Shown here: positions 1 through 64,000 of the stretch, one piece after another
Numbering within the stretch: position 1 is the stretch's first letter
Layout: the number at the start of each line of letters is the position of its first letter
DNA from: Gammaproteobacteria bacterium
GTDB lineage: Bacteria; Pseudomonadota; Gammaproteobacteria; Eutrophobiales; Eutrophobiaceae
DNA: 64,000 nucleotides
Assembly (NCBI GenBank): GCA_965243115.1
Contig: CBDEUD010000003.1
Location: 2,392,325 to 2,456,324, forward strand
Reading direction: 5' to 3'
Program-made: the position numbers and the translations under genes
Notes under the pieces: generated by a model
What the model was told of the DNA's origin: nothing
Databases searched by the model: none
Seen by the model: only the letters and a program-made list of their open reading frames with translations

Positions 1-26
1 GATTCTTGCATAGAGGGGGAACATAA

Positions 27-2363
27 ATGAACGCAAGCCATCGTTTTTACAAAATATTCAGCATAGTTTTTGTGCTTTTGGTTTCAGTAACATCCGGCAT
101 TGCTTACGCACAGCTTCTGGAAGAAATTGTCGTCACTGCTCAAAAACGAGAGCAAAGGTTGCAGGATGTCGGCTTATCTGTGACGGCTTTCAGCGGTAAC
201 CAGATCAGGGAGCTCGCTTACACCAACAGCATTGATATCGGCCAACAGACCCCCGGGTTGCAGATTACGCAACTTCATGCTTCTACCACTCAGCTCAATA
301 TTCGCGGTGTGTCACAAAACGATTTTGCCGTTCACCTGGAAGGACCCATTGCAACGTATGTCGACAATGCTTATTCCAGCTCCATGGGTACGGCGCATGC
401 ACAGATTTTTGACCTGGAACGTGTGGAGGTATTGCGTGGTCCACAGGGTACACTCTTTGGTCGTAACGCCACCGGGGGATTACTTCATTTTCTGAGCAAA
501 AGACCCACCGAGGAATGGGAGGGGTATGGCGAATTCACGTACGGGAGTTACGATCAAATTAAATTTGAAGGTGCGGTGGGCGGCCCGTTAAGTGACAGGC
601 TTCGAGGAAGGATATCCTTCGCTACCAACAACCACGATGGGATTATGGAAAATCGTATTGGTCCGGACTTGAGAGACGCAGAAACATACTCAGTACGAGG
701 TCAATTGGAGTTTGACGTAACCGATAAATTTCAAGCCTATGTAAAACTGGCCTACTCGGAAGACGATAGCAGGGGCAACACTTACACACATTCGCCATCC
801 ACCTTTATAACCGCATCGGGGCTTGGTGAACTAATTACTGACACTGGTCAACCCCCACTTTTTCTCAGCTTGTTCGATCCACTCGACGGTATGGCCGACC
901 TGATTCTTGGTCCATGTTCCGGCTGTGATGCTTTCGGGTACCGGGAGCCCGACGACGATCCTCACACCGGTTCCTTCGATTTTATTCCATCCTTTGTAAG
1001 GGATATCTTTAATGCCCAGCTTGAGCTGACCTGGGACTTGGAAAATTTTACTGTGACTTCTATAACGGATTACCTTTATGTGAACAGGACATACGGTGAG
1101 GACACTGATGGTTCACCCTTTAACCAGGTAACTTTTGTGGATGTTGAAGACAGAGACCAGATTTCACAGGAGATTCGATTTAATGGCGAGACCGATAAAT
1201 TTACCTGGGTGGCCGGTGCATACTACCTGGATTTTGATGTCTTCTCAGTAGGCACGGTTACTCAGGACGCAGGCCCATTAACAACTTTTGGCTTTGACGG
1301 TTCAATGGGTGCTGTGGCAGGCCCTTTTACATTCCCACCCGCGCCGACGGGGCCATTTCCTCCGTTTGCCGGGCTTCCCTTTGATCACACTGGAACGACA
1401 AAATCAACGTCATGGGCGATTTTTGGGCATGTAGAAACTAAATTGTCAGAGCAGTTTTCCCTCGTAACGGCATTACGTTACACGGAAGATGATAGAGACA
1501 TGGATTTGACCATTGATAATCGTCAGTTGTTCATGAGTCCATTCGCCATCGTGTCGCTCGATCCTTCCAATTCACCTTTTGCGAGTTTGGAATTTGAAAA
1601 TGTGTCAGCCAAGATTCAGCTTGACTGGACACCCAATGAAGATTGGCTCCTGTATGCGGGCTTCACACGGGGACACAAGGCAGGCAACTTTTCCCAACCG
1701 TTCTTTATTCCCGCTGACTTAAGTGAACTGCCCCATGATGAAGAAGTGTTACACAGCTTTGACATAGGTGCGAAAGGGGTAATGCTTGATGGCAGACTGA
1801 GATTGAACGCTAGCATTTTCTATTATGACTACAAGGACTACCAGGCTTTTTTCTTTGAAAATCTGGCTCAGAAGGTGAGTAATTTTGATGCGAATGCCCT
1901 GGGAGCCGAGATCGAATTGGTATTCAATCCAGTGGATGCTCTGGATCTGTCATTTGGTGTATCGCTACTGGATACAGAGGTTGAGGATGTCGGTACACCC
2001 ATTGGTGTTCTCGATAGGGAGTTGCCATTTGCACCGGACGTTTCTTTCAATGGTCTGGCACGTTATACCTGGCCGGTCTTTGGTGGCAATCTATCTGCAC
2101 AGGTTGATTTCAATTACGTCGATGACTTCTGTTTCGGTGTCATCTGTCACCCACTTGAAGAGGAAGATTCCTATATCGTTGCAAATACCCAGTTGAGCTA
2201 CACCACAGATGATAAAAGGTGGCGTTTGGCGGCATTTGTTAAAAATGTGGGTGATGAGGAATATCGCAAAGCGGCTGTTGAATCAAGCTTTGCCGGGTTT
2301 AGTTCTGTTGTTTTTTCAGATCCCAGATGGTATGGGGGAAGTATTGCTTATCAGTGGAAGTAA
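27..2363 (+). CDS. TonB-dependent outer-membrane receptor
   Basis: N-terminal signal peptide (MNASHRFYKIFSIVFVLLVSVTSGIAYAQ). Plug-domain motif EEIVVTAQKREQRLQDVGLSVTAF. 778 aa, beta-barrel-like length, aromatic C-terminus (YQWK). SD-like agaggggga lies upstream. Confidence 0.85.
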   Translation: MNASHRFYKIFSIVFVLLVSVTSGIAYAQLLEEIVVTAQKREQRLQDVGLSVTAFSGNQIRELAYTNSIDIGQQTPGLQITQLHASTTQLNIRGVSQNDFAVHLEGPIATYVDNAYSSSMGTAHAQIFDLERVEVLRGPQGTLFGRNATGGLLHFLSKRPTEEWEGYGEFTYGSYDQIKFEGAVGGPLSDRLRGRISFATNNHDGIMENRIGPDLRDAETYSVRGQLEFDVTDKFQAYVKLAYSEDDSRGNTYTHSPSTFITASGLGELITDTGQPPLFLSLFDPLDGMADLILGPCSGCDAFGYREPDDDPHTGSFDFIPSFVRDIFNAQLELTWDLENFTVTSITDYLYVNRTYGEDTDGSPFNQVTFVDVEDRDQISQEIRFNGETDKFTWVAGAYYLDFDVFSVGTVTQDAGPLTTFGFDGSMGAVAGPFTFPPAPTGPFPPFAGLPFDHTGTTKSTSWAIFGHVETKLSEQFSLVTALRYTEDDRDMDLTIDNRQLFMSPFAIVSLDPSNSPFASLEFENVSAKIQLDWTPNEDWLLYAGFTRGHKAGNFSQPFFIPADLSELPHDEEVLHSFDIGAKGVMLDGRLRLNASIFYYDYKDYQAFFFENLAQKVSNFDANALGAEIELVFNPVDALDLSFGVSLLDTEVEDVGTPIGVLDRELPFAPDVSFNGLARYTWPVFGGNLSAQVDFNYVDDFCFGVICHPLEEEDSYIVANTQLSYTTDDKRWRLAAFVKNVGDEEYRKAAVESSFAGFSSVVFSDPRWYGGSIAYQWK

Positions 2364-2494
2364 GTCAGACTACAGAGCTCCGTTTTCTTTCCATGCGAGT
2401 TTTCTGATTGTCGCGCTCTGTTTAAATGTTACGGTCCTGAGTTTTTGACGGCGCGTTTTAATTCTTTTGGAGGGTCGCTCTATGTACGCCATTC

Positions 2495-3664
2495 GTGCCG
2501 CCTATATTCCCAATGATAAGGGAAATTCCAATGACTAATCACAATAATCATTTTCTGCAAAACGCCTGGTACTGCGCAAGCTGGAGTGACGAGGTCGGCG
2601 AGGGAATGTTCGAGCGTTTGGTCGCCAGGCACCCCCTCTTGTTATACCGGACCGCGGACGGTAATCCCGTCGCTTTGAAGAACATGTGCCCGCACCGGTT
2701 TTCTCCGCTGCACACCGGGAAGCTGGTTGACGATATCATCCAATGTCCCTATCACGGGCTACGTTTCGACAGCTCAGGAGCTTGCGTATATAACCCTCAC
2801 AGTGGCGGCCATATCCCCGAAACGCTATGTGTCCGCACCTATCCCGTCGTCGAGCGTTATGACATGCTCTGGGTATGGCTCGGCGAACCCGAACTAGCCA
2901 ATCCTGATACTATCCCTGATTTCAGTTATCAAACCGATTCAAGCTTTCACAGAATCGGCGGCGTCATCGATGTCAACGCTGGTTATCAAATGATCACTGA
3001 CAACCTGATGGATTTGTCGCACGTAGAGTTCGTTCATAAGGGTGGTCTTGGCACTGACTCCATAACTCGCGGCGAGCTTGAGATCCTTCAGGATGGCACT
3101 ACGGTGTGGGCCAACCGTTGGTGTCCTGACGGTCCACCACCGCCGGCGATGGCTCCAATGCTCGATAACCCCAACCAGGCGTACGATTTTTGGATGAATA
3201 TGCGTTGGGATGCGCCGGCACACATGGTCATCGATGCGGGCCTCGCCCCGAGGGGGAAGCCGCGGGAAAACGGGATTTGGATCTACGGTACCGCCATCCT
3301 GACGCCGAAAGATGAGACCTCGACAACTTATTTTTGGACAGTAACGCGCAATTACGCGACGGATGAGCCGGCTATGGATGCAATGTGGCAGGCGTCTATC
3401 GATATAGCCTTCCTCGAGCAGGACAAACCGACTATTGAAGCACAGCAGGCAATGATAGCGTTGCACGATGCAACAGACATCGACGATGGATTGAGGCCCG
3501 TGGTGCTTGGCTCAGACGCAGGACCGGTGCGTTGCCGCCATGTACTGAAGAAACTACGCGATAGTGATGGGGTGGAGTTACCTGATCCCCGTAATCCCGC
3601 ATTGAGCGAACTCGTCGAAAACTCACGCGGCAGCTACAACGGGCGTGTAACACCGATTGTCTAG
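2495..3664 (+). CDS. Rieske [2Fe-2S] non-heme iron oxygenase, VanA/phthalate-dioxygenase-like alpha subunit
   Basis: Rieske motif CPHRF...CPYHGLRF. N-terminal NAWYCASWSDEV is typical of VanA-type O-demethylase/PDO-family oxygenases. The true start is probably the internal MTNHNN (~2531). Confidence 0.8.
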   Translation: MPPIFPMIREIPMTNHNNHFLQNAWYCASWSDEVGEGMFERLVARHPLLLYRTADGNPVALKNMCPHRFSPLHTGKLVDDIIQCPYHGLRFDSSGACVYNPHSGGHIPETLCVRTYPVVERYDMLWVWLGEPELANPDTIPDFSYQTDSSFHRIGGVIDVNAGYQMITDNLMDLSHVEFVHKGGLGTDSITRGELEILQDGTTVWANRWCPDGPPPPAMAPMLDNPNQAYDFWMNMRWDAPAHMVIDAGLAPRGKPRENGIWIYGTAILTPKDETSTTYFWTVTRNYATDEPAMDAMWQASIDIAFLEQDKPTIEAQQAMIALHDATDIDDGLRPVVLGSDAGPVRCRHVLKKLRDSDGVELPDPRNPALSELVENSRGSYNGRVTPIV

Positions 3665-3817
3665 GCGGCGCTCCAATCCATGCCGGGTCTATAACTCCAA
3701 CCAAGTACACTTTATACAAAAGCAACATATGGGGAGCCGGCCTGATACGGTCAGGTATTTATAGTTTAAAGGTAAAATATTCAGAACTTCAGGTTAATAA
3801 AAGAAGGATAATTAAAG

Positions 3818-4450
3818 ATGGCAATTTTAAGGTTATCAAATGGTGAACTAATTACCGGCTACTCAGAAATTAATGAACTGATTGTGCCAGCGGGGATGGA
3901 AGTAGGCAGGTTTAACTACCCGGATCCCCTTGAAGCCAAAGTTAAGTCAATGGAAAAACCACTAAACCAGGATGGGGCAGAGTTTATATTTAGCGAGCTC
4001 TCTGCAAATGTGGAGAGTGTGGTGAAGGACCTGGACTTTAGTTACAACTATCGTCGCGCCGGCATTTTCGTTCCAGCAAAGGAAAAGGGTGGAACAAGTG
4101 CATTTTCTATGGCTGGTGATGACCAGATGCAAGTTGCATCTGCAGAGATGACCCCAGCTGATCTCGCTAATTATATGGCACCGCACATCTTGCGAGCGAA
4201 TAACTTACATTTCTCATTCCAGGGAGCCTTTATTAAAGGCATGCAATTGGGGTCAGATTTGCAGGCGATGATTTACGTGCTAGCGGGAGAGTGGCAACGG
4301 CTTGATCCAAATATACTATCCTGGGTTGTTTTCCCGAGTGGAGAACCCGTGATTGGGTTAAGTTTTTTTGATCAAAAACCAAACGCTAGCGGCGCACACG
4401 AGACAGACGTATTTCCTGATACTGAAATTTCGGGAACAGTTAAGTTTTGA
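3818..4450 (+). CDS. hypothetical protein (no recognisable family) on a low-GC segment
   Basis: 210-aa ORF with an AAGGAT SD-like sequence upstream. The flanks are AT-rich, in contrast to the window average. Confidence 0.45.
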   Translation: MAILRLSNGELITGYSEINELIVPAGMEVGRFNYPDPLEAKVKSMEKPLNQDGAEFIFSELSANVESVVKDLDFSYNYRRAGIFVPAKEKGGTSAFSMAGDDQMQVASAEMTPADLANYMAPHILRANNLHFSFQGAFIKGMQLGSDLQAMIYVLAGEWQRLDPNILSWVVFPSGEPVIGLSFFDQKPNASGAHETDVFPDTEISGTVKF

Positions 4451-4594
4451 GCGATTTAGATTATTCAAGTTGAAATGATGTTTAACAGGTTTTGAAGTGA
4501 ATATCTTCTACCAAAGCTGCGTCAATAAAGCTTTGTCAGAGCCATATGTTCGTCACGCGGAATCAGTGCTTGGATTAAACATGAGGGCTTCGGT

Positions 4595-5614
4595 ATGGGC
4601 GTGATGTGGGGAGAAAGAGTAGACGGAGGATATAAATCTTCCCTTGTATATCGCTTTTTTAAACCCAAAGATATCACCGGAAACGAGATAAATGGTCTCG
4701 GTGAGTCAGTAAAGCGCCGCCCCACTCCCATATATCACTGGTTTGGAATCCTTAAATTACCGTTTAATCGCGTATGGTGGCAATTGATCGCCTACACAAT
4801 GTTCAGGGGAACAAAGGCGACTGATGCTTATATGAAGACATGCCGAGAGTATGCTGAAAAGCCCTATGATCCTGTTGCAGAAAAAAGGGTCAACAAGTCA
4901 CCTGAAGAATGGACTGCTGACATCAAAAACTACGCCAAAGAGAAAGGTGCTGATCTTGTTGGTACGATGCGTATGCGGGAGGAATGGGTTTTCGAGGGGC
5001 TCGAGGTAAAGGAAAAATGGATCATAATACTGGGTTTGAAGATGAATTTTGATGAGCTTGCCAAGTCACCGGAACCTGAGGGTGTCGAAGCTGTAATAAA
5101 AACCTATGCTGATGGGAATATTCTCGTCCAGGACATCTCCAACTGGTTGCGAAGTAAAGGTTGGAGTGCAAATGGCTATGGTGGCCCCATGGCCAGTGCC
5201 GTGAATATGATACCTGTTGCACTCGCCGCAGGTTTTGGTGAGTTGGGTAAGCATGGCTCTATTATCAATCGCGACTTGGGCTCAAACCTGAGGTTGGCTT
5301 ATGTCCTCACTGACATTCCCCTGGTAGATGAAGATGAGGAAGACGATTTCGGGGCAGACAGTTTTTGTACTGCTTGCCAGATATGTACAAAGGCCTGCCC
5401 CCCTGCAGCAATTTTGTCGGAAAAACAGATGGTGAGAGGTGTAGAGAAATGGTACGTGGATTTTGACAAGTGTGTACCTTTCTTTAATGACCATGGTGGC
5501 TGTGGGGTATGTATTGCAGTTTGTCCCTGGAGTCGACCAAATGTCAGACCGAAACTCTTGTCAAAAATGTTAAAACAGAAATCGAAGCGAGAGATGTCGG
5601 CTTCGCTGCAATGA
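4595..5614 (+). CDS. QueG/reductive-dehalogenase superfamily iron-sulfur protein (epoxyqueuosine-reductase-like, truncated architecture)
   Basis: Two 4Fe-4S motifs, CTACQICTKACP and GGCGVCIAVCPWS. The segment GFGELGKHGSIINRDLGSNLRLAYVLTDIPL aligns by recall with QueG GLGWTGKHSLILNREAGSFFFLGELLVDIPL. The N-terminal WTADIKNYAKEKGADLVG resembles the QueG N-terminus. The C-terminal HEAT-like extension of QueG is absent. Confidence 0.65.
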   Translation: MGVMWGERVDGGYKSSLVYRFFKPKDITGNEINGLGESVKRRPTPIYHWFGILKLPFNRVWWQLIAYTMFRGTKATDAYMKTCREYAEKPYDPVAEKRVNKSPEEWTADIKNYAKEKGADLVGTMRMREEWVFEGLEVKEKWIIILGLKMNFDELAKSPEPEGVEAVIKTYADGNILVQDISNWLRSKGWSANGYGGPMASAVNMIPVALAAGFGELGKHGSIINRDLGSNLRLAYVLTDIPLVDEDEEDDFGADSFCTACQICTKACPPAAILSEKQMVRGVEKWYVDFDKCVPFFNDHGGCGVCIAVCPWSRPNVRPKLLSKMLKQKSKREMSASLQ

Positions 5615-5762
5615 AAGTACTCGCCATAGATGAAGCGAATCTTTCATATGACATGCTGCTTTGGGTGGCGCCCGGCAGTACTTTTGGGTCCGGCTGGCAT
5701 ATTCTGATATCAAACATACGCTGAAGGCGTAGAGATGGATTGCACAAACATGGCGCATCATT

Positions 5763-6944
5763 GTGAGGAGCGAGAAAGTGACCATAAATACCCCTGAATT
5801 TACTGACGAGGAGATTCTCGGTATCCGAGAGGGCATTAACGGTATTAAACGGCCCCTTCCGGCGCGTTGTTATCATGACGAAGAGATCTACCGGTTTGAA
5901 GTCGAACATATCCTGAAGAAAAACTGGTTGTGCGTAGGGCGTTGGGACTACGCGCAAAACCCCGGGGATTATTTCACCCGGACGATGTTCGGTGAATCAA
6001 TCGTCATCGTCAGGGACAAGGATCACAAACTTCACGCACTGATCAATGTCTGCCGGCACCGGTTTTGCCAGGTGCTGGAAGATGGCTCTGGTAACGTCAG
6101 CATGCTTGTGTGCCCTTTCCATGGCTGGACCTATAACCTGAATGGGAGCCTGCGTGCTGTCGGTGTCCGGAAAATAGAAGGCATGGATAAGGACAAATGC
6201 CGATTGCCGTCCCTGCGCCTTGAGGAGTGGCAGGGATTTATCTTTATCAATTTCGATCCGGATGCGCAGGCCCTGGGGCCGCAGCTTGAGGCAGTCAACC
6301 CGATTATGGATCTCTACGGCGTCTCGAAATACCGACATCAGCTCACCCAGGATTTCGATTCTCCGTGGAACTGGAAGCTGAATTTTGAAGCAGGCTATGA
6401 AGGCTACCACCATGCCGGGCTGCACAATGAGCGCTTCAACCATATCGAACCGGCATCCGGCTCGCGGCCGCTCTGGTTTGGTGAGATCTGTGGCTCCTAT
6501 GGGGTGCCCTTTGCTGATGATATCCCCCGGGAGGAGACACGTCCCTTTGGTTTACCGCCGCACATGAAAAGTGAAGATGATCCTGTTGAAATGGATACCT
6601 TCATCGCGGTGTATCCGGCTTTCATGATGTATGTGAACAGTTACCAGGTTTCCTACACGCTCGTGCAACACCAGGGCGTGGACATCAATATCGGGTCGAC
6701 GCCTCAGGCATTTGCACCCTGGGCGCTGGAAGCGCCCAATGCCGGGGAAATCATTGACGAGTTCAAGGAATTCACCGTGGAAGTACAAAAAGAGGACACC
6801 CTTGGCTGCACGATGATGCAGAAAGGTCTCAAGTCCCAAAGCGCCCGGGCTGGTTTCATCCATCCGTTGGAAGTGCAGATGAACCATTATCATAACTGGT
6901 ACCTGGATCAGTTCGAAAAGGTCAGGAATGCCGCTAAGGCGTAG
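5763..6944 (+). CDS. Rieske non-heme iron oxygenase alpha subunit (GbcA/Stc2/CntA-like, candidate N- or O-demethylating monooxygenase)
   Basis: Rieske motif CRHRFCQ...CPFHGWTY. ~390 aa alpha-only architecture with N-terminal EEIYRFEVEHILKKNWLCVGRWDY, typical of this subgroup. Confidence 0.75.
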   Translation: MRSEKVTINTPEFTDEEILGIREGINGIKRPLPARCYHDEEIYRFEVEHILKKNWLCVGRWDYAQNPGDYFTRTMFGESIVIVRDKDHKLHALINVCRHRFCQVLEDGSGNVSMLVCPFHGWTYNLNGSLRAVGVRKIEGMDKDKCRLPSLRLEEWQGFIFINFDPDAQALGPQLEAVNPIMDLYGVSKYRHQLTQDFDSPWNWKLNFEAGYEGYHHAGLHNERFNHIEPASGSRPLWFGEICGSYGVPFADDIPREETRPFGLPPHMKSEDDPVEMDTFIAVYPAFMMYVNSYQVSYTLVQHQGVDINIGSTPQAFAPWALEAPNAGEIIDEFKEFTVEVQKEDTLGCTMMQKGLKSQSARAGFIHPLEVQMNHYHNWYLDQFEKVRNAAKA

Positions 6945-6958
6945 ATGTATAACATCGC

Positions 6959-7507
6959 TCACCCACCTAACCAATCCTGCAGAAACTGCGCCACGCTACG
7001 GTCCACCAGGATACGAAGTCGCGGGGTGTCATCCAGCCTATGGATAATGACCGGCAGGTGCTGCAACCGGGTCAAGGCATAGCGGCCGGAGGGAAAGGCG
7101 CTGTCATGGAGATCGACCGAACACCCTTCCGCCAGTCTGGCCACGGCATCCTCACCGGATATGTCGATGATGCTCCAGGCATCGGTCATATCCGTGACAA
7201 TGGCGGTGGCGTCACCGGCTGCGTCCCGTAATGCGCTTGAAACACTGTCGATATCCGGCGCCGGGTTAACCAGCAACCAGTCATTGGGCGCCAGCCAGTA
7301 TGCTGTCGGCTCGTTGTTTACCTTCTCCTGCGGGCTTTGCGGCAGGGTGCTTCCAATCAGCTTCTCAAACGGGGCCGGATTTATCCCGGCGCGTGGCCGC
7401 ACCTGCAGTCGCAGCTTGCGTGTACCGTCAGGCATGCAATCGATCTCCTTCCGGGTCCCAGGCAACGGGTGTACTGAGCTGTGCTGGATGAACCTGGCCA
7501 TTGTCAT
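6959..7507 (-). CDS. soxG: sarcosine oxidase gamma subunit (SoxG-like)
   Basis: Small ORF immediately downstream of soxA, in the operon position expected for the gamma subunit. The ORF overlaps the soxA 3' end, so the real start is probably the internal MPDGTRK (~7435). Confidence 0.6.
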   Translation of the reverse strand: MTMARFIQHSSVHPLPGTRKEIDCMPDGTRKLRLQVRPRAGINPAPFEKLIGSTLPQSPQEKVNNEPTAYWLAPNDWLLVNPAPDIDSVSSALRDAAGDATAIVTDMTDAWSIIDISGEDAVARLAEGCSVDLHDSAFPSGRYALTRLQHLPVIIHRLDDTPRLRILVDRSVAQFLQDWLGG

Positions 7508-10391
7508 ACACGTTCACCTTCTCACCCAGGCGCTTACTGCCGTCCTGCACCAGGCCGAGACCCACGTAACGTTGCAGGTTGGGACTGTAACAGGCCGAAG
7601 TCACGTAACCCTGGGTAGGTGCGGGTGCGCCCGAATGGTTCACATCGATAACATGCGCACCGGCTGTAAGAACGCCTCCTTCTCCCACAGGTGTAAGACC
7701 CACAAATTCAAAACGTCCGTTACTTACGTTGTGAGGGCGGCTCAGGGAACGCTTGCCCAGGAACTCGCCCTGCTTGCCGTCAGCTACATGGCCCCAGCCG
7801 ACGTCCCTGGGCGTGGTGTTGCCATCGGTATCGCTGCCCACGTGCAGGTATCCCTTCTCGGTCCGCAATATCCCCAGGGTTTCGACGCCGATCGGCACCA
7901 CTTGCAGGTCTTCACCGTGTTGCAGCAAGCGCTCCCACAAGGCCGGCCCCCAATCGGCAGGAACGTTCAGTTCATAGCATAGCTCGCCTGTATAGCTGGC
8001 CCTGAGTACGCGTACGGGTATGTCATCCAGCGTACCGGTGGCGATTGCCATGTGGGGTAACCCGTTGCCGCTGAGGTCAATACCGGACTCCAGCCGTTCA
8101 AGCAACTCTCTCGACCGCGGGCCGGATACGGCGATATTCGCCCACTGGCTGGTAACCGGCGTCAGCAATACGTCCAGGTCCGGCCAGTCGCCCTGCAGCA
8201 GGGCCTCCATCCAGGTGTGGATGCGATTCGCCCCGGCGCTGGTGGTATGCACCAGGTAGTGGTCGTCAGCCAGACGGGCAAAAATACCGTCGTCGATGAT
8301 AACGCCGTTTTCGTTCAGCATGAGACCGTAACGGGCCCGGCCGGTTCCCAGCGAGGTGACGTTGTTGATGTAAACGCGGTCCAGGAATTCAGCGGCGCCC
8401 GGTCCGCGCACTTCGATTTTCCCCAGCGGCGACCCGTCAAAGACGGCTACCAAGGTACGGGCGGCCACGGCCTCCCGGGCAATGGCCTGTTGTTCGCTTT
8501 CACCATTGCGCGGGTAAACCCGGGGACGGCGCCAGGTGCCGTAATCTTCAAATTGCGCGCCCAGTTGTTCGTGGCAGGCAAACAGCGGACTGCGCTGCAC
8601 CGGCGCATAGAAATCGCCCCTGTCACGTCCGGCAATAGCGCCCAGGGTTACCGGCATGTAGAAAGGCCGGAAGGTGGTAGTTCCCACCTGGTCAGGGGTC
8701 CTGTCCGTACGCTCCGCCAGGGCCAGCAGGGCATTCACGTTGCTGGTTTTGCCCTGGTCGACGGACATGCCGGTGGTGGTATAGCGTTTCATATGCTCCA
8801 CTGAGGTATAGTTCTCGGCTACTGCAATATCGATATCCCGCAGGGTCACGTCATACTGGAAATCGATCCACTGGCGGTCCGGGCGTTGTTCACACCCGGC
8901 CAGTTCAATATGCAGGGCGCCAGTGCTCTTCGAGCGCGTCCGGGGACGGACTTGAAGTCCGTCCCCAACGGCAGCGAGACCTGCCACCCGGCCCTGTTCC
9001 AGTGCATCGTCCAGGGACAGGACACCGGCTACCATACCCGCTACGTGCACATGGGGAGGGATCTCGTCCGGCACGAACGCACCCAGCGAGACGTCAAAAC
9101 GCAGCCTGCCGCGGGCCTGGGTGAACAGGTGCACCGCCGGTTGCCAGCCTCCGGACATGGCGACACAGTCACACTGCAACGTTGCCAGGGTTTCCCGGCT
9201 GCCCCGCCTGGCAACGGACACGCTGCGCACGCCTTTATCACCCCGGCAATCCAGCGGGACCGCATTGTGAAACACCGTCATGCCCTGATCACGCAATTCC
9301 CGGGCGCCCCTGCCGGCAAGTGACTTACGCGCATCGATCATGGCAACAACGTCAATACCTGAGTCCATGAGTGCGCCAGCTACGCCGTAGGCACTGTCGT
9401 TGTTGGTCGCAATGACGACGCGCTGACCCGGCGCCACTGCGTAGCGCTTGCAGTACTGTTGTACGGCGCCGGCCAGCATGACGCCCGGCCGGTCGTTGTT
9501 GGCGAAGAGCAGCGGCTGCTCGATGGCGCCGGTGGCGAAGATAATCTCGCGCGCATGGATCTTCCACAACCGCTGTCGCGGTCCTTCGCCCTGTCCTGTC
9601 TCACGCCGGTCGCTCAGCGTCTCGGAAGCGATTACCACGCGGTGGTCGAACCAGGCCGAAGCCGTGGTGTTGGTCAACAGGGTAACGTTGTCCCGCTGTT
9701 GCAAAGTACGGGCGGCGCGTTCCAGCCACACCTTCCCCGGTCTGCCATCGATGTCCTCTTCATTCCAGAGCAGGCTGCCGCCCACGTGGCTGTCCTGTTC
9801 AACGACGATAACCCGCGCCGCTTTCCTGCTCGCAGCCAGCGCCGCGCCCAGGCCGGCAGGGCCGCTGCCCACTACCAGGACATCACAATGCGCGTTATGG
9901 TGAACATAGTGATCGGGGTCATGGCCCACAGGCAGTTTGCCCAGTCCCGACAGGCGGCGGATAACCCCCTCGTACCAGTGCCAGTGCGGCCAGATAAAGG
10001 TCTTGTTGTAAAACCCGGCAGGCCAGAGGAAATGCAGGTAATCCAGACTGCGCCCGATATCAAACTTCACACCGGGCCAGCAGTTTTGACTGCGCGCCAC
10101 CAGTCCATCGTACAGAGGCTGCAACGTTGCCCGTACATTGGGTTCTTCCAGAGCGCCCTGTCCCACCGTCACCAGCGCATTGCACTCTTCAGCGCCGGCA
10201 GCAAGAATACCCCGGGGACGATGATACTTGAAACTGCGCCCCACCACGCGTACGCCGTTGGCCAGTAAGGCCGATGCCAGGGTGTCGCCTTTGAAGCCGC
10301 TGTATTGTTTGCCGTCGAAACTGAATGACAACGGCTTGCCACGGTCGATCCTGCCGCCCGTTTCAAACCGCATGGGTTGGGATGCAGTCAT
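7428..10391 (-). CDS. soxA: heterotetrameric sarcosine oxidase alpha subunit (SoxA-like, with C-terminal GcvT-like folate domain)
   Basis: 987 aa. N-terminus GGRIDRGKPLSFSFDGKQYSGFKGDTLASALLANGVRVVGRSFKYHRPRGI is the classical SoxA signature. Rossmann VLVVGSGPAGLGAALAA. C-terminal aminomethyltransferase-like region. Confidence 0.9.
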   Translation of the reverse strand: MTASQPMRFETGGRIDRGKPLSFSFDGKQYSGFKGDTLASALLANGVRVVGRSFKYHRPRGILAAGAEECNALVTVGQGALEEPNVRATLQPLYDGLVARSQNCWPGVKFDIGRSLDYLHFLWPAGFYNKTFIWPHWHWYEGVIRRLSGLGKLPVGHDPDHYVHHNAHCDVLVVGSGPAGLGAALAASRKAARVIVVEQDSHVGGSLLWNEEDIDGRPGKVWLERAARTLQQRDNVTLLTNTTASAWFDHRVVIASETLSDRRETGQGEGPRQRLWKIHAREIIFATGAIEQPLLFANNDRPGVMLAGAVQQYCKRYAVAPGQRVVIATNNDSAYGVAGALMDSGIDVVAMIDARKSLAGRGARELRDQGMTVFHNAVPLDCRGDKGVRSVSVARRGSRETLATLQCDCVAMSGGWQPAVHLFTQARGRLRFDVSLGAFVPDEIPPHVHVAGMVAGVLSLDDALEQGRVAGLAAVGDGLQVRPRTRSKSTGALHIELAGCEQRPDRQWIDFQYDVTLRDIDIAVAENYTSVEHMKRYTTTGMSVDQGKTSNVNALLALAERTDRTPDQVGTTTFRPFYMPVTLGAIAGRDRGDFYAPVQRSPLFACHEQLGAQFEDYGTWRRPRVYPRNGESEQQAIAREAVAARTLVAVFDGSPLGKIEVRGPGAAEFLDRVYINNVTSLGTGRARYGLMLNENGVIIDDGIFARLADDHYLVHTTSAGANRIHTWMEALLQGDWPDLDVLLTPVTSQWANIAVSGPRSRELLERLESGIDLSGNGLPHMAIATGTLDDIPVRVLRASYTGELCYELNVPADWGPALWERLLQHGEDLQVVPIGVETLGILRTEKGYLHVGSDTDGNTTPRDVGWGHVADGKQGEFLGKRSLSRPHNVSNGRFEFVGLTPVGEGGVLTAGAHVIDVNHSGAPAPTQGYVTSACYSPNLQRYVGLGLVQDGSKRLGEKVNVYDNGQVHPAQLSTPVAWDPEGDRLHA

Positions 10392-10705
10392 ACCGTTTCT
10401 TCCCGGTCCATATCCGGGGCCGCCTTATCGAGACGATACACGGCGAGAATCTCGTGGGTTACCGTATGACGGGCAACATTGAACCACTGCCGGCACCCGT
10501 AACGGTGCTGCCAGCGTTCGAAGTGGACCCCCTTGGGATTATCACGGTAAAACAGGTATTCGGCCCATTCCCGGTCCGACACCTGCTCTGCCGGTTCGGG
10601 CCGGGCTATATGGGCCTGCCCGCCGGAGACAAACTCGTTTTCATCACGTTCACCACAGAAAGGGCAGGAGATCCGGAACATGGCGATCCTTCTAGTGAGC
10701 CACAC
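10388..10705 (-). CDS. soxD: sarcosine oxidase delta subunit (SoxD-like)
   Basis: MFRISCPFCGERDENEFVSGGQAHIARPEP matches the SoxD family. ~97 aa counted from MFRISC. Sits between soxB and soxA. Confidence 0.8.
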   Translation of the reverse strand: MWLTRRIAMFRISCPFCGERDENEFVSGGQAHIARPEPAEQVSDREWAEYLFYRDNPKGVHFERWQHRYGCRQWFNVARHTVTHEILAVYRLDKAAPDMDREETV

Positions 10706-11936
10706 CCGCCGCGGCCGATTCGTCCACCAGGGCGCCGCTTTCGAAACGTTCCAGGGAGAAAGGTTTGATCAGCGCATGGGGCTGGTCCTTGACAATGGTA
10801 GAAGCCATGGTATCGCCGCTCGCCGGGATGGCCTTGTAACCGCCGGTGCCCCAGCCGCAGTTGATATACAGGTTCTGCACCGGCGTCCTGCCCATGATGG
10901 GACTGGTATCGGGCGAGATATCCACGATGCCGGCCCACTGGCGCATGAGCTTTAACCGGCTGAAACGTGGATACAGGGTCAGGAACGCCGCCACGCAGGA
11001 TTCGATGTTATCGTAACTGCCGCGCTGGGCATAGGAATTGTACACGTCGGCGCCAGCGCCCAGGACGATCTCGCCGCGGTCCGACTGGCTCGCATACATG
11101 TGTATGGCGCCGGACACGGTCACCAGATTAAGCGCCGGTTTAATCGGCTCCGATACCATGGCCTGCAGCGCCATGCTGGTGAGCGGCAGGCGGAAACCCG
11201 CCATCTTCGCCAGTACGCTGGTGTGGCCGGCGACGGTGATATGCACTTTTTCCGCGGAAATATCTCCCAGCGAGGTTTGTACCCCGGTAACCATGCCGTG
11301 GCTGATGTTAAAGCCTGTCACGGTACAGTTCTGGATGATATCCACTCCCAGGGCATCGGCGGCGCGGGCATAACCCCAGTTGACCGCATCATGGCGCGAG
11401 ATGCCGCCGCGCCATTGGATAAATCCACCGGCTACGGGAAAGCGCGCATTGATGTCAATGAGCGGTTCAAGTTCTTTGATTTGCTGCGCTGTCAGCATCT
11501 CGGAATCTATACCGTTAAGCTGGATGGCATTGGTCCAGCGCTTCAGCATCTCCATGTCATGATCGCTATGGGCAAGATTCAGCACCCCGCGCTGGCTGAA
11601 CATCACGTTGATATTGAGATCGCGGCTCATGCTTTCGTATAACTTCAGGGAGTGCTCGAAGAACGCGGCGCTCTCGGGATAGAAATAATTGGAACGGGTA
11701 ACCTGGGTATTGCGGCCGCTGTTGCCGCCGCCTATCCAACCGCGTTCCAGCACTGCCACATTAGTAACACCATGCTTTTTTGCCAGGTAATAGGCCGTGG
11801 CAAGACCATGCCCTCCCCCGCCGATAACGACCACGTCATAGGATTTCTTCGGTTCCGGCGAACGCCAGACCGGCTGCCAGCGTTTATGCCCTCTCAGCGC
11901 ATGGTAGAGGATTTTGGCAAAAGAATACTTCTCCAC
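10692..11936 (-). CDS. soxB: sarcosine oxidase beta subunit (SoxB-like FAD flavoprotein)
   Basis: VVVIGGGGHGLATAYYLAKKHGVTNVAVLERGWIGGGNSGRNT is the dinucleotide-binding motif of SoxB/DAO-family proteins. 414 aa. Confidence 0.9.
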   Translation of the reverse strand: MEKYSFAKILYHALRGHKRWQPVWRSPEPKKSYDVVVIGGGGHGLATAYYLAKKHGVTNVAVLERGWIGGGNSGRNTQVTRSNYFYPESAAFFEHSLKLYESMSRDLNINVMFSQRGVLNLAHSDHDMEMLKRWTNAIQLNGIDSEMLTAQQIKELEPLIDINARFPVAGGFIQWRGGISRHDAVNWGYARAADALGVDIIQNCTVTGFNISHGMVTGVQTSLGDISAEKVHITVAGHTSVLAKMAGFRLPLTSMALQAMVSEPIKPALNLVTVSGAIHMYASQSDRGEIVLGAGADVYNSYAQRGSYDNIESCVAAFLTLYPRFSRLKLMRQWAGIVDISPDTSPIMGRTPVQNLYINCGWGTGGYKAIPASGDTMASTIVKDQPHALIKPFSLERFESGALVDESAAAGVAH

Positions 11937-11980
11937 GACTGGTACCTGATGGTCTTAGAATAATATGTTACGGAATCCGG

Positions 11981-13126
11981 TTATTCCATCTCGTTGACAA
12001 CGATATTCTCCCCCGTGTTGCGCAACAACTCAATCCACCTGTCAACGTGTTCCCTGTCCGAGGGAACAGGCGTTATGCCGGTTTCGACTTCGCCGTTCAG
12101 TATGGCCTCGACTACCAGAGAAACCGGGACTGAAACGAGTCTTGCCATGGCAGACCCCCGTTCATCACCGGTGCTGTCCAGGAGATATTGCCGGGCCCAT
12201 ACCTGCCTGCCCGTTTTGTCCCTGGCGCTTAACTCCACACTCAGTACGACCCGGTCCGGTTCCCCTTCGGCATACTGGTGTTGCCGCCATAACTCTTCAC
12301 TCAACCCGGCAAGGCGTTGCTCACCGGCTGCCCCGGTTGCGTTCTCCACCGTGCGGAAAATATCCTCCCAGGCCTTTGCCCAACCCTCAAGCCGCAGTGT
12401 GCCGCGTACGAAGTGTTCAATCGTCCAGTTACTTTCAATCCCGTATTGCCTGATGAACGGCAACGAATCCCGGTTGGGGAAAGCCTCAAAACGTTCTCCG
12501 TTGACCAGGAAAGCATCGATTTCCCTGTAAGGCGTCCCGGTGTTGCGTTCCTCACCCCGGGCAATCCAGCGGGCCGGTGTATTGAGTGCCTTCAGCACAC
12601 CCAGCGGAGACCAGGAAAACTTGTAGGTGAATTCATCCGCCTCAAGCGGAAAACCGCCGCAGTAAGAATGAAATGAGATGATGTTCCCAGGGTCAAATAC
12701 ACCGCTACGCCGGTAGCTGTCCAGCAGTGCATGGGCGAACAGGTGGTCCAGTCCCGGGTCAAGGCCGCACTCATTGACGAAGCATAATTGTTTTGCCCTG
12801 GCTTGCGCATCAAGCATTGCCATCTCTTCAGAAATGTAACTCGAAGTAACAAAGTGCGCACCGGTTTCCAGGCAAAGTCCTGCCGCACGCAGGTGCATGG
12901 GTGCGGGCAACATGGATACCACTACATCACCCGGCTTGACTCTCGATGCCAGCAGCGTCCAATCAAATTCCCTGGCAGCGGTATCAGCGGAGCGTATGCC
13001 TGCAAACGCGGTCTGTGCTTTCGCCAGGGTCCTGTTCCATACGGTGATCGGATAATCCGACAGCGCCAACCTGCGTATACCCGGCACAGATGACAGGCCT
13101 GCTCCAAGCCAGTGAACGTGGTGCAT
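11981..13126 (-). CDS. saccharopine dehydrogenase family oxidoreductase, LYS9-like (saccharopine reductase type)
   Basis: Blocks VTSSYIS, NECGLDPGLDHL, SYCGGFP, YKFSWSPLGVL, FPNRDS and RGTLRLEGW align with yeast Lys9 blocks VTSSYIS, MNEIGLDPGIDHL, SYCGGLP, YKFSWSSRGVL, YPNRDS and RGTLRYQGF (from recall). Confidence 0.8.
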   Translation of the reverse strand: MHHVHWLGAGLSSVPGIRRLALSDYPITVWNRTLAKAQTAFAGIRSADTAAREFDWTLLASRVKPGDVVVSMLPAPMHLRAAGLCLETGAHFVTSSYISEEMAMLDAQARAKQLCFVNECGLDPGLDHLFAHALLDSYRRSGVFDPGNIISFHSYCGGFPLEADEFTYKFSWSPLGVLKALNTPARWIARGEERNTGTPYREIDAFLVNGERFEAFPNRDSLPFIRQYGIESNWTIEHFVRGTLRLEGWAKAWEDIFRTVENATGAAGEQRLAGLSEELWRQHQYAEGEPDRVVLSVELSARDKTGRQVWARQYLLDSTGDERGSAMARLVSVPVSLVVEAILNGEVETGITPVPSDREHVDRWIELLRNTGENIVVNEME

Positions 13127-13141
13127 GTTTCTATCCCATCC

Positions 13142-14200
13142 CTAACCTGTTTCTGTTAATCGGGCTTGCGCCTTTTTATCTTCATAGAACTCCAGCGCCC
13201 GTTGCCAGGTCTTGCCGTCTGGTAATTCCAGCAATGCGCCCAACAGTTGCGCGGAAAAATCTTCACTGCTTTCCTTTGGCAACATCGAAGGCAAATGGTC
13301 TATGGCTATCAGGTCCAGGACGGGTTTGTCTCTGAGGCGTAGCGCCGGCCTTACGAATGTTGTGCAGTCAGTATAAACCGGTAGCGGGTTATAGACACTG
13401 TACGGGTCGCAACTGACGTCGACTACACTGGTGAGCAAGCGCTCTTTCTCCAGCAGGTCATTGGTTATAAACGGTCGGGTGTCTGATTGAAGCAGTACGC
13501 AGTTTATCAGCATATCGTGCTCAAGTATTTCAACAAACGGGCCTCCTTCTACCGTTTCTTCCAGGTCCCACAAGGTAGTTTCCAAACCCAGGCTGTGGCA
13601 GAAGTCCGTAGCGCCGCGACCGGAGCGCCCTTTGGCTCCGACGATTATGACCCGAGGATACATGCCGGACTTCTTCAGCAAATCAGATGCTTCTACCAGC
13701 AGTTGATTCTTGTCGGGATAACTGCGGACAGGTTGCAGCTTCCCAGGTTGCGCCAGCCGGTTCATTACACCCAGGGCGGCACCTGCAAAACCCGCCCAGT
13801 AACCGAATGCGGCGATGCGCCTGCCGTTTTCGTCCAGCAGGTATTCCAGGTCGAGCAACTGCCCGCCATCTTCGGCAAACCTGCACAGCAAAGCCGTCCA
13901 GCCCGTTTGCTGCTTGTAGGCGTGGCCGAAATAGATATGCCTGTGACACAGTGCGGGTAATGGCTCCGGCAATTCCTTGAGGCCGAGAACATAACAGTCT
14001 AGCGGGGCATCCGGCCAGGAAGCGGCCGGAACGATACGGCAACCCGCCTGCCGGTATTGCCGGGTATCGAACACCCGGTTACCGCACTCTTCAACGGACA
14101 CGCTAAAGCCTGCTGCAATCAGTTCCCCCGCCGCGGCAGGGGCCAGCGCAACCCTGCGTTCGAACGGCTTGGATTCGGCGCGCAGCCATAAATGGGGCAT
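13142..14200 (-). CDS. saccharopine dehydrogenase (L-lysine-forming) / LYS1-like, AlaDH-PNT family
   Basis: HLWLRAESKPFERRVALAPAAAGELIAAGFSVSVEE aligns with yeast Lys1 HLRAETKPLEARAALTP..LIAKGF.IYVED. Further matches: LGLKELPE, DLEYLLDENGRRIAAFGYWAGFAGAALGV, IIVGAKGRSGRGA, IDHLPSMLPKESSE. Confidence 0.8.
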   Translation of the reverse strand: MPHLWLRAESKPFERRVALAPAAAGELIAAGFSVSVEECGNRVFDTRQYRQAGCRIVPAASWPDAPLDCYVLGLKELPEPLPALCHRHIYFGHAYKQQTGWTALLCRFAEDGGQLLDLEYLLDENGRRIAAFGYWAGFAGAALGVMNRLAQPGKLQPVRSYPDKNQLLVEASDLLKKSGMYPRVIIVGAKGRSGRGATDFCHSLGLETTLWDLEETVEGGPFVEILEHDMLINCVLLQSDTRPFITNDLLEKERLLTSVVDVSCDPYSVYNPLPVYTDCTTFVRPALRLRDKPVLDLIAIDHLPSMLPKESSEDFSAQLLGALLELPDGKTWQRALEFYEDKKAQARLTETG

Positions 14201-14261
14201 GATTTACGCGGTGGGCTTGAAATCTCGGATTAAGTCAGGATTTCCTTTATCTCATGCGCTA

Positions 14262-14558
14262 CTAATTTGCTGCCTGTACGTGTAATTTAACTCCCAGGGC
14301 CTTGATGATCTTTATCACTGTCGTAAAGGACGGATTGCCCTCCGATGACAACGCCTTGTATAACCCTTGCCGTGTCATCCCGGTGCTTTCTGCCAACCTG
14401 CCCATGCCTTTTGCACGGGCAATATTATTCAACGCGGTACGGATCAGGGCGCCATCACCGGTGTCCTCTTCCATGCATGCATCCAGGTACAAGGCCATGT
14501 CTTCTTCAGTATGAAGATAATCAGTAACATCATACGGGGTCAGTTTTACTTCAGCCAT
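14262..14558 (-). CDS. addiction-module antidote protein (HigA/XRE-like, TIGR02684-type antitoxin)
   Basis: 98 aa. MAEVKLTPYDVTDYLHTEEDMALYLDACMEE...ALNNIARAKGMGRLAESTGMTRQGLYKALSSEGNPSFTTVIKIIKALG is the typical sequence of this antidote family. It overlaps the stop of the upstream toxin ORF. Confidence 0.8.
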   Translation of the reverse strand: MAEVKLTPYDVTDYLHTEEDMALYLDACMEEDTGDGALIRTALNNIARAKGMGRLAESTGMTRQGLYKALSSEGNPSFTTVIKIIKALGVKLHVQAAN

Positions 14559-14737
14559 CTACGTACCTCCCCGGCTATTTCAAGAGCCTGTTCAATAACA
14601 CCTTTACCTACCGCTCGGCAATCACCCAGGTTACCTTGTTGAACATTTTCCAGACGCGCCGCGATTTTCGCTTTTGCTTGCCTGTCCCGCAATCCTCTGA
14701 GCCATTTGCCAAAGACTTCCGTTGTCTGAACCAACAT
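14546..14737 (-). CDS. addiction-module killer protein (RelE/ParE-superfamily, TIGR02683-like), apparently internally deleted
   Basis: N-terminus MLVQTTEVFGKWLRGLRDRQAKAKIAARLENVQQGNLGDCRAVGKGV matches the family, but the protein is only 63 aa. The conserved SELRIDYGPGYRVYF...GGDKSTQ core is missing. Confidence 0.55.
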   Translation of the reverse strand: MLVQTTEVFGKWLRGLRDRQAKAKIAARLENVQQGNLGDCRAVGKGVIEQALEIAGEVRRWLK

Positions 14738-14747
14738 GGCGATATAG

Positions 14748-14763
14748 TAAACTATAGTTTACA
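14748..14763. promoter_or_regulatory. perfect 16-bp palindrome GTAAACTATAGTTTAC, candidate TA-module operator
   Basis: Self-complementary 16-mer 11 bp upstream of the toxin start codon. Autoregulatory operators at this position are typical for type II TA operons. Confidence 0.5.
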
Positions 14764-14814
14764 CTAATGTCAATGCTTTTATGCTGGCAACATGTTTCCC
14801 TGGCACATTCGCAA

Positions 14815-16122
14815 TCAATTCGTCGGCCAACTGAACACCCTCACCGCGCCTTCGGAAACGTCGAGTTCGCACTTCACCATCTCTCCTTTGCGGATGATGG
14901 CCGGCAGCGCCGCACCGTCCCGTTCCAGCAGGGAAATGTCTTCCAGGGGATTGCCGTCCACAACCAGCAGGTCGGCAAACGCCCCTTCCCTGATACAACC
15001 GAGCCTGTCGGGTTCCATCAGGATCTCGGCGTTGACTGCCGTGGCCTGGTGAAGGATCTCAAATGGCGTGAAGACTTGTTTCCTGATAGCAAATTCCGTG
15101 CATTGCCGTACATGTTGCGCGCCCAGCAGGTCCGTACCCAGGCCCATTTTCACACCGGCAGCGCGCATGGTTTCCAGACCATCCATAGCCTGGGCGTAAA
15201 CAAGCTTGACTTTTTCCTGGCCAGCTGGCGGCAGACCATACTTGGCGCCTTCTTCATGAAGTGCGAACAGTACTGCAAAAGTGGGAACGACGTAGGCATT
15301 CCGGCCGGCCACATAGTCCGCGGTTTCCTTGTCAATCAGGGTCGCATGCTCGATACAGCGCACCCCGAACTCCACACAACGCCTGACCGCTTCGGTCGGG
15401 TGGCAATGGGCTGACACGTAGGTTTCCTGACGTGCGCATTCATCCACCGCAGCGCGAATCTCTTCTTCGGTAAACTGTGTGTGGTGCAGTGGATCATTGG
15501 GACTGACTACACCACCAGACCCCATTATCTTTATGCAATGGGAGCCCTTTCTCAATTCGTCGCGTACTGCGCGCCGCATTTCATAAGGATCATCGACAAT
15601 GCGCGTCAGTTTGGTCGAATAGTTGCCACAGGTACAAAGTTGATCCGATGGATCCACTTCCCAGCCCGGGCGCATATCGCCGTGCCCCCCGGTTTGCGAC
15701 ATGATTTTTCCTGCGTAATAAAAACGCGGGGCACGCACCAGTCCATGGTCGATAGCGCGGGAGATTCCGACGTCACCGCCCCCAATATCGCGTATCGTTG
15801 TAAATCCCCGAGCCAGGGTCGCATTGAGAAACACATTGGCATACTGGGCAATATACGTCTCCGGCATCCTGGATAGCGCCGTCGTATCCAGGGTGGGGAT
15901 ACATACATGGATATGATTATCTATCAGACCGGGTATCACGGTGCGACCCCCGGCATCGACCACGTGATCGCTCCGGCTGCCTGTCTCGCTCGTGGAGATT
16001 TCTTTGATCTCGCCATCCGCCAGCAAGATGTTGGAACGGTCCGACAGTTCCGGGCTATGTCCGTCAAATATATGCGCATTTTTTATAAGTATCGATTCAC
16101 TGGTCATCTCTGTCATTCTCAT
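14815..16122 (-). CDS. amidohydrolase-family metal-dependent hydrolase
   Basis: IPGLIDNHIHV metal-binding HxH motif near the N-terminus, 435 aa, with further His/Asp positions. The start overlaps the upstream gene by 4 bp (ATGA). Confidence 0.8.
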   Translation of the reverse strand: MRMTEMTSESILIKNAHIFDGHSPELSDRSNILLADGEIKEISTSETGSRSDHVVDAGGRTVIPGLIDNHIHVCIPTLDTTALSRMPETYIAQYANVFLNATLARGFTTIRDIGGGDVGISRAIDHGLVRAPRFYYAGKIMSQTGGHGDMRPGWEVDPSDQLCTCGNYSTKLTRIVDDPYEMRRAVRDELRKGSHCIKIMGSGGVVSPNDPLHHTQFTEEEIRAAVDECARQETYVSAHCHPTEAVRRCVEFGVRCIEHATLIDKETADYVAGRNAYVVPTFAVLFALHEEGAKYGLPPAGQEKVKLVYAQAMDGLETMRAAGVKMGLGTDLLGAQHVRQCTEFAIRKQVFTPFEILHQATAVNAEILMEPDRLGCIREGAFADLLVVDGNPLEDISLLERDGAALPAIIRKGEMVKCELDVSEGAVRVFSWPTN

Positions 16123-16979
16123 ATTTCGGTCAGTTTGAAATCATAGACTTCTTCAGCACTGATTGCAGCACCCTCACCCAGTTCTGTGCCCAGGTCGGCC
16201 AGGCCTGCCTGTAAACTCTCCGGATCGACATATCCATTCGGCGTATAACAGGGCAAGATCAATTCATAGGTTTTTACCGCATCCTCATGGGAGATATTCA
16301 TTGCATCCTGAAGAATGGAATGGATATCAGCCGGTGAATCGCGGATGACGGCCAAGCTCCGCCGGTAGACGCCGACCAGGCGTTCCACCAAACCGGGATC
16401 TTCCTCCGCGATCTTTTCAGTAGTGGCGATACCGCTGGTCACAAACCTTATCTCGTCTCCCACTAGGCTAAGGATATTCAATCCCAGCCGTTGTACCGTC
16501 ACCGGCGAGACAGCGGAACTGATCAGCGCCGCATCCACAGCGCCTGCGCGCAGCAGGCCGAGACGGATGGCATCATCCCGGGTCGGTTTCAACTCGACAT
16601 CCGTATCGGGATCGAGGCCATGGTTGCGCACGGCGATGCGGTTGAACCAGTATGGCGGGGCAAGCGGCGGGTAGGTCGCGATACGCTTACCGGCAAGCTG
16701 TTCGACGCCGTCCGTCCCTGCAGCGCCATATAACCAGAACATCGGTTTGGTAACGGCAGCCAGATAAACCCTGAAAGAAACGTTTTGAGAAAAAGCCGCG
16801 GCGCCGCAGGCAACCTGGAAATAATCCGCAACCGGAAGCTTGTCATCCGGCGTAAACGTGGTATCGACCAGTCTTACGTCCAGGCCTGCAGATGCATAAA
16901 AACCGCCGCGCCGGGCGACAAAATGGCACAGCAGTTCATGAATATCAAATGCCTTGATACCGCATTCGATGGTTTTCAT
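16119..16979 (-). CDS. NMT1/THI5-like or SsuA-like substrate-binding-fold protein (no signal peptide)
   Basis: 286 aa with a periplasmic-binding-protein type 2-like sequence character. Assigned by general resemblance only. Confidence 0.4.
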   Translation of the reverse strand: MKTIECGIKAFDIHELLCHFVARRGGFYASAGLDVRLVDTTFTPDDKLPVADYFQVACGAAAFSQNVSFRVYLAAVTKPMFWLYGAAGTDGVEQLAGKRIATYPPLAPPYWFNRIAVRNHGLDPDTDVELKPTRDDAIRLGLLRAGAVDAALISSAVSPVTVQRLGLNILSLVGDEIRFVTSGIATTEKIAEEDPGLVERLVGVYRRSLAVIRDSPADIHSILQDAMNISHEDAVKTYELILPCYTPNGYVDPESLQAGLADLGTELGEGAAISAEEVYDFKLTEI

Positions 16980-16991
16980 TTGCTGGTTATG

Positions 16992-17225
16992 TCATTCAAG
17001 AGGCAGGATGTTGTGCGAGTAGTCTTCCGGTTCCAGGGTTGTGAGGTTTGCCCGGGACTGGCGCATCCCGTAAGTTGTCACGGTTTCAGGTTCACAATCG
17101 CGCCAGGTGAAAGAACAATCCAGGCAATGGTACACGGTCCAGACAACCGTGTCGCCATGCAGCCCCTGGCGTTCCACCCGGCAACGGTCGGCTTCTGCAG
17201 CACAGCGGGGACATTGGATATTCAT
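16992..17225 (-). CDS. BsdD/VdcD-like small zinc-ribbon protein (phenolic acid decarboxylase subunit D paralog)
   Basis: CPRC...C..CSFTWRDCEPE matches B. subtilis BsdD (CPRC...CQTCFFTWRSCEPE). ~45% identical to the ORF at 39363-39596 in this same window. Confidence 0.7.
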   Translation of the reverse strand: MNIQCPRCAAEADRCRVERQGLHGDTVVWTVYHCLDCSFTWRDCEPETVTTYGMRQSRANLTTLEPEDYSHNILPLE

Positions 17226-17313
17226 ATAATTGGACTATAATACATAGGTTGAACAGTTAGTTGAAGATCGCTTAACATTTATCCATCCCGTACTTATTTA
17301 TTCTCTGACCCCG

Positions 17314-18621
17314 ATGAAACAACTGATTATCCCGGTTATCCTGCTTTTCCTGGCGCAGCAGGTACACGCTGACGATCCGCCGTTATATCCCTATCCCGCT
17401 CCGGAAGATATTACCCTGGAAGACATCGTTCCCGCAGCGATGGACAATCTCAGCCGGCCGGGATACGTTCCCGGAATGAAGCCGGGGGAAAAGGTCTTGA
17501 TCGTTTCCGATCGTTCCGTGGATCCGCTGGCTGCCGAAGCCTTCTACGTTGCCGCGTGGCGCCTGGGCGCAAGCCAGGTGGATACGATTATGCTGCAAGG
17601 CCGCCTGGACGTGACCGACCCTACTGAACTGGTCCTCGAGATCTTCGAGAAAGATCCGTGGCCGCAATGGGTATGGGACACCGCCGCGGGTTATGACAGG
17701 GTATTGCCGTTGTCCTTTATCAACCCGGTCAACCTGATGCCGGCCGTCAACGTTCCCGGCGTCGGCTGGAAGAACAAATGGGCCCACGATACCGATACCG
17801 TGCTTCACATGCTGTGGAATACGCACCAGCAACGCCAGCGCCTCGCCGCCAACAGGGACTACCCCGATGAACTTGTCTGGGCGCTGATCCGCAAGGGTTA
17901 CGACACCATGCGCAGCGGTAAAAAATTTCACCTGACCGATCCCAACGGCACGGACCTGCGGTGGACGCTGGATGAGCAGATGTGGGAAGGTTATAACGAG
18001 TTATGGGGTGATATCGTCAACAACCACTCGCCGCGAATCCACCTCAGTGACAACCCGGAAATGCAAGGCGTTTTCGTATCGGACCACCTGCATTCCGGCC
18101 GTATCCCTACAATTGAACTGCACATTGATAAAGGCAAGGTCACAGAGGTAAAAGGCGGCGGCAGCATGGGTGATTACCTGCGCACCGCGTTTGAAAAATA
18201 CAAGGACGTCCAGTACCCGCACTTCCCCGGCCCGGGGGTTAACTGGGTGGAGTACCTGGTCTGGGGTTTTTACCCGGTCCCCGGTTACGAACCGCTGCCG
18301 GACATCCCGGAGATGGCCTGGTCCGGCAAGTGGTGGACCTACAACATCGACCTGAAAGCGGGCTTGGTCCATATTGCCGTCGGCACGACGGCCGGCGGAT
18401 TTACCGCGGAATTCACCAGGGAGCACGGCTATCCCGTGCATCACAAGGACTTCGTGATCTACCGGCCGACGTTGACGGTGGACGGGGAAGTAATCATCGA
18501 GCGCGGCCACCTCACGGCGCTGGATGACCCGGAGATCCGCGCCATCGCCGCCAAATACGGCGATCCGGACACGCTGCTGAAACAACCGTGGAGCCCGGAT
18601 CAGGACCCGCGTTTCAGGTAA
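17314..18621 (+). CDS. exported hypothetical protein (signal peptide), family not recognised
   Basis: N-terminal signal MKQLIIPVILLFLAQQVHA. 435 aa. No diagnostic motif that I can name with confidence. Confidence 0.45.
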   Translation: MKQLIIPVILLFLAQQVHADDPPLYPYPAPEDITLEDIVPAAMDNLSRPGYVPGMKPGEKVLIVSDRSVDPLAAEAFYVAAWRLGASQVDTIMLQGRLDVTDPTELVLEIFEKDPWPQWVWDTAAGYDRVLPLSFINPVNLMPAVNVPGVGWKNKWAHDTDTVLHMLWNTHQQRQRLAANRDYPDELVWALIRKGYDTMRSGKKFHLTDPNGTDLRWTLDEQMWEGYNELWGDIVNNHSPRIHLSDNPEMQGVFVSDHLHSGRIPTIELHIDKGKVTEVKGGGSMGDYLRTAFEKYKDVQYPHFPGPGVNWVEYLVWGFYPVPGYEPLPDIPEMAWSGKWWTYNIDLKAGLVHIAVGTTAGGFTAEFTREHGYPVHHKDFVIYRPTLTVDGEVIIERGHLTALDDPEIRAIAAKYGDPDTLLKQPWSPDQDPRFR

Positions 18622-18634
18622 CCGGTTGCCGGGT

Positions 18635-20080
18635 TCACGGCAACATCCTTTCAATGGATTGCACGAACCGGCTGTAGTTGCGGCGACGCCCGCTTGAGCG
18701 GGTGTGGAGTTCGTCCCGCACCTGCCACACGCTGGCTGTTTTCACCAGGCCGGCCGTCTCCCGGAACGACAAACACCGGTCATCCCATTCCAGCCCCAGG
18801 AAATGCAGCAATCGCCGCACTGTCTGTTCCGGTGAGGCCACGAGTTCATCGTAGTCGACCGTAAAGATGTTTTCTGCGAAACAGCTTTGCCAGTGCGCCA
18901 TCAACCGTTCGTGCTGCCGGTAGTAATGGGCAGTGTCTTCCAGGCCGGTGGCATAACTGAGGTTGCCGCCGAGTTGCTGGAAGTATATCGACAGGCAGTT
19001 ATCAACCGCGTTGCGCTTGGTATAGACGATACGCGCGGCCGGAAACAGGGCCTTGACCAGGCCCAGGTGCAGGAAGTTGTCCGGCCGCTTGTCGGTGATG
19101 CGGTCTGCGCCAGGAAACTGCATCCGCAACCTGGACAGGTATTCCTGTCCCAGTTTATCCAGCTTTTCCCGCGCCGCGCCCGCGACTCCGTCCGGGTACG
19201 GTGCCAGCCTCTCCGCCACCAGCCACGGCAGGTAATCCAGTTCACCGGCGGCGGTGATCGACGGATGACCTGCCAGGACCTGCTCGATGAGGGTCGAACC
19301 GGAGCGGAACATGCCGCAGATGAAGATCGGTGTTGCCGTTGAAGCGGTAGTTACCCGCCTGATCCATTCGGGTGTAAACAGTTCGACTATCCGCTCGAAG
19401 CCCTGCTCCGCGGCGCCCCTGTCATAGGGTTGATTGCGCAGCCTGCCCATGTCGTTGGCGGTGCGGTACGCCGCGAAGGCGTCCTCGTACTGCCCGAGAT
19501 CGTCCAACGCCTTGCCCAGTGCAAAACAGAGTCCCTCTCTTGCCAGGGGGTCGTTGCCTGCATCCGCTGCCGCGCGCCTGAGTGATTCGACCAGCCCCCC
19601 GTCAGCGTCCGTTATCGTCCTTGCCCGGGCGAGCCGCGCCAGCGCATCACAGTGTCCGGGATCAATAGCGAGTATCCGTCCATATAATTCCGTTGCCCCT
19701 TGTCTTTCTCCCAATTCCTCAAACAGCCCGGCTAGGTTGAACAGCGCAGGAACATAAGCGGGATCGATGTTGAGGGCGCGCTCGTACATCTCCCTGGCTT
19801 GCGCCGGTTGACGCATCTCGGAATACAACACGCCCATGTTGGAATAGACTTCCTGAACATCGTCAATACCGTGTCTTATGGCCTCCCCGTAGGCGCTCAC
19901 GGCGTCAGCATATCGCTTGCCCTTCTTGTACAGCAACGCCAGGTTGAAATGGGCAACCGCATGCCCGGGCTGCCGTTTCAGCAGGCGCCGGTATTGGCTG
20001 ATTGCCTCATCCGTCCGGCCAAGTCCGTCCAGCAGGCCGGCGCGTTCAAATACCTGTTGGAATTCCGTATGCGATTTCAC
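18635..20080 (-). CDS. TPR-repeat protein with C-terminal sulfotransferase domain
   Basis: N-terminal TPR-like repeats (AHFNLALLYKKGKRYADAVSAYGEAI...). C-terminal PAPS-binding 5'-PSB motif FRSGSTLIEQVL. Confidence 0.8.
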   Translation of the reverse strand: MKSHTEFQQVFERAGLLDGLGRTDEAISQYRRLLKRQPGHAVAHFNLALLYKKGKRYADAVSAYGEAIRHGIDDVQEVYSNMGVLYSEMRQPAQAREMYERALNIDPAYVPALFNLAGLFEELGERQGATELYGRILAIDPGHCDALARLARARTITDADGGLVESLRRAAADAGNDPLAREGLCFALGKALDDLGQYEDAFAAYRTANDMGRLRNQPYDRGAAEQGFERIVELFTPEWIRRVTTASTATPIFICGMFRSGSTLIEQVLAGHPSITAAGELDYLPWLVAERLAPYPDGVAGAAREKLDKLGQEYLSRLRMQFPGADRITDKRPDNFLHLGLVKALFPAARIVYTKRNAVDNCLSIYFQQLGGNLSYATGLEDTAHYYRQHERLMAHWQSCFAENIFTVDYDELVASPEQTVRRLLHFLGLEWDDRCLSFRETAGLVKTASVWQVRDELHTRSSGRRRNYSRFVQSIERMLP

Positions 20081-20109
20081 GAGTTACACATTTCCCGGTA
20101 TTGGGGGCT

Positions 20110-21990
20110 TCAGTCTCTGTTGTTTTCACCATGGACCGGAACCACATCGAACGCCACGCTCATGCGCGCTTCATCCGCTTCAAAGGGCACCGTTCCGTGC
20201 CACATATAAGAGGGAAACAGTACCAATCGCCCGGTAGACGGCTGGATAACCCGGCGCGCCTCACCATAACTGCCGAGATCAATATCCGGTTCACCGAACT
20301 TTATCCCTCCACCGTTAGCCCCGGAGCCGGTGATAGCTGCCGGCACCTGGACATAACAGGCGGAACTGATCCATCCCAGCGGATGCACGTGCATGGTATG
20401 GTAACCATTTCTTTGCAAACGCACCGACCAGGACGCGGCAAAACTGAAACGCTCACAGCGGCGTAACAAGAGGGGATGTTCCGGGTCGCGCGGAAGCCGT
20501 TCGATATAGTCCCGGATGCAATGTTCCAGGCAGGTGACCAGTTCCCCGATCTCCGGTTCACCCCGGTCGAACAGGTCGCCGTGGGTCTGCGTCCCGCCTC
20601 GTAATGTCTGCTCGGGGGGATGGCGTTTGCCAAGGTGCAGGGAGTTGAGGGTGTCGCTTAATTTCCCGTTGAATTGTTCCGCATCGGCGTATCTTGCAGG
20701 CGCAGGCACGTCATAAACCCGGATAAATTTTTCGTAATCGTTGAGGATACCGTCCCGTTCGTCGTCCAGCATGCGCCAGCACAGCCCCAGGTAAGCGATG
20801 GCCCGCTGGTTGAACGGTATCTCCCGTATTGCCTGTTCGGCGTGAGGTAACGCCTCGTCCGGCCGCCGGCAGGCCAGCAATGCCCGCGCGTAGCTGACGC
20901 GATGGTTGGGCACTACTTCCGGCGCGGCCGCCGCGTCCCCATGCATCGCCAGTGCCTCATCCCAACGCTGCTGTCCTTCCAGGGTATAGCCAAGCTGGCT
21001 CTTGAGTTCGCTGGAATCCGGCGTATAGCGCAGCCCCTGTCTCAATACCCGTTCCGCCTCCTCGAATGCCCCCTTCTGATTCAGGGCAACCGCACAGGCC
21101 ATGGCAAGTTGTTCCGAGCCCGGGCGTTTGACCAGAGCCTCATGGTAGGACTTCAGGTGCTCTCCCAGCAGTTCCTGCTCCCACAACAGCGTATTCAGGT
21201 TACGATGGCTGGTGATGTCCTCGGGATTCCGCTTTATTGCGGCTCGGTAGGAGTCCATGGCGCTGCCGATATCCAGGGAATCAACCTGGGTGCTGCCGAG
21301 GTTCTGGTACAGTTCGGCCCGGTCCAGGCCCAGCCGGCGGGCAGCTTGCAAGTGTTTGATCGCATCGGACGGGCGTTGCCTGGCCCGCAGGCAAACACCC
21401 AGGTTGTGGTGCGCCTCGGCATAATCCGGACGCAGTTCGAGGGCCTTTTGGTAATTTTGAATCGCCTGATCGAAATCATCCTGTTGCTTGAATACGTTAC
21501 CGAGGCCCAGGCAGGCGGCGGCATCACCGGGACGGAGTTCCAGGCAACGCCGAAAGGATGTTCCGGCCGTCTCATAGCGTCCCTGTTCCAGGCAGCATAA
21601 GCCCAGGTTCCGCCACGCATCGACGTAACGGGGATGCAATCTCACCGCCTCGGAGTAGCTTTGCGCGGCTTCCTCATGCCTGCCGCTCAGGGACAGCGCA
21701 TTGCCCAGGTTGTTGGCGACCTCGGCCTGCTGCGGAAACCGGCGCAGGGATTCCCGCATAAATTCGATGGCGGTCTGGTATTCCCCGCGCTGCGAGTGGA
21801 GCAACCCCACGAGCTGCAGCGCCGTCGGATGGTCCGGATGCTGCGCCAGAAAGCGGTAATAGAGCGGCTCGGCCGCATCCAGGTTACCGGCTTCATGATC
21901 GGCTATAGCCTGTTGCAGCAAGGGTGGAAACCTGGATGAACTTTTTATCGCCATATATCGGTATGTCCGGCCACATGAACAGCGCGCCAA
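20110..21990 (-). CDS. TPR-repeat protein with C-terminal 2OG-Fe(II) oxygenase-like domain (TIGR02466-like)
   Basis: Multiple TPR units (AEAHHNLGVCL, AELYQNLGSTQ etc.). C-terminus HVHPLGWISSACYVQVP...LVLFPSYMWHGTVPF...RMSVAFDV resembles the small PhyH-like 2OG oxygenase family. Confidence 0.7.
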   Translation of the reverse strand: MARCSCGRTYRYMAIKSSSRFPPLLQQAIADHEAGNLDAAEPLYYRFLAQHPDHPTALQLVGLLHSQRGEYQTAIEFMRESLRRFPQQAEVANNLGNALSLSGRHEEAAQSYSEAVRLHPRYVDAWRNLGLCCLEQGRYETAGTSFRRCLELRPGDAAACLGLGNVFKQQDDFDQAIQNYQKALELRPDYAEAHHNLGVCLRARQRPSDAIKHLQAARRLGLDRAELYQNLGSTQVDSLDIGSAMDSYRAAIKRNPEDITSHRNLNTLLWEQELLGEHLKSYHEALVKRPGSEQLAMACAVALNQKGAFEEAERVLRQGLRYTPDSSELKSQLGYTLEGQQRWDEALAMHGDAAAAPEVVPNHRVSYARALLACRRPDEALPHAEQAIREIPFNQRAIAYLGLCWRMLDDERDGILNDYEKFIRVYDVPAPARYADAEQFNGKLSDTLNSLHLGKRHPPEQTLRGGTQTHGDLFDRGEPEIGELVTCLEHCIRDYIERLPRDPEHPLLLRRCERFSFAASWSVRLQRNGYHTMHVHPLGWISSACYVQVPAAITGSGANGGGIKFGEPDIDLGSYGEARRVIQPSTGRLVLFPSYMWHGTVPFEADEARMSVAFDVVPVHGENNRD

Positions 21991-22001
21991 TCATAACCCA
22001 T

Positions 22002-22030
22002 AAAAAGAAACGGCGGGCATATGCCCACCG
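22002..22030 (-). terminator. rho-independent terminator downstream of the large TonB receptor gene
   Basis: On the minus strand: stem CGGTGGGCAT/ATGCCCGCCG (one mismatch, contains the palindrome GGGCATATGCCC) followed by TTTCTTTTT. Confidence 0.6.
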
Positions 22031-22053
22031 TCCCTTAACCAACCACTACGCCC

Positions 22054-25020
22054 TCAGAACTTCTGGGAGACCCCGAAGAACAGGTAACGGCCCAGGGTAT
22101 CCCACATGCCCGGGATCGTGTTGCCGTTGCCATAGACCGAAACATTGCCGAAGAAACCGCTGACCGGCGGGTCATTATCCAACAGGTTGCTGACCCCCAT
22201 GCTCAACGTGGTTTCACCGATGCCTATAAATCCCGGCGTATAGTCAACGGACATGTCGATATAGTTCTCGGTGCCGGAACTGTAGCGATCATTGGCAAAT
22301 TCATCGACGCCGCTGATATAACGCCAGCTTCCGGCAAATGTCATGTTCCAGGGCGAGGTCCAGACCGCACCGAAGTTGTGCCGCCACTTCGGCCGCGGAC
22401 GGACGCAGGTGCTGGCGTAATAGCCCGCACAGTCTTCAACCACGGCGCCGGGTGTCAACTGTTGCTCGAATTTCTCCAGCCAGGTGCCGCGGAAGGTAAA
22501 CTCCAGGGCGCCGTAATTGCCCGGTTCCATGACATAATTGCCGAAGAAATCCATCCCCGAGGTCTCGAAAAAACCGATGTTGATATTGGTCGAGACGATA
22601 TTGGGCGCGGTCGCGCTGCTGCCGATCCAGAGGTTGCCGTTGGGTCCGCGATTGACCTGTGAGCAGAAGACCGGGTCCCCGGTCAGGCCGCACTGGTTGA
22701 CAATGAACTCCGGCTCCACGTCATCGATCGCGTCCAGGATCTCGATACTCCAGTAATCGATACTGACCGTCAGTCCCGGAATAATGTCTTCAGGAGTAAT
22801 GACCGCGCCGATGGTGAACGTGTTGGCCTTCTCCGGGGCGAGTTCGGTATTGCCGCCGAAAGTGGCATTGTACTGGCCGGCAGGACTCAGGGGTATGTTG
22901 CCGTACTGCTCCGCCGTCACCCCTGAATTCGCGCACTGCGACTGGGATTGTATCGGCGCAGAACCGGCGCAGGGGTCGACCCCGGACCACAGCCCCAGGT
23001 TGCGCGGTTCGAACAGCTCCCTGATGTTCGCGGCCCTGACCGCGCGGGAATAACCGCCGCGTAACTTCAGGCTGTCCACCGGTGTCCATTCCGTCAGGAT
23101 CTTGTAGGTGTCCGTTGTATGTCCCGTGCTGTAATCGGAGTAACGGTAGCCGACGTCGAGAGTCAGTGACTGGAACATGGGCTGGTACTCCACCAGGGGG
23201 ATCCTGGCTTCAACAAAGAACTCGGCGACATCGACCTCGCCATCCACGGGTGGGACCGGACCGCCCTGGCCGGCGCCGTCACCGGTCCGGTAGCCCAGGT
23301 CGGGGTTAAACTCCATTTTCTCGTCCCGGTATTCACCTCCGAACACGACTTGTACGCCGTCCGTCGCCATGGGACTGACAAGCCCGTAGTTGGTCAGGTC
23401 GCCGGATACGTAGGCGACGTACTGGTCCTGGTCCAGGTTGCCCGAAGCGAACAGGGGTATCTGCAGGTAGTCGAGCGCTTCCTGCGTCACGCCGCCCGCC
23501 TGGAAGACGTTCCAGGGTGCGCAAGTGGGGTCGGTGCCGTCTACGACGGATTGGCAGGTCGGCACGCCATCGACGTTGACTACATCCAGCGCCCTTATGA
23601 TGCGGGTGGTGGACAGGTCGTTGTTGTACAACTTGCTCAGGCGCGTGCGCGAGATGTTGACAAACGCATCGTAACTCCAGTTATCGTTAATATCCCCCTT
23701 GATACCACCCAGGCCTCGATACGAGGTATGGGTTATGTCGTCATTGCGAAACCCGCCTTCGACATTGCGGCGGCCGATATATATCGGCAATACGTCTGCC
23801 GGGTCCGTGCAACCGATGGCGGCGAACTGCTGCGCCGACAGGAAGGCGTTGCTGCAGTTCAGCGTGGAAGTCACGAAAAATGCGCCCGATGGCGCGATCT
23901 GTGCATTGGTGCGGTCGTCCATGAACTGGAATTCCACGTACCCTTCCAGGTGTTCGTTGACCTCGTAGTTGCCGAACAGTCCGGCCGTGTAGCGCTCATC
24001 CGGACGCTGAAAGTGATTTGGCGGGGCGTAGTTGTAGAATGAGAAATCCCAGGGGACAAATTCATTGCCTGCGACCGTGTAGTAGAAGGTGCCGTCGAAG
24101 GGTGTAAACAGGCCGGTCGGCAGCGTTGCGGAACCGGCGCAGGTATCGCCCGTTCCTCCCCCACTCAGCGCACAGGCGCTGAAATCACGTTCCGACTGGG
24201 TAAGCGCATTGGTTTCACGATAGCCGAGGTAGCCGGTAATGTTGCCCCTGCCGTCGCCCGTGTTGACGCCGAAAGTCACGTTCACGTCGTGCCCTTCGCC
24301 ATCAAAGACGCTGTCGGGGGCCTGTTCGAAACCCCTGGCTTCAACTGCGGCCTGGACATCCTCGTTGCCTGAATCGTGCTGGTACCCGGAATACTGGTAG
24401 TCGATCTGGATCCCTTCAAAGTCCTTTTTCATGATAAAGTTGACCACGCCTGACATCGCATCGGATCCATAGGTAGCAGAGGCGCCGCCGGTCAGCACCT
24501 CGATCCGTTCGATCAGCGCCCCCGGCACCTGGTTGATGTCCGGGGCGAGCGCGGTTACGTCACCGAACCCCATGCGGTGCCCGTTGGTCAGAACCAGCGT
24601 GCGGTCCGATCCCAGGCCGCGCAGGTCTATCGTCGCCGACCCGGTGGCGCCGTTGGATTCGTTGGCGGTCAATTCCGGCACTATCGACGGCAGGTCATTG
24701 ATCAGGTCTTCGACACGGGTAATGCCGCGGAAGCTGAGCTCTTCCGACTTGACCGTGGTTACCGGGCTGGACGTAACCAGGTTGGGGTCAGCGGCAATGC
24801 GTGATCCCGTGACGACTACCTCCTCCAGGGTTTCCTGCTGCGCCTGCTGGGCGCTTGCAGGGGTGGAAGCGCTGACGGCGGTTGCCGCTATGGCAACGGT
24901 TGACATTGCCCGGTTTACCGCCAATGAGAGTGGATTTCTTCGAAACATTTTGACTTCCCCTACTGCTGAATTTATTGCAAATTTTGATTTGTTGCGGAAT
25001 AAAGACATTGAAATTATCAC
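22054..25020 (-). CDS. TonB-dependent outer-membrane receptor (large, 988 aa)
   Basis: Signal peptide. Plug motif ETLEEVVVTGSRIA...DLINDLP. C-terminal beta-barrel ending ...FFGVSQKF, the canonical terminal Phe. Confidence 0.85.
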   Translation of the reverse strand: MIISMSLFRNKSKFAINSAVGEVKMFRRNPLSLAVNRAMSTVAIAATAVSASTPASAQQAQQETLEEVVVTGSRIAADPNLVTSSPVTTVKSEELSFRGITRVEDLINDLPSIVPELTANESNGATGSATIDLRGLGSDRTLVLTNGHRMGFGDVTALAPDINQVPGALIERIEVLTGGASATYGSDAMSGVVNFIMKKDFEGIQIDYQYSGYQHDSGNEDVQAAVEARGFEQAPDSVFDGEGHDVNVTFGVNTGDGRGNITGYLGYRETNALTQSERDFSACALSGGGTGDTCAGSATLPTGLFTPFDGTFYYTVAGNEFVPWDFSFYNYAPPNHFQRPDERYTAGLFGNYEVNEHLEGYVEFQFMDDRTNAQIAPSGAFFVTSTLNCSNAFLSAQQFAAIGCTDPADVLPIYIGRRNVEGGFRNDDITHTSYRGLGGIKGDINDNWSYDAFVNISRTRLSKLYNNDLSTTRIIRALDVVNVDGVPTCQSVVDGTDPTCAPWNVFQAGGVTQEALDYLQIPLFASGNLDQDQYVAYVSGDLTNYGLVSPMATDGVQVVFGGEYRDEKMEFNPDLGYRTGDGAGQGGPVPPVDGEVDVAEFFVEARIPLVEYQPMFQSLTLDVGYRYSDYSTGHTTDTYKILTEWTPVDSLKLRGGYSRAVRAANIRELFEPRNLGLWSGVDPCAGSAPIQSQSQCANSGVTAEQYGNIPLSPAGQYNATFGGNTELAPEKANTFTIGAVITPEDIIPGLTVSIDYWSIEILDAIDDVEPEFIVNQCGLTGDPVFCSQVNRGPNGNLWIGSSATAPNIVSTNINIGFFETSGMDFFGNYVMEPGNYGALEFTFRGTWLEKFEQQLTPGAVVEDCAGYYASTCVRPRPKWRHNFGAVWTSPWNMTFAGSWRYISGVDEFANDRYSSGTENYIDMSVDYTPGFIGIGETTLSMGVSNLLDNDPPVSGFFGNVSVYGNGNTIPGMWDTLGRYLFFGVSQKF

Positions 25021-25078
25021 GCAATACTCATTTTTTTTTCATGAAATCCTCATAAGTATAGTACATCAAGATATAAAA

Positions 25079-25135
25079 GATATATGAATATTTATTCATA
25101 ATTAATGTCGATATATATGAATATTTATTCATAAT
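25079..25135. promoter_or_regulatory. two direct copies of a 23-bp unit, each containing the palindrome ATGAATA-TT-TATTCAT, in the TonB receptor promoter region
   Basis: gatatatgaatatttattcataat at 25079-25102 and again at 25112-25135. Lies in the AT-rich region immediately upstream of the TonB receptor start codon. Confidence 0.55.
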
Positions 25136-25177
25136 GGATGTTGTTACTTAAATACAATATAGCCCGGACAAGAGGCT

Positions 25178-27163
25178 TTATTTGACTCGTGCCACACCTA
25201 CTTTAACCAGTGGACCGAGCGTGTCTTTCAACGGACCCAGCCATGGTTCGTAATGGCGCCAGTGATCGATACCGTCACGAAAGATGGGAGAGCGCACCTG
25301 CTCCGAACTCGCAGTGCTGACGTCACGGTCATTTTTGTAAAATTGCAGGCACGACTCCTCGTAGGGCAGTTCGCAGTATTGCAGCAGCCTGCGTACTTCG
25401 GCCTCGGTATCCGTGACCAGTGATTCGTAAATAATGCGGTGTACCCGCCCCGGGAGTACCACATCGAAATGGGCCATCAGTTCCACGTAATCCCGGTAAT
25501 AGCGCCCGATATCCTGCAGGTCGTAACTGAAATTCTGCGCACGCGCAAAATGTTCCTTGAATAACGACAAACCGCATGCCAGAGGGTGGCGCCGCACGTC
25601 GATGATACGCGCATTCGGCAATATCAGGTGGACAAACCCCACGTGGATGAAATTGTTGGGCATCTTGTCGATGAAGAACGGGGCGCCACGTTTGCGCTGA
25701 ACGCGAGTCTGCCCAATATATGTATCACCAAGCTCACGCAGCGTGTCTTCTTCCAGATTTTCCAACACTTCCGGATATCTCGTTTCATTCGGGGCCGGTT
25801 TCCATTCTTCAAGTGACATCGTAATTGCCGCGATATCGGGGAGTTCCATGGTGCCTTCGACGCTGGAGTGGCTTGACAGGATCTGTTCTACCAGTGTCGA
25901 ACCGGTGCGCGGCAGACCCAGGATGAATATGGGTTCTGGCGTACTCGCACCGGACGAGGAGCGGCCGGCAAAAAACCCGGGTGTGAACAGCGCGATGCAA
26001 CGGCGCACGTAATCAGAGAGTTCATCGGCATTGTAGCGCCTGTGTTTCCGGCACAGCCGGTTGCCATCGGCATAATGCCGAAAGGAATCGGCAAATTCAG
26101 CTTTATCTTCCAGGGCCTTGCCAATCGCGAAGTTAAAATGTATTCGATCCTCATCGTTGAGACCTGGCCTTGCCAGTTGCGTATGCATGGCTTCAAGTTC
26201 CGGCCGGGTAAATTCCAATGTCTTCAAGCTCGCCAGACCCCAGTACGGTTCGCCGAAATGCGGCGCCTGTGCAATAGCCTTGCGATAAGCGTTGGCGGAT
26301 TCCGTGCGGCGGCCAACCGTTTTCAGCATATGCCCCAGACTGGTCCAGACCGTGATTTGGCCCGGATCCTCATCAACAAGGTTTTCACAAATCTCGATGG
26401 CCTCCCCGTATTCACGCAGCCGCGCCAGAATGGCTGCCTTCAGCTTACGCAATTCCGCATTGTCCGGATCTGCCGCGAGCAACCGGTCGGCCTCCTGCAA
26501 GGCGTCAGGGGCCTTGTTCAGGCGCAACAGTACTACGGCGTAATTGTGACGTGCGCGCCGGTAACCGGGAGCGAGTTGCAGGCATCGTTCAAGCAAGGTC
26601 TCCGCCTCTCTCATCCTGTTATTACGCTCGGCAACATCCGCCAGCAGGCACAGGGCGACGATGTCGGCAGGGTGTTGTTCGATGTGATTGCGCAACCGGG
26701 TTTCAGCTTCTGCAACGCGGCCCTCTTTGAGAGCGGCAGCAGGTTCCCGCAAGTGCGGGTCATTTGTCGAATAACGTACATACGCGCTGAAAGCCTCATC
26801 CGCACCATCCCTGTCTTCCAGCGCGGTAAGAAGATCCGCCAGCGCCAGCCAGGCGTCTGAAAAATCCGGTTTTACGGTCACGGCGCGGCGCATCGATTGC
26901 ACCGCGCTTTCGTTCTGCTTCAGTTCGCGCAGCGCAAGACCTAACTGCAGGTGAACCAGTGGCGCGTCCGGAGAACTTGCGGACAACTTTGTCAGTATCT
27001 CGACCGCCGCATCCAGGTTGCCTGCCAGGCGGCTCGCGATGCCCCGGAACAACGAGGCCATCCGGTGCCCGGGAACGGCAGTCAGGAACTCGGCCGCCAG
27101 GGCCTCGGCCCGGACGGGATCAGACCGTAACAACTGCTCTATCTGCCGGAGCCTGGCATTCAT
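25178..27163 (-). CDS. TPR-repeat protein with sulfotransferase domain (paralog of 18635-20080)
   Basis: PAPS-binding motif LGLPRTGSTLVEQIL. Long N-terminal TPR region. The C-terminal region is similar to the other sulfotransferase. Confidence 0.8.
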   Translation of the reverse strand: MNARLRQIEQLLRSDPVRAEALAAEFLTAVPGHRMASLFRGIASRLAGNLDAAVEILTKLSASSPDAPLVHLQLGLALRELKQNESAVQSMRRAVTVKPDFSDAWLALADLLTALEDRDGADEAFSAYVRYSTNDPHLREPAAALKEGRVAEAETRLRNHIEQHPADIVALCLLADVAERNNRMREAETLLERCLQLAPGYRRARHNYAVVLLRLNKAPDALQEADRLLAADPDNAELRKLKAAILARLREYGEAIEICENLVDEDPGQITVWTSLGHMLKTVGRRTESANAYRKAIAQAPHFGEPYWGLASLKTLEFTRPELEAMHTQLARPGLNDEDRIHFNFAIGKALEDKAEFADSFRHYADGNRLCRKHRRYNADELSDYVRRCIALFTPGFFAGRSSSGASTPEPIFILGLPRTGSTLVEQILSSHSSVEGTMELPDIAAITMSLEEWKPAPNETRYPEVLENLEEDTLRELGDTYIGQTRVQRKRGAPFFIDKMPNNFIHVGFVHLILPNARIIDVRRHPLACGLSLFKEHFARAQNFSYDLQDIGRYYRDYVELMAHFDVVLPGRVHRIIYESLVTDTEAEVRRLLQYCELPYEESCLQFYKNDRDVSTASSEQVRSPIFRDGIDHWRHYEPWLGPLKDTLGPLVKVGVARVK

Positions 27164-28134
27164 TTCATTTTCGTCCTTTCCGCGACCATCACCCAGGCTG
27201 ACGGCACGGAGTGTTGACCGAAATTCAGAATATCACGCACGCGGATTGAAAATGCCCGGGCCGTCAACTGGGCTATTGCCCGCTCCAGTCCCGGTTCATC
27301 AAGCGCGGCTTGCAACATGGTTGCCATGCGGCCCGAATACGTGTCGAGCTCCTTTTCCATGAGCTCAATCCAGGTGAACACTTCAGCAGGCTCATAGGTC
27401 TTGAAACGGCGGTATATATGGGCCACATCGGTATACAGGCGGTACAACGTGCCGTCCGCCACACCCTTGCCCCAGCGCTGCAAAATCTTCTCTGCCGCAA
27501 CTACCGAGCCGGCGAATTTCTCATCTGCGCGGCGAAACAGGTCTTTGCCGTCATGCCCTTGCTGCACTGACGTAGCGGCTTTGAACAGCCGCTCGAAGCA
27601 ATGCAGCAGGTCGGCGTTTCGAAAACCGTCGATCGCCTCGAGATTGACAGCGCATTCCCGGTAAATTCCGCCCCCGCGCAGGTGTAACACCGCTGCGATC
27701 AGCCCGCCGCGCCCCACTACCCGGGCCGCTTCGGCGAAGACATCCAGCCCCGCATATTCCATGCCGAACTGGCTTGTCACAAGATCAAACGCACCATCCT
27801 GAAAAGGCAATTGCGCCGCATCCGCGGCGATGCCGCACAGGACGGGATCGCGATTGCGCATTTCCTCAAGTGCAGCGGGTGATTCATCGACTCCGGAAAT
27901 ATGCAGTTCGCAGTCCGGGTCCAGGCTTTTCCTTGATACCAGGGCAAAGCGCGTAACGGCGCCGTTTCCGCAGGCGATATCCAGCATTCTCGGCGCCGCC
28001 TGAAACGAGGGGAAAACCTTCCCGAACAACTGTAGCCAGAACCGTTCGAGTACCTCATCCTGGGGGCCGCCGTCCTTGTGCGCAGCCGCCGACCGGGTAT
28101 TGCGCCAGTATGCATCCCAGTCACTTACCGTCAT
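27160..28134 (-). CDS. class I SAM-dependent methyltransferase
   Basis: Motif I MLDIACGNGAVT. The stop overlaps the sulfotransferase start by 4 bp, consistent with translational coupling. Confidence 0.7.
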   Translation of the reverse strand: MTVSDWDAYWRNTRSAAAHKDGGPQDEVLERFWLQLFGKVFPSFQAAPRMLDIACGNGAVTRFALVSRKSLDPDCELHISGVDESPAALEEMRNRDPVLCGIAADAAQLPFQDGAFDLVTSQFGMEYAGLDVFAEAARVVGRGGLIAAVLHLRGGGIYRECAVNLEAIDGFRNADLLHCFERLFKAATSVQQGHDGKDLFRRADEKFAGSVVAAEKILQRWGKGVADGTLYRLYTDVAHIYRRFKTYEPAEVFTWIELMEKELDTYSGRMATMLQAALDEPGLERAIAQLTARAFSIRVRDILNFGQHSVPSAWVMVAERTKMK

Positions 28135-28145
28135 GCCGGCCGTTT

Positions 28146-29948
28146 TCAGGATCCCCGGGACGCTATCCAGTTCACGATCTTCCGCTCCAGCAGGGTCAGG
28201 GGCATGGAACCGTCGGCCAGTACCTGGCGATGAAAGGCCTTGACGTCAAAGCTATCGCCCAGCTCAGCCTCGGCCCTCCGCCGCAATTCCGTGATCCTGA
28301 GTTGGCCGACCTTGTAGGCCAGCGCCTGGCCCGGCATGGCCATATAGCGCTCAACTTCCGCGATCGCATTTGTGCGGGTGATAGGGCAGTTGGACTCCAT
28401 CCAGTCGATCGCCTGCTCCCGGGTCCAGCCGAGGGCATGCAGGCCGGTATCGACGACCAGGCGGTTGGCGCGCCATATGTCGTTGGTCAGCGCGCCTATC
28501 CGCTGGTATGGGTCCGTGTACAAACCCAGTTCCTCACCCAGGGTCTCTGCATACAAGGCCCAGCCTTCCACAAAGGCGGTCTGTCCGCCAAAGCGGCGAA
28601 ATGCCGGCAGGTCCTCCTGTTCCTGGGCCAGGGCGATCTGGAAGTGGTGGCCGGGCACCGCCTCATGGATAAACAACGATTCACGCTCCCAATTGGAACG
28701 TGACCCGACGTCATGCGTATTCACATAAAACACCGCCGGACGACTACCGTCGGGGGCCGGCGGCATGTAATGGGCGGCGGCGGCTGAAGCGGCGCGAAAT
28801 TCTTCGATGGGTTTGATGACATATTCCGCTTCGGGAATCAGGTCGAACAGGCGGGGTAACCGTTCTTCAACATCGGTTTTTATGTCGCGATAGCTTTGCA
28901 CCAGTTTTTCGGGCTCATCATAATAAAATTGCGGATCCTCGCGCATGAACCGGAAGAACGCCTTCATGTCACCCTCGAACCCGATCGTGTTTTTAATGGA
29001 CTCCATCTCTTTATACAATGCTGCCGCCTGTGTCTTCCCGATCTCATGAATTTGCTCCGGCGTCAGGTCGGTAGTCGTATGGAATTTTGCCAGGTATGCA
29101 TACCATTTATCTCCACCCGCCAGAGCGCCTATACCGTGCGAATCCCGGGCGTACCGCAGATAGTCTTCCGCCATAAAATCGTGCAGGCGTCTATAGGCCG
29201 GAACGAGCTTATCCGAAATCATGTCAGCGTAAGCAACGCTCAGGCGTTCGCGCTCCTGTTCCGGTACGCCGTCAGGAATATTCCTGACCGGCTGGTAAAA
29301 GACGCTGTCCTTTACATCATCGACTACGTGGCCATCCAGCAACGGCAGGACGCGTTCCACCAGAAGACCCGGAAGCACCACGCCTTCGCTGATGCCGGTT
29401 CGCATATTGCCGATAGCCCGGTCGACCCAGGGTATGAATCCGTCAAGCCGCTTAAGCCAGTTGTCATAATCTTCAACCGTGTTGAAAGGCTGTGCCGACG
29501 TGCCGGTCCCGAGCAGGGCGACAAAGCTGGGTATGCTGAAAAATTGCGTCACCGGTATGAGGGTTTCGAGACGTGCGTGACCGTCACGAAATTCTTCGAC
29601 GGCCATCAGGCGGTCATACTCGAAGATGTCATAGCTGAGCTGGTCCCGGCTGCTTAACCGCTCGCGATCAATAGCCTGTAACTTATCCAGGAACCCCTGT
29701 TCCAGGGCCAGGGAGTCGCGCAAATATTGTTCCGACAAATCATCCGGAAAACGATCGTTAAATCGATAATCCCCTTCAAACATCGCAGTGATCGGGTTCA
29801 GTTCGAAATTGGCATCGCGGTATTCATCAAACAAGGCATGTAACTGCATGTTCTTCCCTTCGGTTTGATCGTCAGGCGCGCGTTCGCACGCCGTGATGAA
29901 TATCAGCAGCAACGGCAACAGAGTGGCTTTGAGGTTTTGTTGATACAT
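28146..29948 (-). CDS. DUF885-family lipoprotein (putative metallopeptidase-like)
   Basis: Lipobox LLIFITAC. The HEAVPGHHFQ motif is characteristic of DUF885. Confidence 0.7.
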   Translation of the reverse strand: MYQQNLKATLLPLLLIFITACERAPDDQTEGKNMQLHALFDEYRDANFELNPITAMFEGDYRFNDRFPDDLSEQYLRDSLALEQGFLDKLQAIDRERLSSRDQLSYDIFEYDRLMAVEEFRDGHARLETLIPVTQFFSIPSFVALLGTGTSAQPFNTVEDYDNWLKRLDGFIPWVDRAIGNMRTGISEGVVLPGLLVERVLPLLDGHVVDDVKDSVFYQPVRNIPDGVPEQERERLSVAYADMISDKLVPAYRRLHDFMAEDYLRYARDSHGIGALAGGDKWYAYLAKFHTTTDLTPEQIHEIGKTQAAALYKEMESIKNTIGFEGDMKAFFRFMREDPQFYYDEPEKLVQSYRDIKTDVEERLPRLFDLIPEAEYVIKPIEEFRAASAAAAHYMPPAPDGSRPAVFYVNTHDVGSRSNWERESLFIHEAVPGHHFQIALAQEQEDLPAFRRFGGQTAFVEGWALYAETLGEELGLYTDPYQRIGALTNDIWRANRLVVDTGLHALGWTREQAIDWMESNCPITRTNAIAEVERYMAMPGQALAYKVGQLRITELRRRAEAELGDSFDVKAFHRQVLADGSMPLTLLERKIVNWIASRGS

Positions 29949-29993
29949 ATAAACGATTCCTGAAACAAACGTGAGTAAAAATATCCCTGTTTC

Positions 29994-31169
29994 TCATTGC
30001 GTCCCGGAGGCAAATTCAGCCGATAGCAACAGGCCCATTTTGCGCCGGTAGCGGCTGTTCTGTTCCGGATTATCGGCCAGGCTGATGGCTTTACGCAGGT
30101 TTTTCTCAGCCTGTTTGTCATTACCGAGACGGCTGTGTATGGTCCCCTGTAAAAAGTAGAACCGGTGCTCCTTGTCATAGAGCCGGATGGCTGCGCGGGT
30201 ATGTTCAAGGGCAAGCAGGTACTCACGTCCGGCGAATGCCTCAAGCCCCATGCGATACCGGTAATAGGGATTTATTTCACGGTAGTACGCCACCCTCTTC
30301 TGCAGGGCCTGTGCCGTTTCCCGTTCACCCAGTTGCTCGTAGAGACGGGCGGCATTACTGGCAGCCGTCAGGTCGGAAGGATCATGCTGTAACGCCAACC
30401 GGTATGCCAGTTCCGCTGCTTCCAGTCTTCCGTAGCGCCGGTACACCGCGCCGAGGTTCGACCAGAAATAGGAAACACCGGGCTCAATGCTCAATGCCTT
30501 GACGATATAGCGAACGGCCTGCGCATGATTTTCCTGCTTCAGGTACTCCATGGCGCGGTTGTTGTAATGTTGCGCCAGGGCCAGGGAGTCGGAAATTTTT
30601 CTTTGCCTGTAACTGGTGTCATATTCCTCCATGGCTATGTCGATAACCTTATCCAGTTTATCAGGTAATCTTACTATCGCATTGATATGTTTGTACATTA
30701 TCAAGGTATTACTATCTGACATATCCCACGCGTAGGGGACATCAACTTCATTGTAATCGACCTTCAGTCCCACTTCCCTCATCAACGCGACAACAAAATT
30801 CGTGAACGCCAGGCAATTGGCGCGCCCATGGGAAAATACTTCCTGTACGGTATACGTCGCGGCGGCATCGTATTTCAGTCCCGGTGCTCCCGGCTGTAAA
30901 ACAGCTCTCAGCAGTTCCCTTAGTTTTACGTGGTCCGCAGCGCCCGGCGGGACTGCCCGGCGAGCAAACGCCGCCATCTCCGGTGACAGGTCCATCACCG
31001 GCTCGTCGGGCATCACCAGGGGCGCAGCGTCTTCACCAAACACGGGTTTGCCGCTGAGCAGCCATGCCTGTTGTGCGGCAGTTACCGGCCGATCCGCAAT
31101 CGGGGTATTGACTGCACAGCCGGAAAGCCACATCAGCAAAATAATGATGGCCGTATTAAATCTGGTCAT
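29994..31169 (-). CDS. transglutaminase-like domain lipoprotein with C-terminal TPR repeats
   Basis: Lipobox LMWLSGCAV. Catalytic-Cys context GRANCLAFTNFVVALMREVGL (GxCxxFA). TPR-like units in the C-terminal half. Confidence 0.7.
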   Translation of the reverse strand: MTRFNTAIIILLMWLSGCAVNTPIADRPVTAAQQAWLLSGKPVFGEDAAPLVMPDEPVMDLSPEMAAFARRAVPPGAADHVKLRELLRAVLQPGAPGLKYDAAATYTVQEVFSHGRANCLAFTNFVVALMREVGLKVDYNEVDVPYAWDMSDSNTLIMYKHINAIVRLPDKLDKVIDIAMEEYDTSYRQRKISDSLALAQHYNNRAMEYLKQENHAQAVRYIVKALSIEPGVSYFWSNLGAVYRRYGRLEAAELAYRLALQHDPSDLTAASNAARLYEQLGERETAQALQKRVAYYREINPYYRYRMGLEAFAGREYLLALEHTRAAIRLYDKEHRFYFLQGTIHSRLGNDKQAEKNLRKAISLADNPEQNSRYRRKMGLLLSAEFASGTQ

Positions 31170-31279
31170 TGGTACGCGTTAAACGATTACCGCCCGGTAA
31201 GTTATTATTTTAGCTTCTTCCTGCCACGCTGTGTATGAATCCCGGGCATAGCTGGTGGACAATTCATTAAATCTGTAAT

Positions 31280-32833
31280 TTGTTATGCTATCTTCCAACT
31301 AAACCAACAAATTCAGGCGTTATGTCAACTTCCGTCTCTATCGGCCGGCCGGCTGCAAAATCCGGAACTCATCCGCGTGGACTTTACACGCTGTTCTTTA
31401 CCGAGATGTGGGAGCGCTTCAGTTACTACGGCATGCGCGCATTGCTGGTGCTGTTCATGACCGCGGCCGTCACTGAGGGCGGCCTCGGCTTTGACGATGT
31501 GACTGCCACGGCGATTTACGGCCTGTACACGGCAGCGGTCTACGTGGCCGCGTTGCCGGGCGGCTGGATTGCCGACCGGTTGCTGGGCGCGCAGCGCGCC
31601 GTCTGGTACGGCGGAATGGTCATAATGCTCGGGCATTTCACCCTGGCGGTCCCTGCCCTGCCGGCATTTTATCTCGGCCTGGTATTTGTGGTGCTCGGCA
31701 CCGGGCTGCTGAAACCCAATATCAGCGCCATAGTGGGTGAACTGTATCCCGGTGGCGGTTCCGCCCGGGACGCCGGTTATACGATCTTCTACATGGGGAT
31801 AAACCTTGGCGCCATGATCGGCCCGCTCATCTGCAGCACACTGGGTGAAAGCGACCGCTTCGGCTGGCACTACGGTTTCGCCGCAGCCGGCATCGGCATG
31901 TTGTTCGGTTTGATACAGTTTCGCCTTACCCGCCACCACCTGGGTGATGCCGCACGTTATCCCGACTACCTGCGTCCGGACGGCAGCAGCAAGTCGCCGC
32001 CAAAATACGGCTGGCTTCTGGTCGGCATGGGCGTTGGATTGGTGGCTTTCATCACGGCCATGGCCCTGGGCGGCGTCATCACCGTTGATGCCCTGTCACT
32101 CGCAAAAGTATCCACCTATATCATTGCCGCCATAGCTGCGTTGTACTTCGCGGCAGTGTACGCGTTCGGCAAACTCAGCCTGGTCGAAAAGAAGTGCGTC
32201 GCCGTCATTATCATCCTGGTCATTGCCGAGGCCGTGTTCTGGTCGGGTTTTGAACAGGCCGGGTCATCTCTCAACCTGTTTGCACAGCGCTACACGGAGC
32301 GGATGGTGTTCGGCTTTGAAATACCCGCCGGCTGGTTCCAGAGCCTGAACCCAATGTTCATTCTGATACTTGCGCCGTTTTTTGCGGCGCTCTGGGTGCA
32401 TCTCGGCCGGCGCAACCTGGACCCGTCCATACCGGCGAAATTCGGCCTCGGGCTGATCCAGCTCGGCCTCGGTTTCCTGGTCATGTTCGTGGCATCGAAG
32501 TTTGTGGTCAGCGGGGAATCGGTATTGCCTACCTGGTTGTTCCTTACCTACCTGTTGCACACTACCGGCGAATTGTGCCTGAGTCCGGTAGGCTTGAGTT
32601 CGATCAGCAAACTGGCGCCTAAACGCTTTGTCAGCCAGATGATGGGAATCTGGTTTCTCGGCAGCGCGCTCGGCAATATCATAGCCGGGCTTGTGGCGGG
32701 CCGCTTTAACCCGGAGTCGCTGCACGATATGCCCAACCTGTATCTGCAAATCATTTCAATAACCGTTTTTGCCGGCGTGCTGTTGCTGCTTTTTACAAAA
32801 CCGATCAAGAAACTGATGGGAGAGAATTCTTGA
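31280..32833 (+). CDS. POT/PTR2-family proton-dependent di/tripeptide transporter
   Basis: PTR2 signature FTEMWERFSYYGMRALLVLFM. ~14 predicted TM segments. 517 aa. Confidence 0.9.
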   Translation: MLCYLPTKPTNSGVMSTSVSIGRPAAKSGTHPRGLYTLFFTEMWERFSYYGMRALLVLFMTAAVTEGGLGFDDVTATAIYGLYTAAVYVAALPGGWIADRLLGAQRAVWYGGMVIMLGHFTLAVPALPAFYLGLVFVVLGTGLLKPNISAIVGELYPGGGSARDAGYTIFYMGINLGAMIGPLICSTLGESDRFGWHYGFAAAGIGMLFGLIQFRLTRHHLGDAARYPDYLRPDGSSKSPPKYGWLLVGMGVGLVAFITAMALGGVITVDALSLAKVSTYIIAAIAALYFAAVYAFGKLSLVEKKCVAVIIILVIAEAVFWSGFEQAGSSLNLFAQRYTERMVFGFEIPAGWFQSLNPMFILILAPFFAALWVHLGRRNLDPSIPAKFGLGLIQLGLGFLVMFVASKFVVSGESVLPTWLFLTYLLHTTGELCLSPVGLSSISKLAPKRFVSQMMGIWFLGSALGNIIAGLVAGRFNPESLHDMPNLYLQIISITVFAGVLLLLFTKPIKKLMGENS

Positions 32834-32894
32834 AGGTAAAAACCGGAACCTTTCCGCACGTCCTCACAGCGGCCCTTGCCATGGCGAAATATAA

Positions 32895-34820
32895 ATGCCG
32901 GATATAAGGTCTGTTTGCCGTGCAGTAATCGTGCTGCTTTGTCTTGCAGGATGCCAGAACAATGATTCCGGCCGCTCTGAAGTCAAATCCGCTGAAGCTG
33001 ATGAACAGGTTGCTGATGAGCCCGGGCAAACCGCGCAAGGATTTGTCGCAACCGTTAACAGGCAACTGGAAGAGTTGCACAAGGAAAATGCCGCTGCCGC
33101 CTGGGTGCGGGTGACGTATATCACACCTGACACGGCGTTGATTGCAGCCAAATCACAGGAACGTCTGCTGGAGTTTCACAGCAAGTCCGTTAAACAAAGC
33201 AGAAAATTTACCGGCAGACCCATGGGTGACGATACTGCCCGCGCAATCAGGCTGTTGGTTCAGGGCACATCCATGCCGGCGCCTGACGATGCTGCGAAAC
33301 GGGCCGAACTGGCGGAAATCGCAACCCGCATGGAGGGGCAATACGGTGAAGGGAAATACTGCCCGGAAGGGCCTGATACCTGCAAGGACCTGCCGGAACT
33401 GGAGCGTATATTGGGAGATAAAAAACACGATTTCGCAGCACAGTTGGACGCCTGGGTCGGTTGGCGCACCATTTCGCCGAAAATGCGCAAGGATTACCGG
33501 CGTTTTGTAGAACTGACCAATGAAGGCGCCCGCGAACTCGGTTTCTCCGATCTCGGTGAAATGTGGCGCTCCGGATACGACATGCCGGCAGCGGAGTTCG
33601 AGCAGGATACGGAGCGTCTCTGGAGCCAGGTCAAGCCTCTTTATAACGAGTTGCATTGTTATGTGCGCGACAAGCTTGCCGATTTTTATGGTGAAGACAA
33701 AGTGTCGCGTACTGGCCGTATCCCCGCGCACCTGCTTGGCAACATGTGGGCCCAGGAATGGGCGGGAATTTATGACATCGTGGAACCGTACCCGGGTGTT
33801 GCCGATGTTGATGTAACTCCGTCCCTGAAGCGGCAACAGGCAGAACTGGAAAGCAGGTTCCAGGATAAATTCGGGGACAGGGTTGAAGCGAAGCGCCAGG
33901 CCGAAGCTGAAATGGCCGTCAAGATGGTTAAAATGGCAGAGGATTTTTATACGTCACTGGGCATGCAGCCATTGCCTGAGAATTTCTGGGAACGGTCCAT
34001 GCTTCTGAAACCGCGGGATCGTCAGGTGGTATGCCACGCCAGCGCCTGGACCATGGACGGCAAGGAAGACGTGCGTATCAAACAATGTATTGAGGCTACA
34101 GGTGAACAGTTGTGGACGGTATTCCATGAACTCGGCCACGTTTACTATGACTTGCTGTATAAAAATCAACCGCTCCTGTTTCAGGGCGGCGCCCATGACG
34201 GTTTTCATGAGGCAGTAGGCGACACCGTCAACCTGTCCATGACCCCCGAGTACCTGTACAAGCTCGAGCTGATCAGACAGACCAGCCAGGCCTCGCAGGC
34301 GCTGATCAATCAACAGATGAACCTGGCGCTGGACAAGGTCGCCTTCCTGCCGTTTGCAATGATGATAGACCGGTGGCGTTGGGCGGTGTTCGACGGGCGT
34401 ATCAAACCGAGTGATTATAATACGGCCTGGTGGGAGCTGCGCCGGAAGTACCAGGGTATCGAATCACCGGTAGAACGCACCGAGGCAGATTTCGATCCGG
34501 GAGCAAAATACCATATACCCGGGAACACGCCGTACATACGTTATTTTCTCTCGTTTGTAATTCAGTTCCAGTTTCACAAGGCGCTATGCGCTATCGCCGG
34601 TTTCAACGGACCGTTGCATCAATGCTCTATTTACGGTAACAAAATTGCCGGTAAACGATTCATGGACATGCTGGAACTTGGCGCCAGCCGGCCCTGGCAG
34701 GACGCGTTCGAGACACTGGCCGGCACGCGCCGGATGGATGCCTCCGCAATTATCGAATACTTTCAGCCCCTGACAAGCTGGCTCGGGGAGCAAAACCGGG
34801 ATCGGCAGTGCGGCTGGTAA
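32895..34820 (+). CDS. peptidyl-dipeptidase A (angiotensin-converting-enzyme-like, peptidase family M2), secreted/lipoprotein
   Basis: FHELGHVYYDLLYKNQPLLFQGGAHDGFHEAVGDTVNLS aligns with ACE [39 protein letters not shown] (HEXXH...HEAxGD). N-terminal signal/lipobox LLCLAGC. Confidence 0.85.
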   Translation: MPDIRSVCRAVIVLLCLAGCQNNDSGRSEVKSAEADEQVADEPGQTAQGFVATVNRQLEELHKENAAAAWVRVTYITPDTALIAAKSQERLLEFHSKSVKQSRKFTGRPMGDDTARAIRLLVQGTSMPAPDDAAKRAELAEIATRMEGQYGEGKYCPEGPDTCKDLPELERILGDKKHDFAAQLDAWVGWRTISPKMRKDYRRFVELTNEGARELGFSDLGEMWRSGYDMPAAEFEQDTERLWSQVKPLYNELHCYVRDKLADFYGEDKVSRTGRIPAHLLGNMWAQEWAGIYDIVEPYPGVADVDVTPSLKRQQAELESRFQDKFGDRVEAKRQAEAEMAVKMVKMAEDFYTSLGMQPLPENFWERSMLLKPRDRQVVCHASAWTMDGKEDVRIKQCIEATGEQLWTVFHELGHVYYDLLYKNQPLLFQGGAHDGFHEAVGDTVNLSMTPEYLYKLELIRQTSQASQALINQQMNLALDKVAFLPFAMMIDRWRWAVFDGRIKPSDYNTAWWELRRKYQGIESPVERTEADFDPGAKYHIPGNTPYIRYFLSFVIQFQFHKALCAIAGFNGPLHQCSIYGNKIAGKRFMDMLELGASRPWQDAFETLAGTRRMDASAIIEYFQPLTSWLGEQNRDRQCGW

Positions 34821-34914
34821 GCAGCAACCGATGGAACGGTGAAAATAACCGGGGAACCTGCAAGTTGCAGGAGGCATTTGCGACGCCCCTGTAATGGACG
34901 GGGATGTAAAAAAG

Positions 34915-34938
34915 GGGCGGAGTGACTGTCTCCAGTCA
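34915..34938. terminator. bidirectional stem-loop between convergent genes
   Basis: Perfect 10-bp inverted repeat GGAGTGACTG-tctc-CAGTCACTCC, flanked by an A-run upstream and gctttggtt downstream. Lies between the stops of the M2 peptidase (+) and the molybdoenzyme (-). Confidence 0.55.
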
Positions 34939-34966
34939 CTCCCACCCCGCTTTGGTTACTACTTGA

Positions 34967-37135
34967 CTAAGCTACTCGCTCGACCTGCACCAGGCTGTCG
35001 AACACCCTCGGGGCATGGCCCATATCGGCAAAGTCCGCGGACGATACGACGTTGGCGGTACCCTTGTTCAGCTGCCGCCAGTAGCCCAGGGATGAAACCA
35101 CCAGACCCGAACCGACGTCGTCTGTGACCTTGGCCACCACTTCGAACGCGCCGCGGTCGTTGAAGACCCGCACCTGGTCGCCTTCACTGATGCCCCGCGC
35201 CTCGGCGTCGGCTTCGCTGATCATGACGAACTGATCGCCCTGCCGTTTGATCTTGTTATCCATGTTGGCGTAACAGGAATTCAGGAAGCCGTGACTCTTC
35301 GGGGCGATAATATTCAGCGGGTATTTTTCCGCCAGGCCCGGGTTGCTCTGGGGCGATTCCTTTGACGGCACGTAATCAGGCAGGTTGTCCAGCGGCTCGC
35401 TGTTGCCGGGCTGCATCTCCTCGTACATCTGCCGGAACGGCGCGATGATGAAATTGCCGTTTGACGCGGATTCCGAGAAAAATTCGCACTTGCCGGACGG
35501 CGTGGGGAAATTGCCCTCCTTATGCGGCGCCCGCTCATGAGGTTCGCCAATCTTGACGCGTGCAAAACCGTTATCACGCAGGTAATCCACACTGAGGCCC
35601 TCACAGGCCGGCGAATCCCAGTCAACGAAATGCTCAAGGCACTCGGAATCGGACCACTTGAAGCGGTCTTCCTCAAAGCCCATGCGCTGCGCCAGACGGT
35701 TGAAGATCTCGTTATTGGACAAGACCTCGCCGGGTGGTTCGGAACACTTGGTGTTGTAGGTAAGATAGTTGTGCCCCCAGGACAGGATGATATCCTCCAT
35801 TTCCGCGCCCATGGCGGCAGGCAGGACGATATCCGCGTAGGCCGCGGTATCGGAGATGAAATGCTCGGCCGAGACCATGAACAGGTCTTCCCGCTCCAGT
35901 CCCTTGATGATCTTGTCGCCTTCCGGCGCCTGGGTTACCGGGTTGGAGTTCCAGCACATCAGGGACATGATCGGCGGGTCCAGGTCCATCTCGCCGGTCA
36001 GCGCCCGGCCGATCTGCAGGTTGTTGATGACCCGCGTACCTTCCGGAATAAGCTGGGGCTGCGAGATCACGTCCAGTTTGTAGGGATGTTCCCAGAACGT
36101 CATCTGGTAGATACCGCCGCCCACACCGCGCCAGGCGCCGGTCAGTGACGGCAGGCAACTGATGGCGCGTATCGCCTGGCCGCCGCCCCAGTTCCTCTCC
36201 ACGGCAACGCCGATACGGATGGCGGCCGGGTTGGTGGCAGCATACTCGCGGGCCAGGGTGCGAATATCATCGGCAGGGATACCGGTGATCTCTTCAGCCC
36301 ACTCCGGCGTGCGCGTGGCGGCCCGTTCCACCAGTTCCTTGAAACCGACGGTGTAGTTATCGACGTAATCCTGGTCAACCAGGTTCTCTTCAATGATGAC
36401 ATTCATCATGGCCATGGCCAGGGCGCCGTCGGTGCCGGGACGTATTGTAATGTGCCAGTCGGCCTGCCTCGCGGTGCGTGACCGGTAGGGATCAATCACC
36501 ACCAGTTTGGCTCCCCTGTCTCTGGCATCCTTGACAAAATGCCAGGCGTGCAGGTTGGTGCTGACGCTGTTGCAACCCCAGAGGATGATGTACTTGGAAT
36601 GGGCGAAGCTTTCCGGGTCAACGCCGCTGGTGGGGCCGTTGGTCAATACCCAGGCCGTTGCCGACCCTTCGCCGCAGAAGGTGCGTTCGCAAACCGTCGC
36701 GCCCAATCTGTTAAAGAAAGCATCGCCGCCGTTCAAACCATGTATCAGTCCCTGGTGTCCCAGGTAGCTGTAGGGAACGATGGCCTGGGGGCCATATTCG
36801 TCGATGATGTCTTTCCAGCGGCTGATCACTTCGTTGAGCGCATCATCCCAGGAGATGCGTTCGAATTGCTTGCTGCCCTTCGGGCCCGTCCGGCGCAGCG
36901 GATGGAGCACGCGATCGGGATGGTAATGGCGTTTCTCGTAATCATCGAGTTTTACGCACAAACCCCCGCGCGTCATGGGATGTTCCGGGTTGCCGTGAAC
37001 TCCGGTGAGTTTGCCGTCTTCGACTTCGAAGACCATGGAACAGGTATCGGGACAATCATGCGGGCAACCGCCGTAATAGGTTTCTTTCATTTGTGCAGCC
37101 ATGGAACACCCCCTTCTTGAATAATTTGCAGACAC
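34967..37135 (-). CDS. molybdopterin (bis-MGD) oxidoreductase family protein with N-terminal 4Fe-4S motif, cytoplasmic
   Basis: CPHDCPDTC...C cluster motif. 722 aa with the typical DMSO-reductase-superfamily domain order. No Tat signal. Confidence 0.8.
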   Translation of the reverse strand: MSANYSRRGCSMAAQMKETYYGGCPHDCPDTCSMVFEVEDGKLTGVHGNPEHPMTRGGLCVKLDDYEKRHYHPDRVLHPLRRTGPKGSKQFERISWDDALNEVISRWKDIIDEYGPQAIVPYSYLGHQGLIHGLNGGDAFFNRLGATVCERTFCGEGSATAWVLTNGPTSGVDPESFAHSKYIILWGCNSVSTNLHAWHFVKDARDRGAKLVVIDPYRSRTARQADWHITIRPGTDGALAMAMMNVIIEENLVDQDYVDNYTVGFKELVERAATRTPEWAEEITGIPADDIRTLAREYAATNPAAIRIGVAVERNWGGGQAIRAISCLPSLTGAWRGVGGGIYQMTFWEHPYKLDVISQPQLIPEGTRVINNLQIGRALTGEMDLDPPIMSLMCWNSNPVTQAPEGDKIIKGLEREDLFMVSAEHFISDTAAYADIVLPAAMGAEMEDIILSWGHNYLTYNTKCSEPPGEVLSNNEIFNRLAQRMGFEEDRFKWSDSECLEHFVDWDSPACEGLSVDYLRDNGFARVKIGEPHERAPHKEGNFPTPSGKCEFFSESASNGNFIIAPFRQMYEEMQPGNSEPLDNLPDYVPSKESPQSNPGLAEKYPLNIIAPKSHGFLNSCYANMDNKIKRQGDQFVMISEADAEARGISEGDQVRVFNDRGAFEVVAKVTDDVGSGLVVSSLGYWRQLNKGTANVVSSADFADMGHAPRVFDSLVQVERVA

Positions 37136-37269
37136 CCGGAATCGTCAAAAACCGGATATAGATTTGCAGTATAGTATAAATAACGGAAGTGCGCGGATAT
37201 TTCTCATTTGATTTTATGCGGTATTTGTGAATATTCTTAACAGTACTGAAACAGGAAACATCAGTTCCC

Positions 37270-37839
37270 ATGAAACGAATCATTATCGGCATGTCCGGGG
37301 CCAGCGGCCTGCCCTACGGGGTGCGCCTGGTGCAAGTGCTGGCCGATTTACCGGACATCGAAACCCACCTGGTCATGACCAATGCGGCCAAGTTGAACAT
37401 AGGTATTGAAACGGACCACAGTGTCGATGACGTAGAAGCTCTGGCAGACGTAGTACACAATATCCGGGACATCGCAGCCACCATTTCCAGCGGCTCATTC
37501 CGGACCGACGGCATGATCGTCGCTCCCTGCTCCATGCGAACGTTGTCGGCCATTACCAACTCCTATGCCGAAAACCTGCTGGTGCGGGCCGCCGACGTGG
37601 TCCTCAAGGAACGCCGGCGCCTGGTAATCATGCCGCGCGAGACCCCGCTGCACACGGGGCACTGCAAGTTATTCTACGAGGCGTCCGTTCTGGGGGCGAT
37701 CATCGCTCCGCCCATCCCGGCATTCTATAACCGCCCTGAGAGTATCGATGATATCGTCAACGCCAGTGTCGGCCGGGTGCTGGACCTGTTTGATATAGAA
37801 CCCGGAATCGTAAAGCGCTGGAAAGGCGTCAGAAACTGA
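37270..37839 (+). CDS. ubiX: UbiX/Pad1-family flavin prenyltransferase (VdcB/BsdB-like)
   Basis: MKRIIIGMSGASGLPYGVRLVQVL at the N-terminus is the UbiX FMN-binding signature. 189 aa. Confidence 0.9.
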   Translation: MKRIIIGMSGASGLPYGVRLVQVLADLPDIETHLVMTNAAKLNIGIETDHSVDDVEALADVVHNIRDIAATISSGSFRTDGMIVAPCSMRTLSAITNSYAENLLVRAADVVLKERRRLVIMPRETPLHTGHCKLFYEASVLGAIIAPPIPAFYNRPESIDDIVNASVGRVLDLFDIEPGIVKRWKGVRN

Positions 37840-37855
37840 GCCTGCTTCCGCTCAG
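37836..37855. terminator. small hairpin CTGAGC-N8-GCTCAG spanning the convergent stop codons of ubiX and the flavoprotein gene
   Basis: 6-bp inverted repeat. The only intergenic sequence between these convergent genes is 12 bp, so this is weak as a terminator. Confidence 0.3.
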
Positions 37856-39291
37856 GCAAACAGGCCGCCGGGATCCAGGGCCTGTTTAAGCCTGCCGCGC
37901 AGTTCGGCCATGCCGGCGTTATCGTAGCCGGCCAGCGCCCGATCCAGGTAGCCGGTGCTGATGTGGCTGACGCCATAGCCCCGCTGCGCCATCGTATCGA
38001 CAAGTGTCTCAAGGCATGCGGCTGCCCTGGGCTCGGCGTCACGCTGGTAGGTCAAATAGACACGCTGGATGACGGAGCGCCAGCCGACGGCAAATTCCGT
38101 CAGGTAGTCGAACCCGCTGCTGCGCACCGTGTCGCCGACCAGCTTGTTCATCTTCAGGACCTGCCGGCCGTCGATAGGACTGACAAAACCGGCATACAGG
38201 TGCGCCTGGCCCGACCAGTTGTTGAGATTGCTGAACTCCGCGGAGGGCCGGCCGCGCATCATGCTCTCCCTGGCGGCCAGCACCGGGTTGCCTGCCCGCG
38301 TCTTCAGGTCGAGCACCGCAGCGCCCTGGATACCTGAAAAGGCTCCTTTTACCATGGGCCATAATACATCGACGTTAGGAGGGGTGTTGTATAACGCGCC
38401 GTACAGGGTCCATAGCCCCAGGCCATGATCCGCCCTCAACCTGTCCAGGTCGACAGTATTTCCGCTGATGTAATCCTGCCGGGAACTGAACGGACTCGCA
38501 TCCAGCGCGGGATTACTGATAACTACCGTGTTCGGTATGATCACGTTGACCTTGAATGAACGCAGTATCTCCACCGCCTGGGCCAGGTCGCCGTTACTCT
38601 CCAGGGTAACGGCAAAAGGCTGGTAGGCAGGCGGCGCCGGCATCAGCCATACCCCCATTTTTGTCACCACACCCAGGCTGGACTGGGTAAACAGGCCGTC
38701 CAGGTAGGGACCGTAGGCGTATTTCGCCAGTTGCCAGGTATTGCTCTTCGGCATGGCGCCCATGCCCAGCCTTACCAGTTCGCCGCCGGCCAGCATGACC
38801 TCCATCCCGCACTGCATCATCGTGTGGTCCCCGTAGGCGGTATACCCGAACTCCCGGGCGGTGATGCTGCCGGCTACGGAATTCAGGCCGTTCCTGTCGC
38901 AATCCACCCACAGGCCGGTATTGTTTTCCTCCAGGTACGCATTCAACTGCGCGTAACTCACGCCCGGTTCCACCAGGGCATAGGCGGCTTTAGCGTTAAC
39001 CTCCACGATGTTGTTCATGCGGGACTGGTCGATGACCAGGATAGCCTTCTCCGTAGCGCCGCTGACCATGGCGCCGTTTGCGGCGCTGTTGGGTAATACC
39101 CACAGGGAGACCGCGCTTTCTGCGGCGGCCGCCAGCACTGACCTTAACTGTTCAATGTCTTCGGGAAGGACTACGCCGGCGGGCGTCTTGCCAAGCCGCG
39201 CGTACCCCCCCTTGGCGATAGCGTCGTTGCCGGACAAAACGGCATCACTGCCCAGTTGATCCCTCAGTTTATTAATCAGTTTTATTGACAT
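37852..39291 (-). CDS. FAD-linked oxidase, vanillyl-alcohol oxidase/p-cresol methylhydroxylase (VAO/PCMH) family, cytoplasmic paralog
   Basis: Clear paralog of the 41484-43154 ORF (EPGVSY..L..YL...LW.D....G.SV.G...E.G.GYT.YGDH). No signal peptide. 479 aa. Confidence 0.75.
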   Translation of the reverse strand: MSIKLINKLRDQLGSDAVLSGNDAIAKGGYARLGKTPAGVVLPEDIEQLRSVLAAAAESAVSLWVLPNSAANGAMVSGATEKAILVIDQSRMNNIVEVNAKAAYALVEPGVSYAQLNAYLEENNTGLWVDCDRNGLNSVAGSITAREFGYTAYGDHTMMQCGMEVMLAGGELVRLGMGAMPKSNTWQLAKYAYGPYLDGLFTQSSLGVVTKMGVWLMPAPPAYQPFAVTLESNGDLAQAVEILRSFKVNVIIPNTVVISNPALDASPFSSRQDYISGNTVDLDRLRADHGLGLWTLYGALYNTPPNVDVLWPMVKGAFSGIQGAAVLDLKTRAGNPVLAARESMMRGRPSAEFSNLNNWSGQAHLYAGFVSPIDGRQVLKMNKLVGDTVRSSGFDYLTEFAVGWRSVIQRVYLTYQRDAEPRAAACLETLVDTMAQRGYGVSHISTGYLDRALAGYDNAGMAELRGRLKQALDPGGLFA

Positions 39292-39362
39292 TATACATTA
39301 AAAATATATCTCAACATACTGTTTAAAAAAATTTAATTTTTTCATTTTCTATTCCCTAATCC

Positions 39363-39596
39363 CTATCCCCTATCCGCAGGCGGAATATTTTGCTTGTACT
39401 TCTCCGGATGGTCCGGATCGGCGCGGAACCACGCCTCCCGCTCGGCGTAATCAATCGATTCCGCGGGTTCGCTGTCGCGCCAGGTGAACGAACAGCGCCG
39501 GCAATAATATACGGTCCAGACCACTTCACCCCCTTCCCTGCCCTGGTATTCGGTGCGCAGGTGTTCCTGCGCTGATTGGCAACGGGGGCAGTTCAC
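39363..39596 (-). CDS. phenolic acid decarboxylase subunit D (BsdD/VdcD-like)
   Basis: MNCPRCQS...CRRCSFTWRDSEPAE zinc-ribbon motif. Immediately downstream of, and overlapping, the UbiD-family gene. Confidence 0.75.
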   Translation of the reverse strand: MNCPRCQSAQEHLRTEYQGREGGEVVWTVYYCRRCSFTWRDSEPAESIDYAEREAWFRADPDHPEKYKQNIPPADRG

Positions 39597-41077
39597 CGGT
39601 TTTCCGCCTCTTTCTGCAGCCGCATGATGTATTTGGCCAGGTCATCGATTTCGGCGCCTGCGGGAGGCGATACGATCTTGGCATCTCCGCCGATGGGATC
39701 GGGCGGCATGAAACTGGTGGCGTCGATGATCAGGCGGTGGCCCTTCCCCGGGATCTCCGCGGCCGGGTCGATGATCACCATGGGCATATTGGGAATGACG
39801 ATGATATCGCTGGCGCGGGTGCGCGTGGACAAGGCCCACATTACCTGGTTGAGGTCAAAGGGATCGACGTCGTCATCCACCATGATCAGGTTCTTCAGGT
39901 ACATCAGGCCGTGGGGCGTGCCCAGGGCCCGCATGGCCACCGATTTGGCAAATCCGGCGAACCGGTTCTTCACCGATATGATCCCGGTCAGGCCGTGCTG
40001 GTACAGGGCGTTCACCGCGACGACTTCGGGAAAGTTTTCCTTCAACTGGGCATAGATCGGGGCGCAGGTGCTGAGCCCGATCAGGGTATCGTGCTCGGTC
40101 CAGCCCTTGCCGATATAAATACTCTCGAAAATGGGGTCGGCACGGTGCGAAACGGCGGTCACGCGGAACAGGGGGACATGGCGAATACCGCTGTAGCTGC
40201 CCGGGAATTCGCCGAACGGCCCTTCCAGGCAGCGCCGGTTGTTCATAAGCTCAGCTTCAATCACCATTTCCGCGCCGGCAAGCACATCCAGGCCGTTGCC
40301 GGATTGGGTCAGTTCAATGGGGCTGCCCATCATCTGCGAGGCGTAGGCAAATTCCGATTCATCGTAATTTACCGGGGTGGCCGCGAACATGGCCATGGCG
40401 GGGTGGTTGCCGAGCATCACGGCGATCTTCAGCGGGACATCGTCCTGTTCCGCCATACGTATCTGCTGCGCCATATCGTGATTCGGGACAGACAACAAGG
40501 TGAACTGGTCCGGTCCCTGTACCTGGATGCGATAGATCCCCACGTTCTGCTTGGCAAAATTGTCCGGGTCGCGGGGGTCGCGGCTGACGATGTTGGCCTT
40601 GGCGATATAGAACCCGCCGTCCAGGGCATTGATGCGGTACAGCGGCAACAGGCCATACAGGTTGATATCCGTTTCGACCCTGTTTTCATGCACCGGCGCG
40701 TGTTCCTGTTTCACCCTGCTGATCAGCGGTTTGTCGGAACCCCAGCGCCCCGCCAGGTCGTAGAAAAGTTCCTTGATGCTGGTGCCTTTCGGCTTGCCCA
40801 GCAGCAGGGCTATATTGGAAAAACTGCCGTGTACTCCCACGACCAGTCTTTTGCCCGGGTAACCGCGGATCTTGTCGAATACGATCGCCGGGCCGGTCAT
40901 GGCGTCGCGCCCTGCCGCGACGACAACCTTGCGGATATCGGGTTCGGGCAGCACGGTTTCGGGCCAGGTAATGCACTGGCCGTACTCAGCCAGCAGTTCG
41001 AGATAGTCTCTTAAATTATGTATCCGCTCGGCTATGGCCCGGGCCTCGGGTGATAACGTGACGGTTTCCATGTCCAT
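39593..41077 (-). CDS. UbiD-family (prFMN-dependent) aromatic acid decarboxylase, VdcC/BsdC-like
   Basis: 494 aa. UbiD-family sequence character throughout. Flanked by the D subunit downstream and ubiX nearby. Confidence 0.85.
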   Translation of the reverse strand: MDMETVTLSPEARAIAERIHNLRDYLELLAEYGQCITWPETVLPEPDIRKVVVAAGRDAMTGPAIVFDKIRGYPGKRLVVGVHGSFSNIALLLGKPKGTSIKELFYDLAGRWGSDKPLISRVKQEHAPVHENRVETDINLYGLLPLYRINALDGGFYIAKANIVSRDPRDPDNFAKQNVGIYRIQVQGPDQFTLLSVPNHDMAQQIRMAEQDDVPLKIAVMLGNHPAMAMFAATPVNYDESEFAYASQMMGSPIELTQSGNGLDVLAGAEMVIEAELMNNRRCLEGPFGEFPGSYSGIRHVPLFRVTAVSHRADPIFESIYIGKGWTEHDTLIGLSTCAPIYAQLKENFPEVVAVNALYQHGLTGIISVKNRFAGFAKSVAMRALGTPHGLMYLKNLIMVDDDVDPFDLNQVMWALSTRTRASDIIVIPNMPMVIIDPAAEIPGKGHRLIIDATSFMPPDPIGGDAKIVSPPAGAEIDDLAKYIMRLQKEAENR

Positions 41078-41460
41078 CAGTGATCTCCTCCCGTGATATA
41101 GTCAGTCAGCAGGTCCAGTTGGGCGTCGTCGATTTCACTGTGGCGAAACGGCGGCATCAGTTTGAAGCCCTCCCGCACCACCAGTTTTACATAGTCCGGC
41201 TGCAGGTTATCCCTGTCAAGCAGCGGCGCCTGCTCTGCACTCATCCTCTCCTCCAGGCGCATGGTGCCCGGGTGGCCGGGCCCGGCACCGTGGCAGGCGA
41301 TGCAATACAAATCGAACAAGGCCTTGCCATCCAGATCGCTCATCTGCATGTCCGTATGTCCTTGTGCAGGTTCGCCTGTCCCCGCAGTTTCATCGTTACC
41401 ACACCCTGCCAGCAACAGCAGGACTGCCAGGAAGGTTGCGTATCGGTATCCGGTCATCAT
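41077..41460 (-). CDS. c-type cytochrome lipoprotein (PchC-like partner of the flavoprotein)
   Basis: Lipobox LLLLAGCGN. Heme-binding site CIACHG. 127 aa, directly downstream of the Tat-exported PCMH-family flavoprotein. Confidence 0.7.
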   Translation of the reverse strand: MMTGYRYATFLAVLLLLAGCGNDETAGTGEPAQGHTDMQMSDLDGKALFDLYCIACHGAGPGHPGTMRLEERMSAEQAPLLDRDNLQPDYVKLVVREGFKLMPPFRHSEIDDAQLDLLTDYITGGDH

Positions 41461-41483
41461 GAACGTTCAACGCATTGCGATTT

Positions 41484-43154
41484 TTAAGCCGGCCAGATAC
41501 CGCTCTTCCCCGGAGACAGGATCCCGGCCGGATCCAGCGCCTGCTTCAACCGGTGGTGCAGTTTCCACAATGCTCCGTCATTCCAGTTATAGGTGCCGGC
41601 AATCTCGTCCATGAAATTCAGGTGGGTGCGATACTCCCCGTAGCCCTGTTCGGCAAAATCGTTGACCAGGTGTCCGAAACATTCGTGGGCGCGGCGCCGC
41701 TCATCGTCATCCAGGCGATCGAAGATGAGCTGGAAGATGTTCAGGAGTTCCCGCCAACCCACCAGGAATTCACCGATATAGTCGAAGCCGTATTCGTTCG
41801 CCCGGTCCCTTATCAGGGTGAACTGTTTCATGGAATCCTCGCCGGTTACCGGTGAACGGGGTGAGAAATCGATATGCGCGCCGCTGCCTACCCAGTTCAT
41901 CAGGCTGAACTCGGTCATGTTCGGCACGCCTTGCATCAGCTTGACCCGGTAGCGCCAGGCCGGATCGCCGGGCCGGTCGCCCTCGAAGAAGAACTTTGCG
42001 CCGGGAATACTGCGGAACGCCTCTTCCAGGACTTTCCAGTTGTTGTCCATGATCGGTTCCGGCCCGTACAGCGCGCCGTAGAAATTCCACATGCCGATAT
42101 TCAGGTCGTCCGCCATCTTCTGGCGATGGCGCATCGGCATGGGGCCTTTGCCGCTGTAATACTGTTTCCTGGTTGCGTTGGGGGCCGCTTCCCAGATCAG
42201 GCCCACCGTGGTTGCAGCATTGGGGATCAGCATGTTGAGCCGCAACGGGCCCACGATCTCGGTAATCTGGTAAAGATCCTCCTCACGGGGGAAAGTCACC
42301 AGGTAAGGACGGTAACCCGGGGGTTCCGGCATCAACCAGATTCCCACCTTGGTGATGATGCCGAAATTCGACTGGGTGAACATGCCTTCAACCCATGGCC
42401 CGCAGCCGTACTTGTACAGGCTGGACGTGGTTGAACCTGACAGGGCGCCCATGCCGGTATCGACGACGGTGCCGTCTGCCAGCACCACCTGCATGCCGCA
42501 ATTCATCAGCAGGTGGTCGCCGTAGGGCGTGTAGCCGGCGCCGTGTTCCGACAGGTTGCCGAGGACGCTGCCCCAGCCGGGGGCTGCCGGGTCGATCCAC
42601 AGTTTGCTGCCGCGTTGTTGCAGGTAATTGTACAATTCAAAGTAGCTGACTCCCGGTTCGACCACTGCGTAACCGTGTTCCTCATTGACCTCGATGATGC
42701 GTTTCATCCGGTTCAGATCGAGAACAAAAAAACCGGGCTTCCTGGGCGCCGGACCGCCGTAGGCATAATTCTTGCCGGTGGAAACGGTCCACAGGGGGAT
42801 TTGGTAACTGCGGGCAATTTTCAGGATGGCCTGGATCTCTTCAACGGTCCTGGGCGCCACCGCAGCGGACGGCATGTTCGCCTCATCGGGCAAAGTGGAA
42901 TAGACGTCCCGGTAAGTCCTCAAATCCCCTTCGTCGTCAGTGAAAACCCACTTGTCACCGATGGCATGGCGCAATTCCGCAACGGCCCGGTTGAACTCGG
43001 CAGGCGTCAGAGACTCCGGCAGGGGTTTTTCAAATCCCTCTTCCGTCTCCGCCGCAGCGGTGTCCACAGCCAGGGGCACACCGGCAGCCAGGAATGACGA
43101 TTTCAGGAATTTCCGTCTCGTTACCATAAAACAGCCCTGACAGGAATACTGCAA
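41484..43154 (-). CDS. Tat-exported VAO/PCMH-family flavoprotein subunit (p-cresol methylhydroxylase / 4-alkylphenol hydroxylase PchF-like)
   Basis: Twin-arginine signal TRRKFLKSSFLAAGVPLAVDTAAAE. FAD-binding PCMH-type domain. 556 aa. Confidence 0.75.
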   Translation of the reverse strand: MQYSCQGCFMVTRRKFLKSSFLAAGVPLAVDTAAAETEEGFEKPLPESLTPAEFNRAVAELRHAIGDKWVFTDDEGDLRTYRDVYSTLPDEANMPSAAVAPRTVEEIQAILKIARSYQIPLWTVSTGKNYAYGGPAPRKPGFFVLDLNRMKRIIEVNEEHGYAVVEPGVSYFELYNYLQQRGSKLWIDPAAPGWGSVLGNLSEHGAGYTPYGDHLLMNCGMQVVLADGTVVDTGMGALSGSTTSSLYKYGCGPWVEGMFTQSNFGIITKVGIWLMPEPPGYRPYLVTFPREEDLYQITEIVGPLRLNMLIPNAATTVGLIWEAAPNATRKQYYSGKGPMPMRHRQKMADDLNIGMWNFYGALYGPEPIMDNNWKVLEEAFRSIPGAKFFFEGDRPGDPAWRYRVKLMQGVPNMTEFSLMNWVGSGAHIDFSPRSPVTGEDSMKQFTLIRDRANEYGFDYIGEFLVGWRELLNIFQLIFDRLDDDERRRAHECFGHLVNDFAEQGYGEYRTHLNFMDEIAGTYNWNDGALWKLHHRLKQALDPAGILSPGKSGIWPA

Positions 43155-43186
43155 AATTGATTTAACATGAAATTACGCTAAATTCA

Positions 43187-43274
43187 GGACAACCATAAAT
43201 TTAAAACATTTCTTAATTTATGGTTGTCCCAAATTAGGTTTAGTCTCAATTTATGGTTGTCCCAAATTAGGTTT
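43187..43274. promoter_or_regulatory. compound repeat: a 15-bp perfect inverted repeat plus two direct 27-bp repeats, candidate operator
   Basis: GGACAACCATAAATT (43187-43201) and its reverse complement AATTTATGGTTGTCC (43215-43229). The 27-mer aatttatggttgtcccaaattaggttt occurs at 43215-43241 and again at 43248-43274 (33-bp period). Confidence 0.6.
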
Positions 43275-43284
43275 CTGTGGTTAA

Positions 43285-44028
43285 TTAATCCAGGTTGAGT
43301 TTCAGGTGTGAGCCGTCACACCAGGGTTTGGTCTTGGAGTATTTGCAGCCGCACAGGGCCACGTGCTGGAACTCGTCCAGTTGGAATTGCATGGGTACGC
43401 GCCTCGTTTCCTTGTGGGAACCGTCACAGAACGGCTGGTTTTTGGAGCGGCCGCAGGCGCACCAGTAATACTCGCCCTTGTCCAGGTTCATGAGGTAGGG
43501 TGAATTCCGGCTGCCGTCCAGGAATTTGGACTTTACCCAACCCTCCTCGTACGGGCTCACCATGTTCAGCTTCAGTTCCATGGACTGGAACAGCCAGCGC
43601 CCGTCCTGTTTTACACACCGGCAGTCGTACGTGCCGCCGATCCAGTGGGATTCCGCCTCGTCGGTATGCGGGTTGGGCACGGTTGCCGATTCCCACAGGT
43701 ACCAGAAAACCGTGGCGCTGAGGCCGTCGGGAGCGATATCAATCAACGGTGAAATCATGTAATGCAATGACCACCAGATCTTCTCGCCGGCGATCCCGTG
43801 CAGGCCTTTTGCGAGTCTGTCCCGGCCATGATATTTGCCGAAGCCCTTGCATTCCCAGGTGCCGTCTTCGGCAAAACACGGACCGATGACTTCGGGATCA
43901 TTGCCGCGGTCACAACCCCTGGCGTACGTAACGATCAGGCGCTGTATCGCCTCCACGTCCTCGAGGTGGGTCAACTTGGCATCCAGTCTTTCCAGCAGTC
44001 CCTTTATTTCAGCAAGTTCTTCGCTCAT
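43285..44028 (-). CDS. NTF2/SnoaL-like domain fused to tandem CDGSH-type [2Fe-2S] domains
   Basis: N-terminal ~160 aa has NTF2-like fold character. C-terminus carries two CDGSH motifs, CACGRSKNQPFCDGSH and CGCKYSKTKPWCDGSH. Confidence 0.7.
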   Translation of the reverse strand: MSEELAEIKGLLERLDAKLTHLEDVEAIQRLIVTYARGCDRGNDPEVIGPCFAEDGTWECKGFGKYHGRDRLAKGLHGIAGEKIWWSLHYMISPLIDIAPDGLSATVFWYLWESATVPNPHTDEAESHWIGGTYDCRCVKQDGRWLFQSMELKLNMVSPYEEGWVKSKFLDGSRNSPYLMNLDKGEYYWCACGRSKNQPFCDGSHKETRRVPMQFQLDEFQHVALCGCKYSKTKPWCDGSHLKLNLD

Positions 44029-44054
44029 AGCAATTCCCTGGCCCCTGCCCCCTG

Positions 44055-45299
44055 TCAGGCTACCCGCCTGGATTTCTGTTTGCGTCCTTCAAGCTCTGCT
44101 GCGTAAGCCTTGTAACGGGTTATCAGCCAGCGGTTGAATTGCGGCAGGGTTGCCTCTTTCGGGGCATAACGGCCCCGGGGTGCAAACCGTGAGCGCAGCC
44201 CTTTGTGAACGGCGGTGTTGGCGCCGGTATCCTGGTCGTTCAGGGTTTCCAGGCCGATGACCACGGATTTGAAAATAATATCGAAATTATCCATGCGCAG
44301 GGTGGATTTGGGATAGATGAAACCGACACGGATGGTCATGGCGTTGGCCCCCTGGGGCAGGATGCAATAATAGAAACAACCGTCCGGCACACAGCCGAAG
44401 AACAGGTTGGGCAGGATACAGGCAAACATCACCCGCTTGCGTTCGTTCTCGGTCAGCCCTTCGATGACCGGGAACAGGCAATGGAATGCAGCGGTGAAAT
44501 TACCGTCCAGTTCCAGGAAACCGGTAGGATGATAGACGGCGCCGTCATCGAAATCGTCCCATTCGGCAAACGTGGCCAGCTTGGAAGGGGCAAAATCGTG
44601 GGGACCCTTGTGCAGGTACCAGGTGTGATGAGGTTCAATGGCGTTTTCGTGCATGAACTTCCAGTTCCACGGACTTGGCCCCCAGTCTACCGTCGGCACG
44701 CCGCCCATCTCTGCCAGGTTATGGTTTTCAACTTCTTTTGTGAGTCGTTTCAGACGCGGGGCCAGGGGTTTCGCCTTGCCGTCCATGTTGATGAAGATGA
44801 AGCCGTTCCACAGTTCGGTACGTAACGTGGGCAGGCAATATTTTTTTTGTAATTCACCCAGGCTGGCGTGTGCATCCATTTCCGGGGCGCTGACCAGCTT
44901 GCCCGTTTCATCGTAGGACCAGCCGTGGAAGGGACAGGTAAAGACACGGGTATTGCCTGTTTCCTCGCCCAGCACGTGTCCGCGGTGCTGGCATACGGCG
45001 GACATGACACGCACACCACCGTCGTCCTTGCGTTGCACCAGCAGCGGGTCTTCATTGATCGAGACGGAGACGTAATCGCCCGGACGGGGTATGGTGCCGA
45101 TGTGTCCCACACAGATCCACTCCCGGTCCCAGACAGCCCGCTTTTCAAATTCAAACCATTCTTCGGAGGTATACACTTCCGGCGGCATGGAGACGCAGTC
45201 CTTCAATTCAACATTGGACTCGTCAAGCCGTCCGAGGATTTCATACAGGTGTTCAGTCAACCTGACATCAGGTAAGGTGTGCGTGACATAATCGGCCAT
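44055..45299 (-). CDS. Rieske non-heme iron oxygenase alpha subunit
   Basis: Rieske motif CQHRGHV...CPFHGWSY. 414 aa. Only 26 bp upstream of the NTF2-CDGSH gene on the same strand. Confidence 0.8.
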   Translation of the reverse strand: MADYVTHTLPDVRLTEHLYEILGRLDESNVELKDCVSMPPEVYTSEEWFEFEKRAVWDREWICVGHIGTIPRPGDYVSVSINEDPLLVQRKDDGGVRVMSAVCQHRGHVLGEETGNTRVFTCPFHGWSYDETGKLVSAPEMDAHASLGELQKKYCLPTLRTELWNGFIFINMDGKAKPLAPRLKRLTKEVENHNLAEMGGVPTVDWGPSPWNWKFMHENAIEPHHTWYLHKGPHDFAPSKLATFAEWDDFDDGAVYHPTGFLELDGNFTAAFHCLFPVIEGLTENERKRVMFACILPNLFFGCVPDGCFYYCILPQGANAMTIRVGFIYPKSTLRMDNFDIIFKSVVIGLETLNDQDTGANTAVHKGLRSRFAPRGRYAPKEATLPQFNRWLITRYKAYAAELEGRKQKSRRVA

Positions 45300-45448
45300 G
45301 ATAACTCCCCCTGGTAAATACGGGATTATGTGAAATAAATTATGCGGTTAGTTCCGCTTTGGCAGGTAATAATATACATTAAATCGTTCAATATTGAAAA
45401 AAACCGGCGTGCGGTTAATTCCTTACCATCAGCGAGCAGGAGAATATC

Positions 45449-45679
45449 ATGAGCAGCATCACGGAAAAGAAAAAAACCATCAGCGATTTCATCGTGCAAT
45501 GCAACAACTATGCCGACGGTCAGATCAGGAAATACCGGATGCGGCTGGAACAGGCCGATGCCATGGATGTCCTTGAAATCGAGTCAAAAATTTACCACTG
45601 GAAGGTATATAAATCGTTCAACGAGTACACCATTGAAGAACTGAAAACGGACGAACTGGATCACTGGTTTGATGAGTAG
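45449..45679 (+). CDS. small hypothetical protein (76 aa), low-GC orphan
   Basis: Strong SD (gcaggagaatatc ATG). Lys/Glu-rich. No family recognised. Confidence 0.4.
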   Translation: MSSITEKKKTISDFIVQCNNYADGQIRKYRMRLEQADAMDVLEIESKIYHWKVYKSFNEYTIEELKTDELDHWFDE

Positions 45680-45751
45680 GTGCCGGGATCAATAGCGGAA
45701 TCAAGGAATCAACGGGGTCTGACCCCATTGATTCCATTGATTTGCCGGTCC

Positions 45752-47179
45752 CTAGCCCAATGGGCGTGACAGGAAGTCCCAGAAAATATAAAAGAAGATC
45801 GTCGACAGCACCAGGGTCAGCAACATGACCGGCAGGCCTTTCCGGAACCAGAGGCCGGGGGTGATGCGCAGGCTCGGATCGTTCTCGTTTCTTGCCAGGC
45901 GCTCCGATATCGTCACGATGAACACGTTTGCGGTCGAACCGATATGGGTACCGTTGCCGCCCATGCCGACGCCGATGGCCAGTCCCCACCACAGCGGCGT
46001 CACGTTTATCCCCACCGTCTCCATGCTCAGAATGATCGGGATCATGGCCGCGGTGAAGGGAATGTTGTCGATGGCCGCGGACATAATGGCTCCCACCCAC
46101 ATCAGGATGATGGTCGCCATCAGCAGGTCCTGTTGCACGAAGGGCGTAATATACTGGCCGATGTACATGAGGAACTGGCTGTGTTCCACGCCCCCCACCA
46201 GCATGAACAGGGAAATGAAGAACACCAGCAAGGTGATTTCCACGTGCTCGAAGGTATTGTCCATGATGATGTTACGGGAAACATACATCAACGATACCAT
46301 GCCGATGGCCGCGACAAACCAGGGCTCCCAGTGAAACCTGTGGTGGAGCATGAAGAGCACGACCATGACCCCGAGGATGATAAGCGAAGCGTTCCACACC
46401 CTCGGGTTTTTCACCTCTGTCGAATAGTCGGATACGTCTGCCGGCGTCTCGGCCAGTTCCTCCTTGAACAGGTATTTCAGGAGGATCAGCACGCCTATCC
46501 AGGCGATGAAAACCGGCGGCACCATGTGGTAGGCAAAATCGTTAAACGAGATATTGGCCGCGGAACCGATCATCAGGTTCGGGGGGTCGCCCACCAGGGT
46601 AGCGACACCGCCGGTATCCGATAACAAGGCAGCCGCCAGCAGGTAGGGTATCGGGGTAATCTTCTGCGCCCGGGCAATCAGGATGATCAGCGGTCCGAAT
46701 ATCACTACCGTGGTCACGTTGTCCAGCAGCAGGGATAATACGGTGACACAGGTGCCTATCAGGGCCAGCAACAGGTACAAGCGGCCCTTGCTGAAATTGG
46801 CGATGCGGTAGGCCAGCATGTCGAAGCCGCCGGTCGGGATCATCATGGCAATCACCGACATCATGGCGCCCAGCAGGAAGACCACGTTCCAGTCCACCGC
46901 CTCCACCGCCAGCGACGGGTTGTAAAAACCGTAGATCTGGCCCACGATCACCATGACCATGGCGCCGCCGGCTGCCACTTTCATGCGTTCCAGTCCATGC
47001 AGCATCTCGGTGAAGATACCGATAAACGTCACTGCCAGGACGATGCCCGAAACCAGCATCGCCTCGTTGAACACCAACGGTGCATCCATTGTTACTGCCT
47101 GTCCAGGGGTGGTCTCCGCACAGGCGAGCATGGGGAACAGTCCGAGCAACAATACACCGAAAACACTTTTTATACTCAT
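45752..47179 (-). CDS. ArsB/NhaD-superfamily ion transporter (NhaD-type Na+/H+ antiporter-like)
   Basis: 475 aa polytopic membrane protein with an N-terminal signal-like segment. Motifs LDNVTTVVIFGPL and LVGDPPNLMIGS are typical of NhaD/ArsB permeases. Confidence 0.65.
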   Translation of the reverse strand: MSIKSVFGVLLLGLFPMLACAETTPGQAVTMDAPLVFNEAMLVSGIVLAVTFIGIFTEMLHGLERMKVAAGGAMVMVIVGQIYGFYNPSLAVEAVDWNVVFLLGAMMSVIAMMIPTGGFDMLAYRIANFSKGRLYLLLALIGTCVTVLSLLLDNVTTVVIFGPLIILIARAQKITPIPYLLAAALLSDTGGVATLVGDPPNLMIGSAANISFNDFAYHMVPPVFIAWIGVLILLKYLFKEELAETPADVSDYSTEVKNPRVWNASLIILGVMVVLFMLHHRFHWEPWFVAAIGMVSLMYVSRNIIMDNTFEHVEITLLVFFISLFMLVGGVEHSQFLMYIGQYITPFVQQDLLMATIILMWVGAIMSAAIDNIPFTAAMIPIILSMETVGINVTPLWWGLAIGVGMGGNGTHIGSTANVFIVTISERLARNENDPSLRITPGLWFRKGLPVMLLTLVLSTIFFYIFWDFLSRPLG

Positions 47180-47384
47180 TGTAACTCCTTGATATTATTA
47201 ATTTTTAACCTATTTTTAACGTTGTGGTTGAGGCGGCATCACACAAAGTTCAAGATTATAATTCGTGATTTTTATATTATCAATATTACATGATTCTTAC
47301 GCCGGCATGATTTTTTCGGCTGCAACGTTATCCATACGCTTCGGCCACTGGTGCATTACCCGGGTTAAGCTATAATAAGCCGCT

Positions 47385-48014
47385 ATGATGACCAGGCAAT
47401 CACTTAACATGGCCCTCATGGTAGCAGGCGTGGTTGTGCTGGCGACCGTTATCGGCATGCTTGCAGCCATGCACCCGCAGGATGAGACGGAACCCGGCAT
47501 CCCGGGGCTGCTCTGGCCTGGATCGAAAACCCTGACGGCATTCGCAGCCGTCGATCATAATAACAATCCGTTCACCCTGACCGACCTGGAGGGAAAATGG
47601 TCGTTCCTGTTCTTCGGTTTCACGCACTGCCCCGATATTTGCCCGATCACCCTGGCTGTCATGGACAAGGTACACAGGCAACTGGAACAGGCACAGCACG
47701 TTCAAACCGTTTTCGTGTCGGTCGACCCCGAACGGGATACGCCGGCACGCCTGGCTCAATACGTCAGTTCCTTCAACCCGTCATTTATCGGCCTTGGGGG
47801 TTCGGTTGAGCAGATTGCAAACCTGACGGGCCAGATCGGCCTCCCCTTTTTCCTGGATAAAACGGAGAGTAAGGAAAACTACCTGGTGGACCACGGTGCG
47901 TCATTATTCCTGGTCGATCCTCTTGGCCGGCTGGTGGCGATATTTTCGACTCCTCACGACAACCGCAGCATCACTGACAGGTTCAACCGGATCCGTCGAC
48001 TCATTGAGGGTTAG
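47385..48014 (+). CDS. SCO1/SenC-family copper chaperone (thioredoxin fold)
   Basis: FFGFTHCPDICP CxxxC copper-binding motif. N-terminal TM anchor. 209 aa. Confidence 0.85.
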   Translation: MMTRQSLNMALMVAGVVVLATVIGMLAAMHPQDETEPGIPGLLWPGSKTLTAFAAVDHNNNPFTLTDLEGKWSFLFFGFTHCPDICPITLAVMDKVHRQLEQAQHVQTVFVSVDPERDTPARLAQYVSSFNPSFIGLGGSVEQIANLTGQIGLPFFLDKTESKENYLVDHGASLFLVDPLGRLVAIFSTPHDNRSITDRFNRIRRLIEG

Positions 48015-48029
48015 CCGGCGTCTTCCTTA

Positions 48030-48863
48030 ATGCCAGGATTTTTTACCCTGACCCCCAATAGGCTGCACCACCTGCTCTCCAGGCTGATGTACAAGGTTAC
48101 CCGCTGCCCGTGGCGTCCCTGGAAAAATACCCTGATCCGGTTGTTCATCGGGAAATACAGGGTCGATATGAGCCTTGCGGAAAAATCCTCAGCCGATGAA
48201 TATACGACCTTCAATGATTTCTTCACCCGCGGCCTCAAACCCGGAACGCGCCCCGTATCCGGGGGGAGCAATGGCCTCATCTCGCCCGTTGACGGCAGCA
48301 CCGGCGCGGCCGGGACTCTTGATGACAACCGGCTGGTCCAGGCCAAGGGCAAATATTACTCACTTGCTGAACTGGTCCATGGAGACGAGGATCACGTCGG
48401 GTATTATCGAAACGGCAACTTCATCACGCTTTACCTGTCGCCCCGGGATTACCACCGGGTTCATATTCCCGCAGACGGAGAACTGGCCTTCATGTCATAC
48501 ATACCGGGCCGGCTATTCTCCGTCGGTCCCGCGCACACGCGCCGCGTCGACAGGCTGTTTGCCCGCAATGAGCGTGTCATCACCACTTTCCGATCGGAGC
48601 TGGGCATGTTCTCCGTAATTTTCATTGGCGCGATCTTCGTCGGTTCAGTGGAAACGACCTGGCATGGGCAGGTTACGCCCGCCGACAAACGGGAATATGC
48701 GAACTGGCAGTACGAGCCGGGTATCAGCTTCGCCCGGGGAGATGAAATCGGCCGTTTCAACATGGGTTCAACGGTGATCCTGCTGACGGAACCCGGTAAG
48801 ATCAACTGGGTCGTAACCGGCGGACAGGTCTCCATGGGCCAGGTGATAGGGATCAGGGGCTAG
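48030..48863 (+). CDS. psd: phosphatidylserine decarboxylase proenzyme
   Basis: Self-cleavage site FNMGSTVILL (LGST-type). 277 aa. 15 bp downstream of the SCO1 gene. Confidence 0.85.
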   Translation: MPGFFTLTPNRLHHLLSRLMYKVTRCPWRPWKNTLIRLFIGKYRVDMSLAEKSSADEYTTFNDFFTRGLKPGTRPVSGGSNGLISPVDGSTGAAGTLDDNRLVQAKGKYYSLAELVHGDEDHVGYYRNGNFITLYLSPRDYHRVHIPADGELAFMSYIPGRLFSVGPAHTRRVDRLFARNERVITTFRSELGMFSVIFIGAIFVGSVETTWHGQVTPADKREYANWQYEPGISFARGDEIGRFNMGSTVILLTEPGKINWVVTGGQVSMGQVIGIRG

Positions 48864-49174
48864 CGGCCGGCCCTTGATCCCTGGCCCCTGGTCCCTCTAT
48901 AAATAAAACCGGGAAATGCGAAGACCACGAACAAAAAGAAGGTGACCGCATAAAACTCCCAGTCCTGCGCGTGGGTTTCCCCCTGCATTTTTTTCTCGAC
49001 CCCCAGGGCAAGGAACCCGGCAAGAAAATACAGCAGCAACCACTCAAGCAAACACATCCACACCGCTTTTCTCTCCGGCCTGACAAACAGCAGGAAACGT
49101 CCGTAAAACCAGGGAACGTTAGCCAGGATAACGGATATGACGATCAACAACCAGGTGACGTTGCCCGCAGACAT
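48860..49174 (-). CDS. small integral membrane protein (DUF2818-like) downstream of nuoN
   Basis: Three hydrophobic helices. 13 bp after the nuoN stop on the same strand. Confidence 0.45.
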   Translation of the reverse strand: MSAGNVTWLLIVISVILANVPWFYGRFLLFVRPERKAVWMCLLEWLLLYFLAGFLALGVEKKMQGETHAQDWEFYAVTFFLFVVFAFPGFIYRGTRGQGSRAGR

Positions 49175-49187
49175 CAGCAGGAACGGG

Positions 49188-50642
49188 CTAGCCCATCAGT
49201 ACCGTGGTACAGATTCGTATGAGTTCTCCGGGGACGAATCCGAGTATCAGCAAGGCCAGGCCGTTGAAACTGATCATCAATCTTACCTGCATGCCGGCCC
49301 CGATCGCCGGCATGGTGTCCGGTTGATCAAAGTACATCAGTTTAACAATACGCAAATAATAGTAGGCCCCTACCACTGAAAAGATAACTGCCAGGATGGC
49401 CAGCCAGATATAACCGATTGCGATTACTTCCTTGATAACGAACCACTTCGCCCAGAATCCCAGGAACGGGGGAACGCCGGCCAGGGAGAACATGAACAGC
49501 AACATGATAAAGGCAAACCAGGGGTTGAATTCGGCAAATCCCTTGAAGTCAGTCAATTGATCGGCTTCATGGTCTGCGCTCCCGGATAAAATAATGAAGC
49601 CGAATGCGCCCAGGCTCATGATGACGTAGGAGATGACATAGAACAACGCCGCTGCATAGGTGGCGCCGGCGCCGGTCTCGAGACCCGGCAGAATACCCAG
49701 GATCAGGAACCCGGCATGGGCGATGGCGGAATATGCCAGCATACGTTTTATATTGGTCTGGGAGATGGCGATGATATTGCCTGCCGCCATGGACAGCACG
49801 GACAGGATGATCAGCATGCCCTGCCAATCGACATGCAACGGTTGCAGACCGTCGATAAGCAGGCGTACCGCCATGGCAAAAGCAGCTACTTTCGGCGCGC
49901 TGGCCAGGAACAGGGTAACCGCGGTCGGTGAACCCTCGTATACATCCGGCAGCCAGGTATGGAACGGGACCGCGCCCAGCTTGAACGCGATCCCGACAAC
50001 AACGAAGACCAGGCCGAAGGTTAACGCAATCCTGCTGCCGGAGTGGGAACTGATGTAACCGGCAAGTTCCGGCAATACCAGGGTGCCGGAGAGGCCGTAT
50101 AAAATTGAAATGCCGTACAACAGCAACCCGGACGCCAGCGCCCCCAGGACAAAATACTTCATGGCTGCCTCGGAGGCCGTGCCTGATTCCCTGTTCATGG
50201 CTACCATGGCGTACAGGGACAGCGACATGAGTTCCAGGCCGAGGTATACGGTCAGCATGCTGTATGCCGATATCATGACCAGCATCCCCAGTACGGCAAA
50301 CAACCCGATCACGAAATATTCGCCCTGCAACTGCCCGCGCGCCTTGAAATAGTGGTACGAGAACAGGAACACGATTACCGATGCGGCGCAAACGGTCACC
50401 TTCAACACCGTGCTCAGCGGATCGAGGATGAAGTGCTGGTTGAATACCGAAATGCGCGCATCCGGATTGAGGCAGATTACGAGAATGATCACGACCACCA
50501 GGGAGACCTGCGCCAGCCAGTAGGTCAGCGGCTTGTTCTCGTCTGTTGAAAACACGTCACATACCAGGACCAGGCAGGCAAGCGCCAGCAGCGCGAGTTC
50601 CGGGATGACATACATCATTTCAGCAGTGATCGGCATCATCAT
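49188..50642 (-). CDS. nuoN: NADH-quinone oxidoreductase subunit N
   Basis: 484 aa antiporter-like membrane subunit. Last gene of the nuo operon. Confidence 0.9.
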   Translation of the reverse strand: MMMPITAEMMYVIPELALLALACLVLVCDVFSTDENKPLTYWLAQVSLVVVIILVICLNPDARISVFNQHFILDPLSTVLKVTVCAASVIVFLFSYHYFKARGQLQGEYFVIGLFAVLGMLVMISAYSMLTVYLGLELMSLSLYAMVAMNRESGTASEAAMKYFVLGALASGLLLYGISILYGLSGTLVLPELAGYISSHSGSRIALTFGLVFVVVGIAFKLGAVPFHTWLPDVYEGSPTAVTLFLASAPKVAAFAMAVRLLIDGLQPLHVDWQGMLIILSVLSMAAGNIIAISQTNIKRMLAYSAIAHAGFLILGILPGLETGAGATYAAALFYVISYVIMSLGAFGFIILSGSADHEADQLTDFKGFAEFNPWFAFIMLLFMFSLAGVPPFLGFWAKWFVIKEVIAIGYIWLAILAVIFSVVGAYYYLRIVKLMYFDQPDTMPAIGAGMQVRLMISFNGLALLILGFVPGELIRICTTVLMG

Positions 50643-52156
50643 ATGATCTTGGATTGTGAGATATGTTGCGCCAGGTGGTTGAGCGTGGTTTCCATCAATT
50701 CAAGCAGCGGCGCCGGCCACAGGCCCAGCAATAACACGGCGCCGGCAAGCAACGCCAGGAACAGGGTCTCGCGCAGGGAAACGTCCTGCAAACCGGCCAC
50801 CCGTTCATTCGCCACGCCGCCGAAGATTACGCGTTTATACATCCATAACGTATAGGCGGCGCCCAGAACCAGTACGGTTGCAGCCGCAACGGCAATCCAG
50901 GCATTGGCATGAAAGCTGCTCAGGATGACCAGGAATTCCCCGACAAATCCCGACGTGCCGGGTAACCCGGCATTGGCCATGGCGAACAGCATCATGAACG
51001 AGGCAAATACCGGCATGGTATTGGCCACTCCGCCGTAATCGGTTATCTGCCGGCTGTGCACCCGGTCGTACATTACCCCGACGCACAGGAACAGGGCGGC
51101 CGAGATCAGGCCGTGCGATATCATCTGCATCATACCCCCAGCCAGTCCCATTACCGCGTCGGTGCCCGGCCCGGACTGGTTTATAAGGGAAAACACGATA
51201 AAAAATCCCAGCGTGACAAACCCCATATGGGAAACGGATGAATAGGCGATCAGTTTTTTCATGTCCTGCTGCACCAGGGCGACAAAGCCGATATAGACGA
51301 TAGCGATCAGCGACAATACGATCATGAAGTTCGCCAATGCCGCGCTGGCGTCCGGTGTGATGGGCAGGCTGAAACGGATAAAGCCGTATCCTCCCATCTT
51401 CAACATGATGGCCGCCAGGATTACGGAACCGCCCGTAGGCGCCTCAACGTGCGCATCGGGCAACCAGGTATGCACCGGCCACATGGGGACCTTTACCGCA
51501 AAGGCAAGCAGGAACGCAATAAATATCCATTTCTGCGCCTCAAGCGACAGCGGCAACCGGTACAGGTCAAGGATATAGAAACTTCCCATTTTCGAGTACA
51601 GGTACAGCAGTGCCACGAGCATGAATACCGAGCCCAGGAAGGTGTACAGAAAAAACTTGATGGTGGCATAAACGCGCCTCGGGCCACCCCATACGCCGAT
51701 GATCAGGAACATGGGGATCAACATGGCTTCCCAGAAAAAATAGAACAGTATCGCATCCATGGACACGAACACCCCGTTCATCAACCCTTCCAGGATGAGA
51801 AAGGACGCCAGGTACTGGGACAGCCTGGCCTCGATAACCACCCAGCCGGCAATCACCACCAGGACGGTGGTAAACGTCGTCAACATGATCAGGGGCACGG
51901 AGATACCGTCGACCCCCAGGTGATAATTTATGTTGAACGTGCTTATCCATTCGGAGTATTCAACAAACTGCATCAGCACCGTTGCGGTGTCGAAGCGCAG
52001 GTATAACAGGATCGACAACAACAGCGCGCACAGGGACACCAGCAGGGCAAACAGTTTGACCGAATCCCGCATCCTGTCTCCGGCGCAGAGGACAACCGCT
52101 CCGCCCAGTATGGGCGCCCAGACCAGTAAACTCAGAATAGGCAGGGATTGGAGCAT
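50639..52156 (-). CDS. nuoM: NADH-quinone oxidoreductase subunit M
   Basis: 505 aa, Mrp-antiporter-like. Overlaps nuoN by 4 bp. Confidence 0.9.
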   Translation of the reverse strand: MLQSLPILSLLVWAPILGGAVVLCAGDRMRDSVKLFALLVSLCALLLSILLYLRFDTATVLMQFVEYSEWISTFNINYHLGVDGISVPLIMLTTFTTVLVVIAGWVVIEARLSQYLASFLILEGLMNGVFVSMDAILFYFFWEAMLIPMFLIIGVWGGPRRVYATIKFFLYTFLGSVFMLVALLYLYSKMGSFYILDLYRLPLSLEAQKWIFIAFLLAFAVKVPMWPVHTWLPDAHVEAPTGGSVILAAIMLKMGGYGFIRFSLPITPDASAALANFMIVLSLIAIVYIGFVALVQQDMKKLIAYSSVSHMGFVTLGFFIVFSLINQSGPGTDAVMGLAGGMMQMISHGLISAALFLCVGVMYDRVHSRQITDYGGVANTMPVFASFMMLFAMANAGLPGTSGFVGEFLVILSSFHANAWIAVAAATVLVLGAAYTLWMYKRVIFGGVANERVAGLQDVSLRETLFLALLAGAVLLLGLWPAPLLELMETTLNHLAQHISQSKII

Positions 52157-52166
52157 ACCGGCGGGT

Positions 52167-54146
52167 TCACATGAGTTGGTGGACGAAAACCGCCAGGAGC
52201 AACAACAGCCCGATAATCATGGCAAAGGCGTAATGGTACAGGTAGCCGGTCTGCAGGTTCCTGATCAATGCTGAAAACCAGCGCACCACACGGGCTGAAC
52301 CGTTGACCAGGAAACCATCTATGATACGTTCGTCGCCCCATTGCCAGAGCGCCATGCCGGCGTTGCGGGCGCCGCCGGCAAATACGGCCTGGTAGAGTTC
52401 GTCAAAGTAGTATTTCCTGACAAACAGCCGGTAAGGCAGGGCGAGAAGTCCGGCGATTTTACCCGGCCAGCCCGGAAACCTGACATAAAACAGCCAGGCA
52501 ACGCAGATCCCCGCCAGCGCCAGCCATACGGGCGCATGCTTGTACGAGTTCACGACAAAGTCCAGGGCGCCGGAATAATGCGAAGCAATTTCCTGCAGAC
52601 CCGCAGCATGCTGCGCGGATACGTGGATCGCATCCATGTAATAATCGCCCAATACCATGGGACCCGCCAGGAAACCGCCGATAGCCAGGGATGGGATGGC
52701 GAGGATGAACAACGGCACGGTAACGACTCCCGGCGACTCCTGCAAATGCTCCCAGGTATGCCGGTCCATGCGCTCCTTGCCGTGGAACGTCATAAAAAAC
52801 AGGCGGAACGTGTACAGCGCGGTGATAAAAACGCCGCTCAGCACGGCCAGGTAGGCAAACCCCGCGCCCGGGAGTTGCGAGTAATGCACCGCCTCGATTA
52901 TGGCATCCTTCGAGAAAAACCCCGACGTCATCGGAAATCCGACCAGCGCCAGCGACCCGATCAGCGCAGTGAACCACGTCACCGGCATATAACGGTACAA
53001 CCCACCCATTTTGCGCATGTCCTGCTCATGGTGGAGTGCGATAATCACGGAACCCGCGGCCAGGAACAGCAAGGCCTTGAAAAAGGCATGCGTCACCAGG
53101 TGAAAGATGGCAATGGAGTAGGCGGAAGCGCCAAGCGCCACGGTCATGTAGCCTAACTGGGACAGGGTCGAATAGGCGACAACCCGTTTGATGTCGTTCT
53201 GGACCAGTCCCAGCAGGCCCATGAAAAACGCCGTCAGCGCGCCGATCAGCAGGATCATGCTGAGCGCAACCTCGGACAACTCGAACAGGGGCGACATGCG
53301 CGCCACCATGAAAATGCCTGCCGTTACCATCGTCGCCGCGTGAATCAATGCGGATATGGGCGTCGGGCCCTCCATGGAATCCGGCAGCCACACGTGCAGG
53401 GGAACCTGGGCGGATTTTCCCATGGCGCCGATGAACAGGCAGATGCAGATGAAACTCAGAACAGACCATTCCAGTCCCGGGATCAGGGATATGGTGGTAC
53501 CCGTGAGCGCCTGTGCCTGGCCGAACACCTGCAGGTAATCCAGGGAATTGAAATACGTCAGGACCGCGGCAATGCCGATGAGGAAACCGAAATCGCCCAC
53601 CCGGTTGACGAGAAACGCCTTGAGGCCGGCAAAGTTGGCCGACTCGCGCTTGAACCAGAAACCTATCAGCAGGTAGGACACCAGTCCGACCGCTTCCCAG
53701 CCGAAAAACAACTGGACGAAGTTGTTGGACATCACCAGCATCAGCATGGCAAAAGTGAACAGGGAGATATAACTGAAAAAACGCTGGTATCCCGGGTCGT
53801 CATGCATGTAGCCGATGGTATAGATATGGATCATCCAGGACACGAAACTGACGACTACCATCATCGTCACCGATAGCTGGTCCACCAGGAATCCCATGGT
53901 GAAATGCAACTCGCCGACAGAAAGCCAGGTATATACATCGGCGTTATACACTTCACCGCCGTCAAACATGAGATGCTTGTAGGCAAGCAGGGACAGCAGC
54001 GTGGAAATACCCACGCCGATGATCGTCACCCAGTGCGCGCCGCGCCTGCCGATGACATTCCCGGCCAGGCCGGCGATGACCGCTCCGAGTAACGGCGCGA
54101 GCACGATGGCAAGATAGATATGGTCCGGATTAAACACCGGCATCAT
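52167..54146 (-). CDS. nuoL: NADH-quinone oxidoreductase subunit L
   Basis: 659 aa with the long C-terminal helix-containing extension typical of NuoL. Confidence 0.9.
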
Positions 54147-54448
54147 CCCTTCAGGCTATCCAGGTCCACCACGTTGATGGTATTCCGGTTGCGGAATAAA
54201 ACGACCAGGATCGCCAGGCCGATGGCGGCTTCGGCCGCCGCGACCGTCAGAATAAAGAAGACAAAGACCTGGCCGTGAATGTCACCGAGAAAATGGGAAA
54301 ACCCGATAAAGTTCAGGTTCACGGAGAGCAGCATCAATTCGATGCACATCAACAGGATAATGACATTTTTCCTGTTGATGAAAATGCCCGCCACGCTGAT
54401 GCAGAACAGTAACGCGGCCAGTATAAGGACGTCGCTGAGTTCAATCAT
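54143..54448 (-). CDS. nuoK: NADH-quinone oxidoreductase subunit K
   Basis: [41 protein letters not shown] is the classical NuoK sequence. The ORF-track extension to 54481 ([11 protein letters not shown]) is probably not translated. Confidence 0.85.
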
Positions 54449-55064
54449 CTGACTTTTCCGCCGCGTTCTCCGCGCTTGCATCCATGTTGACGAGCCGCAC
54501 CCGCGCTTCCCGTTCCACGCTGACCTGTTTCCCCGGTTTCGGCGTACGTTGCGTGCGCGGTTTACGCATGGTCAAGCTGATCGCGGCAATAATCGCGACC
54601 AGCAGGATCGCGCCGGCAACTTCGAAGGGGTAGATATATTCGGTGAACAGGACCTTGCCGAGCAACCGGGTATTGCCGATGCCGGCCTCAACCTGGCCGG
54701 CGACCGGACCCGTATCGGGCAGGAAACGGGTAGTCCCCACTATCAGTCCCATGGCTACCAGCATCAGCAGGGCTACCAGTAACCCCACGGGTAAAAACCG
54801 GGAGAACCCTTCCCTGAGTGTTGAAACGTTAATATCCAGCATCATCACCACGAACAGGAACAGCACCATCACCGCGCCGACGTATACCAGCACCAGCGCG
54901 ATTGCCAGAAATTCCGCCTGTAATATCAACCAGATAGCCGCACTGCAAAAAAAAGACAGGATCAGGAACAGCGCGGAATGCACCGGGTTGCGCACGGAAA
55001 TGACCAGGCATGCCGACGCCACCAGCAAAGCGGCGAAAATGTAAAATATTGACAGTTCCAACAT
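54441..55064 (-). CDS. nuoJ: NADH-quinone oxidoreductase subunit J
   Basis: 207 aa. [39 protein letters not shown]. Confidence 0.9.
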
Positions 55065-55086
55065 GGGTGTTTTTTTGGTTCCGGTC

Positions 55087-55110
55087 GGGGACAGATTTAA
55101 ATCTGTCCCC
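55087..55110. other. perfect 24-bp palindrome GGGGACAGATTT-AAATCTGTCCCC in the nuoI-nuoJ intercistronic gap
   Basis: Seen directly. Lies within an 80-bp gap of an otherwise tightly packed operon. Candidate mRNA stem-loop. Confidence 0.5.
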
Positions 55111-55144
55111 TGTCTGTCTCTCTTTGGCTGTAAAAATTAATCCG

Positions 55145-55633
55145 TTACCGGTATACCGCTTCCGTTGCGCGGTCCCGGGCAATCTGCTGTTCAGCCATAT
55201 CCCCGACCTCCAGCAATCTTTCCTTCGTCATCAGCAGGTCGGAGCGCTGTTCGCCGTGATACTCGTAGATGCGCGTCTCGACAATGGAATCGACCGGGCA
55301 TGATTCCTCGCAGAACCCGCAAAAAATGCATTTCGCCAGATCTATGTCATACAGGGTGGTGCGCCGGGTGCCGTCATCCCGCTGCTCCGATTCGATGGTA
55401 ATGGCCACTGCCGGACAGACCGCTTCACACAGCTTGCAGGCGATACAGCGTTCCTCTCCGTTGGGATAACGGCGCAGGGCATGAAGCCCCCTGAAGCGCG
55501 GCGACTGGGGAGTCTTCTCCTCGGGATACTGAACCGTAATCTTGCGCCTGAACAGGTAACGCCCGGTCAAACGCAGCCCCTTGAATAACTCCCACAATAA
55601 AAAACTCTGCAAATAACTTTTAATTTTCATCAT
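55145..55633 (-). CDS. nuoI: NADH-quinone oxidoreductase subunit I (2x[4Fe-4S])
   Basis: [12 protein letters not shown] and [12 protein letters not shown] ferredoxin motifs. 162 aa. Confidence 0.9.
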
Positions 55634-56751
55634 ATATCAAACCAGGGGCCAACTTCTCCGACGACCATGCCGGAAATCACTACAATCCAGATGATGGTGA
55701 TGGGAAGGAACACCTTCCAGCCAAGACGCATAATCTGGTCGTAGCGGTAACGGGGAAACGTTGCCCTGAGCCACAGGAACAGGAACAGAAACACCGATGT
55801 CTTCAACAGCAACCAGAACAGGTTCGGCTCAGAGAGATAAGACATGTTTCCGAACAGCGGCATACCCTGGAAGGGCGACAGCCAGCCGCCGCAGAACAGC
55901 ACCGCGGTCAGCACGGCAATCAATACCATGTTGGCATATTCCGCCATGAAAAAAATGGAAAATGCCATACCGCCGTACTCGACGTGGAATCCTGCCACAA
56001 GTTCGGATTCACCCTCCGCAACGTCGAACGGCGCCCGGTTGGTCTCCGCCACGCCGGAAATAAAATAAACCAGGAAAATGGGCAACAGGGGCAGCCAGTA
56101 CCAGTGCAGGATACTGCCGCTTTGCGCGGCCGTGATCTGGCCCAGGTTCAGGCTGCCGGCGGCAATCAGCACACACACCAGCGCAAAACCCATGGCGATC
56201 TCGTAGGAAACGATCTGGGCGGCGGAGCGCATCGCACCCAGGAACGCGTACTTGGAATTCGACGCCCAGCCGGCCACGATAATGCCGTAAACCGCCAGTG
56301 AAGTGAGGGCCAGAATATACAGCAACCCTGCGTTGATATCGGCGAGCACCAGGGTATCGCCGAACGGTATCACCGCCCACGCCGCCAGGGAAGGCGCCAT
56401 GGCGAGTACCGGCGCCATCACGAACAGGCGCTTGTTCGCGCCGGTCGGTATGATGATCTCCTTGAACAGCAACTTGACTACATCGGCGATGGGCTGGCCC
56501 AGACCCCAGAAGCGAAACCCGAAGAAACCGACCCGGTTCGGCCCCAGCCGGCACTGTATGTAGCCGATGATCTTGCGCTCGGCATACGTCAGGTAAGCGA
56601 CACACAGGAGCAAGGGGAGCAATATCGCCAGGATTTTTACCAGCACTTCCAGGGTATAAAGCGTGTAAGCCGTATACCCTTCCGGCACGATCCAGCCGAC
56701 CATGGGAGCGAGCACGCGATCGCTGATGATATTGAACAGGTTCTCAATCAT
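55630..56751 (-). CDS. nuoH: NADH-quinone oxidoreductase subunit H
   Basis: 373 aa. [22 protein letters not shown] signature. Confidence 0.9.
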
Positions 56752-56769
56752 GGCCGTTAACTTCCAGGT

Positions 56770-59139
56770 TCAGGCGCCCGTTACGGAAACCGGACCCGAC
56801 AAGGGTCCCAACCCGGCATTGCCTGCGTGCCCGCCATGGATCAATACACAGTTGTCCGCCACCGTGTCATCGACCAGTAGCGGCATCTGCAGGTTATTTT
56901 CCCGGCAGGACACATTGATACTGTGCCGCTGCAGCACGCCCAGCCTGCGCGCCGTTTTTCCGTTTATACGGGCAAAGCCGTCGGCAACGTCAGTGGTCTG
57001 CTGCAGTGCCGGGGCATGGCGCACCAGTGAGTCGACCGAATTCATGGGGATATAACCGACGCGCTGCAAAGCGTCACTGCCTGACGGGATCGTCCCGGGC
57101 GTGTTCCATACCGCCAGGTTATGCGCCTGGATTTGCCCCATCGCGTCTGCGGCTTCCGCACTGACCTCTTCGAAACCGCTATAACCGAAACCGGTTTGTC
57201 CCATTTTTCTTGCCAGTAAACTGATTATTTCCCAAGCCTGCAGGGCACTGCCGGGAGGCGGTATCACCGCGTCAAAACTTTGCCTGCGCCCCTCCATGTT
57301 CAGGTAGGAACCGGTATTTTCCGCATACATCGCCATCGGCAGCAGCACGTCGGCATACGCGGCCGCGGTCCTGTACCCTGTGACCGCAACCACGCAGCCC
57401 GCCCCGGCCATTGCCGCACGCGCCAGGTTTCCATCAAAACAATCCAGCTCCGGTTCGACGTCCACCAGCAGATAGGCCCCCATCTGTTCAGTCAGCATGG
57501 CAGCCGCGTCAAGGCCGCCGGCAGCGGCTTGTACCATTCCGGGCAACCGGTGCGGCACGGCCCCGGCCAGCCACGCCCCGGCGCTGTTGGCCCCGTTCTC
57601 CAGGTAACCGAATGCGCCCGACCCCCGTTGCGCCAGCATCCCGGACAAATAGCGCAGCAAGGCCAACTGTGGATGGGAAATACCCAGGCTGCCGATGAAC
57701 ACGGCCGGCCTGTCTGCCTCGACCAGGGCGCTTGCAATCTTTTTATGAGGTGGCTTCGGTCTTAATCCAGCCAGCAAGCCGGCAAGTTCGGCATCCGTAC
57801 CGGTCATGGCAACGGCAGCCTTCAGAACGGTTGCCAGCTCGGATACGAGGTCAGCGGGTGATACGACACTTTTGTGGGCAACATCAAAATTGAAATCGAA
57901 GTCCACCGGGTTGAGCGCCATCACTTCAGCGCCCGCCAGTACGGCCTTGCGCAGCCGGTGGTTGAAGATTGGCTGGTCCTTGCGCGCATAGCTCCCGACG
58001 AGCAAAACCGCATCGAGTTGCTCAACGCCGGCAAGAGACAAGCCAAGCCCGGGGTATGCCGGCGCGGCTTCCTGGTCACTGAAGTCAGACTGCCGCAATC
58101 GATGGTCGATGTTGTGGGACCCCAGTCCCCGCACGAATTTCTGTGCCAGGTAATGTTCCTCGGAAGTGGCCGAGGGGGAAACCAGGGCCCCGGTTTTCCC
58201 TGCCCCGTGCCGTTCGATCACGGCGCGCAGCTTACCTGCCGCACGCTCAATTGCCGTATTCCAATCGACCTCCCGCCAGTCGTTCCCATCCCGGACCATG
58301 GGAGCCGTAACGCGCTCACCACTGTTCAGCCCTTCATAGCTGAAACGATCGCGGTCCGACAGCCAGACCTCGTTGATAGCTTCATTTTCCGCGGGAACAA
58401 CACGTTTGACCCGGTCATCTTTTACATGAAAATGCAGGTTTGAACCCACCGGGTCGTGGCCGGCGATACCGTTGTGCTGGCTCATCTCCCAGGTACGCGC
58501 ACTGTAGCGGAACGGCTTGGAGGTAAGCGCTCCCACCGGACACAGGTCAATCACGTTGCCGGACAATTCGGAGGTCATGCTGTTTTCAATATAGGTGCCG
58601 ATCTCCATGAACTCGCTGCGGCCGGTTGCGCCCAGCTCGCGCAAACCTGCGATCTCCTCGCCGAAGCGCACACAGCGGGTACAGTGGATGCAGCGGGTCA
58701 TGTCCGTCTGCACCAGGGGGCCGATGTTCTTGTCCTTTACGACCCGCTTTTTTTCCTGGTAGCGGGACACGTCCCTGCCGTAACCCATGGCCAGGTCCTG
58801 CAACTCGCACTCCCCGCCCTGGTCGCAGATAGGGCAGTCCAGGGGATGGTTGATGAGCAGGAATTCCATCACCGATTTCTGTGCATCCAGCGCAAGTTCC
58901 GACCTGGTATGGACTTTCATGCCATCCATCACCGGCGTGGCGCAGGCGGGCAGCGGCTTGGGCGCCTTTTCCACCTCCACCAGGCACATCCGGCAATTGG
59001 CCGCGACGCTCAGCTTGTCGTGGTAACAGAAACGCGGCACGTAGTTGCCGACGCGGTCGGTCACTTCGATCAGCATCTGCCCGGGACTGGCTTCTACTTC
59101 CTTACCGTCTATCTCAATTTTTATGAGGTTATCAGACAT
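56770..59139 (-). CDS. nuoG: NADH-quinone oxidoreductase subunit G
   Basis: 789 aa. N-terminal 2Fe-2S/4Fe-4S cysteine clusters (CYHDKLSVAANCRMCLVEV). Molybdopterin-like C-terminal domain. Confidence 0.9.
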   Translation of the reverse strand: MSDNLIKIEIDGKEVEASPGQMLIEVTDRVGNYVPRFCYHDKLSVAANCRMCLVEVEKAPKPLPACATPVMDGMKVHTRSELALDAQKSVMEFLLINHPLDCPICDQGGECELQDLAMGYGRDVSRYQEKKRVVKDKNIGPLVQTDMTRCIHCTRCVRFGEEIAGLRELGATGRSEFMEIGTYIENSMTSELSGNVIDLCPVGALTSKPFRYSARTWEMSQHNGIAGHDPVGSNLHFHVKDDRVKRVVPAENEAINEVWLSDRDRFSYEGLNSGERVTAPMVRDGNDWREVDWNTAIERAAGKLRAVIERHGAGKTGALVSPSATSEEHYLAQKFVRGLGSHNIDHRLRQSDFSDQEAAPAYPGLGLSLAGVEQLDAVLLVGSYARKDQPIFNHRLRKAVLAGAEVMALNPVDFDFNFDVAHKSVVSPADLVSELATVLKAAVAMTGTDAELAGLLAGLRPKPPHKKIASALVEADRPAVFIGSLGISHPQLALLRYLSGMLAQRGSGAFGYLENGANSAGAWLAGAVPHRLPGMVQAAAGGLDAAAMLTEQMGAYLLVDVEPELDCFDGNLARAAMAGAGCVVAVTGYRTAAAYADVLLPMAMYAENTGSYLNMEGRRQSFDAVIPPPGSALQAWEIISLLARKMGQTGFGYSGFEEVSAEAADAMGQIQAHNLAVWNTPGTIPSGSDALQRVGYIPMNSVDSLVRHAPALQQTTDVADGFARINGKTARRLGVLQRHSINVSCRENNLQMPLLVDDTVADNCVLIHGGHAGNAGLGPLSGPVSVTGA

Positions 59140-59163
59140 TAAAATATTTGTTATCCGTGATAG

Positions 59164-59263
59164 GTAGGGATGGTATTTTCAAGACCGTCGGCAGCCATGG
59201 ATGGCTGACGATGAGCGTACAGGGACGTATTCACAGCGTGTCTTGAAAATACCATCCCTACCT
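59164..59263. repeat. ~100-bp palindromic element (23-bp perfect inverted-repeat arms, 54-nt loop) in the nuoF-nuoG intergenic gap
   Basis: GGTAGGGATGGTATTTTCAAGAC at 59164-59186 and its exact reverse complement GTCTTGAAAATACCATCCCTACC at 59241-59263. The loop contains a second imperfect IR (gtcggcagccatggatggctgac). Confidence 0.6.
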
Positions 59264-59289
59264 ACCAAGTCTCTATAAATTCTACTGTT

Positions 59290-60579
59290 TCAGCCATTTA
59301 CAATGCTGCGGCCATTATTGTTTATCATATATTCGAACTCGTGCCGGTAGTGTTTCATGAAACTCTGCACCGGCCATGCTGCGGCATCGCCCAGGGCGCA
59401 GATGGTGCGGCCCTCTATCTTGTTGGCCACGTCGACCAGCTTGTCCAGGTCTTCCATCCGGCCCTGGCCATCGGTAATGCGTGACAGCATGCGGTACAAC
59501 CAGCCGGTGCCCTCGCGGCACGGGGTGCACTGGCCGCAGGATTCCTCAAAATAAAAGCGTGAGATGCGCCGCAGCATCCCGACCATGCAGGTGGTCTCAT
59601 CCATGACGACGACTGCACCGGAACCGATGGAAGACCCCGCGGCGCGCAGGGAATCATAATCCATATTGGTTTCCAGCATGACGTCGCCGGGCACCACGGG
59701 CACCGATGAACCACCGGGGATGACCGCTTTCAGTTGCCGCCCCTGCCATACGCCGCCGGCCATTTCCAGCAGTTCGCGGAACGGCATGCCCAGCGGCACC
59801 TCGAAATTACCCGGGTTTTCCACGTGGCCGCTTACGGAAAAGCACTTGGTGCCGCCGCTGTTCTCCACGCCCAGGTCGGCAAACCATTGCGCTCCTTTAC
59901 GTATAATCGAGGGCGCGGAGCAGAAACTTTCCGTATTGTTGACCGTGGTGGGCCTGCCGTATAAACCGTACTGCGCGGGAAACGGCGGCTTGAACCGGGG
60001 TTTGCCGGGTTTGCCTTCCAGGGATTCGAGCAGCGCCATCTCTTCACCACAAATATAGGCGCCGGCGCCCAGCACCGAATAAATATCGATATCTATGCCC
60101 GAACCGAGGATATCCCGGCCCAGGTAACCCGCGTCGTATGCTTCCTTCAAGGCATCCTCAAAACGCCGGTACGGCTCATCCATGAACTCGCCGCGGATAT
60201 AGTTATAACCCACGGCAGCGCCCATGGCGTAACAGGCGATGGCCATGCCCTCCACCAGGGAGTGGGGATTGAACCGGAGGATATCCCGGTCCTTGCAGGT
60301 GCCCGGTTCGCTTTCATCGGAGTTGCAGACCACGTATTTCGGGTTCGGCGCGTCGGGGTTCATGAAACTCCATTTCAGGCCCGTGGGAAACCCGGCGCCG
60401 CCGCGCCCGCGCAGGCCCGATCCCTTGATTTGTTCGGTTACGTCCCGGGGCGGGATCTTTTCGTCAAGAATCTTTTTCCAGGCCTGGTAGCCTTCCACCC
60501 GGTGGTAATTTTCCAGGGTCCAGGGCTGCTCATACCTGAGCGTGGCGTAGCAGACCGAATTGACGGCTTCCCGGTTCAT
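59290..60579 (-). CDS. nuoF: NADH-quinone oxidoreductase subunit F
   Basis: 429 aa. [20 protein letters not shown]-binding signature. C-terminal 4Fe-4S Cys motif. Confidence 0.9.
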
Positions 60580-61064
60580 CAGTCCAGCCCGTCCAGCACC
60601 TCGTCCACCCGTTCAGGCGTCAGGTTCACGTAGTACTTATGGTCGACCATCATCATGGGCGCGCCGCAGCAGGCCGCCAGGCATTCCTCTTCCTGTTTCA
60701 GGTAAATGCGGTTGTCGCTCGTCGACTCACCGGTTTTTATACCCAGTTTCCCTTCGATATGGGCGACGATATCGTCCGCGCCGCGCAACATGCAGGAGAT
60801 GTTGGTGCATACCGACACGCTGTGCCGGCCGCAGGGTTCGGTTTCCAGCATGGAATAAAAACTGCCCACCTCATATACCGCGATACGCGGCATCTCCAGG
60901 TACTCAGCCACCGCATCCATCAGTTCCGTGGTCAGGTAACCGCCGTTTTCATGCTGCGCCTCGCGCAGCGCCGCCAGCACGGCCGACTGCTTCCGGTCTG
61001 CCGGGAAAATTGCGGTCCAGCGGTCGATTTCCGCGCATACGTGGCTGGGTAACCGGGTGCCCAT
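60579..61064 (-). CDS. nuoE: NADH-quinone oxidoreductase subunit E
   Basis: 161 aa. Thioredoxin-like 2Fe-2S protein with [14 protein letters not shown]...CLAACCGAP. Confidence 0.9.
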
Positions 61065-61066
61065 TG

Positions 61067-62320
61067 TTACCTGTCGACCTCGCCGAACACGATATCCTGA
61101 GTCCCCAGTACCGCTACAACGTCAGCCAGCATGTGCCCCCGGACCATCTCGTTCAGGGACGAGAGGTGGACAAACCCGGGGGCGCGTACTTTCAGGCGGT
61201 ACGGCTTATTCGCGCCGTCCGAGACCAGGTATATGCCGAACTCGCCCTTGGGGTGTTCTACACACGCATACACCTCTCCCTCCGGTACGCAGTAACCCTC
61301 GGTAAACAGCTTGAAGTGGTGGATCAGCGCCTCCATGTCCTCTTTCATCGTTTCCCTTTTCGGGGGAACCAGTTTGTGATCATCCACGATCACCGGGCCC
61401 GGATTATTGCGCAGCCAGTCCACGCACTGCCGGATGAGCGCATTCGACTGGCGCATCTCCTCGACGCGTACCAGGTACCGGTCGTAACAATCCCCGTTGA
61501 CGCCGACCGGGATGGCAAAGTCCAGTTGATCGTAGACTTCATAGGGCTGTTTTTTGCGCAGGTCCCATTCCACGCCCGAACCGCGCAGCATGGGGCCGGT
61601 GAAGCCCAGTTCTATCGCCCGTTCCGGCGAGACAACGCCGATACCCACCGTGCGCTGTTTCCAGATGCGGTTGTCGGTGAGCAGGGTTTCATACTCGTCG
61701 ATGCGATCGGGGAAACGGTCGGTAAAATCGGCAATGAAATCGAGCAGGGAGCCCCGGCGATTGCTGTTTATTTTCGCTACTTCCGCTTTCGAGCGGTTGC
61801 CCGTCACCTGGTAGCGCGGCATTTCCGCCGGCAGGTCCCGGTACACGCCTCCGGGCCGGTAGTAGGTCGCATGCATCCTCGTGCCGGATACCGCCTCATA
61901 GCAGTCCATCAGGTCTTCCCGTTCCCGGAAGCAATACAGGAACATGCTCATGGCGCCGATATCCAGGCCGTGGGCGCCCAGCCACATGAGGTGATTCAGG
62001 ACACGGGTAATCTCGTCAAACATGACCCGGATATAGCGGGCCCGCAGCGGCGGCGTTACTCCCAGTAATTTTTCAATGGCCAGGACATACGCGTGCTCGT
62101 TGCACATCATGGACACGTAATCGAGGCGGTCCATGTAGCCGATACTCTGGTTGTAGGGTTTGCTCTCCGCCAGCTTTTCCGTGGCCCGGTGCAGCAGGCC
62201 GATATGGGGGTCGGCGCGTTCGATCACCTCTCCGTCCATCTCCAGGACCAGGCGCAACACGCCATGAGCCGCCGGGTGCTGCGGGCCGAAGTTCATCGTC
62301 ATGTTGTGGATTTCAGGCAT
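61067..62320 (-). CDS. nuoD: NADH-quinone oxidoreductase subunit D (separate from C)
   Basis: 417 aa. [31 protein letters not shown], the 49-kDa subunit signature. Confidence 0.9.
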
Positions 62321-62380
62321 TGCTGGTTTTTAGTTTCCAGTTTTTAGTTGCTGGTTATCGGGTCGGACTCCAGGCTGCTC

Positions 62381-63037
62381 TTACGGTTTGGTGTAGCGGT
62401 TGTCATGCCTGATTGTTTTAGGAACCAGTACGCGGTTTTTGATGGTAACCGGCTGGTAGACCACCCGTCCCTGCTCCTCGTCGTAACGGACCTCCACGTT
62501 GCCCTCCAGCGGAAAATCCTTGCGGAACGGGTGACCCCTGAAACCGTAATCCGTCAGTATGCGTCTCAGGTCGGGATGTCCGTCGAACAGGATCCCGAAC
62601 AGGTCAAAGGCCTCCCGTTCAAACCAGTTGGCGCCGGCCCAGATGGGGGTGACGGAATCGATCCTGGGCGGCATGCCGGAGATAAAACTGCGCAGTCTCA
62701 GGCGCCGGTTGAGTTTCAGCGACAGCAGATGATAGACCACCGCGAAGCGATCCTCGAGGTCCTGGGTGTCGATATAGACACCCTGGCTGACGCCGCGGCT
62801 GAAGCCGGTCCGGGTCGTGTCCTGGGTTTCCCAGTCCGCCTTGCCGAAGGACAGGTAATCGACCCCGCACAGGTCGGTTAACTGGTTAAACGCCAGGGAC
62901 TCATCATCCCTCAGGATATGACAGACTTCCGTTATATCAGCGGCGTTGACCTCTATGGTCACCTGGGCTGTTTCGAGTTTGTCCCGGACAATCTTTGCGC
63001 CGAGGCACTCGCGCAAGTCGTTGAGAAGCTGTTCCAT
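62381..63037 (-). CDS. nuoC: NADH-quinone oxidoreductase subunit C
   Basis: 218 aa, 30-kDa subunit family. Separate ORF, with a 60-bp gap before nuoD. Confidence 0.85.
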
Positions 63038-63051
63038 GTGAGAAAGCTGTC

Positions 63052-63537
63052 CTACCTTCTTATTGTATTGGTGCTGGTACGCTTGATCTTTTTCTGTAAT
63101 TGCAGCACACCGAACAGCAGGGCTTCAGCGGTAGGGGGACAACCCGGCACATAGATATCCACCGGGACGATACGGTCACATCCGCGTACGACGGAGTAGG
63201 AATAATGGTAATACCCGCCGCCGTTGGCACAGGACCCCATGGAGATGACCCACTTGGGGTCCGGCATCTGGTCATAGACCCGGCGTAGCGCCGGCGCCAT
63301 CTTGTTGACCAGCGTTCCCGCAACGATCATGACGTCGGACTGCCTGGGGCTGGGCCGGAATATCACGCCGAAGCGATCCAGGTCATAGCGGGAAGCGCCC
63401 GCATGCATCATCTCGACCGCGCAGCAGGCAAGGCCGAACGTCATCGGCCACAGGGAGCCGGTGCGCGCCCAGTTCACCAGGTTGTCGACCGTGGTGGTAA
63501 CGATGCCCTGGTGGTGAATCTGTTCTTCAGGATTCAT
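63052..63537 (-). CDS. nuoB: NADH-quinone oxidoreductase subunit B
   Basis: 161 aa. Cluster-N2 motif [10 protein letters not shown]...GSCANGGG...PGCPP. Confidence 0.9.
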
Positions 63538-63541
63538 TCCA

Positions 63542-63898
63542 CTACTCCCATTCCAGGGCGCCCTTGCGCCACTCGTAGATGAAGCCGACGACCAGCACCG
63601 CCAGGAACAGCATCATGGCCCAGAAACCGACCATGCCCACGTCGCGCAGGGCGACCGCCCAGGGAAAGAAGAAGGCGATTTCCAGGTCAAAGATGATGAA
63701 CAGGATGGCGATGAGGTAATAGCGCACGTCGAATTGCATCCTGGCGTCTTCGAATGCATCAAAGCCGCATTCGTACGGGGACTGCTTCGCGCTGTCGGGC
63801 TTATTGGGTCCGAGGAAATAGCCCAGCACGAACAAAATACCGCCGAAAACAAGCCCAACGATAAGAAATATTAATATTGGCAGGTAACTCTCAAGCAT
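63542..63898 (-). CDS. nuoA: NADH-quinone oxidoreductase subunit A
   Basis: 118 aa, three TM helices. First gene of the operon, with an AT-rich promoter region at 63899-64000. Confidence 0.9.
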
Positions 63899-64000
63899 GG
63901 GGAGAGATTATACCCGTATCACGCAGATAAAAAAATGTAAACTCGATTTAACTGTCATGAAAAGTATGCATATGCTACCTTCAATTATGAATAAACAATC

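What the first reader, a model, noticed from the sequence alone, without database searches (positions are those of the whole stretch)
2495..6944. Two Rieske oxygenases bracketing a QueG/reductive-dehalogenase-superfamily Fe-S protein, suggesting a halo- or methoxy-aromatic catabolic module
All four ORFs are on the plus strand: a VanA-like Rieske oxygenase, a low-GC hypothetical, a QueG/RdhA-superfamily protein with two 4Fe-4S motifs, and a second Rieske oxygenase. Aerobic, non-respiratory reductive-dehalogenase homologs that act on halogenated phenolics are known from marine bacteria and from Comamonas (BhbA). Placement between O-demethylase-type and hydroxylating Rieske oxygenases would fit catabolism of halogenated or methoxylated aromatics, such as algal or sponge bromophenols. 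No reductase or ferredoxin component is encoded nearby.
Basis: partly seen in the sequence, partly recalled or inferred. Interest (0 to 1): 0.55.

Follow-up and report, generated by a model that had tools for sequence, protein, structure and literature searches.

The report
Minimal dehalogenase-like enzyme in aromatic-degradation operon
A marine bacterium carries a conserved, TonB-receptor-fed gene cluster that pairs Rieske oxygenases and a cupin with an unusually small, uncharacterised relative of vitamin-B12 reductive dehalogenases, probably to strip a substituent (likely a halogen) from aromatic compounds before ring breakdown.

Summary
Four intact plus-strand genes sit at the stated coordinates, behind a TonB-dependent receptor. 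ORF4 (4595-5614) is not QueG. By HMM, sequence and predicted fold it lies on the reductive-dehalogenase (RdhA) side of the superfamily. It keeps both [4Fe-4S] motifs and the residues aligned with the PceA catalytic pair (Y171, R233). At 339 aa, with no Tat signal, membrane helix, duplicated domain or reductase domain, it fits none of the four described RdhA architectures. Its family is uncharacterised and occurs in at least 586 bacterial species.

The "hypothetical" ORF3 is a cupin with an acireductone-dioxygenase-like fold. Across 11 distinct related loci the stable core is this cupin, an ORF5-type Rieske oxygenase, an NTF2-like protein, a TBDR and MarR. RdhA-like genes occur in 0-3 copies per locus, often tightly packed as RdhA-Rieske-RdhA. 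The VanA/DdmC-like ORF2 is accessory. The ~150-bp spacers in the window are scars of three gene-sized deletions.

An aromatic catabolic module is well supported. A halogenated substrate is plausible but unproven, as is cobalamin binding. Verdict: a new variant of a known kind, of moderate interest.

The parts
27..2363 (+). TonB-dependent outer-membrane receptor, probable uptake component of the cluster
   Evidence: Plug and TonB_dep_Rec_b-barrel domains. It is not BtuB (TIGR01779 48 bits against a cut-off of 600). Orthologues of 55-81% identity lie beside the RdhA-like gene in L002, L003, L008, L088, L090 and L092.
2482..2517 (+). Remnant (first ~12 codons) of a deleted EthD-like gene
   Evidence: The window lacks L002 6196-6525. 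The flanks align at 2450-2511 and from 2510 onward. The L002 gene matches the EthD family TIGR02118 at its cut-off.
2531..3664 (+). ORF2: VanA/DdmC-type Rieske non-haem-iron monooxygenase (oxygenase component only), an accessory member of the module
   Evidence: Rieske and VanA_C domains. DdmC matches at E=5e-82 with 39.6% identity over 338 residues. Present in the window and L002, truncated in L001 and deleted in L088.
3665..3817 (+). Spacer that is the scar of a deleted NTF2-like (Lumazine_bd_2) gene; the 3' remnant lies at about 3710-3742
   Evidence: Window 2510-3719 aligns with L002 6526-7737 and window 3719-4556 with L002 8106-8944, so L002 7738-8105 is missing from the window.
3818..4450 (+). 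ORF3: cupin with an acireductone-dioxygenase-like fold; candidate non-haem-metal dioxygenase; core member of the module
4497..4571 (+). Remnant (first 25 codons) of a deleted Asp/Glu-racemase-superfamily gene inside the ORF3-ORF4 spacer (4451-4594)
   Evidence: tblastn gives 60% identity over 25 aa, E=4e-5. The window lacks L002 8945-9625.
4595..5614 (+). ORF4: minimal (339 aa) soluble RdhA-superfamily protein with 2x[4Fe-4S] and a presumed corrinoid; the focus of the finding
   Evidence: RDH HMM 109 bits, PceA 1.5e-23, pLDDT 95.5. Invariant Y171, R233, K219, H220 and 8 Cys. No Tat signal or TM helix.
5778..6944 (+). ORF5: alpha-only Rieske ring-hydroxylating-type oxygenase (CntA/GbcA-like branch); core partner of both the cupin and the RdhA-like gene
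   Evidence: Rieske and Ring_hydroxyl_A domains. CntA 2e-33. GbcA model 121 bits against a cut-off of 670. Orthologues of 50-94% identity occur in L002, L003, L007 and L088-L093.

Best explanation
The region 27-6944 is a streamlined copy of a modular, horizontally mobile catabolic operon of coastal marine Gammaproteobacteria (the nearest named relative is a Halieaceae MAG) that takes up and degrades a class of substituted aromatic compounds.

Proposed order of action (inferred):
1. The TonB-dependent receptor imports the compound.
2. ORF2, a VanA/DdmC-type monooxygenase, removes an O-methyl group and exposes a phenolic OH.
3. ORF4 takes electrons through its two [4Fe-4S] clusters to a corrinoid and reductively eliminates a ring substituent, most probably a halogen ortho to that OH. 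Tyr171 would act as proton donor and Arg233 would stabilise the phenolate, as in PceA and NpRdhA.
4. ORF5 hydroxylates the ring.
5. The ORF3 cupin cleaves the ring or an enediol intermediate.

Electrons for the oxygenases and for ORF4 must come from redox proteins encoded elsewhere.

Shown here: gene identities, fold, conserved residues, conserved gene linkage and the deletion scars. Inferred: the cofactor, the substrate class and the order of steps.
For: RdhA-type identity of ORF4:
- NCBIfam RDH 109 bits against QueG 50 bits.
- PDB sequence matches: PceA 1.5e-23, a second PceA 2e-21, NpRdhA 1e-18, QueG 1.4e-7.
- AF2 pLDDT 95.5. Foldseek: PceA E=8e-18, NpRdhA TM 0.62-0.72, QueG TM 0.41-0.44, then the B12 chaperone CblC.
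- ORF4 Y171 aligns with PceA Y246 and the matching Tyr of NpRdhA; R233 aligns with PceA R305 and the matching Lys of NpRdhA. Both residues and all 8 Cys are invariant in 44 family members. Y171 and R233 are also kept in all three co-located paralogue groups.

The module is real:
- The same genes recur in L002, L088, L089, L090, L091 and L092. Intergenic gaps are as small as 8-60 bp, and in L002 the racemase-like and RdhA-like genes overlap by 1 nt.
- The wide spacers in the window are deletion scars.

Aromatic context:
- DmpG/DmpF, an aldehyde dehydrogenase directly upstream of the RdhA-like gene, MarR, extra Rieske oxygenases and a carbazole-type Aromatic_hydrox oxygenase with its ferredoxin and reductase.

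Peripheral, substrate-widening role for the RdhA-like genes:
- 0-3 copies per locus around a constant cupin and RHO core.

Chemical logic:
- The best-characterised relative of ORF2 is DdmC (39.6% identity). From my own knowledge, the product of DdmC is an ortho-chlorophenol.
- All characterised catabolic RdhAs act on ortho-halophenols (PMC10463259).
- L090 encodes a 2x[4Fe-4S] ferredoxin and a Pyr_redox_2 reductase inside the cluster, comparable to the redox genes next to NpRdhA (PMC10463259).
Against: - No member of this 335-aa family has been characterised, and neither corrinoid binding nor dehalogenation has been shown.
- ORF4 scores below the curated RDH cut-off (109 against 160 bits), and Pfam finds only the Fe-S domain.
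- No cobalamin riboswitch, B12 transporter or B12 biosynthesis gene lies in any locus.
- Across the broad family (84 loci, many phyla) there is no conserved partner and no aromatic context. Sequences stay 43-50% identical at nearly fixed length across phyla, which could indicate one conserved, non-xenobiotic function.
- The pocket position occupied by R552 in NpRdhA is an invariant Phe here.
- The cupin and RHO core exists without any RdhA-like gene in L007 and L093.
- No halogen-specific gene is linked.
- ORF3 lacks the canonical ARD HxH...E...H motif in its sequence.
Confidence: 0.45

Rival explanations
1. The module is an aromatic or heteroaromatic catabolic operon, but the RdhA-like proteins carry out a reductive reaction other than dehalogenation. 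Examples would be reduction of an epoxide or arene oxide (as QueG does on a nucleobase), dehydroxylation, or removal of another leaving group.
For: - The superfamily already contains a non-dehalogenating member, QueG.
- The family is very widespread in aerobic soil and marine heterotrophs (at least 586 species) and is unusually uniform in length and sequence.
- One homologue lies beside NicX and another beside an Asp/Glu-racemase-superfamily gene; I read these as possible pyridine-ring catabolism, from my own knowledge of those families.
- The family has its own invariant N-terminal motif SGNxINGLGE..RRPTPIYH and a GELGKHGS motif; neither appears in the aligned PceA and NpRdhA segments.
- No halogen-related gene is linked.
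Against: - The residues aligned with the Tyr and Arg/Lys pair typical of dehalogenating RdhAs are invariant.
- Sequence and fold are clearly nearer to PceA and NpRdhA than to QueG.
- Multiple divergent paralogues per locus resemble the expansions of RdhA genes.
Confidence: 0.25
2. The RdhA-like proteins are redox partners: Fe-S electron carriers, possibly without a corrinoid, that feed the adjacent reductase-less Rieske oxygenase.
For: - No reductase or ferredoxin for the Rieske oxygenases is encoded in the window.
- The RdhA-Rieske-RdhA arrangement with gaps of 8-60 bp recurs in L088, L089 and L091.
- L002 has two separate RdhA-like and RHO pairs.
Against: - The complete RdhA core fold and the putative catalytic Tyr/Arg are invariant, which pure electron transfer would not require.
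- The RHO and cupin core functions without any RdhA-like gene in L007 and L093.
- In L003, L008 and L090 the ORF4-type gene follows an aldehyde dehydrogenase rather than a Rieske gene.
- From my own knowledge, known Rieske oxygenases use [2Fe-2S] or [3Fe-4S] ferredoxins, or fused reductases.
Confidence: 0.08
3. The neighbourhood serves methylated-amine or quaternary-ammonium catabolism. ORF5 would be a GbcA/CntA-type N-demethylating oxygenase working with the adjacent soxBDAG sarcosine-oxidase-type operon, and ORF4 would be unrelated.
For: - The best NCBIfam hit of ORF5 is glycine betaine monooxygenase GbcA and its best PDB hit is carnitine monooxygenase CntA.
- soxGADB lies immediately downstream in the window, in L001 and in L091.
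Against: - The GbcA score is 121 bits against a cut-off of 670. Only the Rieske domain and the start of the catalytic domain align (residues 31-227), and biphenyl dioxygenase scores almost as well.
- sox is convergent, has 60% GC against 46-53% for the cluster, and is absent beside the module in L002, L088, L089, L090 and L092.
- The constant partners are a cupin, an NTF2-like protein, MarR and a TBDR, and DmpFG is nearby in two loci.
Confidence: 0.08
4. There is no functional unit. The four genes are independent neighbours in a variable, decaying genomic island.
For: - Spacers of 145-160 bp separate the genes, with no clear promoters or terminators.
- Three gene-sized deletions occurred in the window, another in L001 and another in L088.
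- Identity to L002 is mosaic: 96, 90, 78 and 65% for ORF2 to ORF5.
- The broad RdhA-like family has no conserved partner.
Against: - The same gene families are linked in at least 9 independent loci with differing gene order, which argues for selection on the linkage.
- Relatives show tight or overlapping gene junctions.
- All four remaining genes are intact and full-length relative to their homologues.
Confidence: 0.07
5. ORF4 is a short but genuine epoxyqueuosine reductase (QueG) acting on tRNA.
For: Some database sources name homologues "epoxyqueuosine reductase". The QueG model gives a weak hit.
Against: - TIGR00276 scores 50 bits against a cut-off of 200, and only residues 206-315 (the Fe-S region) align.
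- There is no room for QueG's C-terminal tRNA-binding domain; that QueG has such a domain is from my own knowledge.
- The fold is closer to RdhA.
- Genomes carry 2-3 paralogues.
- The gene sits in a catabolic operon.
Confidence: 0.02

Closest known systems
Catabolic (non-respiratory) reductive dehalogenases NpRdhA, BhbA and JtRdhA
   Same: Cytoplasmic proteins of aerobic marine or soil Proteobacteria, with no Tat signal and no RdhB. They share the corrinoid-domain fold and two [4Fe-4S] motifs, and the residues aligned with the catalytic Tyr and basic residue are conserved. They are embedded in aerobic aromatic catabolic clusters. Like truncated NpRdhA, ORF4 depends on separately encoded redox partners (PMC10463259).
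   Different: ORF4 is half the size (339 against about 700 to over 1000 aa). It lacks the vestigial duplicated cobalamin-binding domain that defines the catabolic RdhAs, and it lacks the PDOR reductase domain. Identity is only 18-22%. The position of NpRdhA R552 is an invariant Phe. ORF4 has its own invariant N-terminal motif.
Respiratory RdhA (e.g. PceA of Sulfurospirillum multivorans)
   Same: This is the best sequence and Foldseek match (1.5e-23 and 8e-18). It has a single-core architecture without a duplicated domain. The aligned residues Y246/R305 are kept, and an aromatic residue sits at the W376 position.
   Different: ORF4 has no Tat signal peptide and no RdhB anchor gene, is about 125 aa shorter, and occurs in an aerobic host within a catabolic operon.
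"Simplified cytosolic" RdhA-like proteins noted in metagenome surveys (PMC12219181)
   Same: Cytosolic, single-core proteins with a short N-terminus and no vestigial domain; none has been characterised.
   Different: Those described average 395 aa and come from Desulfobacterota and Chloroflexota in anoxic cold seeps. This family is about 335 aa, occurs in aerobic Proteobacteria, Acidobacteriota, Gemmatimonadota and Actinomycetota, and has a distinct N-terminal motif. Whether the two groups are one clade was not tested.
Epoxyqueuosine reductase QueG
   Same: Same superfamily, similar size, and the same arrangement of two [4Fe-4S] motifs.
   Different: Much weaker match (50 bits; TM 0.41-0.44). 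There is no tRNA-binding C-terminal domain. The family has several paralogues per genome and lies in catabolic operons.
Dicamba O-demethylase DdmC and vanillate O-demethylase VanA (for ORF2)
   Same: Rieske plus VanA_C architecture, and 39.6% identity to DdmC over the full length.
   Different: No cognate ferredoxin or reductase is encoded nearby. No equivalog model is passed. The substrate is unknown.
Acireductone dioxygenase (ARD) cupins (for ORF3)
   Different: Identity is 11-13%. Neither Pfam nor a profile search against the PDB gives a hit. The canonical HxH...E...H ligand pattern is not evident. ORF3 is linked to Rieske oxygenases rather than to methionine salvage genes.

Membership tests
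QueG (tRNA epoxyqueuosine reductase, TIGR00276) | Score at or above the curated equivalog cut-off (200 bits) over the full-length model | tested here: not met
   50.2 bits; only residues 206-315 align to model positions 134-246. PDB QueG matches at 1.4e-7 and 6e-4.
QueG (tRNA epoxyqueuosine reductase, TIGR00276) | C-terminal tRNA-binding (HEAT-like) domain after the Fe-S domain | tested here: not met
   ORF4 ends 24 residues after the last cluster motif (C310-P311, length 339). Foldseek TM-score to QueG is only 0.41-0.44.
RdhA superfamily (reductive dehalogenase catalytic subunit, TIGR02486) | Curated HMM cut-off (160.35 bits) | tested here: not met
   109.4 bits, E=3e-31, covering residues 139-313. 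This is the best-scoring family but falls below the cut-off.
RdhA superfamily (reductive dehalogenase catalytic subunit, TIGR02486) | Corrinoid-domain fold followed by two [4Fe-4S] motifs (CX2CX2CX3CP and CXnCX2CX3CP) | tested here: met
   AF2 pLDDT 95.5. Foldseek gives PceA 8e-18 and NpRdhA TM 0.62-0.72. C258/261/264/268-P and C293/303/306/310-P are invariant.
RdhA superfamily (reductive dehalogenase catalytic subunit, TIGR02486) | Active-site Tyr proton donor with a partner Arg or Lys | tested here: met
   Y171 aligns with PceA Y246 and R233 with PceA R305, and with the matching Tyr and Lys of NpRdhA. Both are invariant in 44 homologues and in all local paralogues. This rests on alignment only.
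RdhA superfamily (reductive dehalogenase catalytic subunit, TIGR02486) | Bound corrinoid cofactor and carbon-halogen bond reduction | not testable with these tools
   From my own knowledge, RdhAs bind B12 base-off without a sequence motif. No B12 riboswitch or transporter is linked. Biochemistry is needed.
Respiratory RdhA | N-terminal Tat signal (RRxFxK) and an adjacent rdhB membrane-anchor gene | tested here: not met
   No RR motif in ORF4, and only 2 of 44 relatives have a chance RR match. No small membrane-protein gene is adjacent.
Transmembrane RdhA | N-terminal transmembrane helices fused to RdhA | tested here: not met
   The maximum 19-residue Kyte-Doolittle hydropathy is 1.36, at residue 199 inside the core fold; nothing comparable occurs at the N-terminus.
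Catabolic RdhA (NpRdhA, BhbA, JtRdhA) | [quoted passage not shown] | tested here: not met
   ORF4 is 339 aa. Its residues 116-317 align to residues 362-575 of the 704-aa NpRdhA chain 4ras_A, and nothing matches the N-terminal half of NpRdhA.
Catabolic RdhA (NpRdhA, BhbA, JtRdhA) | C-terminal PDOR-type reductase domain (self-sufficient subclass) | tested here: not met
   There are no Fer2, FAD_binding_6 or NAD_binding_1 hits, and the protein ends at residue 339.
VanA/DdmC-type Rieske monooxygenases (ORF2) | Rieske [2Fe-2S] domain followed by a VanA_C catalytic domain | tested here: met
   PF00355 at 1.8e-19 and PF19112 at 8e-47. DdmC at 5e-82 with 39.6% identity.
GbcA/CntA quaternary-amine monooxygenases (ORF5) | Equivalog HMM cut-off (NF058607, 670 bits) | tested here: not met
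   121 bits, covering residues 31-227 only. CntA matches at 2e-33 over residues 33-221.
Acireductone dioxygenase (ORF3) | ARD cupin fold | tested here: met
Acireductone dioxygenase (ORF3) | Sequence-level family membership and the canonical 3-His-1-Glu metal site | tested here: inconclusive
   No Pfam hit at E up to 1 and no PDB profile hit at E up to 10. H123, H131 and E158 are invariant but not in the HxH spacing.

The most novel reading that the evidence does not exclude
The ~335-aa family defined by SGNxINGLGE...Y171...GELGKHGS...R233 would be a fifth, minimal architectural class of the RdhA/QueG superfamily. It is used by aerobic bacteria in at least six phyla. In coastal Gammaproteobacteria it would be mechanistically coupled to Rieske oxygenases, either as a new B12/Fe-S reductase acting on an oxygenase product (a non-halogen substrate) or as an unprecedented redox partner, rather than being an ordinary dehalogenase.
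Probability: 0.2. Interest if true: 0.8.

Novelty: new variant of a known kind. Interest (0 to 1): 0.57.

Why it matters
Characterised reductive dehalogenases are either oxygen-sensitive respiratory enzymes or large catabolic enzymes of 700 aa or more.

If the protein is active, a soluble single-domain version of 335 aa, found in hundreds of aerobic soil and marine species, would be:
- the simplest scaffold for studying B12-dependent reductive elimination;
- an attractive candidate for bioremediation;
- a possible major, overlooked route for turnover of natural organohalogens, such as algal and invertebrate bromophenolics, in oxic coastal water.

The conserved TBDR, cupin, Rieske and RdhA-like module gives a defined genetic system, of 4 genes in this window and 8 in the fuller L002 version, in which to test this.

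If the family is not a dehalogenase, it would represent a third chemistry in the superfamily.

Tried and rejected
- Exact-sequence look-ups of ORF4 and of the 100%-identical ORF3 cluster found no record, so the source genome was not identified.
- The sigma-70 promoter and terminator scan was uninformative: 3 promoter-like sites, all on the minus strand, fewer than in shuffled sequence, and only weak hairpins.
- The repeat search found only the shared Rieske-motif DNA.
- Rfam found no riboswitch in the window cluster or in six related loci.
- De novo clustering of neighbours over 84 loci, and Pfam scanning of 69 putative operon partners, found no conserved partner for the broad family. I therefore rejected the idea that the whole family is tied to Rieske oxygenases.
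- A profile search of the ORF3 family against PDB sequences found nothing.
- The metagenome scan for ORF3 added only 2 loci.
- Literature searches found no paper linking this short family, Halieaceae or TBDR clusters with reductive dehalogenases.
- I considered and rejected: QueG (scores and architecture); a BtuB role for the TBDR (48 bits against a cut-off of 600); and sox-linked amine catabolism as the main reading (convergent orientation, different GC, linkage not conserved).

Full report
OBSERVATION.

The ORF list confirms four plus-strand ORFs at 2495-3664, 3818-4450, 4595-5614 and 5763-6944. A TonB-dependent receptor (27-2363) precedes them, and a convergent soxGADB operon (6959-11936) follows.

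Pfam and NCBIfam give these assignments:
- ORF2: Rieske plus VanA_C.
- ORF3: no hit.
- ORF4: only 4Fe-4S dicluster domains in Pfam. In NCBIfam it scores 109 bits on the RDH model (TIGR02486, cut-off 160) and 50 bits on QueG (TIGR00276, cut-off 200).
- ORF5: Rieske plus Ring_hydroxyl_A.

Comparison with orthologues puts the real starts at ATG 2531 for ORF2 and GTG 5778 for ORF5.

No FNR-type reductase or stand-alone ferredoxin is found anywhere in the 64 kb apart from the nuo subunits.

WHAT ORF4 IS.

Sequence comparison with solved structures ranks PceA (1.5e-23), a second PceA (2e-21) and NpRdhA (1e-18) far ahead of QueG (1.4e-7).

In those alignments ORF4 Y171 falls on PceA Y246 and on the corresponding Tyr of NpRdhA. 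R233 falls on PceA R305 and on the corresponding Lys of NpRdhA. The pocket position held by W376 in PceA and by Arg in NpRdhA is F297.

An alignment of 44 homologues shows several invariant features: Y171, R233, F297, a GELGKHGS motif, and all eight cysteines (CX2CX2CX3CP, then CX9CX2CX3CP). It also shows a family-specific N-terminal motif, SGNxINGLGE..RRPTPIYH.

The AlphaFold model is confident (pLDDT 95.5). Its best structural matches are PceA (E=8e-18) and NpRdhA (TM 0.62-0.72). QueG follows at TM 0.41-0.44, and then the B12 chaperone CblC.

The family has no Tat motif and no membrane-grade hydrophobic segment.

PMC10463259 divides RdhAs into four architectural subfamilies: respiratory (Tat plus RdhB), transmembrane, and two catabolic types that both carry a vestigial duplicated cobalamin domain. 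ORF4 fits none of them. The nearest published description is the uncharacterised "simplified cytosolic" type from anoxic cold-seep metagenomes, which averages 395 aa (PMC12219181).

HOW WIDESPREAD.

The word-indexed search returned thousands of hits. The top 120 are nearly all of similar length (305-367 aa, apart from one 212-aa fragment) and cover 87-100% of the query. They are annotated only as "4Fe-4S dicluster domain-containing protein" or mislabelled as QueG.

A scan of one genome per species found at least 586 species carrying the two signature peptides. They span Alpha-, Beta- and Gammaproteobacteria, Acidobacteriota, Gemmatimonadota, Actinomycetota, Binatia and Myxococcota. The closest is a Halieaceae MAG at 65% identity.

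An exhaustive profile search found 785 clusters (at 50% identity) with E of 1e-30 or better. About 30 of these match over the full length, including the N-terminal motif.

Several genomes hold 2-3 paralogues.

Across 84 loci there is no conserved neighbour. Transporters are the commonest, in at most 9 loci. Among 69 likely operon partners, no ferredoxin, reductase or B12 gene recurs.

THE LOCAL MODULE.

Within the close subclade (62-82% identity to ORF4, all marine metagenomes or MAGs) the picture is different.

Among 11 distinct loci:
- The ORF3-type protein and an ORF5-type Rieske oxygenase occur together in 9.
- These usually come with a 127-aa NTF2-like (Lumazine_bd_2) gene, a TBDR and a MarR regulator.
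- An ORF4-type RdhA-like gene is present in 9.
- Two further paralogue groups can be added: B1 (about 340 aa, 44-45% identical to ORF4) and B2 (38-40% identical). This gives 0-3 RdhA-like copies per locus.
- All paralogues keep Y171 and R233, and all keep the eight cysteines except L002_B323, where the last three positions are alignment gaps.

L088, L089 and L091 show RdhA-Rieske-RdhA. In L089 the gaps are 60 and 8 bp, and an SDR gene ends 19 bp upstream.

In L003, L008 and L090 the ORF4-type gene directly follows an aldehyde dehydrogenase. L008 and L090 adjoin DmpG (and DmpF in L008), which are meta-cleavage lower-pathway genes. L003 carries a carbazole-type Rieske oxygenase with its ferredoxin and reductase, and a hydrolase. 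L090 has a 90-aa 2x[4Fe-4S] ferredoxin and a Pyr_redox_2 reductase inside the cluster.

The VanA-type gene is accessory. It is intact only in the window and L002, is 5'-truncated in L001, and is reduced to its last 69 nt in L088.

DELETION SCARS.

DNA alignment with L002 shows that the window lacks three gene-sized segments:
- an EthD-like gene (L002 6196-6525; annotation);
- the NTF2-like gene (L002 7738-8105);
- an Asp/Glu-racemase-superfamily gene (L002 8945-9625).

Remnants remain at window 2482-2517, 3710-3742 and 4497-4571. The last still encodes 25 N-terminal codons (60% identity, E=4e-5).

The 145-160-bp spacers that might have suggested separate transcription are therefore scars of an operon that is tightly packed in L002. 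There the racemase-like and RdhA-like genes overlap by 1 nt.

L001, which is otherwise 99% identical to the window upstream, has a different deletion. Identity drops from 99.2% to 93.4% exactly at that junction.

Identity to L002 is mosaic: ORF2 96%, ORF3 90%, ORF4 78%, ORF5 65% and TBDR 77%.

GC content of the cluster is 45-54%, against 56% for the window and 60% for sox. tRNA genes border the cluster in L002 and L088.

Together these points indicate a mobile, recombining catabolic island.

ORF3.

ORF3 has only 23 homologue clusters, all 209-210 aa. Its model is confident (pLDDT 94).

No sequence-level support exists. The canonical ARD ligand spacing is not visible, although H123, H131, E158 and Q160 are invariant.

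I read ORF3 as a divergent ARD-fold cupin and a candidate C-C-cleaving dioxygenase, with moderate confidence.

ORF2 AND ORF5.

ORF2 is 39.6% identical to dicamba O-demethylase DdmC over 338 residues.

ORF5 is nearest to carnitine monooxygenase CntA (2e-33) and to the GbcA model (121 bits against a cut-off of 670). Only the Rieske domain and the start of the catalytic domain align, and biphenyl dioxygenase scores nearly as well.

MECHANISM.

Shown: gene identities, folds, conserved residues, gene linkage and the deletion history.

Inferred: the TBDR imports a substituted aromatic compound. ORF2 O-demethylates it to a phenol. ORF4 uses two [4Fe-4S] clusters and a corrinoid to eliminate an ortho substituent reductively, most probably a halide, with Tyr171 as proton donor and Arg233 stabilising the phenolate. 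ORF5 hydroxylates the ring. The ORF3 cupin cleaves it.

Two points make the order chemically sensible. All characterised catabolic RdhAs require an ortho-halophenol (PMC10463259). And, from my own knowledge, the product of DdmC is itself an ortho-chlorophenol.

The variable copy number of RdhA-like genes around a constant cupin and RHO core fits peripheral, substrate-range-widening enzymes.

I put the existence of an aromatic catabolic module at about 0.75, and the full statement, including dehalogenation, at about 0.45.

RIVALS.

- A non-dehalogenating reductive reaction (0.25) is the main rival. It is favoured by the family's breadth and uniformity and by the lack of any halogen- or B12-linked gene.
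- A redox-partner role for the reductase-less Rieske oxygenase (0.08) is suggested by the RdhA-Rieske-RdhA arrangement. It is weakened by the invariant catalytic residues and by loci that lack RdhA-like genes.
- Amine catabolism with sox (0.08) rests on weak sub-threshold hits and on an adjacency that is not conserved.
- Coincidental neighbours (0.07) and QueG (0.02) are unlikely.

NOVELTY AND SCORE.

RdhA homologues in aerobes, and "cytosolic" RdhA-like genes in metagenomes, are already known.

New here are three things: the definition of a minimal 335-aa architecture with its own motifs; its very wide distribution in aerobes; and its conserved coupling to a TBDR, cupin and Rieske module in coastal Gammaproteobacteria. 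I found no paper describing any of these.

I rate it a new variant of a known kind, with interest 0.57.

Noticed in passing
window 2450-2520, 3665-3817, 4451-4594 (compared with L002 6134-9660): Three gene-sized deletions (EthD-like, NTF2-like and Asp/Glu-racemase-like genes) left short coding remnants in the window. L001 and L088 carry different deletions at the same locus, so the locus is a hot spot of gene loss.
   Followed up: yes
window 1-2512 vs 2853-7428 compared with L001: Identity to the near-identical contig L001 drops from 99.2% to 93.4% exactly at the deletion junction. Identity to L002 is mosaic (96, 90, 78 and 65% for ORF2 to ORF5). This suggests recombination within the cluster.
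   Followed up: partly
L088 12360-12447 and 12801-13109; L002 13349-13419: tRNA genes lie directly after the cluster, followed in L088 by an AbiEii toxin fragment. This hints that the module sits at a tRNA-associated island integration site.
   Followed up: no
window 34967-45299 (mostly minus strand): A second putative aromatic cluster: molybdopterin oxidoreductase, UbiX-like flavoprotein, two FAD_binding_4 oxidases, a UbiD decarboxylase, a cytochrome c, a SnoaL_4-CDGSH fusion protein and a third Rieske ring-hydroxylating oxygenase (44055-45299).
   Followed up: no
window 18635-29948: Two TPR-sulfotransferase proteins, a TPR protein fused to a 2OG-Fe(II) oxygenase domain, a 988-aa TonB-dependent receptor, a methyltransferase and a DUF885 protein lie together. 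Their function is unknown.
   Followed up: no
window 31280-34820: A bacterial angiotensin-converting-enzyme homologue (Peptidase_M2, E=1e-217) lies next to a POT-family peptide transporter.
   Followed up: no
window 6959-14200 (minus strand): The heterotetrameric sarcosine-oxidase-type operon soxBDAG is followed by a saccharopine-dehydrogenase-like gene and an AlaDh/PNT_N gene. This may be an N-alkyl amino acid or opine oxidation unit. The sox genes lie beside the cluster in L091 as well.
   Followed up: partly
window 17314-18621 (+): A 435-aa ORF has no Pfam hit even at E up to 1. I did not test whether it is a real gene.
   Followed up: no
L001 1-5600: The low-GC stretch (45-50%) extends at least 5.6 kb upstream of the TBDR, across amidohydrolase, luciferase-like monooxygenase, GntR and MFS genes. 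The island may therefore be larger than the part seen in the window.
   Followed up: partly
L005 10001-12306: A 57%-identical RdhA-like homologue lies directly upstream of a NicX-family gene. From my own knowledge NicX is a 2,5-dihydroxypyridine dioxygenase, so some family members may act in N-heterocycle catabolism.
   Followed up: no

What the first reader, a model, noticed from the sequence alone, without database searches (positions are those of the whole stretch)
4595..5614. Non-canonical, shortened QueG-like protein
The core (GELGKHGSIINRDLGSNLRLAYVLTDIPL...CTACQICTKACP...GGCGVCIAVCPWS) aligns with epoxyqueuosine reductase. However, the protein is 339 aa, lacks the C-terminal HEAT-like tRNA-binding extension of QueG, and has an unrelated ~70-aa N-terminus. 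A QueG catalytic core without the tRNA-recognition domain argues for a non-tRNA substrate.
Basis: partly seen in the sequence, partly recalled or inferred. Interest (0 to 1): 0.5.

Follow-up and report, generated by a model that had tools for sequence, protein, structure and literature searches.

The report
Compact reductive-dehalogenase-like B12 enzyme, not QueG
The gene is intact and encodes a small cytoplasmic vitamin-B12 and iron-sulfur reductase that resembles reductive dehalogenases far more than the tRNA enzyme QueG; it belongs to a widespread, uncharacterised family and here sits in an imported aromatic-compound degradation island.

The parts
4595..5614 (+). Gene for a compact (339 aa) RdhA-like class-III cobalamin / 2x[4Fe-4S] reductase
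4583..4587 (+). GAGGG Shine-Dalgarno-like site, 7 nt before the ATG
   Evidence: Read from the sequence. The start is consistent with the family consensus, which begins MGxxxG.
4664..4735 (+). Family-specific N-terminal motif (residues 24-47: PKDITGNEINGLGESVKRRPTPIY)
   Evidence: N33 is present in 145/145 members, G29 in 144/145, and N30, E37 and R41 in 139/145 each. There is no sequence match to any PDB chain. Modelled at pLDDT 94-98.
5105..5107 (+). Codon of Tyr171, the counterpart of the catalytic tyrosine shared by class-III B12 enzymes (PceA Y246, NpRdhA Y426, QueG Y101)
   Evidence: Residue-by-residue count on the HMMER alignments. Tyr in 144/145 family members. Role of the tyrosine from PMC4646009.
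5231..5260 (+). Loop G213-F-G-E-L-G-K-H-G-S222, aligned with the GLGxxxRxG loop of RdhAs; inferred to contact the corrinoid
   Evidence: G213, G218, K219, G221 and S222 are present in 145/145 members, H220 in 141/145. Aligned to PceA 285-293 and NpRdhA. The cofactor contact is an inference.
5291..5293 (+). Codon of Arg233, the counterpart of PceA Arg305 / NpRdhA Lys488 (partner of the tyrosine; absent from QueG)
   Evidence: Alignment count. Arg in 145/145 members. Absence of an equivalent in QueG is stated in PMC4646009.
5366..5401 (+). First [4Fe-4S] motif, C258xxC261xxC264xxxC268-P269
   Evidence: Sequence. Fer4_7 E 9e-9. All four Cys are present in 145/145 members.
5471..5527 (+). Second [4Fe-4S] motif, C293-x9-C303xxC306xxxC310-P311. 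It includes the invariant F297, which occupies the position of the NpRdhA substrate-binding residue R552
   Evidence: Sequence. Alignment count. F297 is present in 140/145 members and the Cys in 145/145.
27..2363 (+). TonB-dependent outer-membrane receptor; its orthologs travel with the gene within this clade
   Evidence: Orthologs of 55-77% identity lie near the RdhA-like gene in L001, L002/L003 and L007. Plug and TonB_dep_Rec domains in the orthologs.
2495..3664 (+). VanA-family Rieske O-demethylase, closest solved relative DdmC (dicamba O-demethylase oxygenase)
   Evidence: Rieske plus VanA_C domains. PDB 3gb4 E 5.8e-82 over the full length, about 39% identity.
3818..4450 (+). 210-aa cupin with an acireductone-dioxygenase-like fold; linked to the downstream Rieske oxygenase rather than to the RdhA-like gene
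   Evidence: No Pfam or PDB sequence hit. AF2 pLDDT 91.6. Foldseek 4qgl E 4e-7. In L088 it sits beside an RHO with no RdhA-like gene present.
5763..6944 (+). Alpha-only Rieske ring-hydroxylating-type oxygenase; its orthologs travel with the gene within this clade
   Evidence: Rieske plus Ring_hydroxyl_A domains. Best PDB match is CntA, 2e-33, over the N-terminal half only. Orthologs of 61-65% identity in L001 and L002/L003.

Best explanation
The gene encodes a soluble, cytoplasmic class-III cobalamin enzyme of the reductive-dehalogenase (RdhA) lineage in its most compact form: one corrinoid-binding nitroreductase-like core, a two-[4Fe-4S] ferredoxin module, and a family-specific N-terminal segment.

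Shown: the fold, the eight cluster cysteines, and the conserved Tyr171/Arg233 pair at the positions of the RdhA proton relay. Also shown: the absence of QueG's signature residues and HEAT domain, and the absence of a Tat signal, membrane helix or vestigial duplicated domain.

Inferred mechanism: electrons from NAD(P)H pass through a separately encoded phthalate-dioxygenase-reductase-type flavin/[2Fe-2S] protein or a ferredoxin. They then travel through the two [4Fe-4S] clusters to base-off cobalamin. The reduced cobalt attacks a carbon-bound leaving group on the substrate, most likely a halogen, while Tyr171, activated by Arg233, protonates the carbon.

Inferred role here: a catabolic step in a horizontally acquired island. 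The island comprises a GntR regulator and MFS transporter just upstream of the window, then a TonB-dependent receptor, a DdmC-like O-demethylase, a cupin, this gene, and a Rieske oxygenase. The proposed step removes a halogen from a substituted methoxy- or hydroxy-benzoate-type compound so that the oxygenases can finish its degradation.
For: RdhA rather than QueG:
- TIGR02486 scores 109 bits against 50 bits for TIGR00276.
- PDB phmmer gives PceA 1.5e-23, NpRdhA 1e-18 and QueG 1.4e-7.
- The family profile gives NpRdhA 1.5e-43, PceA 3e-41 and QueG 5e-10.
- Foldseek gives 6e-18 (PceA) and 2e-16 (NpRdhA) against 1e-8 (QueG).

Catalytic pair: Y171 aligns with PceA Y246 and NpRdhA Y426. R233 aligns with PceA R305 and NpRdhA K488. 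They are conserved in 144/145 and 145/145 family members.

Cytoplasmic location: the maximum 19-residue hydropathy is 1.36, and there is no N-terminal twin-arginine signal (sequence).

Real family: homologs are full length, and at least 577 species genomes carry one.

Electron source: relative P0163 is the same core fused to FAD_binding_6, NAD_binding_1 and Fer2 domains. This is the architecture of self-sufficient catabolic RdhAs (PMC10463259).

Catabolic character:
- Genomes carry 2-3 divergent paralogs, 35-48% identical to each other.
- In this clade, orthologous TonB receptor and Rieske oxygenase genes move with the gene.
- The neighbour at 2495-3664 is 39% identical over its full length to the oxygenase that O-demethylates the chlorinated aromatic acid dicamba (PMC9404685).
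- GntR and MFS genes lie just upstream in the 99%-identical locus L087.
- The gene's GC is 46% against 56% for the window.
Against: - No substrate or activity evidence exists for any member of this family.
- The protein is below the curated RdhA cutoff (109 against 160 bits) and is not hit by Pfam PF13486.
- The NpRdhA substrate-binding residue Arg552 is replaced by an invariant Phe297, and the pocket-lining N-terminal segment is unique to the family. The substrate class may therefore differ from ortho-halophenols.
- Family-wide there is no conserved neighbour. I found 77 Pfam families among 63 same-strand neighbours and 102 among 71 others. The catabolic context therefore holds only for this clade.
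- The similarity to DdmC may partly reflect how few VanA-family structures have been solved.
- No reductase or ferredoxin partner is encoded in the 64 kb.
- The cupin and Rieske module occurs elsewhere without an RdhA-like gene.
Confidence: 0.5

Rival explanations
1. The protein has the same fold and cofactors but different chemistry. It would be a cobalamin/[4Fe-4S] reductase acting on a non-halogenated leaving group, for example an epoxide as in QueG or another C-O, C-N or C-S reductive elimination. The substrate would be a small metabolite common to many aerobic bacteria.
Against: The Tyr/Arg pair that defines RdhA proton transfer is invariant, while QueG's acid residues are absent. Multiple divergent paralogs per genome fit substrate diversification in catabolism. 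The local neighbour resembles an enzyme of chlorinated-aromatic degradation.
Confidence: 0.33
2. The protein is a redox carrier, not an enzyme. It would use its two [4Fe-4S] clusters to feed electrons to the neighbouring Rieske oxygenases, which have no reductase or ferredoxin gene nearby, and the B12-type domain would be vestigial.
For: It is flanked by two Rieske oxygenases, and no reductase gene was found in the 64 kb. Sources annotate homologs as 'ferredoxin'. NpRdhA itself carries a vestigial, cofactor-less copy of the domain (PMC10463259).
Against: The putative corrinoid-loop residues and the Tyr171/Arg233 pair are invariant across 145 members, which is not expected for a vestigial domain. 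Most family members are not next to Rieske genes. In the fusion protein P0163 the core is the recipient of a reductase module, as in catalytic RdhAs.
Confidence: 0.07
3. The protein is the organism's housekeeping epoxyqueuosine reductase, a divergent QueG that recognises tRNA without the HEAT domain.
For: It belongs to the same superfamily. The G-K-H-G loop resembles QueG's. Some sources name homologs 'epoxyqueuosine reductase'. Whether the genome has a canonical queG or queH could not be checked.
Against: It scores 50 bits against the 200-bit QueG cutoff. It has no D-Y-H motif and no HEAT domain, and it has the Arg that QueG lacks. The structural match to QueG covers 186 residues, against about 280 for RdhAs. 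Genomes carry 2-3 paralogs. The gene has atypical GC and sits in a catabolic island.
Confidence: 0.03

Closest known systems
Catabolic reductive dehalogenases NpRdhA (Nitratireductor pacificus), BhbA (Comamonas sp. 7D-2) and JtRdhA (Jhaorihella thermophila)
   Different: About half the size. It lacks the vestigial duplicated cobalamin-binding domain that defines catabolic RdhAs (PMC10463259). Identity is only 18-21%. NpRdhA Arg552 is replaced by an invariant Phe297. It has its own N-terminal motif. It falls below the TIGR02486 cutoff.
Respiratory reductive dehalogenases (PceA of Sulfurospirillum multivorans; PceA of Desulfitobacterium hafniense, PDB 8q4h)
   Different: No Tat signal peptide, no RdhB anchor gene nearby, and no insertion or C-terminal units (339 against 464-503 aa). 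Hosts are aerobic heterotrophs rather than organohalide respirers.
Epoxyqueuosine reductase QueG
   Same: Same superfamily: class-III B12, base-off cobalamin, two [4Fe-4S] clusters and the conserved active-site Tyr. The G-K-[HN] loop is similar.
Compact cytosolic RdhA-like proteins known from surveys: the 'simplified cytosolic type' of cold-seep Desulfobacterota and Chloroflexota (PMC12219181), and T7RdhA/A6RdhA of Acidimicrobiaceae (PMC10008544)
   Same: Short, Tat-less RdhA-like proteins with no vestigial domain, predicted or shown to bind a corrinoid and two [4Fe-4S] clusters. Their substrates are unknown or contested.
   Different: Those average about 395 aa and come from other phyla. The cysteine spacing of T7RdhA (C296/299/302/306 and C339/350/353/357, with the Tyr at 213) does not fit this family (C258/261/264/268 and C293/303/306/310, with the Tyr at 171). 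Neither paper describes the N-terminal SGNxINGLGE..RRP motif.
MMACHC / CblC cobalamin-processing proteins
   Different: No ferredoxin module and only distant similarity (9-11% identity). They act on the cofactor itself.

Membership tests
Epoxyqueuosine reductase QueG (NCBIfam TIGR00276) | Score at or above the curated family cutoff | tested here: not met
   50.2 bits against a cutoff of 200. Only residues 206-315 match.
Epoxyqueuosine reductase QueG (NCBIfam TIGR00276) | Strictly conserved D-Y-H active-site motif plus a catalytic Asp (S. thermophilus D100-Y101-H102 and D130; PMC4646009) | tested here: not met
   The Tyr is present, but it is flanked by T170 and A172. Across 145 members, position 170 is Q/T/V/I and position 172 is N/A/G/Y. 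The position aligned to PceA N272 / QueG D130 is S201, which is G/S/T in the family; this rests on a transitive alignment.
Epoxyqueuosine reductase QueG (NCBIfam TIGR00276) | C-terminal HEAT-repeat domain, the proposed tRNA-binding element | tested here: not met
Epoxyqueuosine reductase QueG (NCBIfam TIGR00276) | Reduces epoxyqueuosine in tRNA; the only such gene in the genome | not testable with these tools
   Only 64 kb of the genome is available. It holds no second homolog.
Reductive dehalogenase catalytic subunit RdhA (TIGR02486 / Pfam PF13486) | Score at or above the curated family cutoff | tested here: not met
   TIGR02486 is the best family, at 109.4 bits, but the cutoff is 160.35. PF13486 was not reported even at E 0.1.
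Reductive dehalogenase catalytic subunit RdhA (TIGR02486 / Pfam PF13486) | Corrinoid-binding nitroreductase-like core followed by a ferredoxin module, superposable on solved RdhAs | tested here: met
Reductive dehalogenase catalytic subunit RdhA (TIGR02486 / Pfam PF13486) | Two cluster motifs, CxxCxxCxxxCP and Cx(2-12)CxxCxxxCP | tested here: met
   C258/261/264/268-P and C293-x9-C303/306/310-P. All eight Cys are present in 145/145 members.
Reductive dehalogenase catalytic subunit RdhA (TIGR02486 / Pfam PF13486) | Active-site Tyr paired with Arg or Lys (PceA Y246/R305; NpRdhA Y426/K488) | tested here: met
   Y171 and R233 align to these residues. They are conserved in 144/145 and 145/145 members. 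Their spatial proximity was not checked, because no model coordinates were available.
Respiratory RdhA subfamily | Tat signal peptide and an adjacent rdhB membrane-anchor gene | tested here: not met
   No N-terminal RR signal or hydrophobic region; maximum 19-residue hydropathy is 1.36. The neighbours are a cupin and a Rieske oxygenase.
Catabolic RdhA subfamily (NpRdhA/BhbA type) | [quoted passage not shown] | tested here: not met
   The protein is 339 aa in total. The family profile matches both halves of NpRdhA (71-221 and 343-576), but the query has only one copy.
Any RdhA | Corrinoid occupancy and reductive carbon-halogen cleavage | not testable with these tools
   Requires purified protein and assays.
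Unnamed compact RdhA-like family (about 335 aa; NCBI name '4Fe-4S dicluster domain-containing protein') | Full-length colinearity, N-terminal motif SGNxINGLGExxxRRPxPxY, G-E-L-G-K-H-G-S loop, and FDKCxPxFN in the second cluster motif | tested here: met
   The query covers 87-100% of homologs of 305-367 aa at 43-99% identity. All motif residues are present.

The most novel reading that the evidence does not exclude
These compact proteins may form a fifth, so far unrecognised architectural class of the RdhA/QueG superfamily. They lack a Tat signal, a membrane anchor, a vestigial domain and a HEAT domain, and they have their own invariant N-terminal pocket motif. They are common in aerobic soil and marine bacteria. 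In this reading their natural substrates are not the classical organohalides: they could be a distinct class of natural haloaromatics, or non-halogen leaving groups. That would make this a new B12-dependent reaction, or a large hidden reservoir of oxygen-tolerant dehalogenases.
Probability: 0.3. Interest if true: 0.7.

Novelty: new variant of a known kind. Interest (0 to 1): 0.42.

Why it matters
Fisher et al. 2023 (PMC10463259) sort reductive dehalogenases into four subfamilies by domain organisation: respiratory, transmembrane, and two catabolic types that both carry a vestigial domain. This gene represents a smaller, stand-alone form that fits none of them. Databases label it only as an Fe-S protein or mislabel it as QueG. 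It occurs in hundreds of aerobic species from soil and sea.

If these proteins are active dehalogenases, they would be compact, probably oxygen-tolerant catalysts useful for bioremediation and for understanding natural halogen cycling. Surveys that rely on RdhA HMM cutoffs would be missing them. If they catalyse something else, they would extend the short list of class-III B12 reactions.

For genome annotation, the practical point is that the 'QueG' call for this family is wrong.

Tried and rejected
- Frameshift or truncation of a full QueG or RdhA. Rejected, because length and end-points are conserved in the family.
- A family-wide partner gene. I called ORFs in 86 loci, clustered them and scanned the immediate neighbours against Pfam. 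No family recurs in more than 4 of 63 or 3 of 71 neighbours.
- The 210-aa upstream ORF as a dedicated partner. Rejected, because a 54%-identical homolog sits beside a Rieske oxygenase with no RdhA-like gene.
- A reductase partner in the window. A tblastn search with the reductase half of P0163 found nothing in the 64 kb.
- Same family as T7RdhA/A6RdhA. Rejected on cysteine and tyrosine spacing.
- A cobalamin riboswitch or other RNA element. There is no Rfam hit anywhere in the window.
- Operon boundaries from promoter and terminator scans. Counts were no higher than in shuffled sequence, so the scan was uninformative.
- A functional link to the adjacent soxBDAG genes. Judged unlikely, because they lie on the opposite strand and have very different composition (GC3 about 70% against 46%).
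- Exact-sequence look-ups of the window's own proteins found no record, so the source genome could not be read beyond the window. The upstream context was taken from the 99%-identical locus L087 instead.
- The AFDB Foldseek library was unavailable.
- Literature searches found no characterised member of this family.

Full report
**Observation.** The window has an ATG-to-stop ORF at 4595-5614 on the + strand, encoding 339 aa. A GAGGG site lies 7 nt upstream. The quoted peptides are present. The protein carries two cluster motifs, C258xxCxxCxxxCP and C293x9CxxCxxxCP, and stops 29 residues after the last cysteine. Pfam reports only 4Fe-4S dicluster models. NCBIfam ranks the reductive dehalogenase model TIGR02486 first, at E 3.1e-31 and 109 bits (cutoff 160). 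QueG (TIGR00276) comes second, at 1.8e-13 and 50 bits (cutoff 200). Against PDB sequences the order is PceA 1.5e-23, D. hafniense PceA 2.2e-21, NpRdhA about 1e-18, and QueG 1.4e-7 and 6e-4. It is the weaker of two resemblances within one superfamily.

**Not a truncation.** A search of 5.8 billion proteins gave 4248 hits. The best 120 are 212-367 aa, all but one fragment 305 aa or longer. They typically cover 87-100% of the query at 43-99% identity. An alignment of 62 of them is colinear from the first residues to the C-terminus. In the 50%-identity library, the full-length matches that include the N-terminus number a few dozen clusters. A second tier of relatives, 290-330 aa long, matches only from about residue 90 onward. 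A scan of one genome per species found at least 577 species with a relative. The closest is a Halieaceae MAG at 65% identity, with two copies. Others include Alpha-, Beta- and Gammaproteobacteria, Acidobacteriaceae such as Tunturiibacter psychrotolerans, Gemmatimonadales, Actinomycetota and Binataceae. To my knowledge these are mostly aerobic heterotrophs. Sources name the proteins '4Fe-4S dicluster domain-containing protein', 'ferredoxin' or, wrongly, 'epoxyqueuosine reductase'.

**Structure.** AlphaFold2 with the family alignment gave pLDDT 96.2 and pTM 0.93, with no low-confidence segment.
- Foldseek against the PDB: PceA 6e-18; NpRdhA 2e-16 with TM 0.66-0.73 normalised to the query; QueG 1e-8 with TM 0.40-0.44.
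- Family profile against PDB sequences: NpRdhA 1.5e-43, PceA 3e-41, QueG 5e-10. The profile also weakly matches the vestigial N-terminal domain of NpRdhA. Its first 92 or so positions match nothing.

**Active site.** I counted residues along the HMMER alignments. Tyr171 aligns with PceA Tyr246 and NpRdhA Tyr426. Arg233 aligns with PceA Arg305 and NpRdhA Lys488. Phe297 aligns with NpRdhA Arg552. According to Payne et al. (PMC4646009), the Tyr is shared by QueG and RdhAs. QueG is defined by a strictly conserved D-Y-H motif and Asp130, and it has no equivalent of Arg305. In 145 family members, Tyr171 is present in 144, and Arg233 and all eight cysteines in 145. The residues flanking the Tyr are never D and H. 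K219 (145/145), H220 (141), N33 (145), G29 (144), F290 (144) and F297 (140) are also fixed. The catalytic signature is therefore RdhA-type, and the pocket is distinct from that of NpRdhA. The maximum 19-residue hydropathy is 1.36, and the only RR pair (residues 41-42) lies inside the conserved, folded motif. I see no Tat signal or membrane helix.

**Place among known architectures.** Fisher et al. (PMC10463259) divide RdhAs into respiratory, transmembrane, and two catabolic subfamilies. Both catabolic types carry a vestigial duplicated core, and they differ in having or lacking a phthalate-dioxygenase-reductase domain. This protein has none of those accessories. Short cytosolic forms have been noted in surveys. 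One is the 'simplified cytosolic type' in cold-seep Desulfobacterota and Chloroflexota, averaging 395 aa (PMC12219181). Another is T7RdhA/A6RdhA (PMC10008544), whose cysteine and tyrosine spacing does not fit this family. I found no paper on this family.

**Electron supply.** One relative, P0163 (764 aa, 35% identity over residues 13-332), joins the same core to FAD_binding_6, NAD_binding_1 and Fer2 domains. That is the layout of self-sufficient catabolic RdhAs. By inference, stand-alone members take electrons from NAD(P)H through such a reductase in trans. None is encoded in the 64 kb. P0146, P0148, P0163 and P0164 also carry an N-terminal extension of about 100 aa with a hydrophobic stretch.

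**Genomic context.** Across the family the neighbours look random. I found 77 Pfam families among 63 same-strand adjacent genes and 102 among 71 others, and none recurs more than four times. Genomes often carry 2-3 paralogs that are only 35-48% identical to each other, which is typical of a diversifying catabolic family.

Within the window's own clade the context is conserved. Orthologs of the TonB-dependent receptor (55-77% identity) and of the Rieske oxygenase at 5763-6944 (61-65%) accompany the gene in L001 and in L002/L003; L007 keeps the receptor ortholog (73%), but its Rieske match is only 38% identical over the N-terminal half. L001 and L002 also carry a second paralog.

The 99%-identical locus L087 shows a GntR/FCD regulator and an MFS transporter just upstream of the window start. 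To my knowledge this resembles the vanR-vanK arrangement. The gene at 2495-3664 is a VanA-family Rieske oxygenase, about 39% identical over its full length to DdmC, the oxygenase of dicamba O-demethylase. That enzyme converts a chlorinated methoxybenzoate to 3,6-dichlorosalicylate (PMC9404685).

The 210-aa ORF folds as an acireductone-dioxygenase-like cupin. Elsewhere it accompanies a Rieske oxygenase without an RdhA-like gene.

The receptor, the cupin and the RdhA-like gene have 45-47% GC. The window averages 56%, and the adjacent sox genes on the opposite strand have GC3 of about 70%. This suggests recent horizontal acquisition and argues against a functional link to the sox genes.

**Interpretation.** I am confident (about 0.85) that this is an intact, cytoplasmic, RdhA-type cobalamin/[4Fe-4S] reductase of an uncharacterised compact family, and not QueG. 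The specific reading is less secure (about 0.5). In that reading the enzyme is a catabolic reductive dehalogenase acting on a halogenated methoxy- or hydroxy-aromatic acid, imported through the receptor and further processed by the Rieske oxygenases and the cupin. It rests on the conserved Tyr/Arg pair, the fusion protein, the paralog pattern and the clade-specific neighbourhood.

The main rival (about 0.33) is the same machinery acting on a non-halogen leaving group. It is favoured by the family's own invariant pocket residues, the loss of the NpRdhA Arg552 position, the sub-threshold RdhA score, and the lack of any family-wide context. An electron-carrier role (about 0.07) and a divergent housekeeping QueG (about 0.03) are unlikely for the reasons given above.

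**Limits.**
- No model coordinates were available, so I could not measure pocket geometry or the Tyr-Arg distance.
- The QueG Asp130 comparison relies on a transitive alignment.
- My neighbour analysis used a simple ORF caller.
- Whether the genome has a canonical queG or queH could not be tested.

Noticed in passing
window 3818-4450 (+): A 210-aa ORF with no Pfam or PDB sequence match. It folds confidently (pLDDT 91.6) as an acireductone-dioxygenase-like cupin (Foldseek 4qgl E 4e-7). Only 23 homolog clusters exist, all at least 54% identical. In L088 it sits beside Lumazine_bd_2, Rieske RHO and SDR genes.
   Followed up: partly
window 1-6944 compared with 6959 onward: The composition is a mosaic. 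The TonB receptor has 47.3% GC, the cupin 45.2% and the RdhA-like gene 46.3%. The two Rieske genes have 53-54% (GC3 60-64%), and the adjacent sox genes 58-62% (GC3 about 70%). Identity to the syntenic locus L001 is also uneven: 96% for the DdmC-like gene, 90% for the cupin, 78% for the RdhA-like gene, 77% for the receptor and 65% for the RHO. This suggests the island was assembled piecemeal by horizontal transfer.
   Followed up: partly
window 2495-3664 (+): A VanA-family Rieske oxygenase about 39% identical over its full length to DdmC, the dicamba O-demethylase oxygenase (PDB 3gb4, E 5.8e-82). No reductase or ferredoxin component lies nearby.
   Followed up: partly
L087 3343-5394 (the region just upstream of window position 1 in a 99%-identical contig): A GntR/FCD regulator and an MFS transporter directly precede the TonB receptor. 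This is a vanR/vanK-like arrangement that the window cuts off. In this long-read assembly the VanA-like and RHO genes are split by apparent frameshift errors.
   Followed up: no
L001 693-1664; L002 16828-end; L033 8972-11017; L026: Second, divergent paralogs of the family (35-41% identical) lie in the same islands. In L033 two copies are in tandem. The 'type B' paralog of L001 and L002 has its own N-terminal extension.
   Followed up: partly
P0163, P0146, P0148, P0164 (relatives, not in the window): Members with an N-terminal extension of about 100 aa that contains a hydrophobic stretch, possibly a membrane anchor. P0163 also has a C-terminal FAD/NAD/[2Fe-2S] reductase module.
   Followed up: partly
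window 6959-13126 (-): A heterotetrameric sarcosine-oxidase-family operon (soxG, soxA, soxD, soxB; soxA 1236 bits, soxB 637 bits). It is followed by a saccharopine-dehydrogenase-like gene, and an Xaa-Pro dipeptidase-like amidohydrolase lies further on at 14815-16122.
   Followed up: no
window 34967-45299 (-): A second catabolic-looking stretch: a molybdopterin oxidoreductase, two VAO-type FAD oxidases, a UbiD-family decarboxylase, a SnoaL_4 + CDGSH iron-sulfur protein, and another Rieske ring-hydroxylating oxygenase. A similar molybdopterin oxidoreductase lies next to the RdhA-like gene in L002/L003.
   Followed up: no
window 48000-56000: Strong positive AT skew (0.13-0.27) coincides with three Proton_antipo_M genes on the minus strand (nuoL/M/N- or Mrp-like, 49188-54146). 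This is probably a codon-composition effect of membrane proteins.
   Followed up: no
window 32895-34820 (+): A bacterial angiotensin-converting-enzyme-like M2 peptidase (Peptidase_M2, E 1e-217) lies next to a POT-family peptide transporter.
   Followed up: no
whole window: No Rfam family reaches its gathering score anywhere in the 64 kb: no tRNA, riboswitch or sRNA.
   Followed up: no

What the first reader, a model, noticed from the sequence alone, without database searches (positions are those of the whole stretch)
6959..14200. Six-gene operon placing LYS1-like and LYS9-like saccharopine dehydrogenases in front of a heterotetrameric soxBDAG-type oxidase
Minus-strand gene order is LYS1-like (14200-13142), a 16-bp gap, LYS9-like (13126-11981), a 45-bp gap, then soxB, soxD, soxA and soxG with overlapping stops and starts. 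These are four successive ORFs of the heterotetrameric sarcosine oxidase type on one strand with small or negative gaps, which implies co-transcription. Heterotetrameric sarcosine-oxidase-family enzymes oxidise N-alkylated amino acids at the C-N bond. LYS1/LYS9-family enzymes make or break the secondary-amine (opine-type) linkage of saccharopine, and the LYS1 family also contains N5-carboxyethyl-ornithine synthase. The coupling therefore suggests a dedicated pathway for an N-carboxyalkyl amino acid such as saccharopine, an opine or a lysine-derived secondary amine, rather than canonical sarcosine catabolism. I am not aware of this arrangement being a described pathway.
Basis: partly seen in the sequence, partly recalled or inferred. 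Interest (0 to 1): 0.7.

Follow-up and report, generated by a model that had tools for sequence, protein, structure and literature searches.

The report
Lysine-breakdown genes beside sarcosine oxidase genes
A marine gammaproteobacterium carries the known two-gene lysine-degrading saccharopine pathway directly in front of a four-gene sarcosine-oxidase-type enzyme, but related genomes keep either set without the other, so this looks like two ordinary catabolic modules sitting side by side rather than a new pathway.

Summary
Six same-strand ORFs (LYS1-like, LYS9-like, soxB, soxD, soxA, soxG) lie at the stated coordinates, with 15-bp and 44-bp gaps followed by overlaps.

- The LYS1/LYS9 pair keeps the yeast Lys1 catalytic residues. 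It occurs as a stand-alone pair, without sox, in most of about 80 other genomes (Colwellia, Pseudoalteromonas, many Roseobacters). This matches the known bacterial lkr/sdh saccharopine pathway.
- The sox genes encode a complete four-subunit enzyme with an intact folate (GCV_T) domain, which argues for an N-methyl substrate, not an opine.
- The β subunit is 55-59% identical to proven or context-typical sarcosine oxidases and 48-52% to N-methylglutamate dehydrogenases. It carries sarcosine-oxidase-type motifs.
- It falls in a third, uncharacterised marine clade. A 70%-identical member of that clade sits beside a dimethylglycine-dehydrogenase-like gene.
- LYS–sox adjacency is confined to one narrow lineage (six genomes). 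In two of them an opposite-strand HTH gene, in one also a transposase gene, separates the halves.
- Sister genomes carry LYS without sox, or sox without LYS, behind the same amidohydrolase/NMT1 pair.

Verdict: known modules juxtaposed and probably co-transcribed here. The arrangement is undescribed but of low interest.

The parts
13142..14200 (-). LYS1-like saccharopine dehydrogenase (L-lysine-forming type), i.e. the bacterial lysine-ketoglutarate reductase (lkr).
   Evidence: Pfam AlaDh_PNT_N, 9.2e-22. It scores 291 bits against yeast Lys1 structures 3ugk/2q99. The residues aligned with yeast R18, K77, E78, H96, E122 and R131 are invariant across 14 homologues (residue roles from my own knowledge of the yeast enzyme). 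It is about 50-52% identical to the Ruegeria/Roseobacter and Colwellia pairs.
11981..13126 (-). LYS9-like saccharopine dehydrogenase (L-glutamate-forming type; sdh).
   Evidence: Pfam Sacchrp_dh_NADP and Sacchrp_dh_C, 1.4e-42. The best solved relatives are Magnaporthe saccharopine reductase 1e5l (139 bits), yeast Lys9 2axq, and the human AASS SDH domain. It lies immediately after LYS1 in most of the roughly 80 loci examined.
10692..11936 (-). soxB, the β (catalytic flavoprotein) subunit of a heterotetrameric sarcosine-oxidase-family enzyme.
   Evidence: TIGR01373, 637 bits against a cut-off of 529. It scores 489 bits against Corynebacterium U-96 and S. maltophilia TSOX β. Motifs RSNY, RHD, IHMY and GWGTGGYK are of the SOX type, not the MGD type. 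It falls in a third marine clade.
10388..10705 (-). soxD, the δ subunit.
   Evidence: Pfam SoxD 1.3e-38; TIGR01374, 128 bits against a cut-off of 116.5.
7428..10391 (-). soxA, the α subunit, with Fer2_4, a nucleotide-binding domain, the A3 domain and the folate-binding GCV_T and GCV_T_C domains.
   Evidence: TIGR01372, 1236 bits against a cut-off of 1164. Pfam domains. The conserved Asp in FDGSPLGK is shown. It is 41-44% identical to both SOX- and MGD-context α subunits and 49% to L112.
6959..7507 (-). soxG, the γ subunit. The probable true start is the ATG at 7435.
   Evidence: Pfam SoxG 4.5e-11. TIGR01375 scores 80.9 bits, below its cut-off of 143.95. The ATGCCTGA overlap with the soxA stop is shown.
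14262..14558 (-). HigA-like antitoxin (dnstrm_HI1420 family), inserted between the amidohydrolase gene and LYS1.
   Evidence: Pfam PF21716 3.5e-27; TIGR02684, 110 bits. Toxin-antitoxin, HTH or IS genes occupy the module junctions in relatives too.
14546..14737 (-). A 63-codon ORF directly upstream of, and overlapping, the antitoxin gene. I read it as the remnant of the cognate toxin. It is preceded by a sigma-70-like site at 14773-14744.
   Evidence: Translation. The reading as an internally deleted HI1419-type toxin rests on my own recollection of that family and was not tested against a profile. The promoter-like site TTGACA-18-TACTAT matches 10 of 12 positions.
14815..16122 (-). M38/COG1228 amidohydrolase (prolidase / N-acyl-imino-acid or N-acyl-lysine acylase type).
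   Evidence: It scores 345 bits against 3mkv (Sgx9260b) and 316 bits against 3feq/3n2c (Sgx9260c prolidase). According to PMC11511702, the family also includes L-pipecolic acid acylase and ε-lysine acylases. It is 86-92% conserved in L084, L085, L086 and L088.
16119..16979 (-). NMT1/THI5-like protein without a signal peptide. Its stop overlaps the amidohydrolase start by 4 nt.
   Evidence: Pfam NMT1 3e-9. Sequence. It has no relative among solved structures. It is paired with the amidohydrolase in L084, L085, L086, L088 and L089.
16992..17225 (-). A 77-aa Zn-ribbon ORF (CPRC…CLDC) upstream of the NMT1-like gene.
   Evidence: It is conserved at the same place in L084 (84%) and L085 (78%). It is 44% identical to the ORF at 39372-39596 beside UbiD and 43% to the L086 gene carrying PF26358 EcdD_BsdD_detox.
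17314..18621 (+). Divergently oriented secreted protein of unknown function. Its homologues in relatives carry only a faint NicX hit.
   Evidence: The signal-peptide-like N-terminus is visible. No Pfam, NCBIfam or PDB hit. It is 92-93% conserved in L084 and L085.

Best explanation
The locus is a composite of separable, already known nitrogen-compound catabolic modules on one strand.

- Module ii (LYS1-like + LYS9-like) is the bacterial saccharopine pathway. The LYS1-type enzyme condenses L-lysine with 2-oxoglutarate to saccharopine. The LYS9-type enzyme then cleaves saccharopine to L-glutamate and 2-aminoadipate semialdehyde. The semialdehyde must be handled by a dehydrogenase encoded elsewhere.
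- Module iii (soxBDAG) is a heterotetrameric sarcosine-oxidase-family enzyme. It oxidises the N-methyl group of a small N-methyl amino acid, most likely sarcosine, and passes the one-carbon unit to tetrahydrofolate on the α subunit.
- Module i (Zn-ribbon ORF, NMT1-like protein, M38 amidohydrolase) lies upstream. It probably deacylates an N-acyl amino or imino acid, or a dipeptide.

In this genome the short gaps make co-transcription of LYS1–LYS9–soxBDAG likely. The juxtaposition is inherited within one narrow gammaproteobacterial lineage and is not required for either module to function.

Shown: gene content, family membership, conserved catalytic residues and motifs, and the distribution of arrangements.
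Inferred: substrates, direction of flux, co-transcription.
For: 1. LYS pair.
- LYS1-like scores 291 bits against yeast Lys1, with catalytic and carboxylate-binding residues invariant.
- LYS9-like is closest to saccharopine reductases.
- The pair stands alone, with no sox within 10 kb, in most of about 80 genomes, including many Ruegeria/Roseobacter and Colwellia.
- R. pomeroyi lkr (SPO3307) is recorded as experimentally verified for saccharopine-pathway lysine catabolism (PMC4334477).

2. Sox genes.
- All four subunits are present and three pass the NCBIfam cut-offs.
- The β subunit is 55.6% identical over the aligned columns to the solved Corynebacterium TSOX β subunit (489 bits). It is 55.8-58.9% to sox clusters flanked by glyA/sdaA/purU, and 48-52% to clusters flanked by mgsABC and gmaS.
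- The motifs are SOX-type (GWGTGG-Y/F-K, IHMY), not MGD-type (GWCYGGFK, GHFY).
- The folate-domain Asp is conserved.
- The nearest context-informative relative (P0192, 70%) lies beside a DAO+FAO_M+GCV_T dimethylglycine-dehydrogenase-like gene and near MTHFR and a DgcA-like flavoprotein.

3. Separability.
- L086 has NMT1–amidohydrolase–LYS1–LYS9 without sox.
- L088 has NMT1–amidohydrolase–unrelated gene–soxBDAG without LYS.
- L087 has soxBDAG (β 90% identical) with neither.
- L101 has LYS1 without LYS9 or sox.
- L001 and L102 carry an opposite-strand HTH gene, and L001 also an rve transposase gene, between LYS9 and soxB.

4. No specialisation. No LYS-clade-specific change occurs at otherwise conserved β positions, apart from I37V and A382V.
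Against: - LYS–sox adjacency persists in six genomes. It does so across two different upstream contexts (NMT1/amidohydrolase or hydantoinase A/B) and despite repeated toxin-antitoxin, HTH or IS insertions. That could reflect selection rather than descent alone.
- The sox cluster belongs to a third clade that is neither the canonical SOX clade nor the MGD clade. Its α subunit is equidistant from both (41-44%) and only 49% identical to the dimethylglycine-context relative. Sarcosine specificity is therefore inferred, not shown.
- None of the usual sox companions was found in the window: no glyA, purU, folD, sdaA or GlxA-type regulator among the ORFs scanned.
- The same M38 amidohydrolase/NMT1 pair is found next to either module. 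That leaves room for a shared precursor.
Confidence: 0.62

Rival explanations
1. One integrated pathway for a modified lysine. The M38 amidohydrolase releases an N-methylated (or otherwise modified) lysine. The Sox enzyme removes the N-methyl group as methylene-tetrahydrofolate, for example N6-methyl-L-lysine to L-lysine. LYS1/LYS9 then degrade the lysine.
For: - The folate apparatus is retained, which fits an N-methyl substrate.
- The M38 family includes ε-lysine acylases and L-pipecolic acid acylase (PMC11511702).
- Amidohydrolase, LYS and sox share one strand with tight spacing in the window, L084 and L085.
- The sox clade is biochemically uncharacterised.
- No canonical sox companions are present in the window.
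Against: - The β-subunit motifs are the same as in the relative that has a dimethylglycine-dehydrogenase neighbour.
- There are no clade-specific substitutions at conserved sites.
- L086 and L088 each keep one half only.
- L004, L001 and L102 lack the amidohydrolase/NMT1 pair upstream.
- A lysine side chain is far larger than the hydrogen side chain of sarcosine, and nothing in the sequence suggests an enlarged pocket. That last point is inference; no structure was examined.
Confidence: 0.1
2. The sox genes encode an N-methylglutamate dehydrogenase (mgdABCD) mis-named as sarcosine oxidase. The link to LYS9 would be glutamate or N-alkyl-glutamate chemistry, since saccharopine is itself an N-alkylated glutamate.
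For: - TSOX and NMGDH are similar and often confused by annotation (PMC13236597).
- The window β subunit shares the MGD residue at 4 of 14 signature columns, and the α subunit at 3 of 12.
- The α subunit is as close to the MGD-context sequences as to the SOX-context ones.
Against: - The β subunit groups with the SOX side, not with the tight MGD clade, whose members are 72-74% identical to one another.
- The MGD-specific motifs GWCYGGFK and GHFY are absent.
- No gmaS or mgsABC lies nearby, unlike L105, L107 and L110.
Confidence: 0.06
3. The Sox enzyme oxidises the secondary amine of saccharopine, of another opine, or of L-pipecolate, so that all six genes serve one lysine or opine pathway converging on 2-aminoadipate semialdehyde.
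For: - Monomeric sarcosine oxidases and mammalian PIPOX also oxidise L-pipecolate or L-proline. The PIPOX point is from my own knowledge; cyclic imino acids as minor substrates of the Bacillus enzyme are reported in PMC12582975 (abstract).
- The adjacency is conserved in six genomes.
Against: - These substrates yield no one-carbon unit, yet the folate domain, SoxD and SoxG are all intact.
- Known opine oxidases are two-subunit enzymes without these parts (from my own knowledge).
- LYS9 already performs the saccharopine cleavage.
- The LYS pair is self-sufficient elsewhere.
- No aminoadipate-semialdehyde dehydrogenase or opine transporter was found in the cluster.
Confidence: 0.04

Closest known systems
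Bacterial saccharopine pathway genes lkr/sdh of Ruegeria (Silicibacter) pomeroyi DSS-3 (lkr = SPO3307)
   Same: Two separate adjacent genes, a LYS1-type followed by a LYS9-type. The window proteins are about 50-52% identical to the pairs in many Ruegeria and other Roseobacter genomes. The catalytic residues of the LYS1 family are conserved.
   Different: Here, and in a few close relatives, the pair lies between an M38 amidohydrolase (or hydantoinase genes) and soxBDAG. The window clade is a distinct subgroup: at least 63% identical within itself and at most 57% to all others. Activity and lysine induction are untested here.
Heterotetrameric sarcosine oxidase (TSOX, SoxBDAG) of Corynebacterium sp. 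U-96 and Stenotrophomonas maltophilia (PDB 1vrq/3ad7, 2gag)
   Same: Same four subunits in the same gene order. The β subunit scores 487-489 bits against both. SOX-type motifs are conserved around the residues I recall as the flavin-linked histidine and the carboxylate-binding Arg and Lys. The α subunit has the folate-binding GCV_T domain.
   Different: It belongs to a separate marine gammaproteobacterial clade. The α subunit is only 41-44% identical to context-typical sox α subunits. soxG scores below the NCBIfam cut-off. No glyA, purU, folD or GlxA-type regulator is adjacent.
N-methylglutamate dehydrogenase (mgdABCD) of the N-methylglutamate pathway
   Same: Homologous four-subunit architecture acting on an N-methyl amino acid and coupled to folate (PMC13236597). 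Overall identity is similar (β 48-52%, α 42-44%).
   Different: The MGD-clade motifs and the gmaS/mgsABC neighbourhood are absent.
Opine oxidases OoxAB/NoxAB of Agrobacterium Ti plasmids
   Same: Flavoproteins related to SoxB and to the N-terminal part of SoxA that oxidise a secondary amine (from my own knowledge).
   Different: As I recall them, those enzymes have two subunits and no folate domain, δ or γ subunit, and lie among opine transport genes. Here all four subunits and the folate domain are present and no opine transporter is nearby. No Oox/Nox sequence was compared here.
M38/COG1228 amidohydrolases Sgx9260b and Sgx9260c (PDB 3mkv, 3feq/3n2c)
   Same: The upstream amidohydrolase scores 345 and 316 bits against them. 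They hydrolyse Xaa-Pro dipeptides and N-acyl-prolines (PMC11511702).
   Different: The substrate here is unknown. The gene is translationally coupled to a cytoplasmic NMT1-like protein and preceded by a small Zn-ribbon ORF, a combination I did not find described.

Membership tests
Heterotetrameric sarcosine oxidase (SoxBDAG/TSOX) | Four genes for the β, δ, α and γ subunits in one cluster | tested here: met
   ORFs are in the order soxB-soxD-soxA-soxG with overlaps. Pfam and NCBIfam hits for all four.
Heterotetrameric sarcosine oxidase (SoxBDAG/TSOX) | Scores above the curated family cut-offs | tested here: inconclusive
   soxB 637/529, soxA 1236/1164 and soxD 128/116.5 pass. soxG 80.9/143.95 fails. 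These are 'subfamily' models that also cover MGD-type enzymes.
Heterotetrameric sarcosine oxidase (SoxBDAG/TSOX) | β-subunit active-site motifs (flavin-linked His region, carboxylate-binding Arg and Lys) of the sarcosine-oxidase type | tested here: met
   RSNY, RHD, IHMY and GWGTGGYK align with the Corynebacterium TSOX and sox-context sequences. The residue roles are recalled from the TSOX/MSOX literature and were not verified here.
Heterotetrameric sarcosine oxidase (SoxBDAG/TSOX) | α subunit with a folate-binding aminomethyltransferase domain | tested here: met
   GCV_T 3.3e-67 and GCV_T_C 1.1e-10. The conserved Asp in FDGSPLGK is shown.
Heterotetrameric sarcosine oxidase (SoxBDAG/TSOX) | Groups phylogenetically with enzymes of proven sarcosine oxidase activity | tested here: inconclusive
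   Neighbour-joining trees place it in a third clade. For β that clade is sister to the SOX clade; for α it lies outside both SOX and MGD. Only one proven enzyme sequence was available.
Heterotetrameric sarcosine oxidase (SoxBDAG/TSOX) | Usual genomic companions (glyA, purU/folD, sdaA, GlxA-type regulator, dimethylglycine-oxidising genes) | tested here: not met
   None was found among the window ORFs scanned. They are present in L103, L104 and L108. A dimethylglycine-dehydrogenase-like gene lies next to the 70% relative.
Heterotetrameric sarcosine oxidase (SoxBDAG/TSOX) | Oxidises sarcosine to glycine with formation of methylene-tetrahydrofolate | not testable with these tools
   This requires an enzyme assay.
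N-methylglutamate dehydrogenase (mgdABCD) | Membership of the tight MGD clade and its motifs | tested here: not met
   The β subunit is 48-52% identical to MGD-context sequences, which are 72-74% identical to one another. GWCYGGFK and GHFY are absent.
N-methylglutamate dehydrogenase (mgdABCD) | Neighbourhood with gmaS (type III glutamine-synthetase-like) and mgsABC | tested here: not met
   Absent from the window. Present in L105, L107 and L110.
Bacterial saccharopine pathway (lkr + sdh) | LYS1-type enzyme with the catalytic Lys/His pair and the two carboxylate-binding Arg residues | tested here: met
   The alignment to yeast Lys1 and the invariant columns R16, K75, E76, H93, E119 and R128. 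The residue roles come from my knowledge of the yeast enzyme.
Bacterial saccharopine pathway (lkr + sdh) | Adjacent LYS9-type saccharopine dehydrogenase gene | tested here: met
   Sacchrp_dh_NADP and Sacchrp_dh_C. Best solved relatives are saccharopine reductases. The pair is conserved in most of about 80 loci.
Bacterial saccharopine pathway (lkr + sdh) | Homologous to the verified Ruegeria genes | tested here: inconclusive
   About 50-52% identical to the pairs of many Ruegeria species with the same gene order. The R. pomeroyi sequence itself was not available, and the primary paper (Neshich et al. 2013) is not held.
Bacterial saccharopine pathway (lkr + sdh) | Lysine-dependent activity and induction | not testable with these tools
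   This requires experiments.
Opine oxidase (OoxAB/NoxAB) or a dedicated opine catabolic operon | Two-subunit oxidase without a folate domain, set among opine transport genes | tested here: not met
   Four subunits with a full GCV_T domain. No ABC opine transporter is in the cluster. The definition of the family comes from my own knowledge.

The most novel reading that the evidence does not exclude
The uncharacterised third clade of SoxBDAG enzymes found here has, in this lineage, become part of an eight-gene pathway for a modified lysine. The M38 amidohydrolase (with its NMT1-like and Zn-ribbon partners) releases an N-methylated lysine derivative. The Sox enzyme demethylates it to lysine through tetrahydrofolate. 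The LYS1/LYS9 enzymes then degrade the lysine. That would be a new bacterial route for methyl-lysine or acyl-lysine catabolism.
Probability: 0.08. Interest if true: 0.6.

Novelty: new member of a known kind. Interest (0 to 1): 0.25.

Why it matters
On the ordinary reading the finding matters little. It adds a lineage-specific gene order to two well-understood catabolic modules, and it cautions against inferring a pathway from adjacency alone.

Two side results have modest value.
- Sarcosine-oxidase-like clusters of marine Gammaproteobacteria form a clade distinct from both canonical sarcosine oxidases and N-methylglutamate dehydrogenases. Their substrate has apparently not been tested, although homologues about 70% identical are abundant in marine metagenome data.
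- The M38 amidohydrolase/NMT1-like/Zn-ribbon trio is a conserved unit of unknown function that sits next to either module.

If the integrated reading were right, it would define a new route for modified-lysine catabolism in the sea.

Tried and rejected
- Horizontal transfer of sox. GC and GC3 of the sox genes (0.58-0.62 and 0.66-0.71) match backbone genes such as the TonB receptor and the NicX-like gene, so there is no sign of recent import. The low-GC stretch lies below about 6 kb, outside the cluster.
- Promoter and terminator scan. Counts did not exceed shuffled controls, and nothing lies in the LYS9–soxB or LYS1–LYS9 gaps, so the scan cannot decide co-transcription.
- Alignment upstream of soxB. 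The 44-bp spacer is conserved only among LYS-linked genomes, with no shared upstream element in L087 or L088.
- A shared 'gene X' upstream of soxB. The 284-aa gene of L088 and the 283-aa gene of L112 are unrelated to each other and absent from the window.
- Metagenome scan with the amidohydrolase alignment. It returned only one close locus, L089.
- Exact look-ups of the window's own LYS1 protein and of P0131 found nothing on record.
- Rfam and tRNA scans of the whole window found nothing.
- The primary paper on bacterial lkr/sdh (PMC3834855) is not held.
- Creatinine / N-methylhydantoin idea. Hydantoinase A/B genes flank the LYS genes in L001, L004, L086 and L102. They are absent from the window and change sides between genomes, so I treated them as another shuffled module, not as part of this unit.
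- The Rieske oxygenase convergent on soxG is conserved only in L085. L084 and L004 have a luciferase-like monooxygenase there instead.


Full report
**Observation**

- LYS1-like 13142-14200
- LYS9-like 11981-13126
- soxB 10692-11936 (GTG start)
- soxD 10388-10705
- soxA 7428-10391
- soxG 6959-7507

The gaps are 15 and 44 bp. The sox genes overlap one another. The likely soxG start is the ATG at 7435, which overlaps the soxA stop as ATGCCTGA.

Pfam and NCBIfam confirm every assignment. soxB, soxA and soxD pass their curated cut-offs; soxG does not (80.9 against 143.95). A simple promoter and terminator scan found nothing in the two short gaps, but the scan overall did not exceed shuffled controls. 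Co-transcription is therefore plausible and untested.

**The unit is larger than six genes**

Further genes lie on the same strand upstream of LYS1:
- A HigA-like antitoxin at 14262-14558.
- A 63-codon ORF at 14546-14737 that I read as a truncated toxin gene. It lies behind a good sigma-70-like site at 14773-14744.
- An amidohydrolase at 14815-16122.
- An NMT1/THI5-like protein without a signal peptide at 16119-16979. Its stop overlaps the amidohydrolase start by 4 nt.
- A 77-aa Zn-ribbon ORF at 16992-17225. It is conserved in relatives and paralogous to an EcdD/BsdD-like ORF beside UbiD at 39372-39596.

The amidohydrolase scores 345 and 316 bits against the solved M38/COG1228 enzymes Sgx9260b and Sgx9260c. 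Those enzymes hydrolyse Xaa-Pro dipeptides and N-acyl-prolines. According to PMC11511702 the same family contains L-pipecolic acid acylase and the ε-lysine acylases.

**The LYS pair**

- The LYS1-like protein scores 291 bits against yeast Lys1 structures and only about 52 bits against the human AASS reductase domain.
- The positions aligned with yeast R18, K77, E78, H96, E122 and R131 are invariant in an alignment of 14 homologues spanning 53-100% identity. The residue roles come from my own knowledge.
- The LYS9-like protein is closest to fungal saccharopine reductases and the human AASS SDH domain.

A scan of one genome per species returned 80 loci. In most of them a LYS9 homologue follows LYS1 directly, and no sox gene lies within 10 kb. 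These include Colwellia, Thalassotalea, Pseudoalteromonas and many Ruegeria, Roseovarius, Phaeobacter and other Roseobacter genomes. This is the bacterial lkr/sdh saccharopine pathway. R. pomeroyi lkr (SPO3307) is listed as experimentally supported in the updated genome annotation (PMC4334477). The primary paper was not available.

**The sox genes**

A recent paper stresses that sarcosine oxidase (soxBDAG) and N-methylglutamate dehydrogenase (mgdABCD) are similar and often confused (PMC13236597). I therefore built context-defined references from annotated plasmids:
- Clusters next to mgsABC and gmaS: Aminobacter aminovorans, Rhizobium leguminosarum, Paracoccus sp. MA.
- Clusters next to glyA, sdaA or purU: Aminobacter sp. 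SR38, Alisedimentitalea, Vibrio pelagius.
- The solved Corynebacterium U-96 β subunit.

Neighbour-joining trees give three groups: a tight MGD clade, a looser SOX clade, and a third clade of marine gammaproteobacterial sequences that contains the window. The identities of the window proteins are:

| Subunit | To SOX-type sequences | To MGD-context sequences | To the third-clade relative P0192 / L112 |
|---|---|---|---|
| β | 55.6-58.9% | 48-52% | 70% (P0192) |
| α | 41-44% | 42-44% | 49% (L112) |

In the motif regions the window agrees with the SOX type and is essentially the same as P0192. It has GWGTGGYK and IHMY, whereas the MGD clade has GWCYGGFK and GHFY. The folate-domain Asp is kept, in FDGSPLGK.

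P0192 occurs on many contigs. There its cluster is followed by a DAO+FAO_M+GCV_T protein (dimethylglycine-dehydrogenase-like) and lies near MTHFR and a DgcA-like flavoprotein, which is a sarcosine context.

Only two columns separate the LYS-linked β subunits from all other SOX and third-clade sequences, both conservative: I37V and A382V. I conclude that the enzyme most likely oxidises sarcosine or another small N-methyl amino acid. Its clade has no biochemically tested member that I could find.

**Distribution of the arrangement**

| Arrangement | Genomes or loci |
|---|---|
| LYS1–LYS9–soxBDAG behind NMT1/amidohydrolase | window, L084, L085 |
| LYS1–LYS9–soxBDAG behind hydantoinase A/B genes | L004, L001, L102 |
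| NMT1–amidohydrolase–LYS1–LYS9, no sox | L086 |
| NMT1–amidohydrolase–unrelated gene–soxBDAG, no LYS | L088 |
| soxBDAG (β 90% identical) with neither | L087 |
| LYS1 without LYS9 or sox | L101 |
| Antitoxin gene directly after LYS1 | L089 |

- In the six LYS–sox genomes the β subunits are 95-97% identical to one another, so this is one narrow lineage.
- In L001 and L102 an opposite-strand HTH gene lies between LYS9 and soxB. L001 also has an rve transposase gene there and an IS66 transposase gene after soxG.
- LYS1 is the least conserved gene of the block (69-83% identity, against 86-92% for the amidohydrolase).
- The picture is a plastic locus in which catabolic modules are shuffled and mobile genes collect at the junctions. 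Either module can persist without the other.

**Mechanism proposed**

- Module ii converts lysine and 2-oxoglutarate to saccharopine, and then to glutamate and 2-aminoadipate semialdehyde.
- Module iii converts sarcosine (or a similar small N-methyl amino acid) to glycine and methylene-tetrahydrofolate.
- Module i deacylates an unknown N-acyl amino or imino acid, or a dipeptide.
- The wider window also carries a POT peptide transporter, an ACE-like M2 peptidase, DUF885 and TonB-dependent receptors. That fits a general theme of peptide and amino-compound scavenging.

Gene content, residues and distribution are shown. Substrates, direction of flux and co-transcription are inferred.

**Rivals**

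- A single pathway for a methylated or acylated lysine remains possible (about 0.1). The folate apparatus fits N-demethylation, the amidohydrolase family has lysine- and pipecolate-related members, and the sox clade is uncharacterised.
- An N-methylglutamate dehydrogenase identity is unlikely given the motifs and the neighbourhood (about 0.06).
Those substrates give no one-carbon unit, yet the folate domain, δ and γ subunits are all intact. LYS9 already performs the saccharopine cleavage.

**Novelty**

Two full-text searches found no paper mentioning both saccharopine and sarcosine oxidase genes in an operon context. The arrangement therefore appears undescribed, but each part belongs to a known family. 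Interest is low (0.25). The modest residual interest lies in the untested third clade of Sox-like enzymes and in the conserved amidohydrolase/NMT1-like/Zn-ribbon trio.

Noticed in passing
window 14546-14773 (minus strand): An intact HigA-like antitoxin gene follows a 63-codon ORF that looks like an internally deleted toxin gene, behind a strong sigma-70-like site. In relatives, other toxin-antitoxin, HTH or IS genes sit at the junctions between the same catabolic modules (L001, L084, L089, L101, L102).
   Followed up: partly
window 16992-17225 (minus strand) and 39372-39596 (minus strand): Two paralogous ORFs of about 75 aa encode Zn-ribbon proteins (44% identical) of the EcdD/BsdD type. One lies beside UbiD, as expected. 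The other lies upstream of the NMT1-like/amidohydrolase pair and is conserved there in L084 and L085, although gene callers missed it.
   Followed up: partly
window 4595-5614 (+), within the low-GC stretch of about 1-6000: A 339-aa protein matches the reductive dehalogenase family (TIGR02486, 109 bits, below the cut-off of 160) and has a 4Fe-4S dicluster domain. It sits in a segment of 45-49% GC, against about 58-60% elsewhere, next to a VanA-like Rieske oxygenase. This may be an acquired island.
   Followed up: no
window 10692-11936 and 7428-10391; loci L087, L088, L112-L115: Sox-like clusters of marine Gammaproteobacteria form a clade distinct from both context-typical sarcosine oxidases and N-methylglutamate dehydrogenases. 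Homologues about 70% identical are very numerous in metagenome data, and I found no biochemically tested member.
   Followed up: partly
window 18635-27163 (minus strand): Two TPR-sulfotransferase fusion proteins, a TPR-2OG-Fe(II) oxygenase fusion and a methyltransferase surround a 988-aa TonB-dependent receptor. A similar TPR-sulfotransferase and receptor pairing appears next to the sox cluster of the distant relative L112.
   Followed up: no
window 31280-34820 (+): A POT-family peptide transporter is followed by an angiotensin-converting-enzyme-like M2 peptidase (Pfam 1.1e-217), an uncommon enzyme in bacteria. DUF885 lies nearby at 28146-29948.
   Followed up: no
L004 18345-20612, L084 18471-20738, L087 15640-17907: A 755-aa fusion of a pyridine-nucleotide-disulphide oxidoreductase domain with a SelD-like AIRS domain is a recurrent neighbour downstream of this sox type in relatives. 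In the window it is replaced by the Rieske oxygenase and the low-GC segment.
   Followed up: no
L101 10001-11047; L086, L088: LYS1 is the fastest-evolving gene of the block (69-83% identity, against 86-92% for the amidohydrolase). In L101 it survives without LYS9, which hints at relaxed constraint or decay of the lysine module in part of the lineage.
   Followed up: partly
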